A DNA stretch of 64,000 bases from Victivallales bacterium. Its GTDB lineage: Bacteria > Verrucomicrobiota > Lentisphaeria > Victivallales > GWF2-38-69. Shown here in pieces: positions 1 through 64,000 of the stretch (the stretch's first letter is position 1; every line of letters starts with the position of its first letter). The notes beneath the pieces were generated by a model. It made no database searches, was not told where the DNA came from, and was given only the letters and a program-made list of their open reading frames with translations. The stretch is from contig DASCNA010000145.1 of NCBI GenBank assembly GCA_036011305.1, positions 17,374 to 81,373 on the forward strand, written 5' to 3'. A program made the translations under genes and the position numbers.

Positions 1-275
1 TTTTTTATAAAAACAAATTATGCTATTATCAGGTTATTTTTAAAACTCAGAGTGATAAAATAAATGCATTATATAGCTCTCTGGAAGAGCTGTTGAGCAG
101 CAAATTTGGAAAACCTGAACAGAAAAAAAGTGGGCCATATTATGAATCTATTTTTAACTATGGTGATAACCATAGAATAGTATTATTAATGGACTATAAG
201 AAAAGAACTTATATAAATTTAAAGGCTGTAGACACTTTAATTTTTAAGAAAATATTAAATGCCTCCAGTGAATAA
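1..275 (+). CDS. 3' end of a hypothetical protein gene truncated by the window edge
   Basis: The frame of the listed 60-aa TTG ORF (93..275) stays open back to base 3, reading ...FYKNKLCYYQVIFKTQSDKINALYSSLEELL then SSKFGKPEQ... This is more likely the C-terminus of a CDS starting upstream of the window. No family recognised. Confidence 0.35.
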   Translation, partial: FYKNKLCYYQVIFKTQSDKINALYSSLEELLSSKFGKPEQKKSGPYYESIFNYGDNHRIVLLMDYKKRTYINLKAVDTLIFKKILNASSE

Positions 276-413
276 AAGTCCTATACTAATATCATTTTTT
301 TTATATAAAGATTCTATTTATGTTGTATTCTTAGAAAAAGGCTGTTCTTTTTAATATTAAGAAAAACAGTAGAGAGTAAATAGAAAAGTACTCTAATTTG
401 ACCTTTATATGAC

Positions 414-1061
414 ATGAAGAATTTAAATTTAAAAATCGATAATGACAGTATTCTGAATTTAGATAGTTTTGTTCATGCTTCAGTATTAATCCCAGTTTTT
501 TACGACAAAAATGGAGCAGCTCAATTTATTTTTCAGGAGAGAGCTGCACATATTAGACAAGGAAGAGAAGTCTGTTTTCCAGGAGGAGTAGTTGATGAAC
601 AGGATAAAAATACTAAAGCTACAGCAATCCGTGAGACAGTGGAAGAATTAGGTGTTCAACCAGATAAAATACGAATAACAGGAAAGCTGGGTAAATTATT
701 TGCTCCAATGACTGTCTTAATTGAAACTTATCTTGGAATCATTGATATTGACGATATTGATGAGTTAGATTACAGTCGTGATGAAGTTGCAAAAGTATTT
801 TCAATTCCGGTTGATTTACTTGCATCAATGAAACCTGAAAAATATACAGTGATTTCCCGTGTCCATCCTACTTACAGAGATGAAAATAATAATGTAGTAG
901 TTTTATTTCCTGCAAAAAATCTGGGCCTTCCGGAAAGATATTGGAGATCATGGGGTGGTAGAGAACATGAAATACTTCTATATAATACAGATCATGGAAA
1001 AATTTGGGGTTTAACAGCACAGCTGGTTTGTCGCTATTTAGAAAATTGTTATAGAAAATAA
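414..1061 (+). CDS. Nudix hydrolase, CoA pyrophosphatase-like
   Basis: Nudix box GGVVDEQDKNTKATAIRETVEELGV. It is preceded by the CoAse-type motif FIFQERAAHIRQGREVCFPGG. Confidence 0.8.
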   Translation: MKNLNLKIDNDSILNLDSFVHASVLIPVFYDKNGAAQFIFQERAAHIRQGREVCFPGGVVDEQDKNTKATAIRETVEELGVQPDKIRITGKLGKLFAPMTVLIETYLGIIDIDDIDELDYSRDEVAKVFSIPVDLLASMKPEKYTVISRVHPTYRDENNNVVVLFPAKNLGLPERYWRSWGGREHEILLYNTDHGKIWGLTAQLVCRYLENCYRK

Positions 1062-1081
1062 TTTTTAAATTATTAATACTT

Positions 1082-1142
1082 AATTATAAATTGTTAATAC
1101 ATAAAAAATTAAGTATCTGAAAATCATTAACAATTTATAATT
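1082..1142. terminator. Perfect 17-bp inverted repeat between convergent genes (putative bidirectional terminator)
   Basis: aattataaattgttaat (1082-1098) is the exact reverse complement of attaacaatttataatt (1126-1142). The spacer is 27 nt. An alternative inner pairing exists (tacttaatt / aattaagta). It lies between the Nudix gene (+) and the glutaredoxin gene (-). Confidence 0.45.
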
Positions 1143-1151
1143 AGAATTATA

Positions 1152-1400
1152 TTATTCTTTTGTCCATTTAGATTTGTTCTGTTCCAGAAATAGTATAATT
1201 TCATCAGACTCAAGTATAGGTTCACCGTCAATTACAAGACATGGTACCTGTGTATTTTTATTCATTTTGAGTAGATTTTCTCTGTACTCTTTATGAACTT
1301 TTGTGTCTAAAAATATAATATCATGCTTTTTATCTTCTAAATATAAAAGCACTTTCTGACAGAAAGGACAACTTTCAAAATAATAAAGTTCAAGTTTCAT
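1152..1400 (-). CDS. Glutaredoxin-like small redox protein
   Basis: 82 aa with an N-terminal CPFC active site (YYFESCPFCQKV) and thioredoxin-fold length. Confidence 0.75.
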   Translation of the reverse strand: MKLELYYFESCPFCQKVLLYLEDKKHDIIFLDTKVHKEYRENLLKMNKNTQVPCLVIDGEPILESDEIILFLEQNKSKWTKE

Positions 1401-1407
1401 AATTATA

Positions 1408-1839
1408 CTATTGATTTAATTCGACCAATTCGATGTCAAAAATCAAAGTTTTTCCAGCTAAATGATGATTAGCATCAAGGCTTACTTCTTTGTCTGTAAC
1501 TTCTGTAACTGTGACGGTAAGTGGTTGTCCATTTTCCTGTTTTAACTGTAATTTTTGACCTACTTCAGGTTTAATATTAGGAGGAAACTGCTCAATAGGG
1601 AATTTTGCAGCTAAATGATCATGGCGAATACCATATGCCTCTTCAGGAGGTATAGTTACAGTTTTTTTATCATTTAATTTCATTCCATGAACACCTTTTT
1701 CAAAACCTGGTATCATTTGTTTTGCACCCATTTTGAATTCAAGCGGATCACGATCTACTGAACTGTCAAAAACTGTTCCGTCTTCTAATTTTCCTGTATA
1801 ATGAACTTTTACTGTATTTCCATCTTGTGCCTGTGACAT
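1408..1839 (-). CDS. FKBP-type peptidyl-prolyl cis-trans isomerase (SlyD/FkpB-like)
   Basis: VKVHYTGKLEDGTVFDSS near the N-terminus and DANHHLAGKTLIFDIELVEL at the C-terminus. Both are typical of short FKBP PPIases with an insert-in-flap segment. Confidence 0.85.
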   Translation of the reverse strand: MSQAQDGNTVKVHYTGKLEDGTVFDSSVDRDPLEFKMGAKQMIPGFEKGVHGMKLNDKKTVTIPPEEAYGIRHDHLAAKFPIEQFPPNIKPEVGQKLQLKQENGQPLTVTVTEVTDKEVSLDANHHLAGKTLIFDIELVELNQ

Positions 1840-1914
1840 ATCTATATCCTTTAGTTACTTTTAAAACTTCTTAATTTATTATCTTTTTATGATATAACAA
1901 ATGGAATAGAAGCA

Positions 1915-3921
1915 TTAAACAATCTTTATAGGGCAGGGAGGTAGTGAATCGAGGAAAATTTTTCCATATCGTTTAGTTATTAGTCTGTTATCGAGCAGCA
2001 CTATAATTCCAGTATCTGTTTTACTTCTTATCAATCTTCCTATGCCTTGTTTAAATTTCAAGACTGCCTCAGGTAAAGAATATTCCATGAAAGGATTTCT
2101 GCCTTCTTCCTTTAATTTGTCAAGTCTGGCTTCAATCAGTGGTTCTGAAGGGACGGAGAAGGGAAGTTTTGTAATTATAACATTACTTAATGCTTCGCCG
2201 GGAACATCTACTCCCATCCAGAAACTAGTAGTTCCGAAAATGACTGAGTTGACATCTTTTTTGAAAAATTTTAGCATATTAGATCTGCTTATTCCATCAC
2301 CTTGAGCAATAAGAGTAATACCTTTACCAGCAAAATATTCAGAAGTCATCTGTTTCACTTTTGACAGTAAACTGTAGCTTGTAAAAAGCACAAATGCCTT
2401 GCCCTCTGTTTGGATTACATATTTTTTAATCTGTTCAGAAATGGAAGATTCATAAAAATTATCTCTTGGATCAGGTATTCCTTTTGGAATAAAAACACAA
2501 CTCTGAGTAGCGTAATTGAATGGAGAACTTAGTATCAACTCTTTTCCTACGAACCCAACTCTGCTCTTATAAAAATTCAACCTGTTTGCTACAGACAGTG
2601 TAGCACTGGTAATAGTTACAGGATAACCTTCTGTAAACAGAGATCTATTTAAAATTTCAGGAACATTCAGTGGTGAATAATTAAGTGTTACATATTGCCT
2701 ATTATAATTATCTTCAAGCTCAATCCAATATACACTATCTTCTGCGTTCATCATTAAAAATTCAAAAATAGATTTTGTATAGCCTCTGCATTTTTGAAGC
2801 TGAACGTCTAATTCTAGTTTATAATTATCATCATCCTGTATTTTTAAATATTCATCAAGTTTACGTTCCAGTAAAGCTAACTGCCCTGTTATAACATCCT
2901 CTACAATATAGGGGCGATGAATTCGTCTCTGAGTAGCCTCATGAGTAGACATATATTCTCGGACTTGATTAAAAAAAGTTTTAACATATTCAAAAGTGTG
3001 TCCAGTAATTTGCCTTAGTTCTATGGCTTTTGATCCAGGTCTGATGAGAAGTCCTCTTCCTCTATCCGGGTTATAGAGACGCGTAAGCATGTTTAATAGT
3101 CCAGGTTCGCTAATTCTCGTTCCCATATATTTGGCAGTATTAGTTTCCAACTGATGTGCTTCATCAATTATGACTCCTGAGTATTGAGGTAAAATTCCAC
3201 CTTCTATTTCTCCTTCTGTTTTCATTTTTAAGTCAGATAGAAAGAGAGCATGATTTGTTACTAGAAGGTTTGATTTTTCCCACTCTTTTCTTGCAGACCA
3301 GTAAAAGCACTTATTGAAATATTTACATTTTGGACCAAAGCAGTTCCCATGTTCGCAGCATATGCAATGCCAAACAGACAAAGAAGGTTCGAATTCCATA
3401 TCTGATAAGCTTCCATCTTTTGTTTTTTCAGCCCACTCAGTGATCTTTGCTATATCTGACATCATGGAGTTATTAGGGAGATATTCTCCCTGGTGATCTC
3501 CGGTTGACATTTCCAGTCTTCTTCTGCATAGATAGTTTGTTCTTCCTTTAGCCAATGAAGCTTTAAAATCAACATCAGTGAGTTTTTTGAGTATTGGAAT
3601 ATCTTTAAAAATTAACTGTTCCTGTAAGTTGATAGTTTCTGTCGTAATGACTATAGGCCTTGGCTGTTTAAGGGCATAGAAAATAGCAGGAATTAAATAT
3701 GCAAAACTTTTACCTACGCCTGTAGGGGCTTCAACGCAAAGATTGTAGGGCTCAATTAAAGAGCATGCTACATTAAGAGCCATCTCCTTTTGCTGAGGTC
3801 TTTCTTCATAGGTTCTTCCCCCATATTTTTCAGCTTCTTTTAGAGGTGTTTCAGAATCAAAAAACTTTATGACTTCATCGAGTATACTGTCTGAACCCGA
3901 TCTGTTTTTTATCATTATCAT
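1915..3921 (-). CDS. dinG: ATP-dependent DNA helicase, DinG/Rad3 family with Fe-S Cys cluster
   Basis: Walker A APTGVGKSFAYL, DEAH box IIDEAHQL, a Cys-rich insert (CICCEHGNCFGPKCKYFNKC) and a C-terminal helicase motif GIGRLIR. Confidence 0.8.
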   Translation of the reverse strand: MIMIKNRSGSDSILDEVIKFFDSETPLKEAEKYGGRTYEERPQQKEMALNVACSLIEPYNLCVEAPTGVGKSFAYLIPAIFYALKQPRPIVITTETINLQEQLIFKDIPILKKLTDVDFKASLAKGRTNYLCRRRLEMSTGDHQGEYLPNNSMMSDIAKITEWAEKTKDGSLSDMEFEPSLSVWHCICCEHGNCFGPKCKYFNKCFYWSARKEWEKSNLLVTNHALFLSDLKMKTEGEIEGGILPQYSGVIIDEAHQLETNTAKYMGTRISEPGLLNMLTRLYNPDRGRGLLIRPGSKAIELRQITGHTFEYVKTFFNQVREYMSTHEATQRRIHRPYIVEDVITGQLALLERKLDEYLKIQDDDNYKLELDVQLQKCRGYTKSIFEFLMMNAEDSVYWIELEDNYNRQYVTLNYSPLNVPEILNRSLFTEGYPVTITSATLSVANRLNFYKSRVGFVGKELILSSPFNYATQSCVFIPKGIPDPRDNFYESSISEQIKKYVIQTEGKAFVLFTSYSLLSKVKQMTSEYFAGKGITLIAQGDGISRSNMLKFFKKDVNSVIFGTTSFWMGVDVPGEALSNVIITKLPFSVPSEPLIEARLDKLKEEGRNPFMEYSLPEAVLKFKQGIGRLIRSKTDTGIIVLLDNRLITKRYGKIFLDSLPPCPIKIV

Positions 3922-4027
3922 AATATATAGAGTTTTAAATTTTGGGTTTAATGTTTTGAATTAATAAATTCAGAAGCAGCTTTAACTCAACATTTAAAAC
4001 TCAAAACTCAGCACCTGAATGTCCAAC

Positions 4028-5251
4028 TCATCTACTGTAATACCTAATCACTGCAGGTAAAAGTGTTATTAGTGCAAATAAGACAAATAAAAAACAAGTC
4101 AAAAAAGGAACTGTAGAAGCTTTTATAAAGCGTTTTTTATACACAAGTCTTCTTCTGTAAATAACGGAAAAAATTAGTAAAATAGGCAAGCCTGACATAG
4201 CAATATTCAAGTCGCCCATGTTTGTTGTCCAGGTAAATGCAAGGACGATAATTGAAAAAATAATTAAACAAAGGTCTATTACTACAAATTTTACAGATGA
4301 AAAATTTTTAACTGCATATTTGGTTATCAATTTTTTACAGAACATAGCTAGTTTATTAGGCTCGCATTTCTCTAGTCTTTTTGTTAAGATTTTTGAAAAT
4401 TTACCTACAATCTTATATTTATCAGAAAATTTAGTAATGAACATGATAAATTCATCTGCCGGTTTGCATTTATCAGACCTTTCTTTAAAAAACATTTGAG
4501 CATAGTTAGCTGCAAACCATAGCATTAATGCACTTCCGTAGAATCCCATAAAATCAAAAAATTTACCGCTGGCTTTAAACATATCTGGAAGAAAAAATAT
4601 CAAAGCCAGTAATACTGATAAAAGAGCAAGATGTCTGGATTTGAACATTCCAATAAATTTATTTTTTCTAATATCAATTTTGAAAGCAAATCCTGTTGCA
4701 AGTATTCCAAATGCTATACCTGCTATTACATCACTTAGGTAGTGCCAGTTTGCCCAGTTTCTACAAAACGCAACAGCTGGTGCTATTACAACTAGCGGTG
4801 CCAAAACAGGAATTTCGGCCGCCAAAGGCACAACTAGCGCTGTTGCTGTTGCAGAATCGCCGCTTGGGAAAGAGAAGTCATTTCTTCCATTGGGACGTTC
4901 TCTATGCACTGCAGGTTTTAGTATACCTACCATTATTCCCATTAGAAGAAGTGTTAGAACGATTCTCCATCCAATTCTTCTTAATCCAACTGCACCCATT
5001 ACTGCCGCTATAAAACCTAAAGTTTTTCCATCTCCAAAAAGCTTGATTACATCAATAAAAGACTCTAAAGTAGGAGTGCCATAATTATTGCGTAAATTCA
5101 GGACATAATTTTTCCACTCCATATCATATGGATGAGCAACTGCTGTGATGATCATAATAATAATGAATAATATATAATAGAAAAAAGGTCTTTTATATAT
5201 AGGTTTATTTTTTATATCTTCAACATAGTAATTTGATAGTTTGAATTTCAT
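4028..5251 (-). CDS. PAP2-family membrane phosphatase with ~200-aa C-terminal membrane extension
   Basis: PAP2 motifs KPAVHRERP, PSGDSA (Asp where PSGH is usual) and RNWANWHYLSDV (R-x5-H-x3-D). Multiple hydrophobic spans. Confidence 0.7.
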   Translation of the reverse strand: MKFKLSNYYVEDIKNKPIYKRPFFYYILFIIIMIITAVAHPYDMEWKNYVLNLRNNYGTPTLESFIDVIKLFGDGKTLGFIAAVMGAVGLRRIGWRIVLTLLLMGIMVGILKPAVHRERPNGRNDFSFPSGDSATATALVVPLAAEIPVLAPLVVIAPAVAFCRNWANWHYLSDVIAGIAFGILATGFAFKIDIRKNKFIGMFKSRHLALLSVLLALIFFLPDMFKASGKFFDFMGFYGSALMLWFAANYAQMFFKERSDKCKPADEFIMFITKFSDKYKIVGKFSKILTKRLEKCEPNKLAMFCKKLITKYAVKNFSSVKFVVIDLCLIIFSIIVLAFTWTTNMGDLNIAMSGLPILLIFSVIYRRRLVYKKRFIKASTVPFLTCFLFVLFALITLLPAVIRYYSR

Positions 5252-5311
5252 ACTTGCAGAAAACCTTTCTTTATGGTGTTTATCCGATATGTTTAAGTTT
5301 AGTGGATAATG

Positions 5312-6052
5312 TTAGAATTTGCTAACAGTAATATCGCCAGAAAAAACTGAATGAAAATTACCGCCTTTATCAATGACATATAACTGACCTGTTTCTTTAA
5401 TATCAAGAACTTTTACTTCTAAAGTTTTATCATCTGAAAATGTAATGCTTATATTTTTACCAATCAGCTTATTCTCTGATTTCCATATTCTATAAACATT
5501 CTCTTCACTTTTTACTAACATCATTTGTTCAAATTTATTTAAGTGATGCAGTAGTATGTCTGATGTGTCTGTAATTGTAGTTATATTGCCTGTTTCTGCT
5601 AAAATAGATGTTGCAGGTTTGTCTATTTTTAATACTTGTTGTTCAGGCATGTTGAGGTTAATGCCCATACCTATTATTACTCCATCTATTTCACCTGAAC
5701 TGTTAATGACCGATTCACAAAGTACACCTGCTATTTTTTTTTCTTTTATAAAAACATCATTTGGCCATTTCAGCCAGAATGAAAGATCTGGAGCTGTTTC
5801 TCTCAAAGTATTCAATACAGCTAGACCACCTATCCATGACGTCTTTAAAATATTAAAAGCCGGTTTCTTTAAAACAAAACTGGCGTACAAATTAACGTTA
5901 CCGGGAGATTCCCATGTTTTACCAAATCTTCCTACACCTTCTGTCTGTTCTTTAGCGGCTATTAACAATTTATTTTCAAGGATTTTAAAATTTCTTAATG
6001 CATATTTATTCGTAGAATCAATTTTGTCTATCCAGAGTGTCTTATTCGTCAT
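5312..6052 (-). CDS. birA: Biotin--[acetyl-CoA-carboxylase] ligase, group I (no HTH domain)
   Basis: GVGRFGKTWESPGNVNLYAS and LKWPNDV motifs. The listed ORF begins at a TTG (6070), so I prefer the first ATG at 6052. The start is uncertain. Confidence 0.8.
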   Translation of the reverse strand: MTNKTLWIDKIDSTNKYALRNFKILENKLLIAAKEQTEGVGRFGKTWESPGNVNLYASFVLKKPAFNILKTSWIGGLAVLNTLRETAPDLSFWLKWPNDVFIKEKKIAGVLCESVINSSGEIDGVIIGMGINLNMPEQQVLKIDKPATSILAETGNITTITDTSDILLHHLNKFEQMMLVKSEENVYRIWKSENKLIGKNISITFSDDKTLEVKVLDIKETGQLYVIDKGGNFHSVFSGDITVSKF

Positions 6053-6381
6053 AATTAAAAACAATATCAAGCATTATACAGTAAAAGGTTTTATCTATAT
6101 TATATTTTTAAAAAGTTTTAATACTAGCACTCATTACTGTTGATAGCCAGTTAATTTATTTATTAAAAATGAAAAATTACAATTTATGAATGAACAGATA
6201 ATAGATCAATATTCTGTTTCTATTCAGCTATATTATATAACTCAATCGCTTAGTGGACTCAAAAAACACTAGACTTAAAAATTTTGTAATTCGTAATTCT
6301 ATCCCTACTGTATTAAGTTTTATATTTAGCAATTATTAATTATTCATTTTTTATATTATTTAAGAAAAAGGTTCCCTGTTT

Positions 6382-8112
6382 ATGAAAATGTCTAAACTTG
6401 TCGGCAGGCGCATTAAAGAAGACCCAAAAGATGCACTTACAGTCAGTCATAAATTTATTCTCAGAGGCGGTTATGCCAGGCTAGTTTCAGCTGGAATTTA
6501 TTCCCTGCTTCCTTTGGGTAGAAAAATAACTAAAAAAATTGAAACAATTATTAGAGAAGAAATGGATGCTATAGAAGGGCAGGAAATACTGATGCCTGTA
6601 GCTTTACCTAAAGATTTATGGGACGAATCAGGCAGATATGAAAGTGTTGGAGATGAACTTCTAAGATTTAAGGATAGAAACGGTAAGGGAATGTTGCTTG
6701 CTATGACGCATGAAGAAGCAGTTGTTCATTTGGTAAGGACAGAAGTAAACAGCTATAAACAGCTCCCTTTTATGGTGTATCAGCTTCAGAGAAAATATAG
6801 AGATGAAGCCAGACCTCGCGCCGGTTTAATTAGAGTAAGGGAGTTTACAATGAAAGATGGATACTCTTTTCATGAAACTCAGGAATGTTTAGATGAATAT
6901 TATTACAAAGCACATCAGGCTTATGAAAATATATTTAATAGAGTTGGACTGAGTGATACTATTTCAATAAAATCAGATTCAGGTATGATGGGAGGAGCTG
7001 TTTCTCATGAATTTATGGCTCTGTCAGAATCAGGAGAAGATACGCTTTTTATATCTCCTGACGGACAGTATAAAGCAAATAGAGAAATTGCAACAGCTTC
7101 ATGGAAGTTTGAAAAAGAAGATGAAAAAGAACTGGAAAAAGTCCATACTCCAGGTAAAAAATCTATCGAAGAGGTGGCTGATTATCTAGGAGTCAAGCAT
7201 GAAAATACCGGTAAAGCAGTTTTTTATACTGATGGTAATGATCACTTGATTTTTGTAATGATTAGAGGTGATTTTGAAGTCAACGAAAATAAAGTAAAAA
7301 AATATTTAAAGATAGGCCAGCTTGAATTTGCTTCTGATGAATTGATAGTAGCCAGCGGTGCACAACCTGGTTATGCCTCTCCTATAGGTATTAATAGAGA
7401 TAAAGTGACTGTTCTTGTAGATAGTTCTGTAGCAGAATCGTCTAATCTTGTTGTCGGTGCTAATGAAGAGGATTATCATTTTAAGAATTTCAATTTTAAA
7501 CGTGATATGATAGATGCCGAAATAATTGATCTTGCCACAGTCAGAGCAGGTGATCCATGTCCTTTAACAGGCGAACCTCTCGAAGAAAAAAGAGGGATTG
7601 AAGTAGGTAATATATTTCAACTTGGCACCAAATACTCTGATGCTATGAATTGTAAGTTTTTAGATAAGAATGGTAAATCTAAATCTATGATAATGGGATG
7701 TTATGGTATTGGAGTTGAACGAACTATGGCATCTGTAATTGAACAGTCATATGATGACTGGGGGCCAATATGGCCAATAACAATTGCACCTTATCATGTC
7801 CATTTATGCGCTCTTAATATAAAAAAGGAAGAAGTAAGAATTGCAGCTGATAAAATATATGATGAGTTTACAAAATCAGGAATTGAGATTTTATATGATG
7901 ATCGTGGTGAAAAAGCAGGTTTCATGTTTAATGATGCAGATCTTATCGGTATTCCTTTTAGAATTATTATTTCTCCCAAGACTTTGGAAGAAGGTGCAGT
8001 AGAGCTTAAAATCAGGGGTGATAAAAACGATAAGAAACTATTGAAAATTGATTGTTTAAAAGAAACATTGCAGAAAATGATAAAAGAAGAATTCAGTAAA
8101 TATTCTCAATAA
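6382..8112 (+). CDS. proS: Proline--tRNA ligase (bacterial type with editing insertion)
   Basis: 576 aa with class II aaRS motifs (RPRAGLIRVREFTMKD; GCYGIGVERT) and a typical ProS N-terminus. Confidence 0.95.
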   Translation: MKMSKLVGRRIKEDPKDALTVSHKFILRGGYARLVSAGIYSLLPLGRKITKKIETIIREEMDAIEGQEILMPVALPKDLWDESGRYESVGDELLRFKDRNGKGMLLAMTHEEAVVHLVRTEVNSYKQLPFMVYQLQRKYRDEARPRAGLIRVREFTMKDGYSFHETQECLDEYYYKAHQAYENIFNRVGLSDTISIKSDSGMMGGAVSHEFMALSESGEDTLFISPDGQYKANREIATASWKFEKEDEKELEKVHTPGKKSIEEVADYLGVKHENTGKAVFYTDGNDHLIFVMIRGDFEVNENKVKKYLKIGQLEFASDELIVASGAQPGYASPIGINRDKVTVLVDSSVAESSNLVVGANEEDYHFKNFNFKRDMIDAEIIDLATVRAGDPCPLTGEPLEEKRGIEVGNIFQLGTKYSDAMNCKFLDKNGKSKSMIMGCYGIGVERTMASVIEQSYDDWGPIWPITIAPYHVHLCALNIKKEEVRIAADKIYDEFTKSGIEILYDDRGEKAGFMFNDADLIGIPFRIIISPKTLEEGAVELKIRGDKNDKKLLKIDCLKETLQKMIKEEFSKYSQ

Positions 8113-8144
8113 TTTTATGAAGAATATTTCAGATTTATTATAAT

Positions 8145-8921
8145 ATGAGCATTATTATAAAGAATAAAAATGAAATCGAAATGATGCGTCAGGCAGGTAA
8201 GCTTGCCGCTGATGTACTGGTAATGATTGCCCCCTATGTGAAAGAAGGTATTTCAACAGGTGATCTCAATTTATTATGCCATAATTATATTGTATTCAAT
8301 CAGGGTGCAGTACCATCGCCATTGAATTATAATGGTTTTCCAGCATCGATATGTACTTCTGTTAATGATGTTGTATGCCATGGGATCCCTGATTTCAAAC
8401 AAGTACTTATTGAAGGCGATATAGTGAACCTTGATATTACGGTTAATAAAAATGGATTTCACGGGGATACCAGCATGACTTTTATTATAGGATCTGCAAA
8501 ACAGGAAGCGGTAAAACTTGTTGAAACGACTAAGCAGTGTTTATATGAAGCTATAAAAATAGTAAAACCCGGTATTAGATTGGGTGAAATAGGATATACT
8601 ATACAAAAACTAGCTGAATCTCAAAACTATAGTGTAGTCAGGGATTATTGCGGGCATGGAATAGGACGTGAATTTCATGAACCCCCTTGTGTAGCTCACT
8701 ACGGAAATAAGCACAAAGGTGTGATTTTAAAAGAAGGGATGACATTTACTGTTGAACCAATGATTAATCTTGGTGATTTTAGAGTAGTGACTTCTAAAAG
8801 AGATAATTGGACTGTTACATCACGGGATAACAAATTGTCTGCACAGTTTGAACATACACTTCTAGTAACAAAAAATGGATGTGAGGTACTTACCAAGCGT
8901 CATAATGAAATAATGATCTAA
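8145..8921 (+). CDS. map: Methionine aminopeptidase type I
   Basis: Typical MetAP-I metal-ligand context: VVCHGIP, DIVNLDITV, FHGDTS, GHGIGREFHE, TVEPM, QFEHT. Confidence 0.95.
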   Translation: MSIIIKNKNEIEMMRQAGKLAADVLVMIAPYVKEGISTGDLNLLCHNYIVFNQGAVPSPLNYNGFPASICTSVNDVVCHGIPDFKQVLIEGDIVNLDITVNKNGFHGDTSMTFIIGSAKQEAVKLVETTKQCLYEAIKIVKPGIRLGEIGYTIQKLAESQNYSVVRDYCGHGIGREFHEPPCVAHYGNKHKGVILKEGMTFTVEPMINLGDFRVVTSKRDNWTVTSRDNKLSAQFEHTLLVTKNGCEVLTKRHNEIMI

Positions 8922-8961
8922 CAAAAATAGGGAACCTGCACGGAAAGTGATCAGTAATAAT

Positions 8962-9387
8962 ATGTTAAAGTTTGAAATATTTTTGATATACATATTGAAA
9001 ATAATGTTGATAATAAGTTCTGTTTTTATAATAATTGGTTTATATAAACATTTTTCTTCTTCCACAGAAATAGTTCCAGGTTCAGTCTTTGTTGTTTTAT
9101 TATCTCTATCTGCTCTATGTATGAGTTGGGCGAGATTGGATGTTATCTGCGAAGTGGTAAAAAAAGCTGTATATGAATCAGGGATAGAACTTTTTTTAAG
9201 TTCTATGCTTGTTCTCGTATCGCTTCCAGTGCCTTGGTTTTGTAAATTATCTAAACTTGATAATACAATAATTGAGCCGGTACTTAAATACCTACATGTT
9301 ATATTAGTTTTTCTGGCCTTGATCGTTGCTTATAGAGCGATTGTAAGATTGCTGAATCTGCTGTCTGAAAAGCGCAATTGTAAATAA
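8962..9387 (+). CDS. Hypothetical small membrane protein
   Basis: ORF with 3-4 hydrophobic spans. The listed start at 8947 is GTG, so I prefer the first ATG at 8962. No family recognised. Confidence 0.4.
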   Translation: MLKFEIFLIYILKIMLIISSVFIIIGLYKHFSSSTEIVPGSVFVVLLSLSALCMSWARLDVICEVVKKAVYESGIELFLSSMLVLVSLPVPWFCKLSKLDNTIIEPVLKYLHVILVFLALIVAYRAIVRLLNLLSEKRNCK

Positions 9388-9411
9388 GAGTCAATATAAT
9401 GTAAAGGTATA

Positions 9412-11496
9412 TTATTCGTTTCTTCTAAAAACAAAAATAGTTATATCATCAAAACGGCTGTTTTCTTCATAAGATGTAACTTCTTCAATAATTTTATCAA
9501 CAAGGCGCTGCGGTGAAAGGCTCTGATACCCTTCTATCAGATGAAATAAATTCTCTACTCCAAATTCAATATCTTCAGGTGAAACAGCTTCTGTTACACC
9601 GTCAGTGTAGCATAATATTTCTTCACCGGTGCGCAGTTCACCAGTACCGTTGAGAAATTTTTCATCATGCTCCACACCGATAGGTAGATTTCCTAAATTA
9701 CCGAAAGTTCGACATGGTTCATTATTATTTAATAAAACAGCATTATGGTGTCCGGCATTTGCATATATAAATTCCCCGGTTTTTATATCATAGAAATATA
9801 GAAATGCAGTAACAAACATACATTCCACATTATTAGTTGATAGAATTTTATTTGCTTTGTTGAATGCGGCTGCTGGGCTTTTTGATTTTATGCACGTATT
9901 TCTTAAAACTGTTTTGGCTAAAGTCATAAAAAAAGCTGCAGAAATTCCTTTTCCTGATACATCTGCAATAAGAATAGCTATTTTGTCTTTCTCTTCATTA
10001 AGATAGAAGAAATCAAAGAAATCACCAGCCGCATTTAGTGCCGGGAGAAGTTTTGCTGACAATGTGAATTCATTTCTTAAGTATTGATCTGTTACTTTAG
10101 GCAGAATTGATCTCTGTATGGAAACTGCTATTTTGATTTCATGTTCGAATTCTTTTCTGTTTTCAATTTCCTCTCTAAGTTCTTCTGTCTTTTCTTTAAC
10201 CTGATGATCCAGTGTATTGTTCCAGAGATTTAGTTTTGCTGCATATTTTTTCTTATTTGCATAAAGGAATAAGAAAAGTATTGACAGTATAAGTATGAGA
10301 GTTGCAATTATATATAAAAGTAGATTCCGCTTATCTATTGTATTAATTTTCTTAGTGGAAAGAAGCATATTTTTTTTAAGTACGTCAATTTGCATATTAC
10401 CATTTTGTGTCGCTAAAATAGTGGCGTTAGCAATATTGGCAGAGTCTAATATTTTATTTGCTCTTGTAAAGTAATCCTTTAGATAGTGATATGCTTTATT
10501 ATATTGTTTTTGGGCGCTATAATAATCAGAGAAAGCAAGATCCAGTTCTCTTGTATGAATTGCTATCTGTCCAATTTCATCATTTAGCTTTTTTGCTTCA
10601 GTCAGCTGTATGTATGCTTGTTTAAATTTTTTCTGTTTGATATAAATTTTACCTGAATACAGGTAGGCAATAAAGGAAATATATTTTGTATCTCTATTTT
10701 TATTAGCAACTTTACTGAAAAGTATTAATGCTTTGTCATATTCTTTAAGAGAGAAATATATACGCGCTGAAATTATATTAATCAAAATAGAAAAATCACT
10801 ATTATTCAGAACTTTGTTGATTTGTTTGCTTTCGTCAATTGCATTTTGTGCCTTGTCATATTTTTTTTCATCCAAGTTGATTAAAGCTTGATAGAATAGA
10901 ACATCTATTTTAAGTTCTTTATTTTTAGTTGATTCAGCAATTGCGTTTGCTGCGTTTAAATAATATGCTGCTTCTTTAAAATTATCCAGATTTCTATATA
11001 CATTGGCAATTGAAACATATATTTTTGCTTTCAAAAACGAATTATTGTTTAAATCTTTGTAGGCTGATAGAAAGTATTCAATAGATAAATAATTCTTACT
11101 GTAATCTTCATATATATTTCCTAAAATATATTTTGATTTTCCAATGGAGATTTTGTTCTTTGTTTTTACTCCTAAATTATATAGTTTCTCTGCATTAACC
11201 TTTGCATTTGCAAAATCTCCTGCCACTAAATAAAGTTCACTGAGTTTATAAAGTGTTTTTGCTTGGAGTTTGAGATTATCAGTTTGTTTTGATTTTTGCA
11301 GTACGAGTAGGTTATTATTAATATTTACAGTATTGTCATGCTTATTTAAATTATGGTGCGCTATTGTTGACTTAGCTTTATATATTAAACCCAAATCATG
11401 TTCATATCCTCTGCTGTATAAGTTTTCAGTTAAAGTAAATAGTAAACTAAAAATAATTAAAAAACTTAATGATTTTATTATTGAACGCCGCTTCAT
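9412..11496 (-). CDS. Membrane-anchored TPR-repeat protein with C-terminal SpoIIE/PP2C-type serine phosphatase domain
   Basis: N-terminal signal/anchor, then ~300 aa of TPR-like repeats (YY..A.....KA), a second TM, a coiled coil and a PP2C/SpoIIE core (GDFFDFFYL..ILIADVSGKGISAAFFM..YTDGVTEA). ATG at 11496 is preferred over TTG at 11508. Confidence 0.8.
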   Translation of the reverse strand: MKRRSIIKSLSFLIIFSLLFTLTENLYSRGYEHDLGLIYKAKSTIAHHNLNKHDNTVNINNNLLVLQKSKQTDNLKLQAKTLYKLSELYLVAGDFANAKVNAEKLYNLGVKTKNKISIGKSKYILGNIYEDYSKNYLSIEYFLSAYKDLNNNSFLKAKIYVSIANVYRNLDNFKEAAYYLNAANAIAESTKNKELKIDVLFYQALINLDEKKYDKAQNAIDESKQINKVLNNSDFSILINIISARIYFSLKEYDKALILFSKVANKNRDTKYISFIAYLYSGKIYIKQKKFKQAYIQLTEAKKLNDEIGQIAIHTRELDLAFSDYYSAQKQYNKAYHYLKDYFTRANKILDSANIANATILATQNGNMQIDVLKKNMLLSTKKINTIDKRNLLLYIIATLILILSILFLFLYANKKKYAAKLNLWNNTLDHQVKEKTEELREEIENRKEFEHEIKIAVSIQRSILPKVTDQYLRNEFTLSAKLLPALNAAGDFFDFFYLNEEKDKIAILIADVSGKGISAAFFMTLAKTVLRNTCIKSKSPAAAFNKANKILSTNNVECMFVTAFLYFYDIKTGEFIYANAGHHNAVLLNNNEPCRTFGNLGNLPIGVEHDEKFLNGTGELRTGEEILCYTDGVTEAVSPEDIEFGVENLFHLIEGYQSLSPQRLVDKIIEEVTSYEENSRFDDITIFVFRRNE

Positions 11497-11632
11497 AATT
11501 ATAAACAATTTTAATAATTTGTTTTTCTATATACAGTATATAATACATATGAAAACTAAAAGAATCAATAACCATCACCGTTTTACCCGTTAAGTAAAAT
11601 ATAACTGTTTTAATCTTATTTTTATGTCTGGT

Positions 11633-14359
11633 TTAAATCTTTTCTACCTTGCAAACAGTATATTTTAAAGCGGCTATTTTAGAGAATGGATCTTTCTCAC
11701 TTCTTGTTAGAGTATTTACCAACGCTTCATTAAAATGCCAAGCCATGAAAAGTTCGCCTGTTGAGACACCTGATGTGATTTTAGCTGCTACTTTAATTTC
11801 TCCCTGTCTGGAAGTTAGTTTCAGGATTTCATCATTTTTTATGTTTATGTTTTCTGCGTCAGATGGATTGATCAAAACACACGGTTTATTTACGAATTCA
11901 TTTAATGTATTGTTACGTCTTGACATAGTTGCAGAATGATACTGATAAAGAAGTCTTCCGCTATTGAGAATAAACGGATACTCTCTAGTAGGCTGTTCAT
12001 TCTGCGGAATATAGTCAACTGGAAATAATACAGCTTTACCGTTCGGTGTGTTAAATTTTTCTTTGAACAGAGTTGCTGTGCCGGGATCATCCTTTGATAA
12101 ACACGGCCACTGAATTTCTTCTTTAGTAATCCTGTCATATGAAATTCCTGCCATTATCGGAGTAGCTTTTGCAATTTCATCAAATATTGTACTTTCATTT
12201 TTAAAATTTCCGATAGATATTTTCATACGTTTCGCAATTTCAACAAGTATTTCCCAGTCAGCTTTACACAATCCCGGAGAGTCTACTGCTTTATTGATTT
12301 TCAGCACTCTTCTGTCGCTGCTGACAACTGAACCGTTTTTTTCTGCCAAAGCTGATGCTGGAAGAATAACATCAGCGTATTCTGTTGTAAGAGTAGGGAA
12401 AATATCAATAGCTACAAGAAAGTCAAGTTTATTAAAAGCTTCTCCAGTATGATTCAGGTTTGGGTCGGTATGCATAGGATTTTCACCCATTATTATCATG
12501 CCTTTGATCTCTTCTCTATGTGCTGCGTCTATGATTTCTATAGTAGAATATCCTACTTCAGAAGGTAAATCCTCTAATCTTACATCCCATAATTCAGCTA
12601 TTTTTTTCCGATTTTCTTCATCATTTGAATGAATATAACCTGGATAGAATATAGGAGAACAACCGACATCAGTTGCACCCTGTACATTGTTTTGTCCTCT
12701 CGGCGGGGCTATTCCTGCATTATCTTTACCGATTTGACCTGTAATAAGCATCATATTTAATAGTCCGTAAACATTATATGTGCCTGTTAGTTGCTGACTC
12801 ATCCCCATTCCTGTGGCAATAACTGCAGTTTTGGCAGAACCGTAGATTTCTGCGGCTTTAATGAGTTTTTCTTTTGCAACACCTGTAATTTTTTCAACAT
12901 ATTCAGGAGTGTATTTAGCAACAAGTTTTTTGAGCTCACCAAAGGCCTCCATGCCTCTTTCTACTCTGTTTTTAATAAAATTTTTATCAATAAAATTTTT
13001 ATTTATTATTACATGAACTAAACCGTTTTGAAGTGCTACATCTGTTCCTAGTTTTGCCTGAAGCCAGACATCGGCATATTTAACTAAAGGGGTCCATCTT
13101 GGATCAACAAGTATAATTTTATTGCCTTTTGCTTTACCTTTTTTTAAATATGTGGCGGTAACAGGATGAGTTTCTATCATATTACAACCTGTAACAAAAG
13201 TACATTCAGTATTTTCAAAATCCTGTATAGAGTTACTGCCTGCTCCGTCACCGATTGATTTCAGCATAGCAGTTACAGTTGATGCATGACAAAGCCTCGT
13301 ACAGTAATCCATGTTATTTGTACCGAAAACTATCCTGATAAATTTTTGAAAAATATAATTATCCTCGTTGGTACATCGTGCTGAAGCATATCCTGCCAAT
13401 GCATTACTGCCATATTTATTTTTTATTGATGTAAATTTTTCTGCAATTAGATTCAGTGCTTCATCCCAGTCGGCTTCTTCAAATTTACCGTTTCTTTTTA
13501 TCAATGGTGTAGTGAGACGTTCTTTGCTGTTAATGAAGTCATAACCGAAACGTCCTTTGACGCATAATCTTCCATTATTTGGCATAACATCGTGAATGCC
13601 TGTAGATCTTACTATTTTACCATTCTGTATCCAGTATTCCAATTGACAGCCTACTCCGCAGTAGGGACAGGTTGTTCTAACTTTTTTATTAATTTTATCA
13701 ATTCTGAGTTCATTCCTATGAGGTTTTTCAACGATAGCACCAGTAGGACACAACTGTACACATTCGCCGCAACCGTCACATTCAGATTCTTTCCAGTTAT
13801 CCAACCCTGCAATTATTCTGGAATCAATACCTCTCTCAGTGAAAGATAAAACCCTCTTGCCCTGTATTTCAGAACATGCTTTTATGCATCTGAAACATTT
13901 AATACATTTGGAGGAGTCATATGTTAGTACAGGAGAGCTGGTATCTTTTTCCTGTTTAATTGTTTTCCATATAGGTGGAAATTTTCTGTTTTCTTTTTTA
14001 TCCAGACCGTATTTTATGATCAAATCTTTCAACTCATCATAATACGAATTGTCACCTTCTTCATTATGTTCTGAAAGCAGATAGTCAAGAGTATGTTTTC
14101 TGGCATCTTCAATCTCTTCATCAAATGCAGTAACTTCCATACCGTCAGTTACATTAATACTGCAGGCAGGTACGAATCCTTTTTGACCTTTTATTTTAGT
14201 TATGCACAGTCTGCATGCACCGGTGGGAGTTAAATTTTTGTGATAACATAAGTTTGGTATGTCTATATTATTTTCCAGTGAAGCTTTCAGTAAATTATCA
14301 CCTTCATAGGTTCTTATTGATTTGCCGTCAATACTTATATTAACTTTTTTATTATTCAT
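11633..14359 (-). CDS. fdhA: Formate dehydrogenase catalytic (alpha) subunit, NuoG-like N-terminus, cysteine-type
   Basis: N-terminal 2Fe-2S (CYHKNLTPTGACRLC). 4Fe-4S motifs (CIKCFRCIKAC, CDGCGECVQLCPTGA). MopB cluster TTCPYCGVGC. Active-site context CTRLCHASTV has Cys where FdhF has Sec, with no in-frame TGA. Confidence 0.85.
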   Translation of the reverse strand: MNNKKVNISIDGKSIRTYEGDNLLKASLENNIDIPNLCYHKNLTPTGACRLCITKIKGQKGFVPACSINVTDGMEVTAFDEEIEDARKHTLDYLLSEHNEEGDNSYYDELKDLIIKYGLDKKENRKFPPIWKTIKQEKDTSSPVLTYDSSKCIKCFRCIKACSEIQGKRVLSFTERGIDSRIIAGLDNWKESECDGCGECVQLCPTGAIVEKPHRNELRIDKINKKVRTTCPYCGVGCQLEYWIQNGKIVRSTGIHDVMPNNGRLCVKGRFGYDFINSKERLTTPLIKRNGKFEEADWDEALNLIAEKFTSIKNKYGSNALAGYASARCTNEDNYIFQKFIRIVFGTNNMDYCTRLCHASTVTAMLKSIGDGAGSNSIQDFENTECTFVTGCNMIETHPVTATYLKKGKAKGNKIILVDPRWTPLVKYADVWLQAKLGTDVALQNGLVHVIINKNFIDKNFIKNRVERGMEAFGELKKLVAKYTPEYVEKITGVAKEKLIKAAEIYGSAKTAVIATGMGMSQQLTGTYNVYGLLNMMLITGQIGKDNAGIAPPRGQNNVQGATDVGCSPIFYPGYIHSNDEENRKKIAELWDVRLEDLPSEVGYSTIEIIDAAHREEIKGMIIMGENPMHTDPNLNHTGEAFNKLDFLVAIDIFPTLTTEYADVILPASALAEKNGSVVSSDRRVLKINKAVDSPGLCKADWEILVEIAKRMKISIGNFKNESTIFDEIAKATPIMAGISYDRITKEEIQWPCLSKDDPGTATLFKEKFNTPNGKAVLFPVDYIPQNEQPTREYPFILNSGRLLYQYHSATMSRRNNTLNEFVNKPCVLINPSDAENINIKNDEILKLTSRQGEIKVAAKITSGVSTGELFMAWHFNEALVNTLTRSEKDPFSKIAALKYTVCKVEKI

Positions 14360-14377
14360 ATCTGATATTACCTCGGC

Positions 14378-16129
14378 TTAATTGAGATTTAGAAGTTCAC
14401 TTTTAAAATAACGGATAGCACTTTTAACCGGCATGATAGGGGACTGTCCCAGTGGACAAAGTGAATTTTTAGCCATATACTCTGTCTCCTGAAGAAGAAT
14501 CTGAATATTCTTTTCTCTATCTTCTTTAATGTTTTTTATATCATCTAATATATTTAAAAGTTGTTTACAGCCGATTCTACATGGAGCGCATTTACCGCAC
14601 GATTCATGCTTGAAAAATTCCAGTATTGATTTTAATATATCAAAAATGTCAGAAAAGTTATTGAAAACTATGACCGCACCTGAACCTAGTACTGCACCTT
14701 TTTCTTTAAGTTCATCATATCCCATTTGTGTGTCAAGGAGAGTTGAGTCAACAAATGTTCCGGCTGCACCTCCCAGCAGTGCTCCTTTGAATTCTGTACC
14801 GTCTATAACTCCGCCGCCAAGTTTATTGATAAGATCTCTAATAGTAATACCAAATTCCACTTCATAGTAGCCAGGATTGTTTATATTTCCGCTTAGATTA
14901 AATATTTTTGTTCCTGTTGATTTTTCTGTACCAAGTTTGCTGTACCATTTTGGACCATTCTTAATAATCGCCGGAATGTTGGCTAATGTTTCAACATTAT
15001 TTACAAGTGTCGGTCTGTTAAAAAGTCCTTTTTCTGCAGGAAAGGGCGGTTTAATTCTCGGATAACCTCTTTTTCCTTCAAGTGATTCGAGAAGTGTCAG
15101 TTCTTCCCCGCATAGATAAGAACCTGCGCCTAACCTTACTTCAATATCAAAAGAGAAACCGCTTCCATAAATATTTTTACCCAGATAGCCATTATCATAA
15201 GCATCTGAAACAGCTTTTTTTATTCTTTGAATTGATAGAAAATATTCCCCCCTAATATACAAGTAACCTTTAGTTGCTCCGATGGAGTAAGCTGTTATCA
15301 ACATACCTTCTATCAGTAGGTGAGGATCGTTTTCCATTATAACTCTATCTTTAAAAGTACCCGGTTCACCTTCATCTGCATTGCATACGAGATATACATT
15401 CCTGTTTTCATCGGTTTCATTTTCCGCATAGCTGCTGGTAAATTTCATTTTTAAACCTGTAGAAAAACCTGCACCGCCTCTGCCTTTGAGGTTGGCTCCA
15501 ATAAAATTAGAAGATGCCAGTTCCTCAATTATATCTGAAGGTTTTAACTGCAGGGCTGATTGCAGAGCTTCGTATCCTCCCGCTGTTTTGTAATCATTGA
15601 TATTTTCAGGATCAATCCTTCCGATGTTTTTCAGAACTACTCTTTTTTCAAGATTAGAAACGGATATACTGTCATGCCGTGTTTTTATATCGTTAATAAG
15701 ATTGGCAATTTTACTTTCATCCATATTGCCGTGAACAGCCTGATTAATCATCATTACCGGAGATTCGTAGCAATGTCCAAGACACTCAGCTGTTTCAATG
15801 GAAAACAGTCCGTCTTTTGTAACTTCATTAACTGATATATTCAGTTTATCTTTTAGTATTTCAAGCAGGTATTTACTGCCTTTCATCCGGCATATAGGTG
15901 ATCTGCATACCCTGATTACATATTTTCCTCTGGGAGTTAAACTGAACATTGAATAATATTTAGCTACTCCGTAAATTTCGGCGTAAGTACTGTTTAAATA
16001 GTCGGCTGTTTCCATCAGGTCTTCTTCTTGAAGATAATTAGCTGGGTTATTATTTTGCAATTCATGAAGGATAAGAAGTAGATTATCCTTACGTTGAGCA
16101 AACTTTTTGAGTATTTCTTTTGAGTTCAT
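14378..16129 (-). CDS. NADH-binding flavoprotein, fused NuoE-like (2Fe-2S) and NuoF-like (FMN, 4Fe-4S) domains; diaphorase partner of FdhA
   Basis: NuoE-type Cys motifs (VCRSPIC...ECLGHC), the NuoF FMN/NADH motif GRGGAGFSTGLKM and the 4Fe-4S motif ESCGKCAPCR. There is an 18-bp gap to fdhA, with GAGGT ahead of its ATG. Confidence 0.85.
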   Translation of the reverse strand: MNSKEILKKFAQRKDNLLLILHELQNNNPANYLQEEDLMETADYLNSTYAEIYGVAKYYSMFSLTPRGKYVIRVCRSPICRMKGSKYLLEILKDKLNISVNEVTKDGLFSIETAECLGHCYESPVMMINQAVHGNMDESKIANLINDIKTRHDSISVSNLEKRVVLKNIGRIDPENINDYKTAGGYEALQSALQLKPSDIIEELASSNFIGANLKGRGGAGFSTGLKMKFTSSYAENETDENRNVYLVCNADEGEPGTFKDRVIMENDPHLLIEGMLITAYSIGATKGYLYIRGEYFLSIQRIKKAVSDAYDNGYLGKNIYGSGFSFDIEVRLGAGSYLCGEELTLLESLEGKRGYPRIKPPFPAEKGLFNRPTLVNNVETLANIPAIIKNGPKWYSKLGTEKSTGTKIFNLSGNINNPGYYEVEFGITIRDLINKLGGGVIDGTEFKGALLGGAAGTFVDSTLLDTQMGYDELKEKGAVLGSGAVIVFNNFSDIFDILKSILEFFKHESCGKCAPCRIGCKQLLNILDDIKNIKEDREKNIQILLQETEYMAKNSLCPLGQSPIMPVKSAIRYFKSELLNLN

Positions 16130-16280
16130 GATTTTCTCTCTATGTTGAAATATGGATAGGTTAGGATGCTTATGCCATTATTGTTTCATAACATTTTAAA
16201 CTAAAGTTTATTATACGATTCTCTAGCCTATAATACGTGTTTGATTGTCTATAAATATAACTTTTGAATAAAAATTTAAT

Positions 16281-17735
16281 TTATTTTTTTTTGTCGGATA
16301 AGTGTTTTCTTTCAAGCCTGGTAATTAATCCGATATAGTTACTTTTCGGGAGAATAACTGTTCTTGAAATTAAGGTATTAATTTTACCATTCTGATTTTT
16401 TGCATTTAGACTGAATCTGAGTTTTTCATGAGCAGAGTTTAATAATATGTTTTTAAATTCACCTTTGCTTTCTTCAGTCAGAATATCATTGAACTTCATT
16501 TGTGAATTCATCATCTGTTTATGATTTAAACCAAGTTTTTCTACAGACTCAGAAACATAAATAATTCTGAGTTCAGGTGTCAGAAGCCAAGTAATAGAGT
16601 GTGTATCTGATATAGCCAGTTCTAATAGTTTAATGATATCATCTATCTTTTTCCGTTCAGTAATATCTATTGAAAGTGTTAGAGCACAATCTTTTCCCAT
16701 TATTTTTTTATCAGGGAAAGCATAGCGTGTTTCCACCCATCTTAGCTCCCCATTGGGCTTTAAAATTCTATAACTTCTTACTTTAGGCCATGAATTTGTT
16801 TCTCTGTATTTTAATTGCTCTTCTCTATCGTCGGGATGGATACAATTATCCATCCAGTAACCGGGACCGTATTTAAAGAATGTTTCAGAAGAGTAACCAA
16901 ATAATTTTTCTTTAGCCTTATTCATAAATAGATATTTCTTATTTACTACATCGGTAACTGTTAAAGCTTCAGTCATGTAATTAACATTAGCTTCGAGAAG
17001 CTCTCTTATGGATTGTGCTTTTTTTCTGTCTGTTATATCTAAAAAACTTCCTGTAAGTCCGGCAATTTTTCCATCAGTATCAAAAATAGGAATTTTTGAG
17101 ATTAGTGCCCATTGCTTTTTTCTTGTACCGGGAATACAGCCTTCAGCTTTAAGTATCGGTTTTCCTGTCAGAAGCACATTATAATCTTCTTCATGGTTTT
17201 GTTTGGCTTCACTAACCGGATAAAAATCTTCATCTGTTTTGCCAAGTACTTTGTAGGTTGTTGATAGTGACAGTGATTCATGAAAAGCATGGTTTGCTGT
17301 TATGTATTTTAAATTTTTATCTTTTACATAAAAAATAGAGTGCATAGAACCAAGGAGAGATTTTATTACAATATTTGCCTGGCGCAGTTCTCTTTGCTGT
17401 TTTTTTATTTTATTTATCAGATCATTTTCCTGTTCCTGTATCTGTTTGTCTGTAATATCTGATAAAGAAATCCAGGATTCAATTACATCAGAGAATTGTT
17501 TTTGTGAAGCCGGATATCCTGGCTGAAGATCAGATATTTCATCAGCTCTGACATTTAAAGCCTGTGCTAGAAGTCTAATTTTAATTTCTGATGGCGTGCG
17601 CTGACCTGATTCCCATACACCTAGAGTTTTTCGTGTTATACCGAGTTTTTCTGCAACCAGAGCCATTGATAGTTTATTATGTTTTCGGAGTTTTTTAAAA
17701 ACATCATTATAAAATTCCATTAAAAGTCTTCCCAT
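16281..17735 (-). CDS. XRE-family HTH transcriptional regulator fused to multiple PAS domains
   Basis: N-terminal HTH_XRE (LSMALVAEKLGITRKTLGVWESGQRTPS), a coiled coil, then about three PAS-like repeats (ITDRKKA, ITERKK junctions). An alternative start exists at 17720. Confidence 0.75.
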   Translation of the reverse strand: MGRLLMEFYNDVFKKLRKHNKLSMALVAEKLGITRKTLGVWESGQRTPSEIKIRLLAQALNVRADEISDLQPGYPASQKQFSDVIESWISLSDITDKQIQEQENDLINKIKKQQRELRQANIVIKSLLGSMHSIFYVKDKNLKYITANHAFHESLSLSTTYKVLGKTDEDFYPVSEAKQNHEEDYNVLLTGKPILKAEGCIPGTRKKQWALISKIPIFDTDGKIAGLTGSFLDITDRKKAQSIRELLEANVNYMTEALTVTDVVNKKYLFMNKAKEKLFGYSSETFFKYGPGYWMDNCIHPDDREEQLKYRETNSWPKVRSYRILKPNGELRWVETRYAFPDKKIMGKDCALTLSIDITERKKIDDIIKLLELAISDTHSITWLLTPELRIIYVSESVEKLGLNHKQMMNSQMKFNDILTEESKGEFKNILLNSAHEKLRFSLNAKNQNGKINTLISRTVILPKSNYIGLITRLERKHLSDKKK

Positions 17736-17763
17736 ATAAAATGCTTAAAGTATACATAATAAT

Positions 17764-17777
17764 GTGTAAAATTACAC
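17764..17777. promoter_or_regulatory. Candidate operator palindrome in divergent intergenic region
   Basis: GTGTAA-AA-TTACAC has 6-bp inverted arms. It lies between the XRE-PAS regulator gene (-) and the IolD-like cluster (+). Seen by eye only. Confidence 0.2.
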
Positions 17778-17900
17778 TTTATATGTAATTTATCAAATAA
17801 AGTTAGTCTTTTAATTATACTCATTATCTACAGTCTGTAATTTTAAAGATGTAAAAGGAATATTAGTTTTATTACAATTTATTTTCACCGGGAGGGAATA

Positions 17901-19805
17901 ATGCAGCTTGTCGATTATCAGAAAATTGTAAATGATCGTTCAGCAAGAGCCAAATTGATTTCAGATTGCGGAAGTATTGAAAATGCTTTAGAGTCAGGGA
18001 AATTACCGAAATATTCAGATATTACTCTTTCAGAAGCTATAGTTTTAGGTTTGTTGAGGCAGGAAGTTAAAAGTTACATAAGTGTATTTGGGCATGGATC
18101 AACAGAAGTTGGTGAAGTGCTTCGAGTTTATGAACAGGAAGGTCTTATTAAAACATATTGCGTGAAAAATGAAATCGAAGCTTCCCATGCAGCAACTGCA
18201 TTAAGATGGGTAACAGGAGAAAAGGCTGCTGTCATTACTTCAATTGGGCCAGGAGCCATGCAGGCATTGGCGGCTTCTTTAGTCCCAATATCAGACGGTA
18301 TAGGTGTCTGGTATCTATTTGGAGATGAGACTACAGAAAATGAAGGATATAACATGCAGCAGATACCCAGAGATGAGCAGTATCTGTTCTTGAAAATGGC
18401 GAGTAACGTTGGTAATTCATACAGTTTGTATACTCCAGGTGCTGTAACCAGTGCTTTAAGAAAAGGTTTAAATACTGTAGATCATCCACATCGTGCAGGC
18501 GCATTTTTTATGCTTATGCCTATGAATACACAGTGTGAAATGATTGAATCATTTAATTTAGATGAACTTCCTGTCGGTAATCCTCCTGCTTTAGGTACTA
18601 GTACAGATAACAACAGATTTGAAAAAGCTGTTGAATTAATACAGAACTCTTCGAAAATTTTACTAAGAGTTGGCGGTGGTGCAAGAAAAGCCGGTAGAGA
18701 AATAGAAAAAACTTTAGATTTAGTGGATGGTGTTGCTATAACCAGTCCTTTGGTGTCCGGTGTTATTCCTTATAATCACCCAAGAAACTTGACTATTGCA
18801 GGTTCCAAAGGAAGTCTTTGCGGTAACTATTCTATGGATAACGCAGATCTTTTAATATCATTGGGATCAAGATCCGTCTGTCAATCTGACAGTAGCAGAA
18901 CTGCTTATCCAAATGTAAAAAATATTATAAACATAAATGCAGATATTGATTCTGCTACACATTATAACAAAACAGTTGCGATTGTAGGTGACGTAACAGA
19001 AACACTGAAAAAACTAAATGCATTACTGGAAGATAAAAAACTAAATAAAGGGGCTGTTAAATCTGAGTGGTTTACGGCCTGTTCTAATAAAAAAGCTGAA
19101 TGGATTTCATTTAAAGCTGAACGCTATTATACTCCTTGCCTTTTTGATAAAATATGGAAAAAAGATGTAATGACTCAACCTGCTGCATTGGAAATTGCTA
19201 CTAAGTGGGCAAGAAATAATGATTCTGTATCTTTCTTTGATGCAGGAGATGTACAAGCTAATGGTTTTCAGGCAGTCGAAGATGATAAATTAGGTAGAAC
19301 TTTTACTGATACCGGTGCCAGTTATATGGGATTTTCCACATCTGCACTTCTTGCCACTGCTATTTCTTCTAAACCATTTTATGGATTAGCATTCACTGGA
19401 GACGGATCTTTTGTAATGAATCCTCAGGTACTGATTGACGGTACCCAGCATGGTGCTAAGGGCTGTGTCATATTGATGGATAATAGAAGAATGGGTGCTA
19501 TTTCAAGTCTTCAGCATGCACAGTTCGGAGAGGAAAATGATTATGCTACTAATGATTCTGTAGAAGTTGATTATGTTGCTTGGGCTAATGCAATAAAAGG
19601 AGTAAAAGGTATCTTCGGCGGTTATACACCTGAAGAATTCAAAAAGGCATTAAATGATGCTAAAACTCATGATGGCATAAGCTTAATTCATTTACCGGTT
19701 TATTTTGGACTTAATCCGCTTGGTGGGTTAGGTGTATTCGGCAGATGGAATGTAGGCAACTGGTGTGATGATGTTCAGAAAATGAGACATAAAATAGGTC
19801 TTTAA
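17901..19805 (+). CDS. Thiamine-diphosphate-dependent enzyme, IolD-like (acetolactate-synthase superfamily)
   Basis: 634 aa. FGHGS, KNEIEASHAA (ThDP-activating Glu context as in IolD), SIGPGA and the ThDP/Mg motif GDGSFVMNPQ. Strong SD (GGGAGGG). Confidence 0.7.
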   Translation: MQLVDYQKIVNDRSARAKLISDCGSIENALESGKLPKYSDITLSEAIVLGLLRQEVKSYISVFGHGSTEVGEVLRVYEQEGLIKTYCVKNEIEASHAATALRWVTGEKAAVITSIGPGAMQALAASLVPISDGIGVWYLFGDETTENEGYNMQQIPRDEQYLFLKMASNVGNSYSLYTPGAVTSALRKGLNTVDHPHRAGAFFMLMPMNTQCEMIESFNLDELPVGNPPALGTSTDNNRFEKAVELIQNSSKILLRVGGGARKAGREIEKTLDLVDGVAITSPLVSGVIPYNHPRNLTIAGSKGSLCGNYSMDNADLLISLGSRSVCQSDSSRTAYPNVKNIININADIDSATHYNKTVAIVGDVTETLKKLNALLEDKKLNKGAVKSEWFTACSNKKAEWISFKAERYYTPCLFDKIWKKDVMTQPAALEIATKWARNNDSVSFFDAGDVQANGFQAVEDDKLGRTFTDTGASYMGFSTSALLATAISSKPFYGLAFTGDGSFVMNPQVLIDGTQHGAKGCVILMDNRRMGAISSLQHAQFGEENDYATNDSVEVDYVAWANAIKGVKGIFGGYTPEEFKKALNDAKTHDGISLIHLPVYFGLNPLGGLGVFGRWNVGNWCDDVQKMRHKIGL

Positions 19806-19900
19806 GGAACAATGTTCGTTTAGTATAGAGGGTAGAGGATTTAGTGTATGGAAGAGATATTTAATGTTATATGTCAAGCGCTAAATTAAGAGAGATTATA

Positions 19901-20722
19901 ATGGATATTACTGAGCTAAAAAAAACTGCTCTGAATATAAGAAAGCAGATAATAAATCTTACAGCTGATAAAGGTGTCGGGCATACAGGAGGTTCGCTTT
20001 CTGAAACCGATATACTTACTACACTCTATTTTGAAATTATGAATGTAGATCCTGAATATCCTAAAATGGAAAACAGAGATAGATTTATTTTGAGTAAAGG
20101 ACATTCAACACCGGGCTTTTATTCAACATTGGCTGAACGAGGTTTTTTTCCTAAAAAGAATCTAAATGAGTTTGATGAAATAGGCTCTATGCTACAGGGG
20201 CATCCATGCATGCATAAGACTCCCGGAGTAGATATGTCTTCAGGTTCCCTAGGACAAGGGGTATCTGTAGGTATTGGTATGAGTCTTGCAAAAGAAAAAT
20301 TTGGTTTGGATTTTAAAACTTTTGTATTAATGGGAGATGGAGAACAGGCTGAAGGGCAGATTTGGGAAGCTGCTATGTATGCTGGGGCAAATAAAGTGAA
20401 AGATTTGATTGGTATAGTTGACTATAACAAAGTCCAGCTTTGCGGGACAGTGAGTGATATTTTAGAGGTTGGACCTTTGAATGAAAAATGGAAAGCATTC
20501 GGCTGGCAGGTATTAGAGTGTGACGGACATAATTTGCAGGAATTAGTTAGTTACCTGAATAAAGCTAAAGAGTTATCAGATAATGGTCCTGTTGTTTTAA
20601 TTGCGCATACTGTAAAAGGTAAAGGTGTTTCTTTTATGGAGAATAAATTCCAATGGCACGGAAAAGCTCCAAATGAAGAAGAGAGACAAAAAGCTCTAAG
20701 GGAACTTGGCAGTAATCAGTAA
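19901..20722 (+). CDS. Transketolase, N-terminal subunit (split TK)
   Basis: GHTGGSLS and GDGEQAEGQIWEA motifs. ATG at 19901 (MDITELKK) is preferred over 19871. Confidence 0.85.
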   Translation: MDITELKKTALNIRKQIINLTADKGVGHTGGSLSETDILTTLYFEIMNVDPEYPKMENRDRFILSKGHSTPGFYSTLAERGFFPKKNLNEFDEIGSMLQGHPCMHKTPGVDMSSGSLGQGVSVGIGMSLAKEKFGLDFKTFVLMGDGEQAEGQIWEAAMYAGANKVKDLIGIVDYNKVQLCGTVSDILEVGPLNEKWKAFGWQVLECDGHNLQELVSYLNKAKELSDNGPVVLIAHTVKGKGVSFMENKFQWHGKAPNEEERQKALRELGSNQ

Positions 20723-20812
20723 ATAGTGACTGCAGATGGATGAAAAAAGTAAAAATTTAGACAAATCTATTGATAGCTGGTTACTGATTACTTAAAAAAG
20801 AGGGATTTAATT

Positions 20813-21772
20813 ATGAATATCGGAGATAAAATTGCACCTCGTGCCGCATTTGGTGATGCTCTTGTTGAATTGGGTTCAGAAAGAGATGATGTAGTTGTTT
20901 TAGATGCAGATGTAAGTGAAAGCACACAGACTGCAAAATTCGGTAAAAAATATCCTGATCGTTTTTATCAAATAGGCATTGCAGAACAGAATATGGTTGG
21001 AATTTCTGCGGGTATGGCAACTATGGGATTAACTCCATGGGTATCAACTTTTGCTGTATTTTTAGCTAAGAGAGCAGTTGACCAGATAAGAATTTCAGTA
21101 GCTTATGCAAATCAGAATGTAAAGCTTAATGGCGCATATGGAGGTATCCCTACAGGGAGGGCCGGAGCAACTCATCAGTCTGTTGAAGATATAGCGGTAA
21201 TGAGATGTATGCCTAATATGACAGTGATTTGTCCTGGTGATCCCAGAGAAGTTAAACAGGCAGTATTCAGTGCTACTGAATTTATCGGACCAGTATATTT
21301 AAGAACAGTACGATGTCCAGTTCCTGTTATCTTTGATTCAACTCATAAGTTTGAAATTGGTAAATCTTATCAGCTTGCTTATGGTAGAGATATAACTGTA
21401 ATTTCTACAGGGATGATGACACCAAAGGCTCTTGAGGCAGTTCAGAATTTAAAAATAAATCACAACATCAGTGCAAGGCTTATTCATATGCCTACTATTA
21501 AGCCGATAGATGTTGATGCGATAGTAAAAGCCAGCAGAGAAACAGGATCTATTATTACAGTGGAAAACCATAGTAAATTAGGAGGTCTTGGCGGTGCAGT
21601 GGCAGAAGTTATTACTGAATTTGCTCCCTGCCATTTAAGTAGATTGGGTTTTCCTGATGTATTTGGAGAATCTGGTGATGATGAAAAAATATTTAGTAAA
21701 TTAGGTGCAAATGTTGAATCAATAATTGATGCAGCATTGAAAGATTGTAAGAAGAGAACTGCTGCTGCTTAA
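20813..21772 (+). CDS. Transketolase, C-terminal subunit (split TK)
   Basis: The FGDALVELG...VLDADVSEST...IAEQNMVG pyrimidine-binding domain and a C-terminal TK domain. SD GAGGG. Confidence 0.9.
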   Translation: MNIGDKIAPRAAFGDALVELGSERDDVVVLDADVSESTQTAKFGKKYPDRFYQIGIAEQNMVGISAGMATMGLTPWVSTFAVFLAKRAVDQIRISVAYANQNVKLNGAYGGIPTGRAGATHQSVEDIAVMRCMPNMTVICPGDPREVKQAVFSATEFIGPVYLRTVRCPVPVIFDSTHKFEIGKSYQLAYGRDITVISTGMMTPKALEAVQNLKINHNISARLIHMPTIKPIDVDAIVKASRETGSIITVENHSKLGGLGGAVAEVITEFAPCHLSRLGFPDVFGESGDDEKIFSKLGANVESIIDAALKDCKKRTAAA

Positions 21773-21788
21773 ATCAAAAGGTGTAACA

Positions 21789-22415
21789 ATGAAAATTGCA
21801 GTTATTAATGAAACAAGTTCTGCTAATAGAAATAGTGATATTTTAAACGCCCTTGAAGGAAGAGGGCATGATATTTTTAATTTAGGAATGACAGTGCCGG
21901 GTGCTGAACCTGAACTGACATATATTCATACCGGATTACTGACAGGTTTACTCCTGAATCTTAAAAAAGTTGATCTCGTTATCGGCGGTTGTGGAACAGG
22001 GCAGGGATTCTTAAATTCTGCATTACAATATCCCGGAGTATTCTGCGGATTAATTCAGAATCCAATGGATGCCTGGCTATTTGCTCAGATTAACGGTGGC
22101 AACTGTATTTCACTAGCCCTTCAGATTCAGTATGGATGGGCTGCAGATGTGAATTTGAAGTTTATTTTTGATAAACTTTTCTCTTTCGAAAATTTTGGAT
22201 CAGGATATCCTGAAAATAGAAAAAAATCACAGGAACAGAGTCGAAACAGTTTAATAGACATATCACATAAATCACATAAAAAGATTCATGAAATATTAAA
22301 TTCAATTGATAAGGAAACTGTGGTAACTGCGCTGAATTATCCTGGTGTTCCTAAGTTTATCGATTTAGATAGTATAGATGATGAATTATTAAGAAAAACA
22401 TTATTTAATATATAA
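21789..22415 (+). CDS. RpiB/LacA/LacB-family sugar(-phosphate) isomerase with ~60-aa C-terminal extension
   Basis: MKIAVINE...GGCGTGQG core. At 208 aa it is longer than the canonical ~150-aa RpiB. Confidence 0.7.
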   Translation: MKIAVINETSSANRNSDILNALEGRGHDIFNLGMTVPGAEPELTYIHTGLLTGLLLNLKKVDLVIGGCGTGQGFLNSALQYPGVFCGLIQNPMDAWLFAQINGGNCISLALQIQYGWAADVNLKFIFDKLFSFENFGSGYPENRKKSQEQSRNSLIDISHKSHKKIHEILNSIDKETVVTALNYPGVPKFIDLDSIDDELLRKTLFNI

Positions 22416-22440
22416 ATTTTAAGATTATAGGAGTAAGAGT

Positions 22441-23499
22441 ATGAGCAAAATTAAAGTTGGATTTGTAGGATGCGGCAGAATTTCAGATCTCCATTATTTA
22501 GGCTATAAAGATAACCCAGATGCAGAACTCTATGCTATTGCTGATCCAAAGTATGAAGTTTTGGAAAAACGTAAGAAAGAGTGGAATGTTTCTAAAACTT
22601 ATCTGGATTACAAAGATCTTCTTAATGATAGTGAAGTTGAAGCTGTTGAAATACTTGCGCCTACAAATCTACATAAAGAAATTACTTTGGAAGCGATTAG
22701 GGCAGGAAAACACATTTCCTTGCAGAAACCTATGACACAACATTTAGAAGATGCTGAATGTATTGTTGAAGCTGCTAAAAAATCTGACAAGATATTTAAA
22801 CTGAATGAACCTTATGCCACATATCCTCCACTTGTATTTGCTAAAAAACTGATCGATGAAGGTGTGATTGGAGATGTCCATAATTTAAGAATGAAAATGA
22901 TAGCCTGGAACGATTTGTCCGGATGGGAAGTACCGCAAACCGCATGGGAGTGGCGTATTGCTGAAAATAAAGCTGGCAGACCCCGACAGACATTTGATCA
23001 TGGGCACCATTTATGGGCAATTGCATGGTATCTTCTTGGAGATATAGAAAAAACATTCAGCATGATTGATTTTATGAAAGATGATTCAATTGATTCTCCC
23101 GGAGCTATTATATGGAAATATAAAGAACCTCATAAATTGGGAATGTGCGAATATACTTATTCAGATGAACTACATACTAAAAGTAAATATTATGCGAATG
23201 ATGAATGGTATGAAATAACAGGTTCAAAAGGATTGATACAGGTTAATGAATGCAATGGTGATATTTTAGACAGGCCTACGGTGAGTGTTTTTACAGATGA
23301 CGGATGGAAGCATTATGACAATATTCCAGCAGACTGGAGTGAAGGATTTATTAATTCGGCAAGGAACTTTGCCAAGGCCATTAAAGGAGAAGAAAAACCT
23401 TTAGTTACTGCAGAAGAAGGCCTAAAAATTCTGAGATTCAGCCACGCTATTCAGAAGTCTTCAAGGGAGAAACGCGAAATTTATATTGATGAAATTTAA
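22441..23499 (+). CDS. Gfo/Idh/MocA-family NAD(P)-dependent oxidoreductase
   Basis: N-terminal Rossmann motif KVGFVGCGRIS, then an EKP-like LQKPM motif. Confidence 0.85.
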   Translation: MSKIKVGFVGCGRISDLHYLGYKDNPDAELYAIADPKYEVLEKRKKEWNVSKTYLDYKDLLNDSEVEAVEILAPTNLHKEITLEAIRAGKHISLQKPMTQHLEDAECIVEAAKKSDKIFKLNEPYATYPPLVFAKKLIDEGVIGDVHNLRMKMIAWNDLSGWEVPQTAWEWRIAENKAGRPRQTFDHGHHLWAIAWYLLGDIEKTFSMIDFMKDDSIDSPGAIIWKYKEPHKLGMCEYTYSDELHTKSKYYANDEWYEITGSKGLIQVNECNGDILDRPTVSVFTDDGWKHYDNIPADWSEGFINSARNFAKAIKGEEKPLVTAEEGLKILRFSHAIQKSSREKREIYIDEI

Positions 23500-23542
23500 T
23501 AATTCAGTTGTTTATATATAAAAATTTAAAGATAGGGGAGTT

Positions 23543-24940
23543 ATGTCAGAAACTAAATTAGATAGTATTAATTCATCAGCTAAGGATGACTCTTATGTCA
23601 CTCCTCCATCTGAAATAGTTCCAACAAAAGTAAAAATAGGATATGCTTTTGGTGATTTTGGAGCTAATTTCTTTTTCCAGTCAGTAGCTATTTTTCTCAT
23701 GTTTTTCTGGACAGATGTGTTTATGATATCTGCTTCAGCAGCTGGTTTGATTTTTCTCTGTTCAAAAGTATGGGATGCTGTTTCTGATCCTCTGATGGGA
23801 TATGTTGCAGATCATACAGAATCAAGATGGGGGCAGAAAAGACCTTATTTGTTATTTGGTGCTGTTCCATTGGGTATTACTCTGTTTCTTCTTTTTGCTG
23901 CGCCTCCAATAACTACATATTCATTAAAGATTGTGTATGCAACTTTTACATTTATTGCTGTATGTACAATGTACACTGTTGTTAATGTTCCTTATGCAGC
24001 TATGACTGCTAATTTAACCCTTGATTCGAGAGAAAGAGGGAAACTGACAAGTTTCAGAATGATGGGAGCAATAATAGGTACTTTAATAGTTGCAACTTTA
24101 ACAAAACCCCTTGTAGCAGCATTCAGCAATCAGGTGACAGGATTCAGAGTGATGGGGGTAATTTACGGTGTGGCAATTGCAGTCTGTACATTACTAACTT
24201 TCTGTATAGTTAAGGAAAGAGTCAGAACACATACAGAAGCTAATCCAGGAGGTTTGAAAGATATCTTTAAAGTAACTTTGAAAAATAAACCTTTTATATT
24301 TCTGTTTTTAGGTATATTCTTTCATTATACTTCTTTTCTAATATTTCTTGCTTCAGTTATTTATTTCTTTAAATATATTATACACAGACCTGATTTTGTA
24401 GCTGTTGGATTTTTCTTCATATATATACCTGCGGCAATAATGCTTCCGGTACTTTCCAGAGTAGGTAAAAGATTTGGAAAGAAAATTATGTTTAACGGTG
24501 GTATGACTATTTATGCAATTGGGTTATTATGTCTATTTTTTATCAAAGACTATAACATTGTAGTTTTAATTTGTATTTATACTGTTATCGGGCTTGGTAC
24601 TGCTGCAATATATCAGGGACCATGGTCTACAATGCCTGACACTGTAGAGTATTCTGAGTGGAAAACAGGTTTACGACGTGAAGGCATAATATATGGAGTA
24701 TTTTTCTTTGGGATGAAACTGGCAGCAGGTTTCGCTGCATTTTTAGTTGGATATATTCTTAGTATGGGAGGATATGTAGCTGATGGAAATCAAACGAGTA
24801 CTGCATTATTTACAATTAGATTTTTAACTACAATTCTTCCTTTGGTCTGTTTCGTTATAGGTGCTTTTTTCATTTGGCTTTATCCGATTACGCATAAGTT
24901 CCATAAAAAAATGGTAGATGATATTGTAGATAGAATTTAA
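23543..24940 (+). CDS. GPH-family (glycoside-pentoside-hexuronide) cation symporter, paralogue 1
   Basis: 12-TM protein with GYAFGDFGANFFFQ...WDAVSDPLMGY..D....RWGQKRPY, typical of MelB/YicJ/YihO-type carriers. Confidence 0.85.
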   Translation: MSETKLDSINSSAKDDSYVTPPSEIVPTKVKIGYAFGDFGANFFFQSVAIFLMFFWTDVFMISASAAGLIFLCSKVWDAVSDPLMGYVADHTESRWGQKRPYLLFGAVPLGITLFLLFAAPPITTYSLKIVYATFTFIAVCTMYTVVNVPYAAMTANLTLDSRERGKLTSFRMMGAIIGTLIVATLTKPLVAAFSNQVTGFRVMGVIYGVAIAVCTLLTFCIVKERVRTHTEANPGGLKDIFKVTLKNKPFIFLFLGIFFHYTSFLIFLASVIYFFKYIIHRPDFVAVGFFFIYIPAAIMLPVLSRVGKRFGKKIMFNGGMTIYAIGLLCLFFIKDYNIVVLICIYTVIGLGTAAIYQGPWSTMPDTVEYSEWKTGLRREGIIYGVFFFGMKLAAGFAAFLVGYILSMGGYVADGNQTSTALFTIRFLTTILPLVCFVIGAFFIWLYPITHKFHKKMVDDIVDRI

Positions 24941-25074
24941 CAGTAAAAGATTTAGCAAATTGTTGGTTTATTAATGTAATATAGAAATCCAAAAACGGAT
25001 TAAAGTTTCATTATAGAATAAATTTATACTCTAAGGAAGTATTAATTATTTATATAAGGGGGGGGATTTAAGTA

Positions 25075-26493
25075 ATGTCATTAGCCATGGGGCAAAGTAA
25101 AAAATTTAGAACGTTTAATGCAGTGCCGGTTGAAGATAACTCAAGTAGATTAGGTTCTGAAAGATTATCAAAAAAGTTAAAAATAGGATATGCCTTCGGA
25201 GATTTTGGAGCAAACTTTTTCTTCCAGGCCGTAGCAATTTTTCTTCTGTTTTTCTGGACAGATGTTTTTAGTATATCTGCGGAAACAGCCGGTATTATAT
25301 TTTTAATTGCTAAAATCTGGGATGCTGTTTTTGATCCAACGATAGGATATCTTGTTGATAAAACGAATACTAGATGGGGGCAGAAAAGACCTTATCTCCT
25401 ATTTGGAGCTGTTCCGTTGGGTATTATTTTATTCTTACTATTTGCTGCACCGCCTATTTCATCTGAATTAGGGAGAGCAGTGTATGCTGGTATTACTTTT
25501 GTAGGAGGATGTTCGATTTATGCTCTTGTTAATGTTCCCTATGCATCTATGACTGCAAATTTGACTAATGATTACAAAGAAAGGGATAGTTTAACAGGAT
25601 TCAGGATGATGGGTGCAATATTAGGTACTCTTATTGTTGCTGTATTAACAAGACCGATTGTGCATGCTTTTGCAAATCCTGTTACAGGTTTCAGGGTAAT
25701 GGGAATTATTTTCGGGGCAGCTATTTGTATATGCTCTTTAATACCATTTTTTGTAGTTAAAGAAAAAGTGAGAACCCCCAAAGGAGATCATTGTAAAATA
25801 ACCGATGTTCCCAAAGTAGTTAAGAGTAATCCTCCAATGATGATATTGTATCTTGGAATATTTTTTCATTATAATTCTTATTTTATATTTTTAGCTGCTA
25901 TTCCTTTTTTCTTTCAGTACTGTTTAAAAGGTATGGATTTTAGTACTATTGGTTTTTTCTGCCTTTTCGGAGGTGCTGCCTGTATGCTTCCTTTTCTAGT
26001 TATGATATCTAAGAAATTTGGAAAAAAAATAATGTTCAATGGTGGTATGGCTGTATTCGCTTTGGGATTGCTTTGCTTGTCTTTTGTACATACATATAGC
26101 ATACCAATTCTTGTTATTGTCTATATATTAATTGGTTTAGGAATTGCCAGTATTTATCAGGGGCCATGGTCCATTGTACCTGATGTTATTGAATACTCTG
26201 AATGGAAAACAGGACTTCGCAGAGAAGGAACAATTTATGGCATATTGTTCTTTTTTATGAAACTTGCAGCAGGGTTGAGTGCATTTTGGGTAGGTATTGT
26301 ATTAAGCATGGGTGGGTATGTTCCAGATGTTTCTCAATCTTCTACCTCTTTAATGACTATTAGGTTTGTGACAACTTACCTTCCAATTATTGTATTTTTA
26401 TTCGGCGCTTTTTTTATATACCTTTTTCCAATTACTGCTAAATTCCATAAGCAGATGGTAATTGATATAGAAAATAGAAAAAATAAAGGTTGA
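25075..26493 (+). CDS. GPH-family cation symporter, paralogue 2
   Basis: Colinear with the upstream gene, sharing long identical runs (GYAFGDFGANFFFQ, RWGQKRPYLLFGAVPLGI, EYSEWKTGLRREG). SD AAGGGGGG. Confidence 0.85.
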   Translation: MSLAMGQSKKFRTFNAVPVEDNSSRLGSERLSKKLKIGYAFGDFGANFFFQAVAIFLLFFWTDVFSISAETAGIIFLIAKIWDAVFDPTIGYLVDKTNTRWGQKRPYLLFGAVPLGIILFLLFAAPPISSELGRAVYAGITFVGGCSIYALVNVPYASMTANLTNDYKERDSLTGFRMMGAILGTLIVAVLTRPIVHAFANPVTGFRVMGIIFGAAICICSLIPFFVVKEKVRTPKGDHCKITDVPKVVKSNPPMMILYLGIFFHYNSYFIFLAAIPFFFQYCLKGMDFSTIGFFCLFGGAACMLPFLVMISKKFGKKIMFNGGMAVFALGLLCLSFVHTYSIPILVIVYILIGLGIASIYQGPWSIVPDVIEYSEWKTGLRREGTIYGILFFFMKLAAGLSAFWVGIVLSMGGYVPDVSQSSTSLMTIRFVTTYLPIIVFLFGAFFIYLFPITAKFHKQMVIDIENRKNKG

Positions 26494-26502
26494 TAATTAT
26501 AG

Positions 26503-26530
26503 ATTTCGGATTTGATGATGAATCCGAAAT
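26503..26530 (+). terminator. Hairpin downstream of the GPH pair
   Basis: atttcggatt (26503-12) pairs with aatccgaaat (26521-30), with an 8-nt loop. The T-tail is weak. Confidence 0.45.
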
Positions 26531-26881
26531 TCATACTCATGCTTGATTAAAAAAATTGATAAGTCATCAGTAAGCTACTGATAATAAATAACTGTACTTA
26601 TGTGATAAAGTATTTAAATATCCAATTTATCTAAAGTAATTTTCAATAAGTGTGCTATATTACATGCCCTTTAGGTGTTTACCGATTCGACACCTGATAT
26701 ATTATGGATATTTTGACCCATGTTTTTAGCATGAGTTTGGTATATAGAAATTTGTATTTTAACCTACAGATAGGTAACAATATCATATTATTCATTAAAA
26801 AATAAAATAAATTTAACTTTAAAATTTTGCCTTGTGGATCGGCCGCATAGTTGTTGGTTAGGCAGATCACAGGATAATTTT

Positions 26882-28171
26882 ATGTCATTTAAAAATTTAG
26901 GACTTCGTCCGGAAATACTGGACACAGTTGAGAAAAAAGGTTATATCGAGGCCACACCTATTCAGAAACAGGCCATTCCGTTTATTATTCAAGGTAGAGA
27001 TATTTTAGGTGGAGCACAAACCGGAACAGGTAAAACTGCCGCTTTTACTTTGCCTCTTTTACATAATTTAACTACAAAGGGTCATTCGGTTGGTAATCGT
27101 CCGCGTGCGTTGGTAATTACACCGACTCGTGAACTGGCAGCTCAGATAGGGCAAAGCATAAATGATTACGGGAAAGGGCTGCATGTGCGTTCAACGGTTA
27201 TTTTTGGCGGAGTCTCTGCAAATCCACAGGTACAATGCCTTCGCAAAGGTGTTGATATTCTTGTTGCTACTCCAGGCCGTCTTTTAGATCTTGCAAACCA
27301 GAAAGTTCTTGATATCTCACATATAGAAGTTTTGATTCTTGATGAAGCTGACCGCATGTTGGATATGGGCTTTATTCATGATATTCGTAAAATTATAAAA
27401 TTGCTGCCTAAGAAAAGGCAAACTCTGTTTTTTTCTGCGACTTACTCAAAAGAGATCAAAACATTGGGAGATACTATTCTCAATAATCCGAAACTGATTG
27501 AAGTGGCACGTCGAAATAAACCTGCTGAAAATGTAGATCATACTGTTTACTGTGTAGAAAAGCTTCTTAAACGTAAATTACTGGCTCATCTTATTAAGAA
27601 AGGTAACTGGAATCAGGTATTGGTATTTACAAAGACTAAACACGGTGCCAACCGCTTGGCGAAACAGTTAGATAAGGACGGTATAATGTCGACAGCCATC
27701 CATGGTAATAAAAGTCAGGGAGCACGTACTCGTGCTCTTGCTGAATTTAAAGCATGTAAAGTGCGTATTTTGGTAGCAACTGATATTGCTGCTAGAGGTC
27801 TTGATATTGACCGCCTGCCATATGTTGTAAATTTCGATTTACCGCATGTTGCTGAAGATTATATACACCGTATTGGTCGCACAGGTCGTGCCGGTAGCAC
27901 AGGAAAAGCGATTTCTCTAGTGTCTGATGAAGAGATAAAACTGTTGCGTGCCGTAGAACGTCTTATGAAAAAAGCGATTCCCGTTAAGCGTGCCGAAGAT
28001 TTTTCAGAGGATTCAGTGCAGGTTCTGCATATAAATAAATCTACACAACCCAAGTATTCTAAAGAATTGAGTAGAGGTGGCAGGAACAGTGGTTTTCAGA
28101 AAAATAAATTCAAAAGCTATAAAAAGAATATTAATAATTATCAAAATAATTGCTCCTCAATTAATCAGTAA
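26882..28171 (+). CDS. rhlE: DEAD-box ATP-dependent RNA helicase, RhlE-like
   Basis: [31 protein letters not shown]. Long runs match my recollection of E. coli RhlE (GNW.QVLVFT.TKHGAN.LA.QL.KDGI...[18 protein letters not shown]). ATG at 26882 (after AGGA) is preferred over the listed 26834. Confidence 0.9.
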
Positions 28172-28264
28172 TAAACTGAGACAGTAATTTTTTATAACAG
28201 ATTAATTAAACATACCTGAGTAGTACTCTGGAATAAATATATAAAATTTAAGGTAAAATATAAT

Positions 28265-29860
28265 ATGATTTCAACATCCAAAGTGACAATGCGTTTTGGA
28301 CATGATACTTTGTTCGAAGATGTTAGTGTCAAATTTACAAATGGTAACCGATATGGTTTAATTGGAGCAAACGGTTCCGGAAAATCTACTTTTATGAAGA
28401 TTCTAACCGGTCAGCTTGAACCTTCACATGGGGAAATATCTGTACAAAAAGATTGTTCTCTAGGTTATCTGAAACAGGATCACTCTGAGTTTGATGAGTG
28501 CTCTATAATCGACACAGTCTATATGGGAAATAAAAAGTTGTGGGATCTGCATTGTGAACGCGATATACTCTATTCCAAGGTTGAACTGACAGATGAAGAA
28601 AATGACCGTTGTGATAATATTGAGGAGGAGTATGGAGATGCCGGTGGCTATACAATGGAAGCAAGTGCAACAAAATTGCTTGTAGGACTTGGTTTTTCCG
28701 AGGAACTATTTTTTCAACCGATGAATACACTTCAAGGCGGTTTTAAACTTCGAGTTTTACTCGCTCAGGTTTTGTTTGGTTCTCCAGATATTTTACTGCT
28801 TGATGAACCTACCAACCATCTTGACATGGAATCTATAGAGTGGCTCATCGAATTTCTGAAACGTTATCAGGGAACTGTTATTGCTATCTCACATGATCGT
28901 TTTTTCCTTAATCGTACCAGTACTCATATTGCAGATCTTGATTATCATGAAATTCGTATGTTCACAGGGAATTACGACAGTTTTATAATTGCCACCCTTG
29001 AAGCACGAGCTTTAATGGAAAAACATAATAAGAAAATGGAAAAACGAATTCATGACCTTAAAGTATTTATTTCACGCTTCAGTGCTAATGCATCAAAAGC
29101 TAAACAGGCTACATCACGTCAGAAAGAATTGAAAAGTATTGAATTAAATGATATTAAACCGAGTTCACGTGTTTCTCCGTATATTCGTTTTGAACCAAAG
29201 AATCGTCTCGGTCAAAAGGTAATTATCGCTAAAAATATATCAAAGAGTTACGATAAAGATTTATTTAAAAATTTCTCGTGTGAAATAGGTCCTAAAGAAA
29301 AAGTGGCGATCATAGGAACCAACGGCACTGGAAAAACAACACTTCTTAAGATTTTGACTGGTGAGATGAAATCTGACACTGGTTCTGTTATACATGGTGA
29401 GACCGTAGACTTTAGTATATTTCCACAGGAACCTTCTGAAATTCTTGATATGGAACAAAAAGCCATTGACTGGCTTTGGTCATTTGCAGAGGCTGATACT
29501 GATGAAACAGAACTCCGTTCATTTATGGGAAGAATGCTATTTAGCGGTGATAATATTTTTAAGAAAATCAAACTTTTGAGCGGAGGAGAAAAATCACGAC
29601 TAATCATCTCCAGAATGTTAATGCTTAGAGGTAATGTCCTTATTCTTGATGAACCGACTAATCATCTTGACCTAGAATCAATTGAAGCATTAAACTATGC
29701 TCTTTCACTAGTTAAAGAAACTATTGTTTTTGTATCTCATGACCATCGATTCGTGAGTACTCTTGCAACTCGTATCATTGAAGTTAATAAAGATAAAATT
29801 ATTGATTATCCAGGGACGATTGAAGAGTTCGAAGCTTGGAAGAAAAAACAGAAAAAATAA
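28265..29860 (+). CDS. ABC-F family ATPase, YbiT-like (two ABC domains, no TMD)
   Basis: Two Walker A sites (GANGSGKST, GTNGTGKTT), two LSGG signatures and an inter-domain linker. NRYGLIGANGSGKSTFMKIL and FISRFSANASKAKQATSR closely recall E. coli YbiT. Confidence 0.9.
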   Translation: MISTSKVTMRFGHDTLFEDVSVKFTNGNRYGLIGANGSGKSTFMKILTGQLEPSHGEISVQKDCSLGYLKQDHSEFDECSIIDTVYMGNKKLWDLHCERDILYSKVELTDEENDRCDNIEEEYGDAGGYTMEASATKLLVGLGFSEELFFQPMNTLQGGFKLRVLLAQVLFGSPDILLLDEPTNHLDMESIEWLIEFLKRYQGTVIAISHDRFFLNRTSTHIADLDYHEIRMFTGNYDSFIIATLEARALMEKHNKKMEKRIHDLKVFISRFSANASKAKQATSRQKELKSIELNDIKPSSRVSPYIRFEPKNRLGQKVIIAKNISKSYDKDLFKNFSCEIGPKEKVAIIGTNGTGKTTLLKILTGEMKSDTGSVIHGETVDFSIFPQEPSEILDMEQKAIDWLWSFAEADTDETELRSFMGRMLFSGDNIFKKIKLLSGGEKSRLIISRMLMLRGNVLILDEPTNHLDLESIEALNYALSLVKETIVFVSHDHRFVSTLATRIIEVNKDKIIDYPGTIEEFEAWKKKQKK

Positions 29861-29906
29861 TCTTTCATATGAATTACTGGAACAATCCAAAAGCATATAT
29901 CAGAAA

Positions 29907-29946
29907 TTATAGATTTCGAGTTTATTTCAGAACACGAAACCTATAA
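29907..29946. terminator. Hairpin between convergent genes
   Basis: ttatagatttcg (29907-18) pairs with cgaaacctataa (29935-46) with one mismatch and a 16-nt loop. Confidence 0.4.
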
Positions 29947-29968
29947 TTAATATTGTAGTACATATACG

Positions 29969-31465
29969 TTATAGAATATTTTTTTTACTCTTTCTTATTT
30001 TTCTGCAACTCAAATTTTTAATAGGTTTCAAATATTTTAATGTCTCTTTTGACGCATAGTATACTTCATGGCTTAAATCTCTGTTTCTACCAACTTTATC
30101 AGCTGTTGATATGAATGCCACGTGTGATGCATTATCAGCAATGTCCAATGCCATCCCGGATGTGTATGGTGTACAATCTTCATCATTATAATCAATAAGA
30201 TTTGATATGTCTCCATCAGAAAAATGGAGTACTTGAACTTCATCTTTTTCTACAGAAGGACAATATGATTCTCCTTCTATGTATGCATCTGGGTTATTAT
30301 ATCCTTCACGAAACCGTACATCACGACGATAATATGCAAGCCAGTTACCATCTGTAGAAATAGCAGGAGCTACACCTGTTGTCAGGGGTGTTTCTTCGGA
30401 GCCAACACCAGGTTGAATACCAAAAGTTATGATGTTATTTGTGCCGATGCTTGTTCCAAATGGTTCATAAATATATGTGCCGGTATTTTCTGAACCCATG
30501 ATAAATTCCGCATTTAATGCTATTCTTGAACCATCTGCTGTAATACTTGGTGGGGTATTAAGAACTGAACTCATGTTGAAGCTCTGTATATTGCCTGTAT
30601 ACGGATGTGCGACAATGAGGGGTTGTGTTGATAGTTCAGGTTTAGGCACTACTTTTAAAGTGTATTGTCCAGGTCTCTGTATATGCACTATATAGCAATA
30701 AACATTACAGGTTTGTGAAAGACTTCCTGCATTCCTCTCTGTTGTGTAAGCAGGCATTTCCAGGTTGCTGACGTTTAAACCTTCGATAATACCACCCGCA
30801 TAAAATGCAATATGGCGGCCGTCACCGCTTATCATTAAACTCTGAATTCCATGACCAAAAGCGCTTTCTGCTGTGATTTCGAGAACTGAACCGCCGCGAA
30901 CATTTTCTCTGTCTATATCTGCTATCATTAGACGTTGACGGGTTGCCCTCCAGTGATATTGTGTTGCGCCACTGTACACATAGTCTGTCAAAACATATGC
31001 AATCCGTTGACCGTTGCTGGATATACTTGGTTTACTGTTTACATATTTTCTCATACCAGGGCGGCCAATTCGTCCGGCTCCTTCAGCCTCATATGGAATC
31101 ATATCGTTGACAACTAAACGGATCGTGCCAGAGTTGATATCATATATATAGATACCTGTTTTTCTCTCCTCTGTATAGAAAAATTGTGATGCAAAGATGA
31201 TTTTTTGACCATCTCCGCTTATTTGTGAATAAGAAGCATCGAGAAAATGTTCATCTCCTCTGACATTTACTGATAATTTCTCTAATTCATCGTGATTATT
31301 TCTGTCATATAGCCATATAGAGTATCCTGGCCTCCCCGGTTCAATAGCCGATACATATACTACTCTGGAACCATCATCACTGATAGATGGATGTAGATTG
31401 AGGGGCCAGACTTTATCATCCCTGTAAGTGCCTTCAGTTAGTTGCAATAAACTGTAATTCGCCAT
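29969..31465 (-). CDS. PD40/TolB-like beta-propeller repeat protein, no recognisable signal peptide
   Basis: At least six repeats of the S/T-x-DG-x-x-I/V-A/V-F/Y type (SDDGSRVVYVS, SGDGQKIIFAS, SSNGQRIAYV, SGDGRHIAFY, TADGSRIAL, STDGNWLAYY). The N-terminus MANYSLLQLTEG is not hydrophobic. Confidence 0.6.
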   Translation of the reverse strand: MANYSLLQLTEGTYRDDKVWPLNLHPSISDDGSRVVYVSAIEPGRPGYSIWLYDRNNHDELEKLSVNVRGDEHFLDASYSQISGDGQKIIFASQFFYTEERKTGIYIYDINSGTIRLVVNDMIPYEAEGAGRIGRPGMRKYVNSKPSISSNGQRIAYVLTDYVYSGATQYHWRATRQRLMIADIDRENVRGGSVLEITAESAFGHGIQSLMISGDGRHIAFYAGGIIEGLNVSNLEMPAYTTERNAGSLSQTCNVYCYIVHIQRPGQYTLKVVPKPELSTQPLIVAHPYTGNIQSFNMSSVLNTPPSITADGSRIALNAEFIMGSENTGTYIYEPFGTSIGTNNIITFGIQPGVGSEETPLTTGVAPAISTDGNWLAYYRRDVRFREGYNNPDAYIEGESYCPSVEKDEVQVLHFSDGDISNLIDYNDEDCTPYTSGMALDIADNASHVAFISTADKVGRNRDLSHEVYYASKETLKYLKPIKNLSCRKIRKSKKNIL

Positions 31466-31592
31466 TTTTTTTGATTTCCTTATAGTAAAAATATTTATAG
31501 TGATACTATCTTTAAATATTTTAAATCTAATGTCTTATTTTATCACTCGTAAGGTTCTAAACTTTCTCAATTAATTTTTATCTAGTTGAGAT

Positions 31593-32969
31593 TTAATCAT
31601 TAAGCATTGCAAGATATCTTTTACCTTTTATTATTCCTGTTTCTAGAATATTAAGGGCGCGTTTTGCTGATTTTCTTTTAATGGCTACAAAAGTTAAATA
31701 GTCCATTCTATCTATTTTCCCTACATCACTTCCGTTAATTCCATCTTTGGCTGTTAGTGTACCTAAAATATCTCCGGCACTAATTTTAGTCTTTCTGCCA
31801 CCGTTTATTGATAATGTCACCATTTCAGGTTCAAGATCAGGAGTTTCTATTGAATATTCAAAATCAGGATCTATTGGTTTAAAATCTGTATTACAGAAGA
31901 TATTTATTTCATCTATTCTAAAGTCTTCACCAGGTTCCATTAAGGATAGTGCTAAACCTTCTCTTCCAGCTCGCCCAGTCCTGCCAATTCTATGAACATA
32001 TATCTCTTTTTCAAATGGTAGATCATAATTTATAATAGCACCTAGATCGTTAATATCGATACCACGGGCGGCCACATCTGTTGCTACAAGGACTCTGGTG
32101 CTTCCATTTGCAAAACGAATCAAAGCTACATCACGTTCTTTTTGTTCTAAGTCACCATGAAGAGCTAGTGAATGTAGTTTTGAGTGATTAAGCTCTTTCA
32201 TTACTTTACGGCAGGTGTCCTTAGTGTTACAAAAAATAATTGTAGATTGAGGACGGTGACGACAAAGAAGCGCTAATACTGCACTTACCTTTTTTTGTGA
32301 AGGAATTTTATAAAACAGTTGCTTAATAACGGTTTCACCATGTTGAGTTTCTACGGTTATTTCTACTGGATTAGTTAAAACTGATTTACTTAGTTTTTTG
32401 ATTTCATCTGGAAATGTAGCAGAAAAACACAATGTCTGACGTTTAGAAGGGGCATAGCTGATAATATTTTTAATCTGAGCACAAAATCCCATGTCAAGCA
32501 TTCTATCAGCTTCATCAAGTACAACTGTTTTTACATTTTTAAGATCCAGAGAACCTCTTTGAAGAAAGCTGAGAATACGGCCTGGAGTGCCAACTATAAT
32601 ATGTGCCTGATGTTTAAGTGAGAGTTCCTGTTTATACATTGGAAGTCCACCTGTAAGTTTTAATAATTTAATATTGTGCTTAAAACGGGCAACGCGGCGA
32701 AGTTCACCGGCTACCTGTTCCGCTAACTCTCTTGTTGGGCACAGTACTAATGATTGAACCCGAAAAAGTTTTACATTTAAATTATGAAGAATTCCAATAC
32801 CAAATGCTGCAGTTTTTCCACTTCCTGTCTTTGCCTGTGCCAAAACATCATTTCCGTTTAGTATTGGTGGGATGCTTTTCTCTTGAACAGGAGTCATTAC
32901 TTTATAGTTTAAATCATTTAAGTTATCCAACATCTCTTTTGCAAGAGAGAGTGAGGTAAAAGAACTCAT
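31593..32969 (-). CDS. dbpA: DEAD-box ATP-dependent RNA helicase DbpA (with C-terminal DbpA RNA-binding domain)
   Basis: [58 protein letters not shown] and a C-terminal ~75-aa domain (TLSINGGRKTKISAGDILG). The second ATG (32969) has AGGA upstream. Confidence 0.85.
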   Translation of the reverse strand: MSSFTSLSLAKEMLDNLNDLNYKVMTPVQEKSIPPILNGNDVLAQAKTGSGKTAAFGIGILHNLNVKLFRVQSLVLCPTRELAEQVAGELRRVARFKHNIKLLKLTGGLPMYKQELSLKHQAHIIVGTPGRILSFLQRGSLDLKNVKTVVLDEADRMLDMGFCAQIKNIISYAPSKRQTLCFSATFPDEIKKLSKSVLTNPVEITVETQHGETVIKQLFYKIPSQKKVSAVLALLCRHRPQSTIIFCNTKDTCRKVMKELNHSKLHSLALHGDLEQKERDVALIRFANGSTRVLVATDVAARGIDINDLGAIINYDLPFEKEIYVHRIGRTGRAGREGLALSLMEPGEDFRIDEINIFCNTDFKPIDPDFEYSIETPDLEPEMVTLSINGGRKTKISAGDILGTLTAKDGINGSDVGKIDRMDYLTFVAIKRKSAKRALNILETGIIKGKRYLAMLND

Positions 32970-33092
32970 ATTAATTCCTGACATAAATTATGTTGTTTAA
33001 ATTTTAGGTTAATATATAATGCCATCTTAATATGCTTAAGTTTATTTATAAGAATAACCTAGTTTATTGATAGACTTTGAAATATAAGATCT

Positions 33093-33836
33093 CTAATTAA
33101 TCATTTTGATAATATTTTCATCATGACTTGGTTCAATAGTTTTATCTGGTTCTACTACTAAAAACATATTGTTATCCCAATTACCATTCATCATTCTTAG
33201 AATAATTTTTGTATTTCCCGGGTATTCTTCATATTTCCATCCTTTTTCTTCTGATTCCTGTTTTGTGTGATTTTTATGAAAGGAATCATCGCATACATTT
33301 GTTTTGATGAAAGTCATTTTAGTATAATTACTAAGTCCTTCGCCAAGTGTTTCTATTATATACTTGGCATTCTCTTCGCCATATTCCTTAACATATTCCT
33401 CATATGTTTTTATACCAATTTGTGTCGTTGTACTGTCAGGGTTTAATAAGTTATCTTTAGCGCATTCGACCCAACCGACAGATTGGTAGAAGGCACCTGG
33501 ATTATTATCAAAATAATTCCTGTATTTTTCTTTCGATCCCATCAGAAGTGTTATACAGTCATGTGCCCGTGGGATAACTAAAGGAAGAGGTGAGTGTAGT
33601 CCTCTGATACCGTTATTGCAAAGGCCGTAGCCGAGCAGAATCGCATCATATTTTTTTGTATCAATTTTATCAATTTCTTCTTGCAAACTTTTGGACATTT
33701 TGAGCTCACCAATGTCATGCAGTCCTTGTTCTAGAATTCTTACTTCTACGATATTTTTAGAAATTGCAGCACAGGAGTAACATTCTCGGTATAATACAGA
33801 GCAGGCAATTAATAAATAATGTTTTTGATGCTCCAT
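33093..33836 (-). CDS. DUF1638-like protein
   Basis: The N-terminal LLIACSVLYRECY and GYGLCNNG pattern resembles DUF1638, by recollection only. Confidence 0.5.
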   Translation of the reverse strand: MEHQKHYLLIACSVLYRECYSCAAISKNIVEVRILEQGLHDIGELKMSKSLQEEIDKIDTKKYDAILLGYGLCNNGIRGLHSPLPLVIPRAHDCITLLMGSKEKYRNYFDNNPGAFYQSVGWVECAKDNLLNPDSTTTQIGIKTYEEYVKEYGEENAKYIIETLGEGLSNYTKMTFIKTNVCDDSFHKNHTKQESEEKGWKYEEYPGNTKIILRMMNGNWDNNMFLVVEPDKTIEPSHDENIIKMIN

Positions 33837-33952
33837 TAAGATTCTCCTGTGCCAAGTTTTCTAACGCATGTATTTGCAATACAATACTATCTAAAATGAC
33901 TAATTTATATTACTTTAACTGGTTATGGACAAATATATTTATTTTTTATTAC

Positions 33953-34083
33953 ATTCAATTTCCTCCATCATATTTTACAAATTTCAATAAGCAATATTAT
34001 TATTTATAGCTTAAACTGACTATTTAAAAAGTTTAGATAATTTAGATAAATCGGAAATACCGGATACTACATTGTCAGCACTC
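33953..34083. repeat. Copy A of a ~130-bp degenerate direct repeat (partner at 35799-35929)
   Basis: attcaatttcctccatcatattttacaaatttcaataagcaatattattatttatagctta... aligns with attcaatttcctctatcatattttactaatttcaataatcaacattattatatatagctta... The two are roughly three-quarters identical by eye, with one 3-nt indel. Confidence 0.7.
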
Positions 34084-34085
34084 AA
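34020..34085 (-). pseudogene. Relic of the last ~21 codons of a paralogue of the 292-aa gene at 35866..36744
   Basis: The minus-strand translation LSADNVVSGISDLSKLSKLFK* compares with the intact C-terminus MGADYVLSGTSNLQKLSNLIK*. It is closed upstream by a stop at 34086-88. Confidence 0.6.
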
Positions 34086-34170
34086 TTAAGTGGCATTTTT
34101 TAATTCCCGGGGTTATAAATATCCTATATAAGCCTGTATCAAGTTATAAAGAATTAAAACAGACTGAAAT

Positions 34171-34878
34171 ATGAATAATTGTAAGATTGCTTTTATTAAC
34201 TTAAAATATATTCTAACCTGTATTTTATTTGTCTTTTTTACGTTGACTTTCTCAGGCTGTTCTGACCCTGATACTAGTTCTTTTATGAAAGCTGCACATG
34301 ATGGCAATATTGTTGAGATTAAACAGTACATTTCTTCTGGAACAGATATAAACCGGAAGGATACTGAAGGTAATACCGCATTAATATACGCACTTAGCAG
34401 GGGATTAAATATATATGGGCAGAAATCAAATGATATTAATGTAATTAAATATTTGATAAATAATGGATCAAATGTTAATCTTGCTAATAATCTTGGCAAT
34501 ACTCCATTAATGTATGCAGCAATAATAGGGAATAAAAAAGCTCTATTACTGCTTGTTGAAAAAGGAGCTGATATACATTTAAAGAATAATAACGGTAATA
34601 CCGCTTTGTTTTTAGCTTCAGCTGCAGGACAAACACATGATGCTGTTTTACCTCTTTTAAAGTTAAAAGCTGATATTAATGCAAAAGATAATGCTGGATT
34701 AACCCCCTATACCGCAGCAGTTTATTGGAGGGAACTTAATACAATTAAAGAAATTAAAAATCATACTAAGCAAAATAATATATATTTAGAAACAAGTGAG
34801 TATGATTATTATCCAACGAAGACATATGGATTATTTGAAAACTCAACAAGCAACTCGGATTATTCAATGTCCAGATAA
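34171..34878 (+). CDS. Ankyrin-repeat lipoprotein
   Basis: Signal peptide with lipobox LTFSGC. About five ANK repeats (GNTALIYA, GNTPLMYAA, GNTALFLAS, GLTPYTAA). Confidence 0.85.
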   Translation: MNNCKIAFINLKYILTCILFVFFTLTFSGCSDPDTSSFMKAAHDGNIVEIKQYISSGTDINRKDTEGNTALIYALSRGLNIYGQKSNDINVIKYLINNGSNVNLANNLGNTPLMYAAIIGNKKALLLLVEKGADIHLKNNNGNTALFLASAAGQTHDAVLPLLKLKADINAKDNAGLTPYTAAVYWRELNTIKEIKNHTKQNNIYLETSEYDYYPTKTYGLFENSTSNSDYSMSR

Positions 34879-34899
34879 TTATCACTTAAACCATTAATT

Positions 34900-35670
34900 A
34901 TGTCAAAAATTATGTCAAAAAGAATTATTTTATATCTTATATTCTTAGTTGTTACTTTACTTTATTTTATACTAACACACTATATTGCGCTGTTTGCACA
35001 TGAGTGGACAAATGGCACAGTAGCATGGATCTTCGGGTACAAGAGCAATCCATTTAATATCTATTATGGTATCGACAAATGGAAGGATCTTATAATATTT
35101 CCAAATGTAGATGAAGCTGTTAATTATCTTGGCATAAGTTTTTCAGGTCATCCGTATATTGCCGGTATTATAGCTATAACTCCTCCTGTCATTACGAATG
35201 GAGGGTTATTTCTGGTATTCTCATATTTATCATCATTCAAATCACTGCAGAAGCGTCCATGGCTTTATTATTTTATTTTCTGGCTTGTAATAATGAACCT
35301 TGGAAACTGGTTAGATTATATTCCTGTAAGGACTTTTTCAACCCATGCTGATATAGGAAATTTTATTAAAGGGTTCGGTATATCTCCATGGTGGGTGTAC
35401 ATAATAGGAACATACATATTAATATTCTTTTTATGGCATTTTTTTAAAATTCAAATACCAAGAGCATATGAAATAATGAACATAAACAGTACTGCAGGAC
35501 GTGCAATTCTTCTGTTTATTGTATTAGTTACACTGTTCTACTTTTTTGGAGGCACAGGAAGGAGTGCTGTTAAATTTAACTATACATGCAATGTCATATC
35601 ATATTCATTCATAGCAGCCATACCTCTTATGATGTTTTTTCTATGGCCGAGTAAAAAATATCATCTCTAG
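34900..35670 (+). CDS. Hypothetical polytopic membrane protein
   Basis: 256 aa with about seven hydrophobic spans. It lies 21 bp after the ankyrin gene. No family recognised. Confidence 0.5.
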   Translation: MSKIMSKRIILYLIFLVVTLLYFILTHYIALFAHEWTNGTVAWIFGYKSNPFNIYYGIDKWKDLIIFPNVDEAVNYLGISFSGHPYIAGIIAITPPVITNGGLFLVFSYLSSFKSLQKRPWLYYFIFWLVIMNLGNWLDYIPVRTFSTHADIGNFIKGFGISPWWVYIIGTYILIFFLWHFFKIQIPRAYEIMNINSTAGRAILLFIVLVTLFYFFGGTGRSAVKFNYTCNVISYSFIAAIPLMMFFLWPSKKYHL

Positions 35671-35798
35671 ACTGATATGACACAGTACCAGGGCCAAATA
35701 TTTTTCTTTTGAAAATTACTTTTGGAGCAGCAGAATGCACAATATTAATTTCATAAATACAATGTTCAGTGCCACCGCTAAGTGTTACTGCCAATTTA

Positions 35799-35929
35799 AT
35801 TCAATTTCCTCTATCATATTTTACTAATTTCAATAATCAACATTATTATATATAGCTTAGGCTAACTACTTAATAAGGTTAGATAATTTCTGTAAATTAG
35901 ATGTGCCGGATAATACATAATCTGCACCC
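35799..35929. repeat. Copy B of the ~130-bp degenerate direct repeat (covers the 3' end and downstream region of the 292-aa gene)
   Basis: See copy A at 33953-34083. Confidence 0.7.
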
Positions 35930-36744
35930 ATATTTTTTAAATCATCAGCTAAGGATTGAAATGATAAGTCATTGAAAGATAAAGAGTTTATATTAACATT
36001 ACTTTTATAATTTATTTGGTTTAATGCTGTTTTTAATGCTTCTTTGGCTACTTTGGCAGACACAGGGTAGACTATGCCAATTACATGAGCATGATAACCA
36101 TGTTGTATTAATTTATCTGCTATCATACGCGATTGATTAATTTCACCTGGGGCATCAAAAATCAAAAAAACATTTTTAATATGCGGATATTTCTTAAGAA
36201 TTCTTTCAACATGAGAAAATTTGTTATAGCCGTTTTCTCTTGTGTGTCCTAAAGTATCAAACAGAAGATTTCTGGCTTCTATTAAACTGTGATTAGCTTT
36301 CATCACTTTTTCAATATACTCTGGATAATCAATAGAAATCGTGTAGGAGATATCTGTATGAAACAGATCTAAAAGAATTTGACCGGCAGAAGATATTACC
36401 ACCTGTTTTGATAAAATTTCCTTCAACTTAATTGCTTCTGTATTTAATATATCAATATTTTCAATTGGTTCATTAGGGTATGACTGATTGTACTTTTGAA
36501 TTTTTTCTAGTGCTGATATACCTGAATTTTTTTGGATAACGCTATACAGTTTTTCGATAAAAGATGAGTTTCTATTTGGATAAGCTTTCATAACTACGGC
36601 TGCCAGAGAGGCATTAACCATAGGCATAAAATCACGTAGAATACCATTGAGCATTGTGAATAAAACCGTATCTGATTGAGTCCTCAAAACAGCTTCATCT
36701 GTATCTCTTTTAGATAGATTTTGTTTGTAAATCATAGTTTTCAC
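35866..36744 (-). CDS. Hypothetical soluble protein (292 aa), unknown family
   Basis: Long ORF 4 bp downstream of the ABC-TMD gene. No Walker A and no recognisable motif. Possible Rossmann-like C-half (VFLIFDAPGE...HVIGIVYPVS). Confidence 0.55.
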   Translation of the reverse strand: MKTMIYKQNLSKRDTDEAVLRTQSDTVLFTMLNGILRDFMPMVNASLAAVVMKAYPNRNSSFIEKLYSVIQKNSGISALEKIQKYNQSYPNEPIENIDILNTEAIKLKEILSKQVVISSAGQILLDLFHTDISYTISIDYPEYIEKVMKANHSLIEARNLLFDTLGHTRENGYNKFSHVERILKKYPHIKNVFLIFDAPGEINQSRMIADKLIQHGYHAHVIGIVYPVSAKVAKEALKTALNQINYKSNVNINSLSFNDLSFQSLADDLKNMGADYVLSGTSNLQKLSNLIK

Positions 36745-36748
36745 CCAT

Positions 36749-37591
36749 TTACTCTACTAATCTTTTTGATATTTCTTTCAGTCTTATTAGCTGTTGAATA
36801 TAAAGTGGAAAAGTCACCACTTTTTCAATGTATTCAAAAACATACATTAAGACAGAAAATACAAGGCCGTATTTTAATACTCCGCTTTTAATGACTGTAA
36901 TTGGAGCGTAAATGAATAAGGCGATGACGCCTATCCATATAAGTAAATAATTTACAGTTTCTAAATCAGAAAGTTTAATATTCCATTTCATTAATGACTT
37001 ATAATAATTCCTAACAATACCAATATTTCTCTTTTCCAGTATTTCTACTTGTTTTTCAAGTTGATTGTTATAGTTCTTATTAAATCTATAATTTAATTTT
37101 CCACTTGAAGCATATATGATAAAAATGAGCAGTAAAATACCTATGCAGGCATAAAAAACATTAATATTCAAAGTCGATATTATAACTATTATACCGATCA
37201 GAGAAACAATTGCATCAATAACTTCCGGCATGGAATTTTCTAAAAATTCAACAAATTCTGTGAGTAAACTTGATCGAGCTGAAATTTTGGAAATAGAACT
37301 CCCTTTTTTCTGTTCGTTTTCCACCATTTCAGGAGAAATCAGACAGTAAATACCAGAATAAATTCTGGTGTCGTAAAATCTTCTGGCACTGCCTACAGTT
37401 AACGATAATACACCCAAGACAGCCAAATAAATAATACCGTTATATTTATTTTCAAGTAAATCATTGATAGCTAAACCAATGAAAAGAGGAAACAGAACAC
37501 TTAATAACGATTCAAGAACTACAATAGCAAAAGTAAAAGAGATTCGCCATTTAAATCTAATGATCAGGTTTCTTATAGATATATTATGCAT
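36749..37591 (-). CDS. ABC-exporter-type six-TM domain protein lacking a nucleotide-binding domain
   Basis: 280 aa. The N-terminal pattern (RFKWRISFTFAIVVLESLLSVLFPLFIGLAINDLL) and TM spacing resemble type-I ABC exporter TMDs. There is no Walker or signature motif. Confidence 0.55.
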   Translation of the reverse strand: MHNISIRNLIIRFKWRISFTFAIVVLESLLSVLFPLFIGLAINDLLENKYNGIIYLAVLGVLSLTVGSARRFYDTRIYSGIYCLISPEMVENEQKKGSSISKISARSSLLTEFVEFLENSMPEVIDAIVSLIGIIVIISTLNINVFYACIGILLLIFIIYASSGKLNYRFNKNYNNQLEKQVEILEKRNIGIVRNYYKSLMKWNIKLSDLETVNYLLIWIGVIALFIYAPITVIKSGVLKYGLVFSVLMYVFEYIEKVVTFPLYIQQLIRLKEISKRLVE

Positions 37592-37721
37592 ATTTAATTC
37601 TTCAAACGAATAGGTAACTTTGATTTATGTTTTAAATTTAAGTTAACAACTGATATTTACACATAAATTTTACAATTTTGTATAAGAATTTATTTATTGC
37701 ATAGTTATTTTTTCCATTTTA

Positions 37722-38513
37722 TTATAAACATATCTTCAAGGGAACTTGTTTTTCAGTTCTTAGTTTTTCCAAATCCTCTCGAAGTTCTATCCAGTATGGA
37801 TGCTGTGGCAAGAATGCAGCAGCTTCAATCCTTTCTTTTAATTCAGGAAAATGTGATTGCAAAATAGCTTGGGTATTTAGCCAATTTAAATCTGAATGCC
37901 CAATCATGCTGAGGCTGTAAATCCATATTGCATTAGAGTGTGGTGTCAGAATGTTGATAAGAGATTTAATATCGGTGATATAAGGAAAAACCGGGCAGAT
38001 CATAGCATAAGTATCAATACCTGCTTCTTTTAATTTACTAAGGGCTGTAAGTCTGGCATTATTGCAGATCGTATTGCCCTCAAAAATGGGGCGTGTTTCT
38101 TCATTGAAAGCAAAAGAAATACCGACTGAAGCGTTTTTCATTTTTTTTAACAAGTCTATGTCGCGAACAATTAAATCCGACTTAGTAAGTATTGTTACAG
38201 AAAATCCTTTTTCCAAAAGCAATTCCAGTACACGACGGGTTTGATTGTATGTTATCTCTGATTGTTGATATGAATCTGCATTCCAACCGATATATATATT
38301 TTGTGGTGGAATTTCTGCAAGTTCATGGTTCAGTTGTTCTACTATATCACGGTGTATTTGGATTTCATTAGACCAGTCAGTCTCAGCCTGGTTCAATGCA
38401 TAACAGTAGTGACAGTTGTGCGTACAACCTATATAAGGGTCTAATTGAAATTCAAAATCTTCAAGAGTGCAGGGTGTTAATAAGGGACGATGTGAGCATA
38501 TTGATACTTTCAT
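37722..38513 (-). CDS. Radical SAM protein (SplB/COG1533-like)
   Basis: CxxxCxxC motif CTHNCHYCYA. ATG at 38513 is preceded by AAGGAG and preferred over the listed 38552. Confidence 0.8.
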   Translation of the reverse strand: MKVSICSHRPLLTPCTLEDFEFQLDPYIGCTHNCHYCYALNQAETDWSNEIQIHRDIVEQLNHELAEIPPQNIYIGWNADSYQQSEITYNQTRRVLELLLEKGFSVTILTKSDLIVRDIDLLKKMKNASVGISFAFNEETRPIFEGNTICNNARLTALSKLKEAGIDTYAMICPVFPYITDIKSLINILTPHSNAIWIYSLSMIGHSDLNWLNTQAILQSHFPELKERIEAAAFLPQHPYWIELREDLEKLRTEKQVPLKICL

Positions 38514-38582
38514 AAACTTAACTCCTTTTTCAACAGTGGATATATGAAACATTATATTGAAATTATTAGCTGGCTAATTTCA

Positions 38583-39041
38583 TTAATCCGGTTCTGATTT
38601 CCAATCTTTTAATTCACTTCTAATATTAAATGCTTTGTTTAGATTTTTAATTAAAACTGTGCCTTCATCAGGATATGTAACAATATCACTTTCATCTTTT
38701 GTCCCAATGTCCAAAATTTCTAAAACAGCTTTACTGTCATTGATAAATTGATGTGCTATGTTTTCACCCGCAGGTTTAGATAGAAAATCGCCTTGTTTAA
38801 TTTCATATTCTTTATTGTTTAGCCGAAGTTTTCCTGTTCCCTTTAAAATTATGAAAAATTCCTCCATGGTGGAATGGCTATGATATTTAGTGCTTTTTGC
38901 TCCAGGTTTTACTAAGTCGATATTTATGTTCAGTTTTTTAGTTCCTGCTAATTTGCCTAGAAGTTTTGTCTGCAGATCAGATTCAAAGTCTGGATCAATA
39001 AATTCATCTGCTATATTGTCGATATTATTGATTTTATGCAT
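38583..39041 (-). CDS. Cupin-domain protein
   Basis: A cupin motif-1-like segment G.KSTKYHSHSTMEEFFIILKG and a motif-2-like segment PAGENIAHQFIN. Confidence 0.7.
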   Translation of the reverse strand: MHKINNIDNIADEFIDPDFESDLQTKLLGKLAGTKKLNINIDLVKPGAKSTKYHSHSTMEEFFIILKGTGKLRLNNKEYEIKQGDFLSKPAGENIAHQFINDSKAVLEILDIGTKDESDIVTYPDEGTVLIKNLNKAFNIRSELKDWKSEPD

Positions 39042-39072
39042 ATAAATGTTTACCTATTAGTGACTCCTGTCA

Positions 39073-39645
39073 TTAACTTGTTAGATACTTTAAACCATAT
39101 TTATCATAATCAATATTTATATTTTTCAGATTAAACATGTTTTCTAATAAACTTATGTTTCTTAAATCTTTATTCCTCAATTTCATTTCTGGGAATATTT
39201 GATTCAAAAGTTTTGTAAGTATTAGTTGTCCTAATGGAGAGATTAATAACAATTTTATTGAATTATGAAAATAAACGTTTGTTAACTGGAATGAATTTTC
39301 AGATAGACAAAAAGTCTTATTTCCATTTAGATCAACATAGGATATAAAATTTTTAAAATCTTCAAATTTTATAATATCCAGATACAACGAATCTTTAATA
39401 AAATACGTCTGGTGATATTTTTTATTTACAATTTCAAATCCGTTATCTATTAATAATTTTTCGAGTTTATCATAATCACTTTTTCTGATGAATAAATCTA
39501 TATCATCATGATTAACAAATTTTCGATTACACAAAAAATCCAGAGCCCAACCTCCGGCGAGCCAAATAGGAATATTCTTTGAATTTAATAATTCAAATAT
39601 TTGCATGATTAAATTTAATTGCTGTTCAGTTTTATTATCCATCAA
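39073..39645 (-). CDS. Nucleotidyltransferase of the ANT(2'')/Lnu (aminoglycoside/lincosamide nucleotidyltransferase) type
   Basis: NIPIWLAGGWALDFLCNRKFVNHDDIDLFI compares with the ANT(2'')-Ia / Lnu(C) pattern LP.WL.GGWG.D.L.G...R.H.DID, from recollection. Confidence 0.6.
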   Translation of the reverse strand: MMDNKTEQQLNLIMQIFELLNSKNIPIWLAGGWALDFLCNRKFVNHDDIDLFIRKSDYDKLEKLLIDNGFEIVNKKYHQTYFIKDSLYLDIIKFEDFKNFISYVDLNGNKTFCLSENSFQLTNVYFHNSIKLLLISPLGQLILTKLLNQIFPEMKLRNKDLRNISLLENMFNLKNINIDYDKYGLKYLTS

Positions 39646-40157
39646 ATCTTTTTATTTAATATCCAATTGCATGTTTCATTATTTTCTGATATCTGTTTGA
39701 ATCCACATTTTCTTAATACTTTTTGTGAACCTAAATTAGTATTAAGAACTTCACTTGCCGTTATACTACAACACTCTTTTTTGGAAAATGCCCATTTAGT
39801 CAATACCGAAAGTGATTCACCAGCAATTCCCTGACGGCGGTAATTTGGACTAACTCCATAACCTACTTCGGTTTCGCCATTCTCATCAGGGTACCCCTTA
39901 AAACCGAAAAATCCTAAAGCTGTTTTTGAGTTTTTATCTAATACAAGCCAATAAGTAAGCCAGGGATGATCATGTAAGCTGATCTTTCTCAATATTTTGA
40001 CTTTTATGCCTATTGCTTTTAGAATTGGAGCATCCAATAAATCTTTTATTTCTGTACAGTCAAGATCTTTTTCTAATTCTGCAATTTTATTTGGAATGAA
40101 CTCAAGTTGTTCTAAACTTAAGTTTATTAATTGAAGTCTGTCTGTTTCTAATATCAT
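39642..40157 (-). CDS. GNAT-family N-acetyltransferase (RimJ/RimL-like)
   Basis: Acetyl-CoA motif A RRQGIAGESL. Its stop overlaps the next start by 4 nt (ATGA). Confidence 0.8.
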   Translation of the reverse strand: MILETDRLQLINLSLEQLEFIPNKIAELEKDLDCTEIKDLLDAPILKAIGIKVKILRKISLHDHPWLTYWLVLDKNSKTALGFFGFKGYPDENGETEVGYGVSPNYRRQGIAGESLSVLTKWAFSKKECCSITASEVLNTNLGSQKVLRKCGFKQISENNETCNWILNKKI

Positions 40158-40188
40158 TTTACCTCTTTATGATACATGAAAATCTAGT

Positions 40189-40659
40189 TTATTCATGACA
40201 TTGTTGTGCAGCCATTGCAAATATGCCTGTTGTTTTTACTGATGATTTTAAAGTTAATGTCCATTTGCCTTTTATCGGTTTTTTAAATGACTTTTTGATA
40301 ATGACTCGTTTGGATGATGTTACTGTTTTTGAATAAATGATTTTTCCGTCTGGATTTCTAACTTCATAAGTTAGTTCACCGGCTGTTATATTGGCATAAA
40401 AACCTGTTTGCAATGGAGTATTTCTTGTACTGTTAATTTCTGTAGAAGTATTGACCATACCATTATTTATTTTAGAGGGGCCCGATGTTGCAATTGCCTT
40501 AGCATTACATTCTGTAAAATTATTTGTTATAATTTTATTGATTTTTTGTTCCTGAGTAAGTTTTTTTGGAGCTGTTTGTTTCGTATCTGACTTTGAACAG
40601 CCAGTCAATATTCCAATTAATCCGCAGAGTATGATAGTAAAAACTGCTGTTTTTTTCAT
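40189..40659 (-). CDS. Hypothetical lipoprotein
   Basis: Signal peptide plus lipobox ILTGCS. No family recognised. Confidence 0.55.
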   Translation of the reverse strand: MKKTAVFTIILCGLIGILTGCSKSDTKQTAPKKLTQEQKINKIITNNFTECNAKAIATSGPSKINNGMVNTSTEINSTRNTPLQTGFYANITAGELTYEVRNPDGKIIYSKTVTSSKRVIIKKSFKKPIKGKWTLTLKSSVKTTGIFAMAAQQCHE

Positions 40660-40817
40660 TTACTTCTTCTCCCGTTTTAGAAGTTTATAAAACCTTACAC
40701 AAAAATAGTTTCTTTTCAAACATTTTAATATTTTTTCCATATTCTCCTTGGTATAAAATATATCTATATTCTTGTAATGTTCATTCAATGAAGCTGATAT
40801 AACTTACATGAAATATG

Positions 40818-41654
40818 TTAGTTTGTACATAGAATGTTTTTCATAATCGTTTTCACTGCACTATATGTATTTTCTACAGCTAAAGTGAAAGAATCATGTT
40901 TTTTAATTGATTCAGATGGGTTTGTTTCATGTTCATAGACATAATTGCTGGCAGTCCTGATGACTGCAATTTTGTTAAATGAACATCTTTCAGCATCGGA
41001 TAATCTTTTAAAAGCAGTCATCATGCCAGAATCTTCCATATCGCTTATGCAGAAACATCCTTTATTATCGGTCCATTCTTTTACCCAGTTTTCTGACCAG
41101 TCCGCTAACTTTTTACCATGCCAGAAACAATCTGAAGTTAGATTGTCTCCCATAATAACGTTAATATCAGTTGATTCAGAAATTATTTTATAATTTTTCT
41201 CAACCAGTTCATTATTTAATGTAAAAACTTCCGAACCTGTTAGCCATGGAAGTTTTTCTTTGTAGAATTTTTTATTTTTAGCAAGTTCACGTGGATCAAT
41301 TTCAAAGCATAGATCATTTATAATATTATTTACACACACAACAGTGCCCAGTGGACCTTTTTTAGGCAACAAACCTCCAATGCCAGCGATTATAATATTT
41401 GTATCAGTCAGGTCAATTTTTGGTGAAAGCCCAATTGCCATAATAGAACTTGACGCATTTGCTATGCCCATTCCTGTAATAATAAGACCTACACCATTAT
41501 CGTTATAGTGAAGAGGAGAAAACGCTCCTGTAATCGCTAGTTGATTTGTCAGTTTTTCACGTTTGATAAAATATTCGTCTTCACCTGTGACATTATTTAT
41601 ATCTTCACTGCTGTAGGTTGTAATAAGAAGTATTTTAAGCTTAATTCTTTTCAT
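40818..41654 (-). CDS. Purine nucleoside permease (NUP)-family / nucleoside-phosphorylase-fold protein
   Basis: GLIITGMGIANASSSIMAIGLSPKIDLTDTNIIIAGIGG resembles the NUP (PF06516) core, by recollection. Confidence 0.5.
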   Translation of the reverse strand: MKRIKLKILLITTYSSEDINNVTGEDEYFIKREKLTNQLAITGAFSPLHYNDNGVGLIITGMGIANASSSIMAIGLSPKIDLTDTNIIIAGIGGLLPKKGPLGTVVCVNNIINDLCFEIDPRELAKNKKFYKEKLPWLTGSEVFTLNNELVEKNYKIISESTDINVIMGDNLTSDCFWHGKKLADWSENWVKEWTDNKGCFCISDMEDSGMMTAFKRLSDAERCSFNKIAVIRTASNYVYEHETNPSESIKKHDSFTLAVENTYSAVKTIMKNILCTN

Positions 41655-41872
41655 TGTAACTAATTCCTTATTTTTGGTATGCGACCGATATAAAATCCTT
41701 ATTTATCCGGGCTGTTTTGCAGCCGCTAATAGTTTCAATATTATATTGATTTAATAATGTAATATTATATTCTGGAATAATAAACAAATGCTTAATGATA
41801 TTGAAAGTAGAAAAATGGAAAATTTAAATTATTGTTAGCTGTAGTAACGAATTATTTAACAGGAGAAATAAT

Positions 41873-43384
41873 ATGTCTACACCCAGGGAACTGAAGATTT
41901 TCATTAATGGCAAATGGCTTGAATCAAAGACATCAGATTTTGTTGATTGTTATGATCCATCTACTGGAGAGGTTATAGCTAAAGCTCCTCATTGTACAAA
42001 AAGTGAAGTTGATAATGCCGTAGAAGCTGCAAAAAATGCGTATGTAGAATGGTCTGAAACTCCTCCTCCTAAGCGTGTGCAGGTTCTTTTTAAGATGAAA
42101 GAACTTGTTGTAAAGCACAGAGATGAACTCGTCAAAATTCTTGCAACAGAAAATGGTAAATGTTTGGAAGAAGCTCTAGGTGATGTATTAAAGGCAGAGG
42201 AGGTTATCGATTTTGCATGTGGCATACCCCAACTCCTGAAAGGTGATGCTCTTTTTAATTGTTCTGCCGAATATGACACCGTTCAGTATAAAGAGCCTGT
42301 AGGTGTATTTGCAGGTTTATGTCCATGGAATTTTCCTGCGATGATACCACATGGATGGATGATTCCAATCTGCATAGCTACAGGTAATACTTTTATCTTA
42401 AAACCAGCAATAGAAGTACCTCAGACATCAATAAAATTTATGGAGTTATGGGCTGAAGCAGGAGTTCCCAATGGTGTTATAAACATGATAACAGTAAGTC
42501 ATGTTGAAGCTGAATATCTTGTAAAACATAAAGATGTAAATGGTATAACTTTTGTCGGTTCCACTTCTGTAGGGAAGCATGTTTATGCCACTGCTGCTGA
42601 AGCCGGTAAAAGAGTTCAGGCATTGTGCGAAGCTAAAAATCATGCTTTAGTACTAAAAGACTGTAATCTCGATATGACAGTAAAAGGAATTGTCAATGCT
42701 ACATATGGATGTGCCGGTGAAAGATGTATGGCACTACCTGTTGTTGTCGTTGAAGATTCAATAGCTGATCAGCTTGTAGAAAAATTAAAAGCTTATGCTG
42801 AACAGATTAAGATTGGTCCAGCTTATGAAAAGAATTCTAAATTAGGTCCTTTGATTAATAAAAAACATCTTGAATTTGTTACTAAATGGATTGAGAAAGG
42901 TGTTAAAGAAGGTGCTGATTTGATACTTGACGGGAGAGACACAAAAGTAGAAGGTGCTGAAAATGGATACTATATTGGACCTTCAATATTTGATAATGTA
43001 AAACCTGGAATTAGTATTGGTGACAGAGAAGTATTCGGTCCTGTTACTTGTATTAAACGCGTGAAAGACTTTGAAGAAGGGGTGAAAGTTATGAACGACA
43101 ATCCTTTCGCCAATGGATCTGCTATCTATACTCAGAGCGGGTACTATGCACGTGAATTTTCTAAACGGACACATGGTGGAATGGTGGGTATTAATGTCGG
43201 CATTCCTGTGCCTGTAAGCATATTCGGTTTTACTGGACACAAAAACTCATTTTTTGGTGATCTTCACGTTATGGGAACAGATGGAGTAAGGTTTTATACC
43301 CAACTTAAATCTGTTACTTCACACTGGTTTGAAGAGGGTACCGACAGAGAAATCGATACCTGGGACGGGATGCTGAATAAGTAA
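41873..43384 (+). CDS. mmsA: Methylmalonate-semialdehyde dehydrogenase (CoA-acylating), MmsA/IolA
   Basis: ALDH fold with an MMSDH-type catalytic segment (GCAGERCMALP) and N-terminus LKIFINGKWLES. SD AGGAGA. Confidence 0.85.
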   Translation: MSTPRELKIFINGKWLESKTSDFVDCYDPSTGEVIAKAPHCTKSEVDNAVEAAKNAYVEWSETPPPKRVQVLFKMKELVVKHRDELVKILATENGKCLEEALGDVLKAEEVIDFACGIPQLLKGDALFNCSAEYDTVQYKEPVGVFAGLCPWNFPAMIPHGWMIPICIATGNTFILKPAIEVPQTSIKFMELWAEAGVPNGVINMITVSHVEAEYLVKHKDVNGITFVGSTSVGKHVYATAAEAGKRVQALCEAKNHALVLKDCNLDMTVKGIVNATYGCAGERCMALPVVVVEDSIADQLVEKLKAYAEQIKIGPAYEKNSKLGPLINKKHLEFVTKWIEKGVKEGADLILDGRDTKVEGAENGYYIGPSIFDNVKPGISIGDREVFGPVTCIKRVKDFEEGVKVMNDNPFANGSAIYTQSGYYAREFSKRTHGGMVGINVGIPVPVSIFGFTGHKNSFFGDLHVMGTDGVRFYTQLKSVTSHWFEEGTDREIDTWDGMLNK

Positions 43385-43407
43385 TTGTTAATAATAAGTA
43401 AAAGAAA

Positions 43408-43430
43408 AGGCGGTTTCATTGAAACCGCCT
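43408..43430. terminator. Rho-independent-type hairpin between convergent genes
   Basis: aggcggtttc-att-gaaaccgcct is a perfect 10-bp GC-containing stem in an AT-rich flank. Confidence 0.75.
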
Positions 43431-43458
43431 AATTAATAATTAATAATTAATAATTATA

Positions 43459-45045
43459 TTAGTGGTGTGTAGCTTCTTTTATGTTTTTTTGAAATGAAAG
43501 TGCTAAGAACAGAATGCCGAGAACTAAATAACCAATAGTTATATGGTAGCACATTGTTCTTTCTACTACAGGTAACAACCATGGTAGATACATTATTCCG
43601 TTCAAGTTTACCGACTGAACAATCCCAAAGAAAGAGAAACCAGCTAGTATAAATAGATATATTGAAGATTTTTTCAGATTTCTGTCTATTAATTCTGCAA
43701 CGAGACCTCCCCAGAGCATACCTGTCAAAATAAATCCATTTATCAGAGCAGCTAATACAAGAATATTTGGATAAGTTTCAGTTACTGCAGTACTCATTTG
43801 CAATAGCTTAGGAAAAGCGATATATGCTCCACCTGTAAGTGATATAAGCATAGGTTTCATTGCAGATGGGAACATCGCAAAAGCAGAAGCAACATAATGT
43901 CTCTTAGGTACTGCAGAGAAACCCTGGGCAATAATTTCAATTCCTACAAATATTAAGATAGGAGCAAAAATTGCAGTTGGGATGAGTTCGATTATATAGG
44001 AAACTATACCTGTAAATCCGCAAACGGCCATAAAAATAGCTATATATAAAGTATATCCCATTTTAGATCCCATGGCTTTGTACGCAGGCTGACCGGCATA
44101 AGCTGTAGTTTGAGTTATACTACCGCAGAAAGCACCTATTAAAGTAGTAATTCCATCAAGCAGTAAAATATTTTTAGGCCTATATGGGTCACCTACATCG
44201 ACTGCGCTGACAGTAACATTGATATCACCAATTGTAACAAGTATTGCAAAAGGTATAATTGCAGGAAGCAGCGGCCATATAAGATAAAAACCGTCAAACA
44301 TGCCCAGAGTTGGTGTAGGAAAGCTAAATGCAAGCTTGGCTGCAGGCGCTGTATAGTTAGTAGTAAGTATTCCGGAAAGACCTAGGATATGATAAATTAG
44401 AGCACAGCCTAAAACTCCTATAAGAAGGCCTGGCAGTTTTTTAGGGAATGGAATTCTTGCTATAAGTATATAAAGAACGAATCCTAAAGAGATAATACCT
44501 ACAAGTGGTAAAGCAAATATTTCTGTCAAAGCAAATATACCTATCATTACACCTATTCCTGCAAGTGACCCTAGAAGTCCGGCCATAGGTACAATTCTGG
44601 AAATAGCATTAGCAAACGGTGTAGCACAAATTTTAAAAAGTCCTATTATTCCTACTGAAGCCATACCTGCCTGCCAAGCTAAAATAGCAGCAGAGTGTGG
44701 ATCTATGCCGTTCTGCTTTAGTGTAACGAAAAGCGGACCTACAACTATGAGGGGCAAAGTTATGGTAGTAGGGGCATCCAGCCCATAAGGCATTGCCGTG
44801 ATATCAGTTCTTCCTGTCTTTTTCGCAATTCTTATGGCAATGATAGTCATTATCAGATTGCCAAGGAAAATAATAAGAACTATTCCAGGATAGATGTTAT
44901 AAAAAATAACTTCTCTTGGAAACTTAAATATCATCAGCATGACTGTTGCAAGAGAAAGGTTTGCCATATTATCGGAGACTAAACCTAAAAATCCATTAAT
45001 GTCTCCATATGCAAATAAACCTGATTTTTTCGCTTTTACATTCAT
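43459..45045 (-). CDS. Polytopic permease (possibly NCS2/xanthine-uracil-permease-like)
   Basis: 528 aa with 12 or more hydrophobic spans. The family assignment is a weak impression only. Confidence 0.45.
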   Translation of the reverse strand: MNVKAKKSGLFAYGDINGFLGLVSDNMANLSLATVMLMIFKFPREVIFYNIYPGIVLIIFLGNLIMTIIAIRIAKKTGRTDITAMPYGLDAPTTITLPLIVVGPLFVTLKQNGIDPHSAAILAWQAGMASVGIIGLFKICATPFANAISRIVPMAGLLGSLAGIGVMIGIFALTEIFALPLVGIISLGFVLYILIARIPFPKKLPGLLIGVLGCALIYHILGLSGILTTNYTAPAAKLAFSFPTPTLGMFDGFYLIWPLLPAIIPFAILVTIGDINVTVSAVDVGDPYRPKNILLLDGITTLIGAFCGSITQTTAYAGQPAYKAMGSKMGYTLYIAIFMAVCGFTGIVSYIIELIPTAIFAPILIFVGIEIIAQGFSAVPKRHYVASAFAMFPSAMKPMLISLTGGAYIAFPKLLQMSTAVTETYPNILVLAALINGFILTGMLWGGLVAELIDRNLKKSSIYLFILAGFSFFGIVQSVNLNGIMYLPWLLPVVERTMCYHITIGYLVLGILFLALSFQKNIKEATHH

Positions 45046-45200
45046 ATATTTTATTTCTCCCTTTCGTTATTTGATTCCTATAAAAGTATAGTATTTAATT
45101 TAAAAAATTAGAAAATATTGAGGGTAAATCTAAGATGTAGTTATATCTGAAAATTGAAAAAATATCAACAATATATTTTGTAATAAATTACTAAATAAAA

Positions 45201-45235
45201 GGCATAAACTTTAATATTTATTTAAAGTTTATGCC
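45201..45235 (-). terminator. Rho-independent terminator downstream of the DUF975 gene
   Basis: ggcataaacttta / taaagtttatgcc is a 13-bp stem with a 9-nt loop. It is followed on the minus strand by TTTTATTT. Confidence 0.6.
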
Positions 45236-45416
45236 GTTAAGTTAAAATAATAAGCATATGATTTTTTACTTATCTTATTTTCTTGCAAATTTTATTCTTG
45301 CATATATGTGTCAGTTATTTTAGATATCGTATGTAAGTGAATTTTATATAATTCAATCAAGAGACTTTTTATATGAATCGCAAATCAATAGTTCAAAATC
45401 CTAAGTTTTTTATATA

Positions 45417-46106
45417 TCAGCGGTCTTTTATATCATCATAAAATTTTGCCATTGTTACCACCATATAGGGAACAAGCCATAAAAAACCTATGCATAATGT
45501 AATAACAGATAGAATTGCCCACCATATAAAGCTCAGATTTAACCAGAAAAATTTCCATTTATTACCTTTCATAATTGTTATACTTCTGCAGATTGCCTTG
45601 AAAGGACCAATATTATTATCGGCTATTATGAAATAGCTCTGTGAATAGGCATAAGCTGCTATAATAGCTGGAATTAAGCCGATGAAAGAAATTACAATCA
45701 CTATTTGTCCGGCAAAAAGAAGTGATGGATTGCGTAATAAAATAATTCCAATTACTCCCGGTACAATACCGATAAGAGCCCATAGGAGAATGAATATCAG
45801 CATTAAGAGATAAACTCCGAGACTGGTTCCAAATTTCTTAAATCCATAAAAAATCAGTTGCAGTTTTGGATTGTCTGAACGGGATATGGCCAGAGAAAAG
45901 TAACATAACCCAACACTCATTGCACCGGATATTAATAATGAAATAACACTGCCTACTATTTCAGGCCTGATAAAACCTACTCCTGCTGTAATAATAAAGA
46001 ATATAATTAGAGTTCCTACAGCAAGTCCCCATTTACCTGTTAATGCTTCTCTTGCCTCTCTTCTTAACTCTTTATTTTCTGTTTTTTCTAATATTTTTAA
46101 ATCCAT
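45417..46106 (-). CDS. DUF975-like integral membrane protein
   Basis: MDLKILEKTENKELRREAREALTGKWGLAVGTLIIFFII is a typical DUF975 N-terminus. There are 5-6 TM spans. ATG at 46106 is preferred over 46181. Confidence 0.55.
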   Translation of the reverse strand: MDLKILEKTENKELRREAREALTGKWGLAVGTLIIFFIITAGVGFIRPEIVGSVISLLISGAMSVGLCYFSLAISRSDNPKLQLIFYGFKKFGTSLGVYLLMLIFILLWALIGIVPGVIGIILLRNPSLLFAGQIVIVISFIGLIPAIIAAYAYSQSYFIIADNNIGPFKAICRSITIMKGNKWKFFWLNLSFIWWAILSVITLCIGFLWLVPYMVVTMAKFYDDIKDR

Positions 46107-46203
46107 AGTTAAACCTTTTATTAAAAAACTTAAATATAATTTACTAGCTAAAAATTTACTTTCAGAATTATATATATTCAATATTAGTACATATCTTTTT
46201 AAT

Positions 46204-46225
46204 TTTCAGCTTGTGATATATAATT
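46204..46225 (+). promoter_or_regulatory. Degenerate copy of the TTTCAG..GATATAATT promoter-like motif upstream of paralogue 1
   Basis: tttcag-cttgt-gatatataatt compares with the exact 16-mers at 49084 and 51955. Confidence 0.3.
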
Positions 46226-46274
46226 GTGGTATCCTGATAAAAGCTAATTGTATAACAAATCATAACTGATATTA

Positions 46275-49040
46275 ATGGCTGACTTACAAAAGAAAAAAAA
46301 TATTAAACTTGGATTATTTTCATTAGTTATATTAAATATTGCTATTGTAGTTAATTTGAGTACTATAACTCCTTTTGATGATAATGATTTAAGTTATCTG
46401 TTTTTTTATATAATAGCAGCAGTTTTTTTCTTTATTCCTGTTGCTTTTGCAGTGGCTGAGTTATCAGCTATTAACCCTGAAAAAGGCGGAATTTATTATT
46501 GGATAAAAATTGCATTTGGTAAAAGTCTAGGCTTGTTTACAGTTTCCCTGCAATGGCTGGGATGCTCTGTTTTCTCTATAATATTCCTAACATTTGCATC
46601 TGCAAGCTTTGCTTTTATAATTATGCCCGATATCAAACAGGCGTTAAGTCTTGCTTCAAATGAATACTATATTATTCCATTTATTTTAGTAGTTTACTGG
46701 GGGATCACTTTTTTGATATTTAAAGGTATAAAAGTTATCCGTTTTCTATTCATATTCGGTGTATGTACATCAGTAATAATTCCCCTTATCTTATTAATTA
46801 GTTTAATATTTTACTATGTGTTTTATGGCCAGATTACCGGTTTTAATACTCATCATAATAGTTTTATACCAGATATTACTAAATTGTCTAATTTAAAAAT
46901 AGCAGCTTCAACTTTTACTTTTTTTCTTGGATTGGAAATGGCATCTAATTTTGGTAAAAATGTGAACACTCCTAGAAAAACATATTTTTATGGTACTTTA
47001 ATAACAGCTTTAATTATAATAATTTCATTTTTAATATTGTGTACATTTTATTTTGTTGTTTCTAATAGTGGAAAATCTAGTATTTTTATTATTGAAGTTA
47101 CTAGAGTTCTAAGAATCTTGATTGGGGGTACTGTCTACTATAAAATTTTAGGTAAGTTATTTCTTCTTTTAACTTTTTTAGGTGTCTTGGGGTGTTCATC
47201 TACATATATAATTGGAAGCTATAAAGGAATACTTTTTGGTATAAACGACCTAAACAATCGTCTATGGATAAATAAGAAAAATAAAAATGATATTCCATAT
47301 AGGGCATTAATAATACAGGCTGTTATAGTAAGTTTTTTCTGCCTTGCTTTTGTTTTGCAGCCAACTCCAGGTATGGTTTGTGCTATGCTTGGTGATTTTT
47401 TGATGCTGTTATTTTTATTAATGTATTTAATAATGTTTCCAGCTTTAATCAAAATTAGATTTTCAGTTTTGCAGAAACAAATGAATTATAAAATACCTGT
47501 CGGTAGATATGGAATATTCATTATTTATCTTGTAGGTTTTCTGAGCTCTGCATTTGCCATGTTTATTGGGTTATATCTTCCTGCAAAAACTTCAGGGAAA
47601 AACAATCCATTGATTTTAATAATCTTTTTTATAGTTTTATTAATATTATTATTACTGGCGCCCAGTATTGTGTATATCAAAAAGATCAGGTTACTGGTGT
47701 TTGGCAAGCCTGGGCAATCCGGTGTCGGGAAAAAAAGCATAGCTATTGTACTTGTAGGTCTTGGGATACTTGCATACATCATTAAATATGTACTGAATAT
47801 CATACTGACAAGATACCTTTCACCTTCAGATTATGGAGATTTAGCAGTAAGTTTGAGAATTATTATCATTCTATCTTTATTACTACTACTTGGAACAAAT
47901 AACTCTGTAAAAAAATATTTGACAAAATATCTCTTTGTAAGGGATATGGTGAGGATAAAAAGATTTATTCTGTGGAATTTAAAGATAATATATAAATCAC
48001 TGGTATCCTACGTTATCATGTTATTAATTGTATATTTGGTGATAGTCTTGCTGCATGTTTTAAGTATTAGAAATATGTATTCATATCATATTGCTTTGTT
48101 TTATTTGCCTATAGCTCCTTTAGCCGCAATATCAGTTCTGTTTTCAAGTTATATTTTAAGCAATAAATGGCCTGTACTCTTTTTCTTTTTCAGAAAAATA
48201 GCAGTTTTTATTTTTTCACTGATTTTAATTGGAGGTGGTATCCTATTTTATAATGTTGATATAAATCTATATACTATAGGAGTTTTTTTATTGCTAGCCC
48301 ATGGGTTAGTCATAATCTCAGAGCTTGTTTTAATTAATAAAATTTTTACTGAACATAGTATATCTTCATTAGTCGACAATTTTAAAAAGCGTATTGAAAA
48401 TGGGAAAGAAAAAGTATTATGGCTTACAGATTCGTTCCGAATGATTGGTACACAGTTAATATTTAATTTAATATGGACTATAGATCTTTTTATTCTCGAA
48501 GTTGTGCATAATTCCAATATGGATGTAGGATATTATGCTGCAATGCTTGTTCTTACAAACATTCTTCTTATTATTCCAAGTGCTGTAACAACTCTCCTTG
48601 TTCCGAATATTTCGTCTATGATATCAAAAGGTAGGTTTGATGAACTACAGCAAAATATTAATTTAGTTAACTCCATTAATATATTAATCCTTACTCTATT
48701 GTTAATAATACTTTTAATCTTCTCTGATACATTACTTTTAGTATTTGGTAAGTGGTATAATTCTGCTGAAGTACCATTTATCATTTTATGTTTTACATAT
48801 TATCTGGCATCAATATTTGTTCCAGGAGGGAAATTGTTGACTTTTACTGAAACGGGAAAGCAGTTTATTATTAGTATTACTGAGTTATTAATTGTTATTA
48901 TTTGCGGAATAGTTCTTACTTTACTTTGGGGGTTAACAGGAATGGCTCTTTCTGTACTAGTTTCAATTCTATTTAAATCATTAATAACTTATATTATTTT
49001 AAAGAGAAAGTTTCCGATTAAGCCTTTATCTATAATATAA
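46275..49040 (+). CDS. APC-type amino-acid permease (GadC/YjeM-like) fused to MOP-superfamily Wzx/PST-like flippase domain, paralogue 1 (921 aa, ~24 TM)
   Basis: N-half: KKKN tail, LVILNIAIVVNL, FFFIPVAFAVAELSAINPEKGGIYYWIKIAFG..LQWLG, 12 TM. C-half from ~aa 490: YVLNIILTRYLSPSDYGDLAVSLR, DVGYYAAMLVLTNILLIIPSAVTTLLVP, 12 TM. The ORF call is solid. The domain calls are motif-level. Confidence 0.8.
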   Translation: MADLQKKKNIKLGLFSLVILNIAIVVNLSTITPFDDNDLSYLFFYIIAAVFFFIPVAFAVAELSAINPEKGGIYYWIKIAFGKSLGLFTVSLQWLGCSVFSIIFLTFASASFAFIIMPDIKQALSLASNEYYIIPFILVVYWGITFLIFKGIKVIRFLFIFGVCTSVIIPLILLISLIFYYVFYGQITGFNTHHNSFIPDITKLSNLKIAASTFTFFLGLEMASNFGKNVNTPRKTYFYGTLITALIIIISFLILCTFYFVVSNSGKSSIFIIEVTRVLRILIGGTVYYKILGKLFLLLTFLGVLGCSSTYIIGSYKGILFGINDLNNRLWINKKNKNDIPYRALIIQAVIVSFFCLAFVLQPTPGMVCAMLGDFLMLLFLLMYLIMFPALIKIRFSVLQKQMNYKIPVGRYGIFIIYLVGFLSSAFAMFIGLYLPAKTSGKNNPLILIIFFIVLLILLLLAPSIVYIKKIRLLVFGKPGQSGVGKKSIAIVLVGLGILAYIIKYVLNIILTRYLSPSDYGDLAVSLRIIIILSLLLLLGTNNSVKKYLTKYLFVRDMVRIKRFILWNLKIIYKSLVSYVIMLLIVYLVIVLLHVLSIRNMYSYHIALFYLPIAPLAAISVLFSSYILSNKWPVLFFFFRKIAVFIFSLILIGGGILFYNVDINLYTIGVFLLLAHGLVIISELVLINKIFTEHSISSLVDNFKKRIENGKEKVLWLTDSFRMIGTQLIFNLIWTIDLFILEVVHNSNMDVGYYAAMLVLTNILLIIPSAVTTLLVPNISSMISKGRFDELQQNINLVNSINILILTLLLIILLIFSDTLLLVFGKWYNSAEVPFIILCFTYYLASIFVPGGKLLTFTETGKQFIISITELLIVIICGIVLTLLWGLTGMALSVLVSILFKSLITYIILKRKFPIKPLSII

Positions 49041-49083
49041 AATTTCTAATTCCTGCATTTTTACTATCTTTTATAATGGACTG

Positions 49084-49099
49084 TTTCAGGATATAATTA
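49084..49099 (+). promoter_or_regulatory. Conserved promoter-like motif TTTCAGGATATAATTA (contains TATAAT) upstream of paralogue 2
   Basis: An identical 16-mer occurs at 51955-51970. The whole intergenic spacer is homologous to the 51909-52020 spacer. Confidence 0.45.
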
Positions 49100-49142
49100 G
49101 AAATTATAATATATTCCTGTTCACTTATGTTTACGATTATAT

Positions 49143-51908
49143 ATGCTGAATTCAAATAAGAAAAAAAATAGTTCTTTTGGATTACCTTTATTAATAATTC
49201 TAAATATCATTATAGTTATTAATTTGAGTCAGCTTCTTCCTGTAGAAAGAATAGGTTTTAATCTAATGTTCTTTTACGCTATAGGTGTTGTTCTTTTCTT
49301 CATACCCGTCACTCTCACAGTAGCAGAGTTATCTGCCATTAATCCAGAACAAGGTGGAATTTATAATTGGGCTAAAATCGCCTTTTCAAGAAATATGGGG
49401 ATAATTGCTGCTATACTTCAGTGGTTGGGAGCTACTTTGTTTATTCTGCTTTTTCTTGTTTTTGCATTAATAAGTTTAGGTTTTGCCATTATGCCTACAA
49501 CTGAGGGCGCATTAAATTTTGCATCGAATCAATATTATACAATACCTTTTATTTTAGTAGTTTACTGGTTTATGACTTTTTTAAACACAAAAGGTATTAG
49601 AATGGTGAAAATTATAGGTATCTTTGGTCTTATAACTTCAATACTTATTCCTGTAATATTATTAATATTTCTAACTGTTTTATATATTTCATCAGGATTT
49701 GCTGCTGACTTAAGTTTTTCAGCTAAAAATTTTTTTCCTTCAATGACTAATCTGACTAATTTAGATATTGCAATTTCTACTTTTGGATTCTTTTTTGGGC
49801 TTGATCTTGCTTCAAATTTTGGGAAAGATGTAATTAATTCTCAAAAAAATTATTTTTATGGTACTTTATTGTCTGCCTGTTTTATAGTTGTCTTATTTTT
49901 GATACTTTGTACGTTTTATATTGTTGTGGCAAACGATGGTAAAGCTAACTTCATTTTTATAGAAGTTAACAGAGTATTGAATTCATTAATTGGCTCTCAC
50001 AAATATTCTAACTTACTGGGTAAATTATTTGCTTTTTCCATATTTATCGGTGCTGTAAGCTATGCGTTTATTTATATTTCAGTTTGCTGCAAAGGTATGC
50101 TATTTGCGGTAGAAGATGCCAATGACAAGCTTTGGCTTAATAAAAAAAATAAATATAATGTGCCAGTGAGAGCATTAATTATACAGGCAGCTTTGGTGAG
50201 TTTTTTCTGCCTTTTTTTTGTCCTCCAACCTAATATTGAGTTGGTTTGTTCTATGCTGGGTAATTTTATAGTATTACTGATATTGATATCGTATATAATA
50301 ATGTTTTCTTCTTTGATAAAAATTAGATTTTCAAGTTCGAATCTATCCAGCAGTCCATATAAATTACCTTTGGGTAAATATGGTGTTTTATTTATTACAG
50401 TAATAGGAATAGCAAGTTCTTCATTTGCAATATTTATAGGACTATATTTATCTCTCAGATTGACTTGGGGACACCATTTTATACTTTCTATTTTCTTTTC
50501 AGTAGTATTGCTGTGTATTTTATTATTCGCGGGTATAAAATATAGTAAGAATATTAAAATGTTAGTATTTGAAAAATCAGATCATACTAATAATAAAGGC
50601 CGTAAAATAGCGTTTACCTTGGTAGGTTTAGGTATTGCTGCATACTTTGTTAAATATTTTTTGAATATTATATTAACACGCCATCTTACCCCTTCAGAAT
50701 ATGGTGACCTGGCTGTTTTTCTCAGAACAGTAATCATTCTGTCTCTTGTTTTACTTCTAGGAACTAATAATTCTACTAAAAAATATTTATCTAAGTACCT
50801 AGTAAAAAAAGATATAAAAAACATCAGAGAGTTTATTATATGGAATAGCCGTGTTGTACGCAAAGCATTATTAATTTATATATTATCACTTTTTGGTCTA
50901 TATGTGATCATGTCTATTTTACATTTATTCGATATAAAGAATTTTTTCTCTTACCATTATGTTTATTATTATTTGGCTGTGGCCCAATTAGCTGCGATTG
51001 CTGTCCTGTTTTCAAGTTATATTCTTAGTAATAAATGGCCTATTCTGTTTTTTTTCTTTAGGAAAATTGCAGTTTTTGTTGTAATGCTGATTCTTATTGG
51101 AGGAGGTTTACTTTTCTATAATGTTAAAATTAATTTATACAGTATAGGAATTTTTCTACTTATTTCATACCTAATCGTTATTTTTGCCGAATTAGTTTTT
51201 ATTAGTAAATTCTCAACAGAGCATAATGTAACAAATGTTATAAATGATTATAAAGTTGACATAGAAAATAAAACTGTAAAAAAACAGTGGTTGTCAGATT
51301 CTTTTAGAATGATCGGCAGTCAGTTAATATTTAATCTTATCTGGGCTATTGATCTGTTTATTCTTGAAGGAATTCATAATTCAGAACATGATGTAGGTTA
51401 CTATGCAGCAATGCTTGTTTTGACAAATATACTGCTTATTACACCCAGTGCTATAACTACACTTTTAATTCCGCGTATCACTCATTTTGTTTCAGAGAAA
51501 AAATTTAAAGAACTTCAGGACAATATAAATATTATAAATTTAATGAATTTTGCCATATTAACTGTAATGTTGATTATTTTATTAACTTTTTCCGAAGATT
51601 TACTTTTGTTGTTTGGTAAAGGTTATAATTCAGCAGAAATACCTTTTATTATTTTATGTTTTACTTACTATATTGCTTCTATTTTTGTTCCTGCAGGGAA
51701 AATACTTACGTTTGTGGAAACAGATTTACAGTTTAAAATTAATTTGATAGAGTTGATAATAGTAATAGTATTAGGAATAAGCCTGACATGGCTATGGGGG
51801 CTAACAGGTATTGCAGTTTCTGTGTTTATTTCTATTATATTTAAATCACTTCTGACTTACATAATTCTAAAAAAGAAAATACCTATTAAACCATTTTCAC
51901 TGTTATAA
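49143..51908 (+). CDS. APC permease / MOP flippase-like fusion, paralogue 2 (921 aa)
   Basis: Colinear with paralogue 1. The N-half is closest to copy 1 (AELSAINPEQGGIY). The C-half is closest to copy 3. Confidence 0.8.
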   Translation: MLNSNKKKNSSFGLPLLIILNIIIVINLSQLLPVERIGFNLMFFYAIGVVLFFIPVTLTVAELSAINPEQGGIYNWAKIAFSRNMGIIAAILQWLGATLFILLFLVFALISLGFAIMPTTEGALNFASNQYYTIPFILVVYWFMTFLNTKGIRMVKIIGIFGLITSILIPVILLIFLTVLYISSGFAADLSFSAKNFFPSMTNLTNLDIAISTFGFFFGLDLASNFGKDVINSQKNYFYGTLLSACFIVVLFLILCTFYIVVANDGKANFIFIEVNRVLNSLIGSHKYSNLLGKLFAFSIFIGAVSYAFIYISVCCKGMLFAVEDANDKLWLNKKNKYNVPVRALIIQAALVSFFCLFFVLQPNIELVCSMLGNFIVLLILISYIIMFSSLIKIRFSSSNLSSSPYKLPLGKYGVLFITVIGIASSSFAIFIGLYLSLRLTWGHHFILSIFFSVVLLCILLFAGIKYSKNIKMLVFEKSDHTNNKGRKIAFTLVGLGIAAYFVKYFLNIILTRHLTPSEYGDLAVFLRTVIILSLVLLLGTNNSTKKYLSKYLVKKDIKNIREFIIWNSRVVRKALLIYILSLFGLYVIMSILHLFDIKNFFSYHYVYYYLAVAQLAAIAVLFSSYILSNKWPILFFFFRKIAVFVVMLILIGGGLLFYNVKINLYSIGIFLLISYLIVIFAELVFISKFSTEHNVTNVINDYKVDIENKTVKKQWLSDSFRMIGSQLIFNLIWAIDLFILEGIHNSEHDVGYYAAMLVLTNILLITPSAITTLLIPRITHFVSEKKFKELQDNINIINLMNFAILTVMLIILLTFSEDLLLLFGKGYNSAEIPFIILCFTYYIASIFVPAGKILTFVETDLQFKINLIELIIVIVLGISLTWLWGLTGIAVSVFISIIFKSLLTYIILKKKIPIKPFSLL

Positions 51909-51954
51909 CAATTTCCAAGACTACTTTTATTCCTAATCTTATATAATGAATCAT

Positions 51955-51970
51955 TTCAGGATATAATTAA
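51955..51970 (+). promoter_or_regulatory. Conserved promoter-like motif TTTCAGGATATAATTA upstream of paralogue 3
   Basis: An exact repeat of 49084-49099. Confidence 0.45.
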
Positions 51971-52020
51971 TAATTATCGTATATTTAAACACCTATTTAA
52001 TCAGTTTATAATATAAATAT

Positions 52021-54777
52021 ATGCAAACCTCAAAGAAGAAAAACGGCGGCTATATCGGATTATTTTCTTTAGTCATGATCAACGTCTTATTGGTTGCCAA
52101 CCTGAGATTTGTACCTCATGTATCAGATGTTACTTTTTACACAGTTATTGTTTCAATACTTGCCGGTTTATTCTTTTTTTTCCCAATTTGTATGGTTGTA
52201 GCAGAACTTTATCCGATATGGCCAGAGCGCGGGGGCGTTTATCACTGGGTTACCAAGGCATTTAATGAAAAGATAGGATTTGTAGCTGTGTTTTTACAGT
52301 GGGGAGTGGTTCTTCTTTTAGGACTTCTAATACTTGGATTTGCCGCCGCATGTTTTGCTTTTGTTTTTACACCTACAATAGAAGACGGTATATCTTTAGC
52401 ATCTAATAAATATTATATAGTTTTGAGTGTTATAGTATTTAACTGGGTAATAATATTTATCAATAAAAAAGGTTTACATCTAACTAAAAAATTCAGTATA
52501 TTAAGTACAATATTCGGTGTTATAATACCACTTTTAACGCTAATTGTTTTAACATTTATCTATTTATACAAAGGAAATATTTCACATTTAAATTTATCTT
52601 CGACAAAAATATTTCCTGACATGTCTAATATTCATAATCTGAATCTTGCTTTCAGTATGTTTGTTTTTTTCTTGGGGATAGAAGTTGCAGCAGGTTATGG
52701 TAAAAATATATTGAAATCGAATAAATATCCACGTGTGATACTAATATCTTCAGTTGTAATTTTTATTATTTTAATTTTAACTATTCTCTCTATTTCGATA
52801 ATGCTGAATGAAAAAACAGGTTATTTCAGTGTAGACTTACACATAATATTTACGAAACTTTTTCCTGGTTATAATCTCTACTTTCTCATTAGAGTTTTCC
52901 TCTTAGTGCTCGGTATTGGAACATTGGGATGTATGAGTACATGGATAACTGCAATCAGCAAAGGGGTTGTCTATGTTTTTGAAGAAAACAGTTTACTTTT
53001 CTGGTTCAGTAAAAAAAATAAAAATGATGTTCCCTTTAGACTTTTAATCCTGCAGGCCGTTATTATAAGTCTGCTGTGTCTATCGTTTGCTCTGCAGTCC
53101 ACAATATATCTTACAGATGTTATGCTGTCTCAGTTCGTAATGCAAATGTATTTAATTATGTATATTATTGTTTTCATTTCTGCAATTAAACTCAGATACC
53201 GTTATCCTGATGTATCAAGGCCGTTTAAAATACCTTTCGGCAATGTGGGAATCTGGATTCTAGGTGTGATTGGCATAATAGGTTCATGTATTGCCATATT
53301 AACAGGCTTTTATCTTCCTCTTCAACTTACAGGCAAGAATTACCCTCTAATTGTTGCAGTGTTTTTTGTGATAATTATACTGATTGTGATAATGTTCCCT
53401 ACAATAATATACAGTAAAAACTTTAAGGTACTAATATTTGATAAATCAGATAACTCTAATAACAGAAAACATAAAATTGCATTAACTCTCGTAGTGCTCG
53501 GGATTGCTGCTTATTTGGTAAAATATTTTTTAAATATTATACTGACAAGGCATTTAGGAGCACATGAGTATGGAGACCTTGCTGTATTTCTTAAGTTAGT
53601 GGTAATTTTATCATTATTAATACTTGTCGGAACAAATAACTCCGCAAAAAAATATTTATCAAAATACTTTATCGGAAGAGATATAAATAATAGTATAGAT
53701 TTCATAGTATGGAATTTGCGCATAGTATATAAGGCATTCATTATTTATATATTATTTCTTTTTGTCCTATATATATTGATGGGTGTTCTTCATGTGTTTG
53801 ATATCAAAGATTTTTTCTCTCATCATTATGTTTTTTATTATATTTCCGTTGTCCCTCTTGCTTCAATAGCTGTTCTTTTTTCCTGTTATATCCTCAGTAA
53901 TAAATGGCCTATTCTGTTTTTCTTTTTTAGAAAAATTTCCGTATTTGTAGTAATGCTGATTTTAATTGGTGGAGGGATACTTTTTTACAATGTAAAAATT
54001 AATTTAAACAGTATCGGGATTTTTTTACTTGTCTCATATATTATCGTCATCGTTGCTGAATTAGTATTTATAAGCAGAATAAGCATAGAACATAATATTT
54101 TTTCCGAAAGAATTAATTTTAAGAGTAAGGTTAATAAATCAAAAGAGAGAAAACAATGGCTAGCAGATTCTTTCAGGATGATAGGCAGCCAGTTAATATT
54201 TAACCTCATATGGGCAATTGATCTGTTTATTCTTGAAGGAATTCATCATTCAGAACATGATGTGGGTTACTATGCAGCAATGCTTGTTCTGATAAATATA
54301 CTTCTCATTACACCAAGCGCTATAACCACACTGTTAATACCGCGCATTAACCATTTTGTATCTGAAAAGAAATTTGGAGAACTTCAGAATAACATTAATC
54401 TTATTAATTTAATGAATATTGCCATTTTGACAGTATTGCTGATACTTCTACTGGTATTTTCAGAAACGTTGCTTCTTTTCTTTGGAGAAGGATATAATTC
54501 AGCAGAAATACCTTTTATTATATTATGTTTTACTTACTATATAGCTTCAGTTTTTGTACCTGCTGGAAAGGTGCTTACTTTTGTGGAAACCGGGATACAG
54601 TTCAAAGTAAGTGTAATGGAATTAATAATTGTTGTTGTTCTGGGAGTGATTTTTACATGGTTCTGGGGATTGACAGGCATAGCAGTATCAGTACTTATAT
54701 CTATTTTGTTTAAATCCTTAATGACATATATCATTTTAAAAAGAAAACTGCCGATTAATCCACTGTCATTATTTTAG
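52021..54777 (+). CDS. APC permease / MOP flippase-like fusion, paralogue 3 (918 aa)
   Basis: The N-half is closest to copy 4 (FFFPICMVVAELYPIWPE). The C-half is nearly identical to copy 2 over long runs. Confidence 0.8.
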   Translation: MQTSKKKNGGYIGLFSLVMINVLLVANLRFVPHVSDVTFYTVIVSILAGLFFFFPICMVVAELYPIWPERGGVYHWVTKAFNEKIGFVAVFLQWGVVLLLGLLILGFAAACFAFVFTPTIEDGISLASNKYYIVLSVIVFNWVIIFINKKGLHLTKKFSILSTIFGVIIPLLTLIVLTFIYLYKGNISHLNLSSTKIFPDMSNIHNLNLAFSMFVFFLGIEVAAGYGKNILKSNKYPRVILISSVVIFIILILTILSISIMLNEKTGYFSVDLHIIFTKLFPGYNLYFLIRVFLLVLGIGTLGCMSTWITAISKGVVYVFEENSLLFWFSKKNKNDVPFRLLILQAVIISLLCLSFALQSTIYLTDVMLSQFVMQMYLIMYIIVFISAIKLRYRYPDVSRPFKIPFGNVGIWILGVIGIIGSCIAILTGFYLPLQLTGKNYPLIVAVFFVIIILIVIMFPTIIYSKNFKVLIFDKSDNSNNRKHKIALTLVVLGIAAYLVKYFLNIILTRHLGAHEYGDLAVFLKLVVILSLLILVGTNNSAKKYLSKYFIGRDINNSIDFIVWNLRIVYKAFIIYILFLFVLYILMGVLHVFDIKDFFSHHYVFYYISVVPLASIAVLFSCYILSNKWPILFFFFRKISVFVVMLILIGGGILFYNVKINLNSIGIFLLVSYIIVIVAELVFISRISIEHNIFSERINFKSKVNKSKERKQWLADSFRMIGSQLIFNLIWAIDLFILEGIHHSEHDVGYYAAMLVLINILLITPSAITTLLIPRINHFVSEKKFGELQNNINLINLMNIAILTVLLILLLVFSETLLLFFGEGYNSAEIPFIILCFTYYIASVFVPAGKVLTFVETGIQFKVSVMELIIVVVLGVIFTWFWGLTGIAVSVLISILFKSLMTYIILKRKLPINPLSLF

Positions 54778-54812
54778 AAATTAAAGATTCTGTTGCTCAG
54801 TAAAGGATTAAA

Positions 54813-57563
54813 ATGGAAAAAGTAGATAAAAAAAACAGTATCGGATTTTTTACAATAGTATTAATAAATTTAGCGCTTCTTATTAACATCAGGTTTATTA
54901 CGCATCTGTCCTGTGCTGATAATGATACCATTGCGTTTACTATTATAATAGCACTTTTATTCTTTTTCCCAATATGCATGGTAGTTGCAGAACTTCATCC
55001 CATTTGGCCGGAAGATAGCGGAATATATACCTGGGTTAGTAAAGCTTTTGGTAAAAGGATAGGTTTTATTACAGTTTTCCTCCAATGGTTTTTAATATTA
55101 ATGCTTAGTCTTATTTTATTCCGCTCTGCTGCAGATAGAATAGCTTTTTCATTTACCAGAACAAATAAGCAAGCTATATCTTTATCCTCTAATGATTATT
55201 ATGTGGTACTTCTAATTATCATTTTCACTTGGGTAGCTATACTTATAAATCGAAAAGGGATTTCTATAATTAAGAAATTAGCTGTAGTTACCGTACTGTT
55301 TCGTGTTATTATACCATTGATTGTAATGATTGTCCTGGCAATTCTGTACCTATCAATAGGTTATTCTTCAAATGCAGCACCACCTGTGACAAAGGATTTT
55401 ACTGATATCACAAGTATACGCAACCTGTTTTTTGCTTTTAGTATATTTGCTTTATTTATTGGAATAGATGCACCTGCTAATTATGGGAAAGTAATTTTAA
55501 AACCAGGCAGATATCCTCGAGCAATCCTTGTTACAGGTGTTTTAATATTTATTATTCTGTTTGTCTTTATTTTTACAACGTCTATAATACTAAGCCATAA
55601 ATCAGATTACTTTGTGTTTAATTTGCATATAACCCTTTCTGAAACTTTTCCTTCATATAATTTTGATTTTCTGATTAGAGTTTTCGATTTGATTTTGGCG
55701 ATAGGTACAATCGGATGTACCTGCATTTGGCTAATGACTGTTAGTAAAGGTTTTGTAAGAGTAATTGAAGACAGCAGGTTATTTTCTATATTTAGAAAAG
55801 AAAATAAAAATAATGCCCCTGTGAGATTTTTTGTATTACAGGCTGTTATTACCAGTTTTTTATGTCTGTTATTTACTTTGCAGCCAACTATAAATTTAGC
55901 AGAAGTAATGATTTCACAGTTCTTTTTGCAGTTATACCTTATTTTGTACATAATTATCTTTATTACATCAATAAAACTAAGATATATATACCCTGATATT
56001 AGAAGGCCTTATAAAATACCTTTTGGAAACGCTGGAATTTGGGGAGTAGCTATTATTGGAATAATCGGTTCCGGTATTGCAATATTTATAAGCTGTTATT
56101 ACCCTCTTAAATTTACAAGAGATGGTCATCCTGTTATAATTTCTATTTTTTTTAGTATAGTTTTACTTTTAGTTCTCCTAATGCCTTCTTTGGTTTTTAT
56201 AAAAAAGCTTAAAATACTTGTATTTGAAAAGTCGGATCACTCTAATAACAGTCGAAGTAAAGTTGCATTGACACTTATAATTTTGGGAATTTCTGCTTAT
56301 TTTGTTAATTACGTATTGAATGTATTAATAGCAAGACATATTAATGCTTCGCAATATGGTAATTTAGCAGTTTTTTTAAGGACAGTTGTTATAGTATCTC
56401 TTTTACTTTTATTAGGAACTAATAATTCAGTAAATAAGTATCTGCCTAAATTTTTTATAAATAATGATAGAGATAATATTAAGAAATTTGTCCACTGGAA
56501 TTGGTTTGTTATTCGAAAAACATTTACTATTTATATTTTTGCTCTTTTTATTTTATATCTTATTATGGGGATATTGAATTTTTTAGGAATAAAAAGTTTT
56601 TTTTCATACCCTTATGTATTTTACTATCTGGCTGTTGCGCCGTTTGCTTCTCTTACGGTTCTTTTTTCCAGCTATATTCTCAGTAATAAGTGGCCCATGC
56701 TGTTTTTTTTCTTTAGAAAGATAGCTGTAGCATTTATCATGCTTGCTCTAATGGGAGGTGGTGTACTCTTTTATAATGTGAGGATTAATTTATATAGTAT
56801 TGGAGTATTTATTTTTACATCATACTTTTTAGTTATTCTTTTAGAATTGATATTCATCAATAAAATCTATAGGGAACATAAATTTCAATTTATAGTAAAC
56901 AGTATGAAAGAAATTGTTCATGGTGCAAAAGATAAGTCTAAATGGTTATCCGACTCATTTAAAATGATTGGGAGCCAGTTGATCTTGAATCTAATATGGG
57001 CTATTGATTTTTTTATATTGGAAACAATGCATTCATATGATAATGATGTTGGATATTATGCCGCAATTCTGGTAATTACAAATGTTCTTCTTATAACACC
57101 CAGTGCAATTACAACATTTCTTATACCAAAAATTACTCATTATGTAGAAGAGAAGAAATATAAAGAGCTTCAGGTTAATATAAATCTTATTAATTTGCTG
57201 AACATTTCAATTTTAGCAGTTTTGCTCATTCTTTTACTGATATTTTCTAAGTTTTTATTGCTGATTTTTGGAAAAGGATACGATTCAGCAGAAATACCTT
57301 TTATTATTTTGTGTTTTACATATTTTTTAGCTGCAGTATTTATTCCTACAGGTAAAATTTTATCTTTTCTTGATACTGGTATTCAGTTTAAAATCAATAT
57401 TATAGAGCTTATAATTGTTATTATTTTAGGAGTTATTTTTACTCTCATGTGGGGATTAACAGGTATCGCATTATCAGTGTTTATTTCAATTTCAACAAAA
57501 TCTATTTTAGCTTACATTAATGTTAAAAGAAAACTTAAAATTAATCCACTGTCATTATTTTAA
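54813..57563 (+). CDS. APC permease / MOP flippase-like fusion, paralogue 4 (916 aa)
   Basis: Only 35 bp after copy 3, with SD AAAGGA and no upstream promoter motif. Probably co-transcribed with copy 3. Confidence 0.8.
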   Translation: MEKVDKKNSIGFFTIVLINLALLINIRFITHLSCADNDTIAFTIIIALLFFFPICMVVAELHPIWPEDSGIYTWVSKAFGKRIGFITVFLQWFLILMLSLILFRSAADRIAFSFTRTNKQAISLSSNDYYVVLLIIIFTWVAILINRKGISIIKKLAVVTVLFRVIIPLIVMIVLAILYLSIGYSSNAAPPVTKDFTDITSIRNLFFAFSIFALFIGIDAPANYGKVILKPGRYPRAILVTGVLIFIILFVFIFTTSIILSHKSDYFVFNLHITLSETFPSYNFDFLIRVFDLILAIGTIGCTCIWLMTVSKGFVRVIEDSRLFSIFRKENKNNAPVRFFVLQAVITSFLCLLFTLQPTINLAEVMISQFFLQLYLILYIIIFITSIKLRYIYPDIRRPYKIPFGNAGIWGVAIIGIIGSGIAIFISCYYPLKFTRDGHPVIISIFFSIVLLLVLLMPSLVFIKKLKILVFEKSDHSNNSRSKVALTLIILGISAYFVNYVLNVLIARHINASQYGNLAVFLRTVVIVSLLLLLGTNNSVNKYLPKFFINNDRDNIKKFVHWNWFVIRKTFTIYIFALFILYLIMGILNFLGIKSFFSYPYVFYYLAVAPFASLTVLFSSYILSNKWPMLFFFFRKIAVAFIMLALMGGGVLFYNVRINLYSIGVFIFTSYFLVILLELIFINKIYREHKFQFIVNSMKEIVHGAKDKSKWLSDSFKMIGSQLILNLIWAIDFFILETMHSYDNDVGYYAAILVITNVLLITPSAITTFLIPKITHYVEEKKYKELQVNINLINLLNISILAVLLILLLIFSKFLLLIFGKGYDSAEIPFIILCFTYFLAAVFIPTGKILSFLDTGIQFKINIIELIIVIILGVIFTLMWGLTGIALSVFISISTKSILAYINVKRKLKINPLSLF

Positions 57564-57571
57564 GAATAACG

Positions 57572-57596
57572 GAAGGTGCTATTTTTCAGCACCTTC
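57572..57596. terminator. Bidirectional rho-independent-type hairpin closing the paralogue array
   Basis: gaaggtgct-atttttc-agcaccttc is a 9-bp stem. It lies between convergent genes ending at 57563 (+) and 57611 (-). Confidence 0.75.
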
Positions 57597-57610
57597 AATG
57601 TACTTGTTTT

Positions 57611-59011
57611 TTATATTTCTATTATTTTTCCAGGATTTAGTATCAATTTTGGGTCAAAAACCTCTTTTATACCTTTTGAGATTTTCATTCCTGTTGCTTT
57701 GATTGATTTTTTCAAATATGGTACTTTGGCATAACCTATTCCATGTTCTCCGGATACATTACCGCCAATTTCCTCTGTTCTGGTATAGAGACGCTCGAAA
57801 ACATTGTCCAAAGTTTTTTCCCAGGTTTTATTATCAAGATCATCTTTTAATACATAGATGTGAAGATTTCCGTCACCTGCATGACCAAAACTTCTTATCT
57901 GTATATTATATTCTTTCTGAAGAGCATGTGAGAATTTAATAAATTCTGCTATCTTATCTCTAGGCACAACTACATCACATTCATCAAGTTCTGTCGTTGA
58001 AGCTTTAATAGCTTCTAAAAATGTACCTCTCGCAGACCATATAGATTCATTCCTTTCAGGAGTATTTGAGATAAATACATCTATTGCTCCTGCATCTAAA
58101 CATTTGTGGGCAATTTTTTCATATGATTCCTCTAATTCGCTTTTTGTATTTCCGTCAAATGTTAATATTAAATATGCATCTGCTGTATTATGCGGGAATT
58201 TTTTACCTATATATTTTTCAGTATTCAGTATTGCTTCACGTTCCGTAAACTCCAGAGCTGTAGGTATTATTTTTGATTTTAAGATAGTAGGCACAGCTTC
58301 GATAGCTTTTTCAAGACTGGGGAAGGGGACTAATAATGAAATATTGAATTTTGGTACTGGTAATAGTTTAAGTATCGCTTTAGTAACAATGACTAATGTT
58401 CCTTCCGATCCAATTATAATATCTTTAAGGCTGTAACCTGAACTGGTTTTGACAATTTTTCCGCCAATTTTATCCATTTCTCCATTTGGATAGACTATTT
58501 CCAACCCCAAAACATTTTCTCTGGTAACACCATATTTCATGGCACGCATACCGCCAGCATTAGTATTAATATTACCGCCTATGGTTGCACTTTTTTCACC
58601 TGGATCTGGAGCATAGAAATAACCGGTTCCATCAAGATAGGATATTATATCCATCAGAAGGACTCCTGATTCTACTGTAAGAGTCATATTGCTTTCATCC
58701 ATTTCCAGGATATTGTTCATTTTGCATAAACTGAGCATAATGCCGCCGTAAACAGCCACTGCAGATCCCACTAAACCCGTACCCTGTCCTCTGGGAGTTA
58801 CAGGTATATTATTATCATAGGCATATCTCATGACCTTAGAGATTTCTTCTGAGTTGTTCACTTCAACCAATACATCGGGATAAACTTTTTTTGCTGCAAG
58901 TTCATCATGACTGAAATCTTCATTTATTTCATTGCCGGTATATACTTTATCTTTACCTAATATTGAAATAAGAGCATCAATATTTTTCTGAGTTATTTTA
59001 TTGTATTCCAT
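57611..59011 (-). CDS. FAD-linked oxidase, GlcD / LctD-type (D-)lactate dehydrogenase
   Basis: PCMH-type FAD domain (PVTPRGQGTGLVGSAV) and a C-terminal GlcD-like domain (GEHGIGYAK). Confidence 0.85.
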   Translation of the reverse strand: MEYNKITQKNIDALISILGKDKVYTGNEINEDFSHDELAAKKVYPDVLVEVNNSEEISKVMRYAYDNNIPVTPRGQGTGLVGSAVAVYGGIMLSLCKMNNILEMDESNMTLTVESGVLLMDIISYLDGTGYFYAPDPGEKSATIGGNINTNAGGMRAMKYGVTRENVLGLEIVYPNGEMDKIGGKIVKTSSGYSLKDIIIGSEGTLVIVTKAILKLLPVPKFNISLLVPFPSLEKAIEAVPTILKSKIIPTALEFTEREAILNTEKYIGKKFPHNTADAYLILTFDGNTKSELEESYEKIAHKCLDAGAIDVFISNTPERNESIWSARGTFLEAIKASTTELDECDVVVPRDKIAEFIKFSHALQKEYNIQIRSFGHAGDGNLHIYVLKDDLDNKTWEKTLDNVFERLYTRTEEIGGNVSGEHGIGYAKVPYLKKSIKATGMKISKGIKEVFDPKLILNPGKIIEI

Positions 59012-59024
59012 GATTTATAACCTC

Positions 59025-60221
59025 CTAAACAATCTTTCTACCATTTTTGATCTTTTCTATTAACTGTGGGATAATCTCATATACATCGCCGACAATCCCA
59101 TAATGTGCTACATCAAATATAGGCGCATTACTATCATTGTTTATTGCAAAAATAGTATCGGCATTACTCATCCCTGCTCTGAATTGAATTGCTCCTGAAA
59201 TACCGCATGTAATAATTAATTTGGGTTTAACAGTTCTTCCGCTTAAACCAATTTGGCGTATGGGATCTACTATCCCTTCCTCAATTAAAGGCCGTGAACT
59301 GCCTAATTCTGCGTCAAGTAATTTGGCTAACTCATTTACCATATTTAAATCTTCTTTCTTCTTAAACGCTCTTCCCACAGCAATAATAACAGGTGCATCT
59401 TCTATATTTGCAGTTTTTTCTTTCTGTTTGATCTCAAGAATTTCTATATCTGATTTTAATTTTCTTTCCTCAATATTACAGCATATGAGTTTAGCACTGT
59501 TTTTTTTCCCTTTTTCTTTTGGCGGATCAAAGACTTTATATCTCACAGTTGCAAACTGTGGTCTATGATCAGGTGTCCTTATATGTGCCATTATATTTCC
59601 GCCGAATGCAGGTCTAATCTGATCTAAATCGGTATTTAGCTGAACATCAAGTACTGTACAGTCTGCAGTTAAACCAGTTTTAAATGTTGCGGCAACTCTT
59701 GGAGCTAAGGATCTTCCGATATTTGTAGCTCCCACAAGTATGCTTGAAGGTTTTGTTTTATTTATAAAATCGGTGAATACTGATTTATAAGGTTCTATTT
59801 TAAAGTTATCTAATTCTTGTTGGTCATATACATAGAGTTCATCAATACCCCATTCCAATATCTCGTCAGCATATTTTTTTACATCGTAGCCGGCTAATAA
59901 GCAGTAAACTGGATGGTTAATTTTTGCAGCCATTTCTTTGGCCTTACCTATTAGTTCATATGATACAGGATGTATTTTTCCTTCACTGCGCTCAATAAAA
60001 ACTGCTATACCTTCCCATGAAGATTTATCTATATAAGGTCTGTCTGTTTCTACTATTTCAAATGCTCCTATCGGACCTTTTTTGACGCATAGACTGCACA
60101 TTTTACAGGCGGCATTAACAGTTATTTTTCCATCTATATTTTCTAATGCATTAAATGGGCAAACTTCTAAGGTATTTTCTATATTATCAATCTTATTCTG
60201 GTGTATTATCAATTTAGACAT
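59025..60221 (-). CDS. etfA: Electron transfer flavoprotein alpha subunit with N-terminal ferredoxin-like 4Fe-4S domain
   Basis: N-terminal Cys motifs (CPFNAL; CKMCSLCVKKGP). EtfA FAD signature LIITCGISGAIQFRAGM. Confidence 0.85.
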   Translation of the reverse strand: MSKLIIHQNKIDNIENTLEVCPFNALENIDGKITVNAACKMCSLCVKKGPIGAFEIVETDRPYIDKSSWEGIAVFIERSEGKIHPVSYELIGKAKEMAAKINHPVYCLLAGYDVKKYADEILEWGIDELYVYDQQELDNFKIEPYKSVFTDFINKTKPSSILVGATNIGRSLAPRVAATFKTGLTADCTVLDVQLNTDLDQIRPAFGGNIMAHIRTPDHRPQFATVRYKVFDPPKEKGKKNSAKLICCNIEERKLKSDIEILEIKQKEKTANIEDAPVIIAVGRAFKKKEDLNMVNELAKLLDAELGSSRPLIEEGIVDPIRQIGLSGRTVKPKLIITCGISGAIQFRAGMSNADTIFAINNDSNAPIFDVAHYGIVGDVYEIIPQLIEKIKNGRKIV

Positions 60222-60236
60222 ATGAACTTCTCCCTG

Positions 60237-61025
60237 TTAAATAAATTTGAGCTCAGTTAATTTATCAACTATTCTGGTTGATAGTTCATCACTTTTTCCT
60301 TCCCATATTTCATGTTCATCATTACATGGAGGAGGAAATATTTTTATAACCTGTGTAGGTGATCCTGTCAGGCCGTATTTAGTTTCATCTTTATCTTCAA
60401 AATCATTAAGTTTATATGTAGGAATGTTCTTGTTCTGTGTATGTAGTTTTCTAATAAAAGAAGGCAGTCTTGCCTGACCTATTCCGGAATCAACTGTTAT
60501 TAGACATGGCAGTTTAATCTTTAAGATTTCTGTAGTTCTATCCATGTCAGTCTCAACAGTTATTGATGTTTCATCCATTTCTATAATATTTTTAATATAA
60601 GCAGCGTGAGGTATATCAAGAAAGTTAGCTATCTCTGGACCTACCTGAGCTGTATCGCCGTCAGTTGTCTGCTTTCCGCATATTATTAAATCAGGTTCAG
60701 GAAGTTTTTTAATTCCCTGTGATAGTGTGTAGGCTGTAGCCAATACATCGGCTCCGGCAAATTTACTGTCTGATACCATAACACCGTCATCTACCCCCAT
60801 CATAAAGGCTTCTTTTATTATTTCTTTTGCCTGTGGAGGCCCCATGGTAATAGTATGTACTTTTGCATTGTATTTGTCTTTTAACTGTACTGCTGCTTCT
60901 ATAGCGTATAGATCATATGGATTGATCTTTGATTCAATTCCTCCACGTCGCAATACCCAGGTTTTTTCATCAATATCCACTTCAGTTGTACTTGGAACCT
61001 GCTTAATACATACAAGTATGTTCAT
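60237..61025 (-). CDS. etfB: Electron transfer flavoprotein beta subunit
   Basis: MNILVCIKQVP N-terminus and typical EtfB length and pattern. SD AGGAGGA. Confidence 0.9.
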   Translation of the reverse strand: MNILVCIKQVPSTTEVDIDEKTWVLRRGGIESKINPYDLYAIEAAVQLKDKYNAKVHTITMGPPQAKEIIKEAFMMGVDDGVMVSDSKFAGADVLATAYTLSQGIKKLPEPDLIICGKQTTDGDTAQVGPEIANFLDIPHAAYIKNIIEMDETSITVETDMDRTTEILKIKLPCLITVDSGIGQARLPSFIRKLHTQNKNIPTYKLNDFEDKDETKYGLTGSPTQVIKIFPPPCNDEHEIWEGKSDELSTRIVDKLTELKFI

Positions 61026-61056
61026 ATTGATCCTCCTGTTTAAACTTAAATAAATA

Positions 61057-61083
61057 CTGCAGTTAACTTATCTGCAGTTAACT
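61057..61083. promoter_or_regulatory. Tandem 15-bp direct repeat (CTGCAGTTAACT x2) in the etfB leader; candidate operator
   Basis: ctgcagttaact occurs at 61057-68 and again at 61072-83, 32-58 bp upstream of the etfB ATG. Each unit contains the palindromes CTGCAG and GTTAAC. Confidence 0.3.
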
Positions 61084-61492
61084 ATGTTTTAAAACTTATA
61101 TGAATAAAAATAGTGCTTGTACTTTAAATATGTGACACCAATGTACACGAAAATTGTATTTTTCCTTAAAATATTAAAATAAATTTTAAAGATCTGTTAT
61201 TACAGTAATTCTAATATTGATATTTAGAAAATATATATTTGCTATAGAACGTATCTGAATTACAAATGAAAGTTATATTATCAATTATAAAACAATAACA
61301 TTATGTTAAAGGTTTAAAAATTACTTGTCCATTTTTCGGTTGTATAAAATTAAATATCTGATTATATGTAAATAAAATAATTGTTAATTATTAATGGTAA
61401 ATGGTTAATTAGAATTTTAGATATTTTGATATATATATATTATAAGCCTAATGCTTAAAACCTAATACCTAAAACTGTGGATAGGTAAATAT

Positions 61493-62539
61493 ATGAAAGA
61501 CAAACAACTGCCTGATTTTGACATTATGTATAAAGCGCTCATCAATAAAGACAGCTCTTTTGAAGGTATCTTTTTTGTAGGTGTCAAAACTACTGGTATT
61601 TTCTGCAGACCTACCTGTACAGCTAGAAAACCTAAGAAAGAAAATGTTGAGTTTTTTTCTACTTCTAAAGAAGCTTTGGATTATGGTTATAGACCGTGTC
61701 GTATGTGCCATCCTATGGAGATGTACGGTACTATTCCTGAATGGCTTCAACCGCTGATGAAAGAGATAGAAGGAAATCAGGGAATAAAACTTAAAGATTA
61801 TGATTTACGGAACAGAAATCTGGAACCAGCACGGGTTAGGAGATGGTTTAAGAAACATCATAATATGACATTTCAGGCATATCTCAGATCTTTAAGAATT
61901 AATAGAGCATTCGGTCAGATAAAACATAATGAAAAAATAATAAGTCCCGCCTATGAAAACAGTTTTGATTCTCTAAGCGGATTTAACAGTGCATTTAAAA
62001 AAGTAGCAGGTTTTAATCCATCTGAAAGCTGCGATAAAAAAATTATAAATATAACCAGACTGTTAACTCCCATAGGACCGATGTTTGTTGCAGCTACAGA
62101 CAAAGGGGTATGCCTTCTTGAATTTACAGATAGAAGAATGCTGGAAACTGAAATTAAACAACTTAAAAAATTTTTCAATGCCGAATTCGTACCAGGAGAG
62201 AATAAATATTTCAAGACTTTAAATAAACAGCTTTCAGAGTATTTTGCAGGAACAAGAAAATCATTTGATATACCGCTAATAACGCCTGGTACAGATTTTC
62301 AGAAAAAAGTTTGGAATGCTTTGCAGAAGATTCCTTACGGTGAAACAAGGTCATATCAGGAACAGGCTGTCAATATCAATAAACCAAAAGCAGTCAGAGC
62401 TGTAGCTTCAGCAAATGGATGTAACAAAATAGCTATAATTATTCCATGTCACAGAGTAATAGCAAAAGATGGCACGTTAGCAGGTTACGGCGGAGGAATA
62501 TGGAGGAAGCAATATCTGCTAGATTTGGAAGCACTATAA
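61493..62539 (+). CDS. ada: Bifunctional Ada-type regulator / methylated-DNA--protein-cysteine methyltransferase
   Basis: Ada Zn domain (GIFCRPTCTARKPKKENVEFF...RPCRMCHP), an AraC-type HTH middle region, and a C-terminal MGMT with IPCHRVI. Confidence 0.85.
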   Translation: MKDKQLPDFDIMYKALINKDSSFEGIFFVGVKTTGIFCRPTCTARKPKKENVEFFSTSKEALDYGYRPCRMCHPMEMYGTIPEWLQPLMKEIEGNQGIKLKDYDLRNRNLEPARVRRWFKKHHNMTFQAYLRSLRINRAFGQIKHNEKIISPAYENSFDSLSGFNSAFKKVAGFNPSESCDKKIINITRLLTPIGPMFVAATDKGVCLLEFTDRRMLETEIKQLKKFFNAEFVPGENKYFKTLNKQLSEYFAGTRKSFDIPLITPGTDFQKKVWNALQKIPYGETRSYQEQAVNINKPKAVRAVASANGCNKIAIIIPCHRVIAKDGTLAGYGGGIWRKQYLLDLEAL

Positions 62540-62632
62540 AAGTAGCACAATAGAATTTGACTTGTTTTTTGAAAAACAAAGTGTTATAGTTAGATATAAC
62601 AGCTTGATAAAACAATAAATTGACATTGAATT

Positions 62633-63496
62633 ATGATAAAAATTGAAAATTTAAGCTTTGGCTATAATAAACAGAATTTGCTTTTTAATGATCTGAATTT
62701 TGAAGTGAAACCAGGTAGGATTTATGGAATTTTAGGAAAGAATGCTGCTGGTAAAACTTCTTTACTTCATCTTATGATTGGTCTTTTATCTTCTTATAAA
62801 GGATCAATTACCGCATTTGATGAAACACCTAAAAAAAGAACACCGTCTTTTTTAAATCAAATCTATTATCTGCCTGAAATATTTTATACTCCTAAGGTTT
62901 CTGTCAATGAGTATGTAAAACTGCACAGCCCTTTTTACGATAACTTTGCTATGGATATTTTTGATGACTGTATAAGAACTTTTGGCATTGAATGTTCTAA
63001 TAAAGTCAGTTCGCTGTCATTTGGTGAACAGAAAAAAGTATTGATATCATTTGCACTTGCAACGTGCAGTTCTGTAATACTGCTTGATGAACCTACAAAT
63101 GGGCTTGATATACCCGGGAAGAGTATTTTTAATAAATTAATTTTAAAATATGTGACAGAAGATCAGTCTATCTTGATAGCGACACATCAGGTTAAAGATC
63201 TTCAGAATATTATTGATCCCATAATAATATTAGACAGCGGTAAAGTTGTTATAAATAGTCCCAGGGAACTGATAGATGATCGGATAGCATTTTACTTTAC
63301 AAGAAAACTTGTGGATGATAATAATGTAATATACAGCGAAAGAACTCCTGGAGGATACCTGATCATTGCTGAACGTGATAAATTTGATGGGGATGAAATA
63401 AAATTTGAGCTGTCGCCTTTTTTTAAATCTGTTCTGAAAGATACAGATACTTATCAGAAAATTCTAAAAAACAGTGGTGATGACAATGAAAAATAA
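62633..63496 (+). CDS. ABC transporter ATP-binding protein
   Basis: Walker A GKNAAGKTS, signature LSFGEQKK, Walker B ILLDEP. Confidence 0.85.
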   Translation: MIKIENLSFGYNKQNLLFNDLNFEVKPGRIYGILGKNAAGKTSLLHLMIGLLSSYKGSITAFDETPKKRTPSFLNQIYYLPEIFYTPKVSVNEYVKLHSPFYDNFAMDIFDDCIRTFGIECSNKVSSLSFGEQKKVLISFALATCSSVILLDEPTNGLDIPGKSIFNKLILKYVTEDQSILIATHQVKDLQNIIDPIIILDSGKVVINSPRELIDDRIAFYFTRKLVDDNNVIYSERTPGGYLIIAERDKFDGDEIKFELSPFFKSVLKDTDTYQKILKNSGDDNEK

Positions 63497-64000
63497 CTTC
63501 TTTTCACTAAATAGATTTCTCTATTATTTTAAATTGAATGTGAAACTGAATTTGAAGGATTATCTACTGGCTCTGTCTGTCATAACTTTAATTATAATAG
63601 CATTAAATTTTCTAAATAGCTTAACAACAAAAACTATTGGAATTTCCTATGAAGAATTCAATAGCTACTGTTACTATATTATGCTCTATCTGGTGGGATT
63701 CCATTTAGCCGGGATATCTTTCAGTTCTTTTAAGGATAAAAACCGTATAAGTGGTTTACTGACTATTCCGGTTTCTTCATTTGAAAAATATATTTCAAGT
63801 TTGCTGATAAATTCAATTCTGTTTTTTATTTCATTCTCAGTACTCTATAGTTTGGGAACATTTATTTTCTTTATTCTGTCAGGATCAACTCACAGTTTTT
63901 ATAATACATTTAATGACGGGAGTCTATTTTTCTCTGTGCTCTTTTTTTCTCTTCAGTCAATATTTTTTGCAGGAAGTCTTTTTTTTAAAAGATATGAAAC
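63486..64000 (+). CDS. Hypothetical membrane protein (probable ABC-2-type permease partner), 3'-truncated by window edge
   Basis: Not in the ORF track. My own translation from ATG 63486 (MKNNFFSLNRFLYYFKLNVKLNLKDYLLALSVITLIII...) stays open to base 64000. It overlaps the ATPase stop by 11 nt and is hydrophobic. Confidence 0.5.
   Translation, partial: MKNNFFSLNRFLYYFKLNVKLNLKDYLLALSVITLIIIALNFLNSLTTKTIGISYEEFNSYCYYIMLYLVGFHLAGISFSSFKDKNRISGLLTIPVSSFEKYISSLLINSILFFISFSVLYSLGTFIFFILSGSTHSFYNTFNDGSLFFSVLFFSLQSIFFAGSLFFKRYE

Follow-up and report, generated by a model that had tools for sequence, protein, structure and literature searches.

An uncultured Lentisphaerota (Victivallales-like) bacterium carries a tandem array of four genes, each encoding a predicted 24-helix, two-module membrane protein in which a GadC-like permease of the APC superfamily is joined to a 12-helix protein of the MOP superfamily. 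This APC-MOP architecture is very rare and undescribed, and it is concealed by public annotation, in which the fusions bear only the names "amino acid permease" or "glutamate:GABA antiporter". To our knowledge, complete secondary transporters of two unrelated superfamilies are seldom joined in one polypeptide; where they are, such cross-superfamily fusions act as Rosetta stones for functional coupling.

The array occupies 11.3 kb (46275-57563) of the 64-kb stretch of DNA that was analysed, hereafter the window, and in the ORF list it consists of four intact same-strand ORFs of 921, 921, 918 and 916 aa, all on the + strand, each with an ATG start and zero internal stops, which bears out the four-fold tandem amplification reported in an earlier note on this DNA. 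The first gene, P1 (46275..49040, + strand, 921 aa), matches Pfam PF13520 with 88 bits and PF01943 with 39 bits, and the boundaries set by hmmsearch delimit an APC module (residues 1-478, nt 46275-47708), a linker (about residues 479-486) and a MOP module (residues 487-921, nt 47733-49037), all on the + strand. The three following + strand genes, defined by the ORF list together with Pfam domains, are P2 (49143..51908, 921 aa; APC module at nt 49143-50576, MOP module at nt 50601-51905), P3 (52021..54777, 918 aa; nt 52021-53445 and 53470-54774) and P4 (54813..57563, 916 aa; nt 54813-56231 and 56259-57560). P1 has an orthologue of 93 % identity (P0008) in a sister metagenome-assembled genome (MAG). 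In the sister MAG, P4 is absent from the equivalent site, where L001 has an MFS_1 gene and a Peptidase_M20 gene, and the 90 % cluster of P4 contains the window's own sequence and no other member.

The spacers within and after the array contain candidate control elements. A conserved 50-nt intergenic element lies 5' of P2 (49066..49115, + strand) and again 5' of P3 (51936..51985, + strand); the two copies form a direct repeat (D16) of 82 % identity, the first with TATAAT-like boxes, and promoter-like matches, which are consensus matches only, fall at 49070-49097 (5' of P2) and 51984-52012 (5' of P3). We regard the element as a putative promoter or operator. Because the spacer between P3 and P4 is just 35 nt, these two genes are probably co-transcribed. 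P4 and the FAD-linked dehydrogenase gene that follows it are convergent, and between them a terminator-like scan found a G+C-rich hairpin (57572..57596; 10 pairs, G-C in 5), a probable bidirectional terminator closing the array. A scan of the window with Rfam gave zero matches.

Several lines of sequence and model comparison identify the N half (about residues 1-470) as a GadC-like APC permease, as the earlier note had proposed. PF13520 (AA_permease_2), the profile predicted for this half, matches above the cut-off in all four copies (88-123 bits against a gathering cut-off of 27, at about residues 25-455), and the best NCBIfam models are GadC (TIGR03813) and TyrP. All copies nevertheless fall far short of the equivalog cut-offs of the GadC/TyrP models (630-674 bits), scoring 214-307 bits for TIGR03813 (cut-off 650) and 155-243 bits for NF053662 (cut-off 640). 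The N half is similar in sequence to GadC (PDB 4dji, E = 6e-34), and its AlphaFold model is a 12-helix LeuT fold with helix breaks in TM1 and TM6 at about residues 25-38 and 215-220 and a K-rich, cytoplasmic N tail. The best Foldseek matches of this model are GadC, BasC, LAT1, AdiC and ApcT (target TM 0.68-0.81), with TM 0.77-0.81 for GadC. Together, these data place the N module in the GadC/TyrP branch (glutamate:GABA antiporter, GGA) of the APC superfamily, as a permease with a predicted LeuT fold. The fusions differ from GadC in other ways too. The alignment to 4dji stops at chain residue 466 of 511, and where GadC has its own C-terminal plug after TM12 the fusions continue into the linker and then another 12-TM domain. 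In addition, the stand-alone relatives show at least 85 % conservation at 40 positions, and the N halves carry a different residue at 11-17 of these, including G38, G166, P312, G323 and P326; the window copies have altered 11-13 and keep 27-29, whereas the stand-alone relatives keep a mean of 37.7 and a minimum of 32. Core APC residues are retained in the window copies (P55, E62, L63, G72, W76, G151, G219, E221, N333, Q345 and Y381). A cognate amino-acid decarboxylase gene, which would be expected of a GadC system, was not found among the scanned window ORFs or at the other fusion loci.

For the C half (about residues 484-918), a 12-TM MOP/PST-like identity had been claimed, and here Pfam, a profile search of the PDB, AlphaFold and Foldseek agree. 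PF01943 (Polysacc_synt) is the sole Pfam family above its cut-off (28.2 bits), by a modest margin, with 33-39 bits in the full proteins (about residues 488-780) and 39-49 bits in the isolated C halves. The earlier note had predicted matches to both PF01943 and PF14667 (Polysacc_synt_C), and only the former was borne out, the latter giving no match in the C half even at E <= 10. By reading the sequence, the TM1 signature ILTRHLTPSEYGD (...LTRHLxPxEYGD...) is PST-like. A 36-sequence profile of the C-half family found DinF-BH, a MATE transporter, at about 1e-11 and MurJ at 4e-4 in the PDB, where a four-sequence profile found nothing. The AlphaFold model of the P3 C half (pLDDT 89.7, pTM 0.86) has 12 helices arranged as two six-helix lobes, in common with WzxE, MurJ and MATE transporters (DinF-BH, NorM), and all of its top 50 Foldseek matches in the PDB are MOP members, with TM of about 0.7 for MurJ, WzxE and MATE transporters (MurJ 7waw, TMq 0.73; WzxE 9g9p, TMt 0.74). 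By sequence the C half belongs to the PST (Wzx-like) family of the MOP superfamily, and its model has 12 helices. It differs from the PST proteins in sitting behind a permease, without a Polysacc_synt_C match and outside a glycan locus; from MurJ, which has a 14-TM architecture, in that the two extra helices are absent and the match to PF03023 is at E = 9.5; and from MATE transporters in that no copy reaches the MatE (PF01554) cut-off of 24.9 bits, copy 2 alone matching at 22.2 bits. The C halves have kept essentially the full set of family-conserved residues (29-30 of 33; mean of the stand-alone relatives, 30.5). Conserved intramembrane carboxylates are E680, D734, E739 and E867, and conserved basic residues are K/R525, K/R544 and K898, the latter near TM2 and TM14; from the Polysacc_synt family and these basic residues, the C half may have a phosphate-containing or lipid-linked substrate. 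With its stand-alone relatives, proteins of about 443 aa from low-GC Lentisphaerota-like genomes and uncultured Gammaproteobacteria, the C half falls in a distinct subfamily with no characterised member, and by an RpoA search one stand-alone C-half locus falls in Gammaproteobacteria.

The full-length AlphaFold model of P3 (pLDDT 82.9, pTM 0.74) contains 12+12 helices, in agreement with the earlier proposal of about 24 TM spans; Foldseek matches the N half to GadC and the C half to MOP members. With helices taken from DSSP of the AlphaFold model and orientation from the positive-inside count, 30 K+R fall in loops assigned inside and 7 in those outside, and the predicted topology is N-in, linker-in and C-in, with a cytoplasmic, K/R-rich linker. 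The pTM of 0.74 for this 918-aa model, taken alone, suggests a defined mutual arrangement of the modules. The 20-residue linker after TM12 aligns without gaps and has the same length in every fusion, although the N halves are only 23-31 % identical. Its string LVFEKSDHSNN, attributed earlier to copies 2-4, is exact in copy 4 only; copy 2 has LVFEKSDHTNN, copy 3 LIFDKSDNSNN and copy 1 LVFGKPGQSGV.

The two modules diverge at different rates. The four ORFs are functional genes: strong purifying selection acts on each half, and dN/dS between P3 and its L001 orthologue is 0.103 (N half) and 0.086 (C half). Among the window paralogues, N halves share 33-52 % identity and C halves 55-76 %, and C-half identity exceeds N-half identity in 21 of 21 fusion pairs, in support of the diversifying permease half noted earlier. 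On these sequence comparisons, the MOP module is the conservative partner and the APC module the fast-evolving, derived one. P2 is a mosaic by both tree conflict and sliding nucleotide identity, its N half being P1-like and its C half P3-like, and the switch point lies at alignment column ~460, which is the linker. The tandem copies have thus evidently exchanged N and C modules by recombination at the linker.

We then consider the distribution and origin of the architecture. Run exhaustively against 1.84 billion representative proteins, a HMMER search gave 5475 matches, with just three further full-length fusions among the top ones, and nothing relevant to an APC-MOP fusion was found in the literature searched, in keeping with the earlier statement that none had been described. 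All traceable fusions come from Victivallales-type MAGs. Continuous fusion ORFs occur in the sister MAG GCA_024224655.1 (at least three loci), in GCA_021733985.1, in an independent Logan assembly and in a JGI contig. A search of 185,579 GTDB species representatives for two conserved C-half peptide patterns, which covers those exact motifs only, found neither. In the trees, the fusion N halves form one clade (94 % bootstrap) on long branches, and the fusion C halves form one clade (62 % bootstrap) inside a larger clade (98.5 %) that also contains stand-alone MOPs. These trees indicate a single origin of the fusion, apparently within Victivallales (Lentisphaerota); duplication later carried it to several loci and into the four-gene tandem array of the window. 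Swapping in of N halves from different stand-alone APC donors, considered as an account of how dissimilar they look, was rejected on the grounds of their single 94 % clade, a grouping subject to the caveat of long-branch attraction in neighbour joining. No split version of the fusion was seen, in that no stand-alone C-half gene adjoins a GadC-like gene in the fetched loci; one stand-alone C-half gene is divergent to a Trp_Tyr_perm gene. Likewise, no secondary fission was found among the top HMMER matches.

The genomic context gives little indication of a glycan pathway. When the 45 window ORFs of 150 aa or more were scanned with Pfam and NCBIfam, no glycosyltransferase, Wzy/WaaL, Wzz or sugar-nucleotide gene was found in the 64 kb, which upholds the view that the array is not a glycan locus, and no glycan gene was found directly beside the other fusions or five stand-alone C-half relatives. 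The neighbours of fusions and stand-alone relatives are other transporters, genes of amino-acid or peptide catabolism and unrelated genes; beside the inspected loci there is no conjugating enzyme, glycan or lipid-carrier gene. Nor is there a recurrent enzyme neighbour from which a precursor and its product could be read; an FAD-linked oxidase adjoins fusions at two loci only. At one locus (P0019), capsule and sulfation genes lie 5-10 kb away on the opposite strand with unrelated genes between.

We tentatively favour, at somewhat less than an even chance, a model whereby the fusion proteins are hard-wired import/export pairs with a variable amino-acid-type specificity module. The APC module would take up or exchange an amino-acid-type solute, different in each paralogue, and the conserved MOP module, whose membrane-embedded carboxylates are typical of cation-coupled antiporters, would export a small product or counter-solute common to the paralogues, and not an undecaprenyl-linked glycan; being fused, the two modules would always be present 1:1 and close together. 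The Paracoccus NarK1-NarK2 fusion, a 24-TM protein thought to hard-wire uptake to exchange or export, is similar in having two complete 12-TM secondary transporters in one polypeptide; however, its halves are homologous MFS domains for related ions in a defined pathway, whereas here the unrelated superfamilies APC and MOP are joined. The model is weakened because a GadC-type APC permease alone already performs import and export. A stricter version, in which each protein is one obligatorily coupled machine that links APC import, mechanically or kinetically, to MOP export or flipping of a derivative (maybe a lipid-linked one that is aminoacylated or decorated in another way), or forms a composite APC-MOP pathway, with the APC halves as a specificity repertoire, appears to us quite unlikely. 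Following the mechanism that the earlier note offered as speculation, the C module could instead be a true Wzx-type flippase, the APC-imported amino-acid-like compound decorating, in the cytoplasm, a lipid-linked precursor that the fused flippase exports, much as LicB imports choline and TacF flips the teichoic acid that bears it. PF01943 as the only Pfam family of the C half, the PST-like TM1, WzxE (9g9p) and MurJ among the best structural matches, the conserved basic residues near TM2 and TM14 and the capsule and sulfation genes in the P0019 region all point this way. We still consider this unlikely, since the PF14667 match is absent, neither the 64-kb window nor the genes adjoining the fusions and stand-alone relatives include a glycosyltransferase, polymerase, ligase, chain-length or nucleotide-sugar gene or a transferase for amino-acid decoration, and the P0019 capsule genes are separated from the fusion by strand and by unrelated genes; moreover, at least five copies per genome with differing permease halves would need equally many decorated lipid-linked substrates.

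The remaining alternatives concern whether the two modules work together at all. They may be independent, fused for co-expression or co-localisation or by a fixed neutral accident, so that the proteins are permeases with a passenger exporter and no coupling. Both families are abundant as stand-alone proteins, the fusion is restricted to a narrow lineage, and no two-gene precursor system is seen because stand-alone C-half relatives do not adjoin GadC-like permeases; against this, linker length and motif are conserved at merely 23-31 % N-half identity, the fusion has been kept through many duplications with no fission among the top matches, recombinants retain the N-linker-C format and the pTM of the 918-aa model suggests a defined mutual arrangement, and we judge independence improbable. 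The replaced positions and long branches of the N halves raise a different question, as the loss of about a quarter of near-invariant residues could mean loss of canonical transport. One module would then be non-transporting, the APC half acting as a ligand sensor (transceptor) that gates the MOP exporter, or the MOP half as a structural or regulatory scaffold. We find this very unlikely in view of the core APC residues kept in the window copies, an N-half dN/dS of 0.10, a modelled complete LeuT fold close to GadC and a MOP half that keeps essentially all family-conserved residues. Finally, the fusion might be an artefact, with two adjacent genes merged by sequencing or assembly error, or the genes might be decaying pseudogenes. 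Nothing was found for this reading, with the caveat that every source is a draft or metagenome-derived assembly, and it is effectively refuted by repeated intact junctions and purifying selection: the junction is uninterrupted four times in the window and in at least four independent assemblies, P0010, a 922-bp contig fragment, spans it, and both halves are strongly constrained with no internal stops. Continuous ORFs in four or five independent assemblies, including the window genome, thus exclude an assembly artefact.

The hosts are uncultured, so the practical impact of the fusion is limited for now. Fusion with a GadC-like permease gives the orphan Wzx-like MOP subfamily its first functional lead, towards amino-acid-type solutes, and the fusion provides a natural system in which to ask whether PST-family proteins move cargo besides lipid-linked glycans.

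The four tandem genes at 46275-57563 of the window almost certainly encode 24-TM polypeptides, each joining a GadC-like APC module (N half) to a PST-like MOP module (C half), a confidence that applies to the architecture alone. The ORF list agrees with the earlier note in giving four consecutive, intact, same-strand ORFs, P1 (46275-49040, 921 aa), P2 (49143-51908, 921 aa), P3 (52021-54777, 918 aa) and P4 (54813-57563, 916 aa), all on the + strand, with zero internal stops and with spacers of 102, 112 and 35 nt. A 50-nt intergenic element carrying TATAAT-like boxes (ATCTTxTATAATGxAxxxTTTCAGGATATAATTA...) lies upstream of P2 and of P3 (49066-49115 and 51936-51985, 82 % identical), and a similar TTTCAG...ATATAAT string occurs upstream of P1; the element may represent a common promoter or operator for the array. 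A G+C-rich hairpin (57572-57596) marks the array end and separates P4 from a convergent FAD-linked dehydrogenase gene, and the G+C content of the array (28-30 %) is below the window mean (32.6 %).

Membership of the N half in AA_permease_2 and of the C half in Polysacc_synt (PST/MOP), both proposed earlier, was borne out by Pfam scores above the cut-offs (27 and 28.2 bits, respectively) in all four copies, with 88-123 bits over residues about 25-455 for the former and 33-39 bits (39-49 for isolated halves) over residues about 488-780 for the latter; the Polysacc_synt_C (PF14667) match that had also been expected was not detected in the C half. For the N half, the top NCBIfam models were GadC Gln/Glu:GABA antiporters and the Tyr:tyramine antiporter TyrP, at scores (128-307 bits) far under the equivalog cut-offs (630-674 bits), and GadC 4dji was the sole PDB sequence relative of the full-length copy (E = 6e-34, residues 2-466). 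GadC also ranked top when the AlphaFold2 model of P3 was compared with the PDB by Foldseek (target TM 0.77-0.81, about 470 columns), with BasC, LAT1, AdiC and ApcT next. The N half is GadC- or TyrP-like in its mode of action without being an orthologue of either; the equivalog cut-offs are missed, the GadC C plug is missing, and no partner decarboxylase was found for the fusions.

The C half belongs to the MOP superfamily and, by Pfam, to the PST family; it has neither Polysacc_synt_C nor a glycan-locus setting. A four-sequence profile of the C half alone found no match in the PDB, and a 36-sequence family profile matched the MATE transporter DinF-BH (about 1e-11) and MurJ (4e-4). The profile hints of MatE, MurJ and SpoVB were only sub-threshold, which is consistent with MOP-superfamily membership, but by profile the C half belongs to neither MATE nor MurJ. 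Its separate AlphaFold model (pLDDT 89.7, pTM 0.86) retrieved MOP-superfamily members in 50 of the top 50 Foldseek matches, including MurJ (7waw, TMq 0.73), the lipid III flippase WzxE (9g9p, TMt 0.74) and many MATE transporters. Conserved in this module are membrane-embedded carboxylates (E680, D734, E739 and E867), polar residues (N505, D519, N565 and Q789) and the basic residues of the family (K/R525, K/R544 and K898), and we infer that it retains all hallmarks of its family.

The P3 model, built from 25 aligned sequences (mean pLDDT 82.9, pTM 0.74), shows by DSSP 12 helices to residue 462, then a short one at 466-474 and a loop, with a second set of 12 starting at 483, in keeping with the 12 spans originally counted in each half; Foldseek detected no solved structure in the PDB that spans both halves. 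Over the 24 modelled helices, 30 K+R residues fall in loops assigned cytoplasmic and 7 in loops assigned periplasmic, placing the N terminus, linker and C terminus all inside, and this predicted topology is the one expected for direct joining of a 12-TM APC protein to a 12-TM PST protein. The pTM over this 918-residue two-module chain suggests a defined arrangement between the modules.

Several lines of evidence established the fusion junction as genuine. The P1-P4 proteins are also found in public databases, carried by a contig of 442 kb, and the sister MAG GCA_024224655.1 contains orthologues of P1 (P0008, 93 % identical) and P3 (P0001, 91 % identical, N-truncated at a contig end), with the same downstream order of FAD-dehydrogenase, EtfAB and Ada genes. 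The P2 junction is spanned by a 217-aa fragment (P0010) from a 922-bp NCBI contig. Comparison of P3 with its orthologue yielded dN/dS values of 0.103 (N half) and 0.086 (C half) at a dS of about 0.48, indicating that purifying selection maintains both modules. An exhaustive HMMER search with a four-paralogue profile against 1.84 billion representative proteins (standing for about 15 billion) gave 5475 matches, and the full-length two-domain proteins among the best 150 were only the window's cluster and three others (P0019, 916 aa; P0020, 919 aa; P0021, 919 aa), besides the fragments P0022 and P0010, which include the junction. The remainder of the best 150 were stand-alone APC permeases (about 470 aa, top score 342 bits) or stand-alone MOP proteins (about 443 aa, top score 353 bits, about 30 in number); the floor of these 150 lies at about 196 bits, so that remote, independently formed APC-MOP fusions under it would be missed. 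P0019 and P0022 occupy two further loci of the sister MAG, the former being its fifth fusion copy; P0020 comes from another Victivallales MAG (GCA_021733985.1) and an independent Logan assembly, and P0021 from a JGI metagenome contig. The window's ProS, at most 71 % identical to proteins from Victivallales and Lentisphaerota MAGs, points to a Victivallales-like member of Lentisphaerota as host. The parts are of known kinds; their combination is new within the searches made, the literature searched having yielded no account of an APC-MOP fusion, as the earlier note had supposed, and it is masked by source records that name these proteins only "amino acid permease" or "glutamate:GABA antiporter".

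In a neighbour-joining tree with 59 stand-alone APC relatives, the N halves of all fusions cluster in a single clade (94 % bootstrap). Their C halves likewise cluster together (62 %) in the corresponding tree, inside a 98.5 % clade that also includes the stand-alone proteins P0023, P0025, P0027 and P0054. These trees indicate a single fusion event, with duplication afterwards. The linker is of equal length and gap-free in every fusion and keeps the motif Y-x-K-x-x-K-x-L-[IV]-F-x-K-[ST]-D. Despite the constrained linker, N-half identity of distant fusions is only 23-31 %, and the C half is the more conserved in 21 of 21 full-length fusion pairs, in line with the proposal of a diversifying permease half. 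At hallmark positions (at least 85 % conserved in the stand-alone families), the window C halves retain 29-30 of 33, where stand-alone proteins average 30.5, and the N halves only 27-29 of 40, where stand-alone proteins average 37.7 and never fall below 32; therefore, the MOP module is conservative and the APC module derived and diversifying. The N-half tree of the window copies, ((P1,P2),(P3,P4)) with 100 % per pair, conflicts with the C-half tree, (P1,(P4,(P2,P3))) with about 98 %, and sliding nucleotide identity shows that P2 resembles P1 up to alignment column about 460, the linker, and P3 beyond it, with P2 and P3 reaching 92 % identity further on. Together, the conflict and the switch imply that whole modules were shuffled by recombination or gene conversion. 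At the equivalent site of the sister MAG, P4 is missing and MFS_1 and Peptidase_M20 genes are found (locus L001, 2590-4956), with the P3 orthologue on one side and the FAD-dehydrogenase/EtfAB genes on the other, as for P4 in the window. The difference has the look of one cassette having replaced another in closely related genomes.

The neighbours of the array are those first reported, a DUF975 membrane protein upstream and a FAD-linked (D-lactate-type) dehydrogenase, EtfA and EtfB downstream (57611-61025, - strand), the EtfA with a ferredoxin-like Cys cluster at its N-terminus; the latter looks like an electron-confurcating lactate-utilisation module. Also upstream, a gene at 43459-45045 (- strand) encodes a 528-aa polytopic membrane protein that has no Pfam or NCBIfam match even at relaxed thresholds; it is flanked by the DUF975 gene and a methylmalonate-semialdehyde-type aldehyde dehydrogenase gene, an order apparently conserved, from protein numbering, in the sister MAG. 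As had been stated, this is not a glycan locus, since glycosyltransferase, Wzy/WaaL, Wzz and nucleotide-sugar genes are absent by Pfam and NCBIfam among window ORFs of at least 150 aa. Other fusions are flanked by transporter genes (MFS sugar_tr, NhaC-type antiporter and MscS-type channel), and P0019 (L082, 10001-12751) shares its first 14 nt with the end of the MFS sugar-transporter gene before it (8737-10014), so that the two transporters may be translationally coupled. Downstream of P0019, the opposite strand carries sulfate-activation (CysD, CysNC), KpsF-like and capsule genes at 2-10 kb, those for capsule and sulfate activation being 5-10 kb away, with unrelated genes between. A 702-aa FAD_binding_4/FAD-oxidase_C gene directly precedes P0020 on the same strand (L084, 2410-4518).

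Stand-alone C-half genes adjoin AMP-binding enzyme, SDR, peptidase, serine dehydratase and adenosine deaminase genes (P0023), a divergent tyrosine-specific permease gene (P0025), SurE and GH130 genes (P0027), IS elements and an OspG-like kinase gene (P0061), or a ribosomal-protein operon end, SSB and an MFS gene (P0065); no GadC-like permease gene stood beside one in the loci fetched. The RpoA encoded at the P0065 locus shares about 70 % identity with Gammaproteobacteria MAG proteins, so this subfamily is not restricted to Lentisphaerota. More distant relatives (about 29 % identity; L090, 25-1197 and 7001-8329; L091, 7001-8332) occur in uncultured Gammaproteobacteria, one with an integrase, an OspG-like effector kinase and IS elements as neighbours, the other behind rpoA-rplQ, where the ribosomal operon ends. 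Elsewhere in the window, a formate dehydrogenase alpha gene with an N-terminal NuoG/Fe-hydrogenase-like domain adjoins a fused NuoE-NuoF gene (both within 11633-16129, -), suggesting a soluble NAD(P)-linked or bifurcating enzyme that fits an anaerobic fermentative lifestyle. A sugar or cyclitol utilisation cluster (17901-26493, +) comprises an IolD-like TPP enzyme, RpiB/LacAB isomerase, Gfo/Idh/MocA oxidoreductase, transketolase split into N and C genes and two tandem MFS_2 (GPH-type) transporters. The genome, of about 32 % G+C, also encodes an ankyrin-repeat protein (34171-34878, +; Ank_2, 117 bits), a possible sign of host association. A 406-aa PAP2-superfamily membrane phosphatase (4028-5251, -) was the one window gene noticed with a link to lipid phosphates; it lies 41 kb from the array, without sign of linkage.

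As the most likely function, we tentatively propose a model whereby P1-P4 are hard-wired import/export pairs: the APC module would take up or exchange an amino-acid-type solute specific to each paralogue, and the cation-coupled MOP module would expel a common small product or counter-solute. This model is favoured by the retained MOP hallmarks, by the absence of a glycan locus among those fetched and by the divergence of the permease halves between paralogues. It is weakened chiefly because GadC-type proteins exchange precursor and product by themselves, and also because the basic residues K/R525, K/R544 and K898 leave a phosphate-bearing substrate possible. The same residues are compatible with the idea of the earlier note, unlikely in our view, that the C half acts as a genuine Wzx-like flippase, whose cargo would be a lipid-linked conjugate formed from the compound that is imported.

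It is similarly improbable that the modules have two independent activities fused for co-expression alone, and a module turned sensor or scaffold would be a distinctly poorer explanation. An artefactual fusion is practically inconceivable in view of the sister-MAG orthologues, the junction-spanning P0010 and the purifying selection on both modules. The architecture is real, selected and very rare, and it would surprise transporter specialists; its hosts are uncultured bacteria, and the fusion gives an orphan Wzx-like subfamily its first lead to a function.
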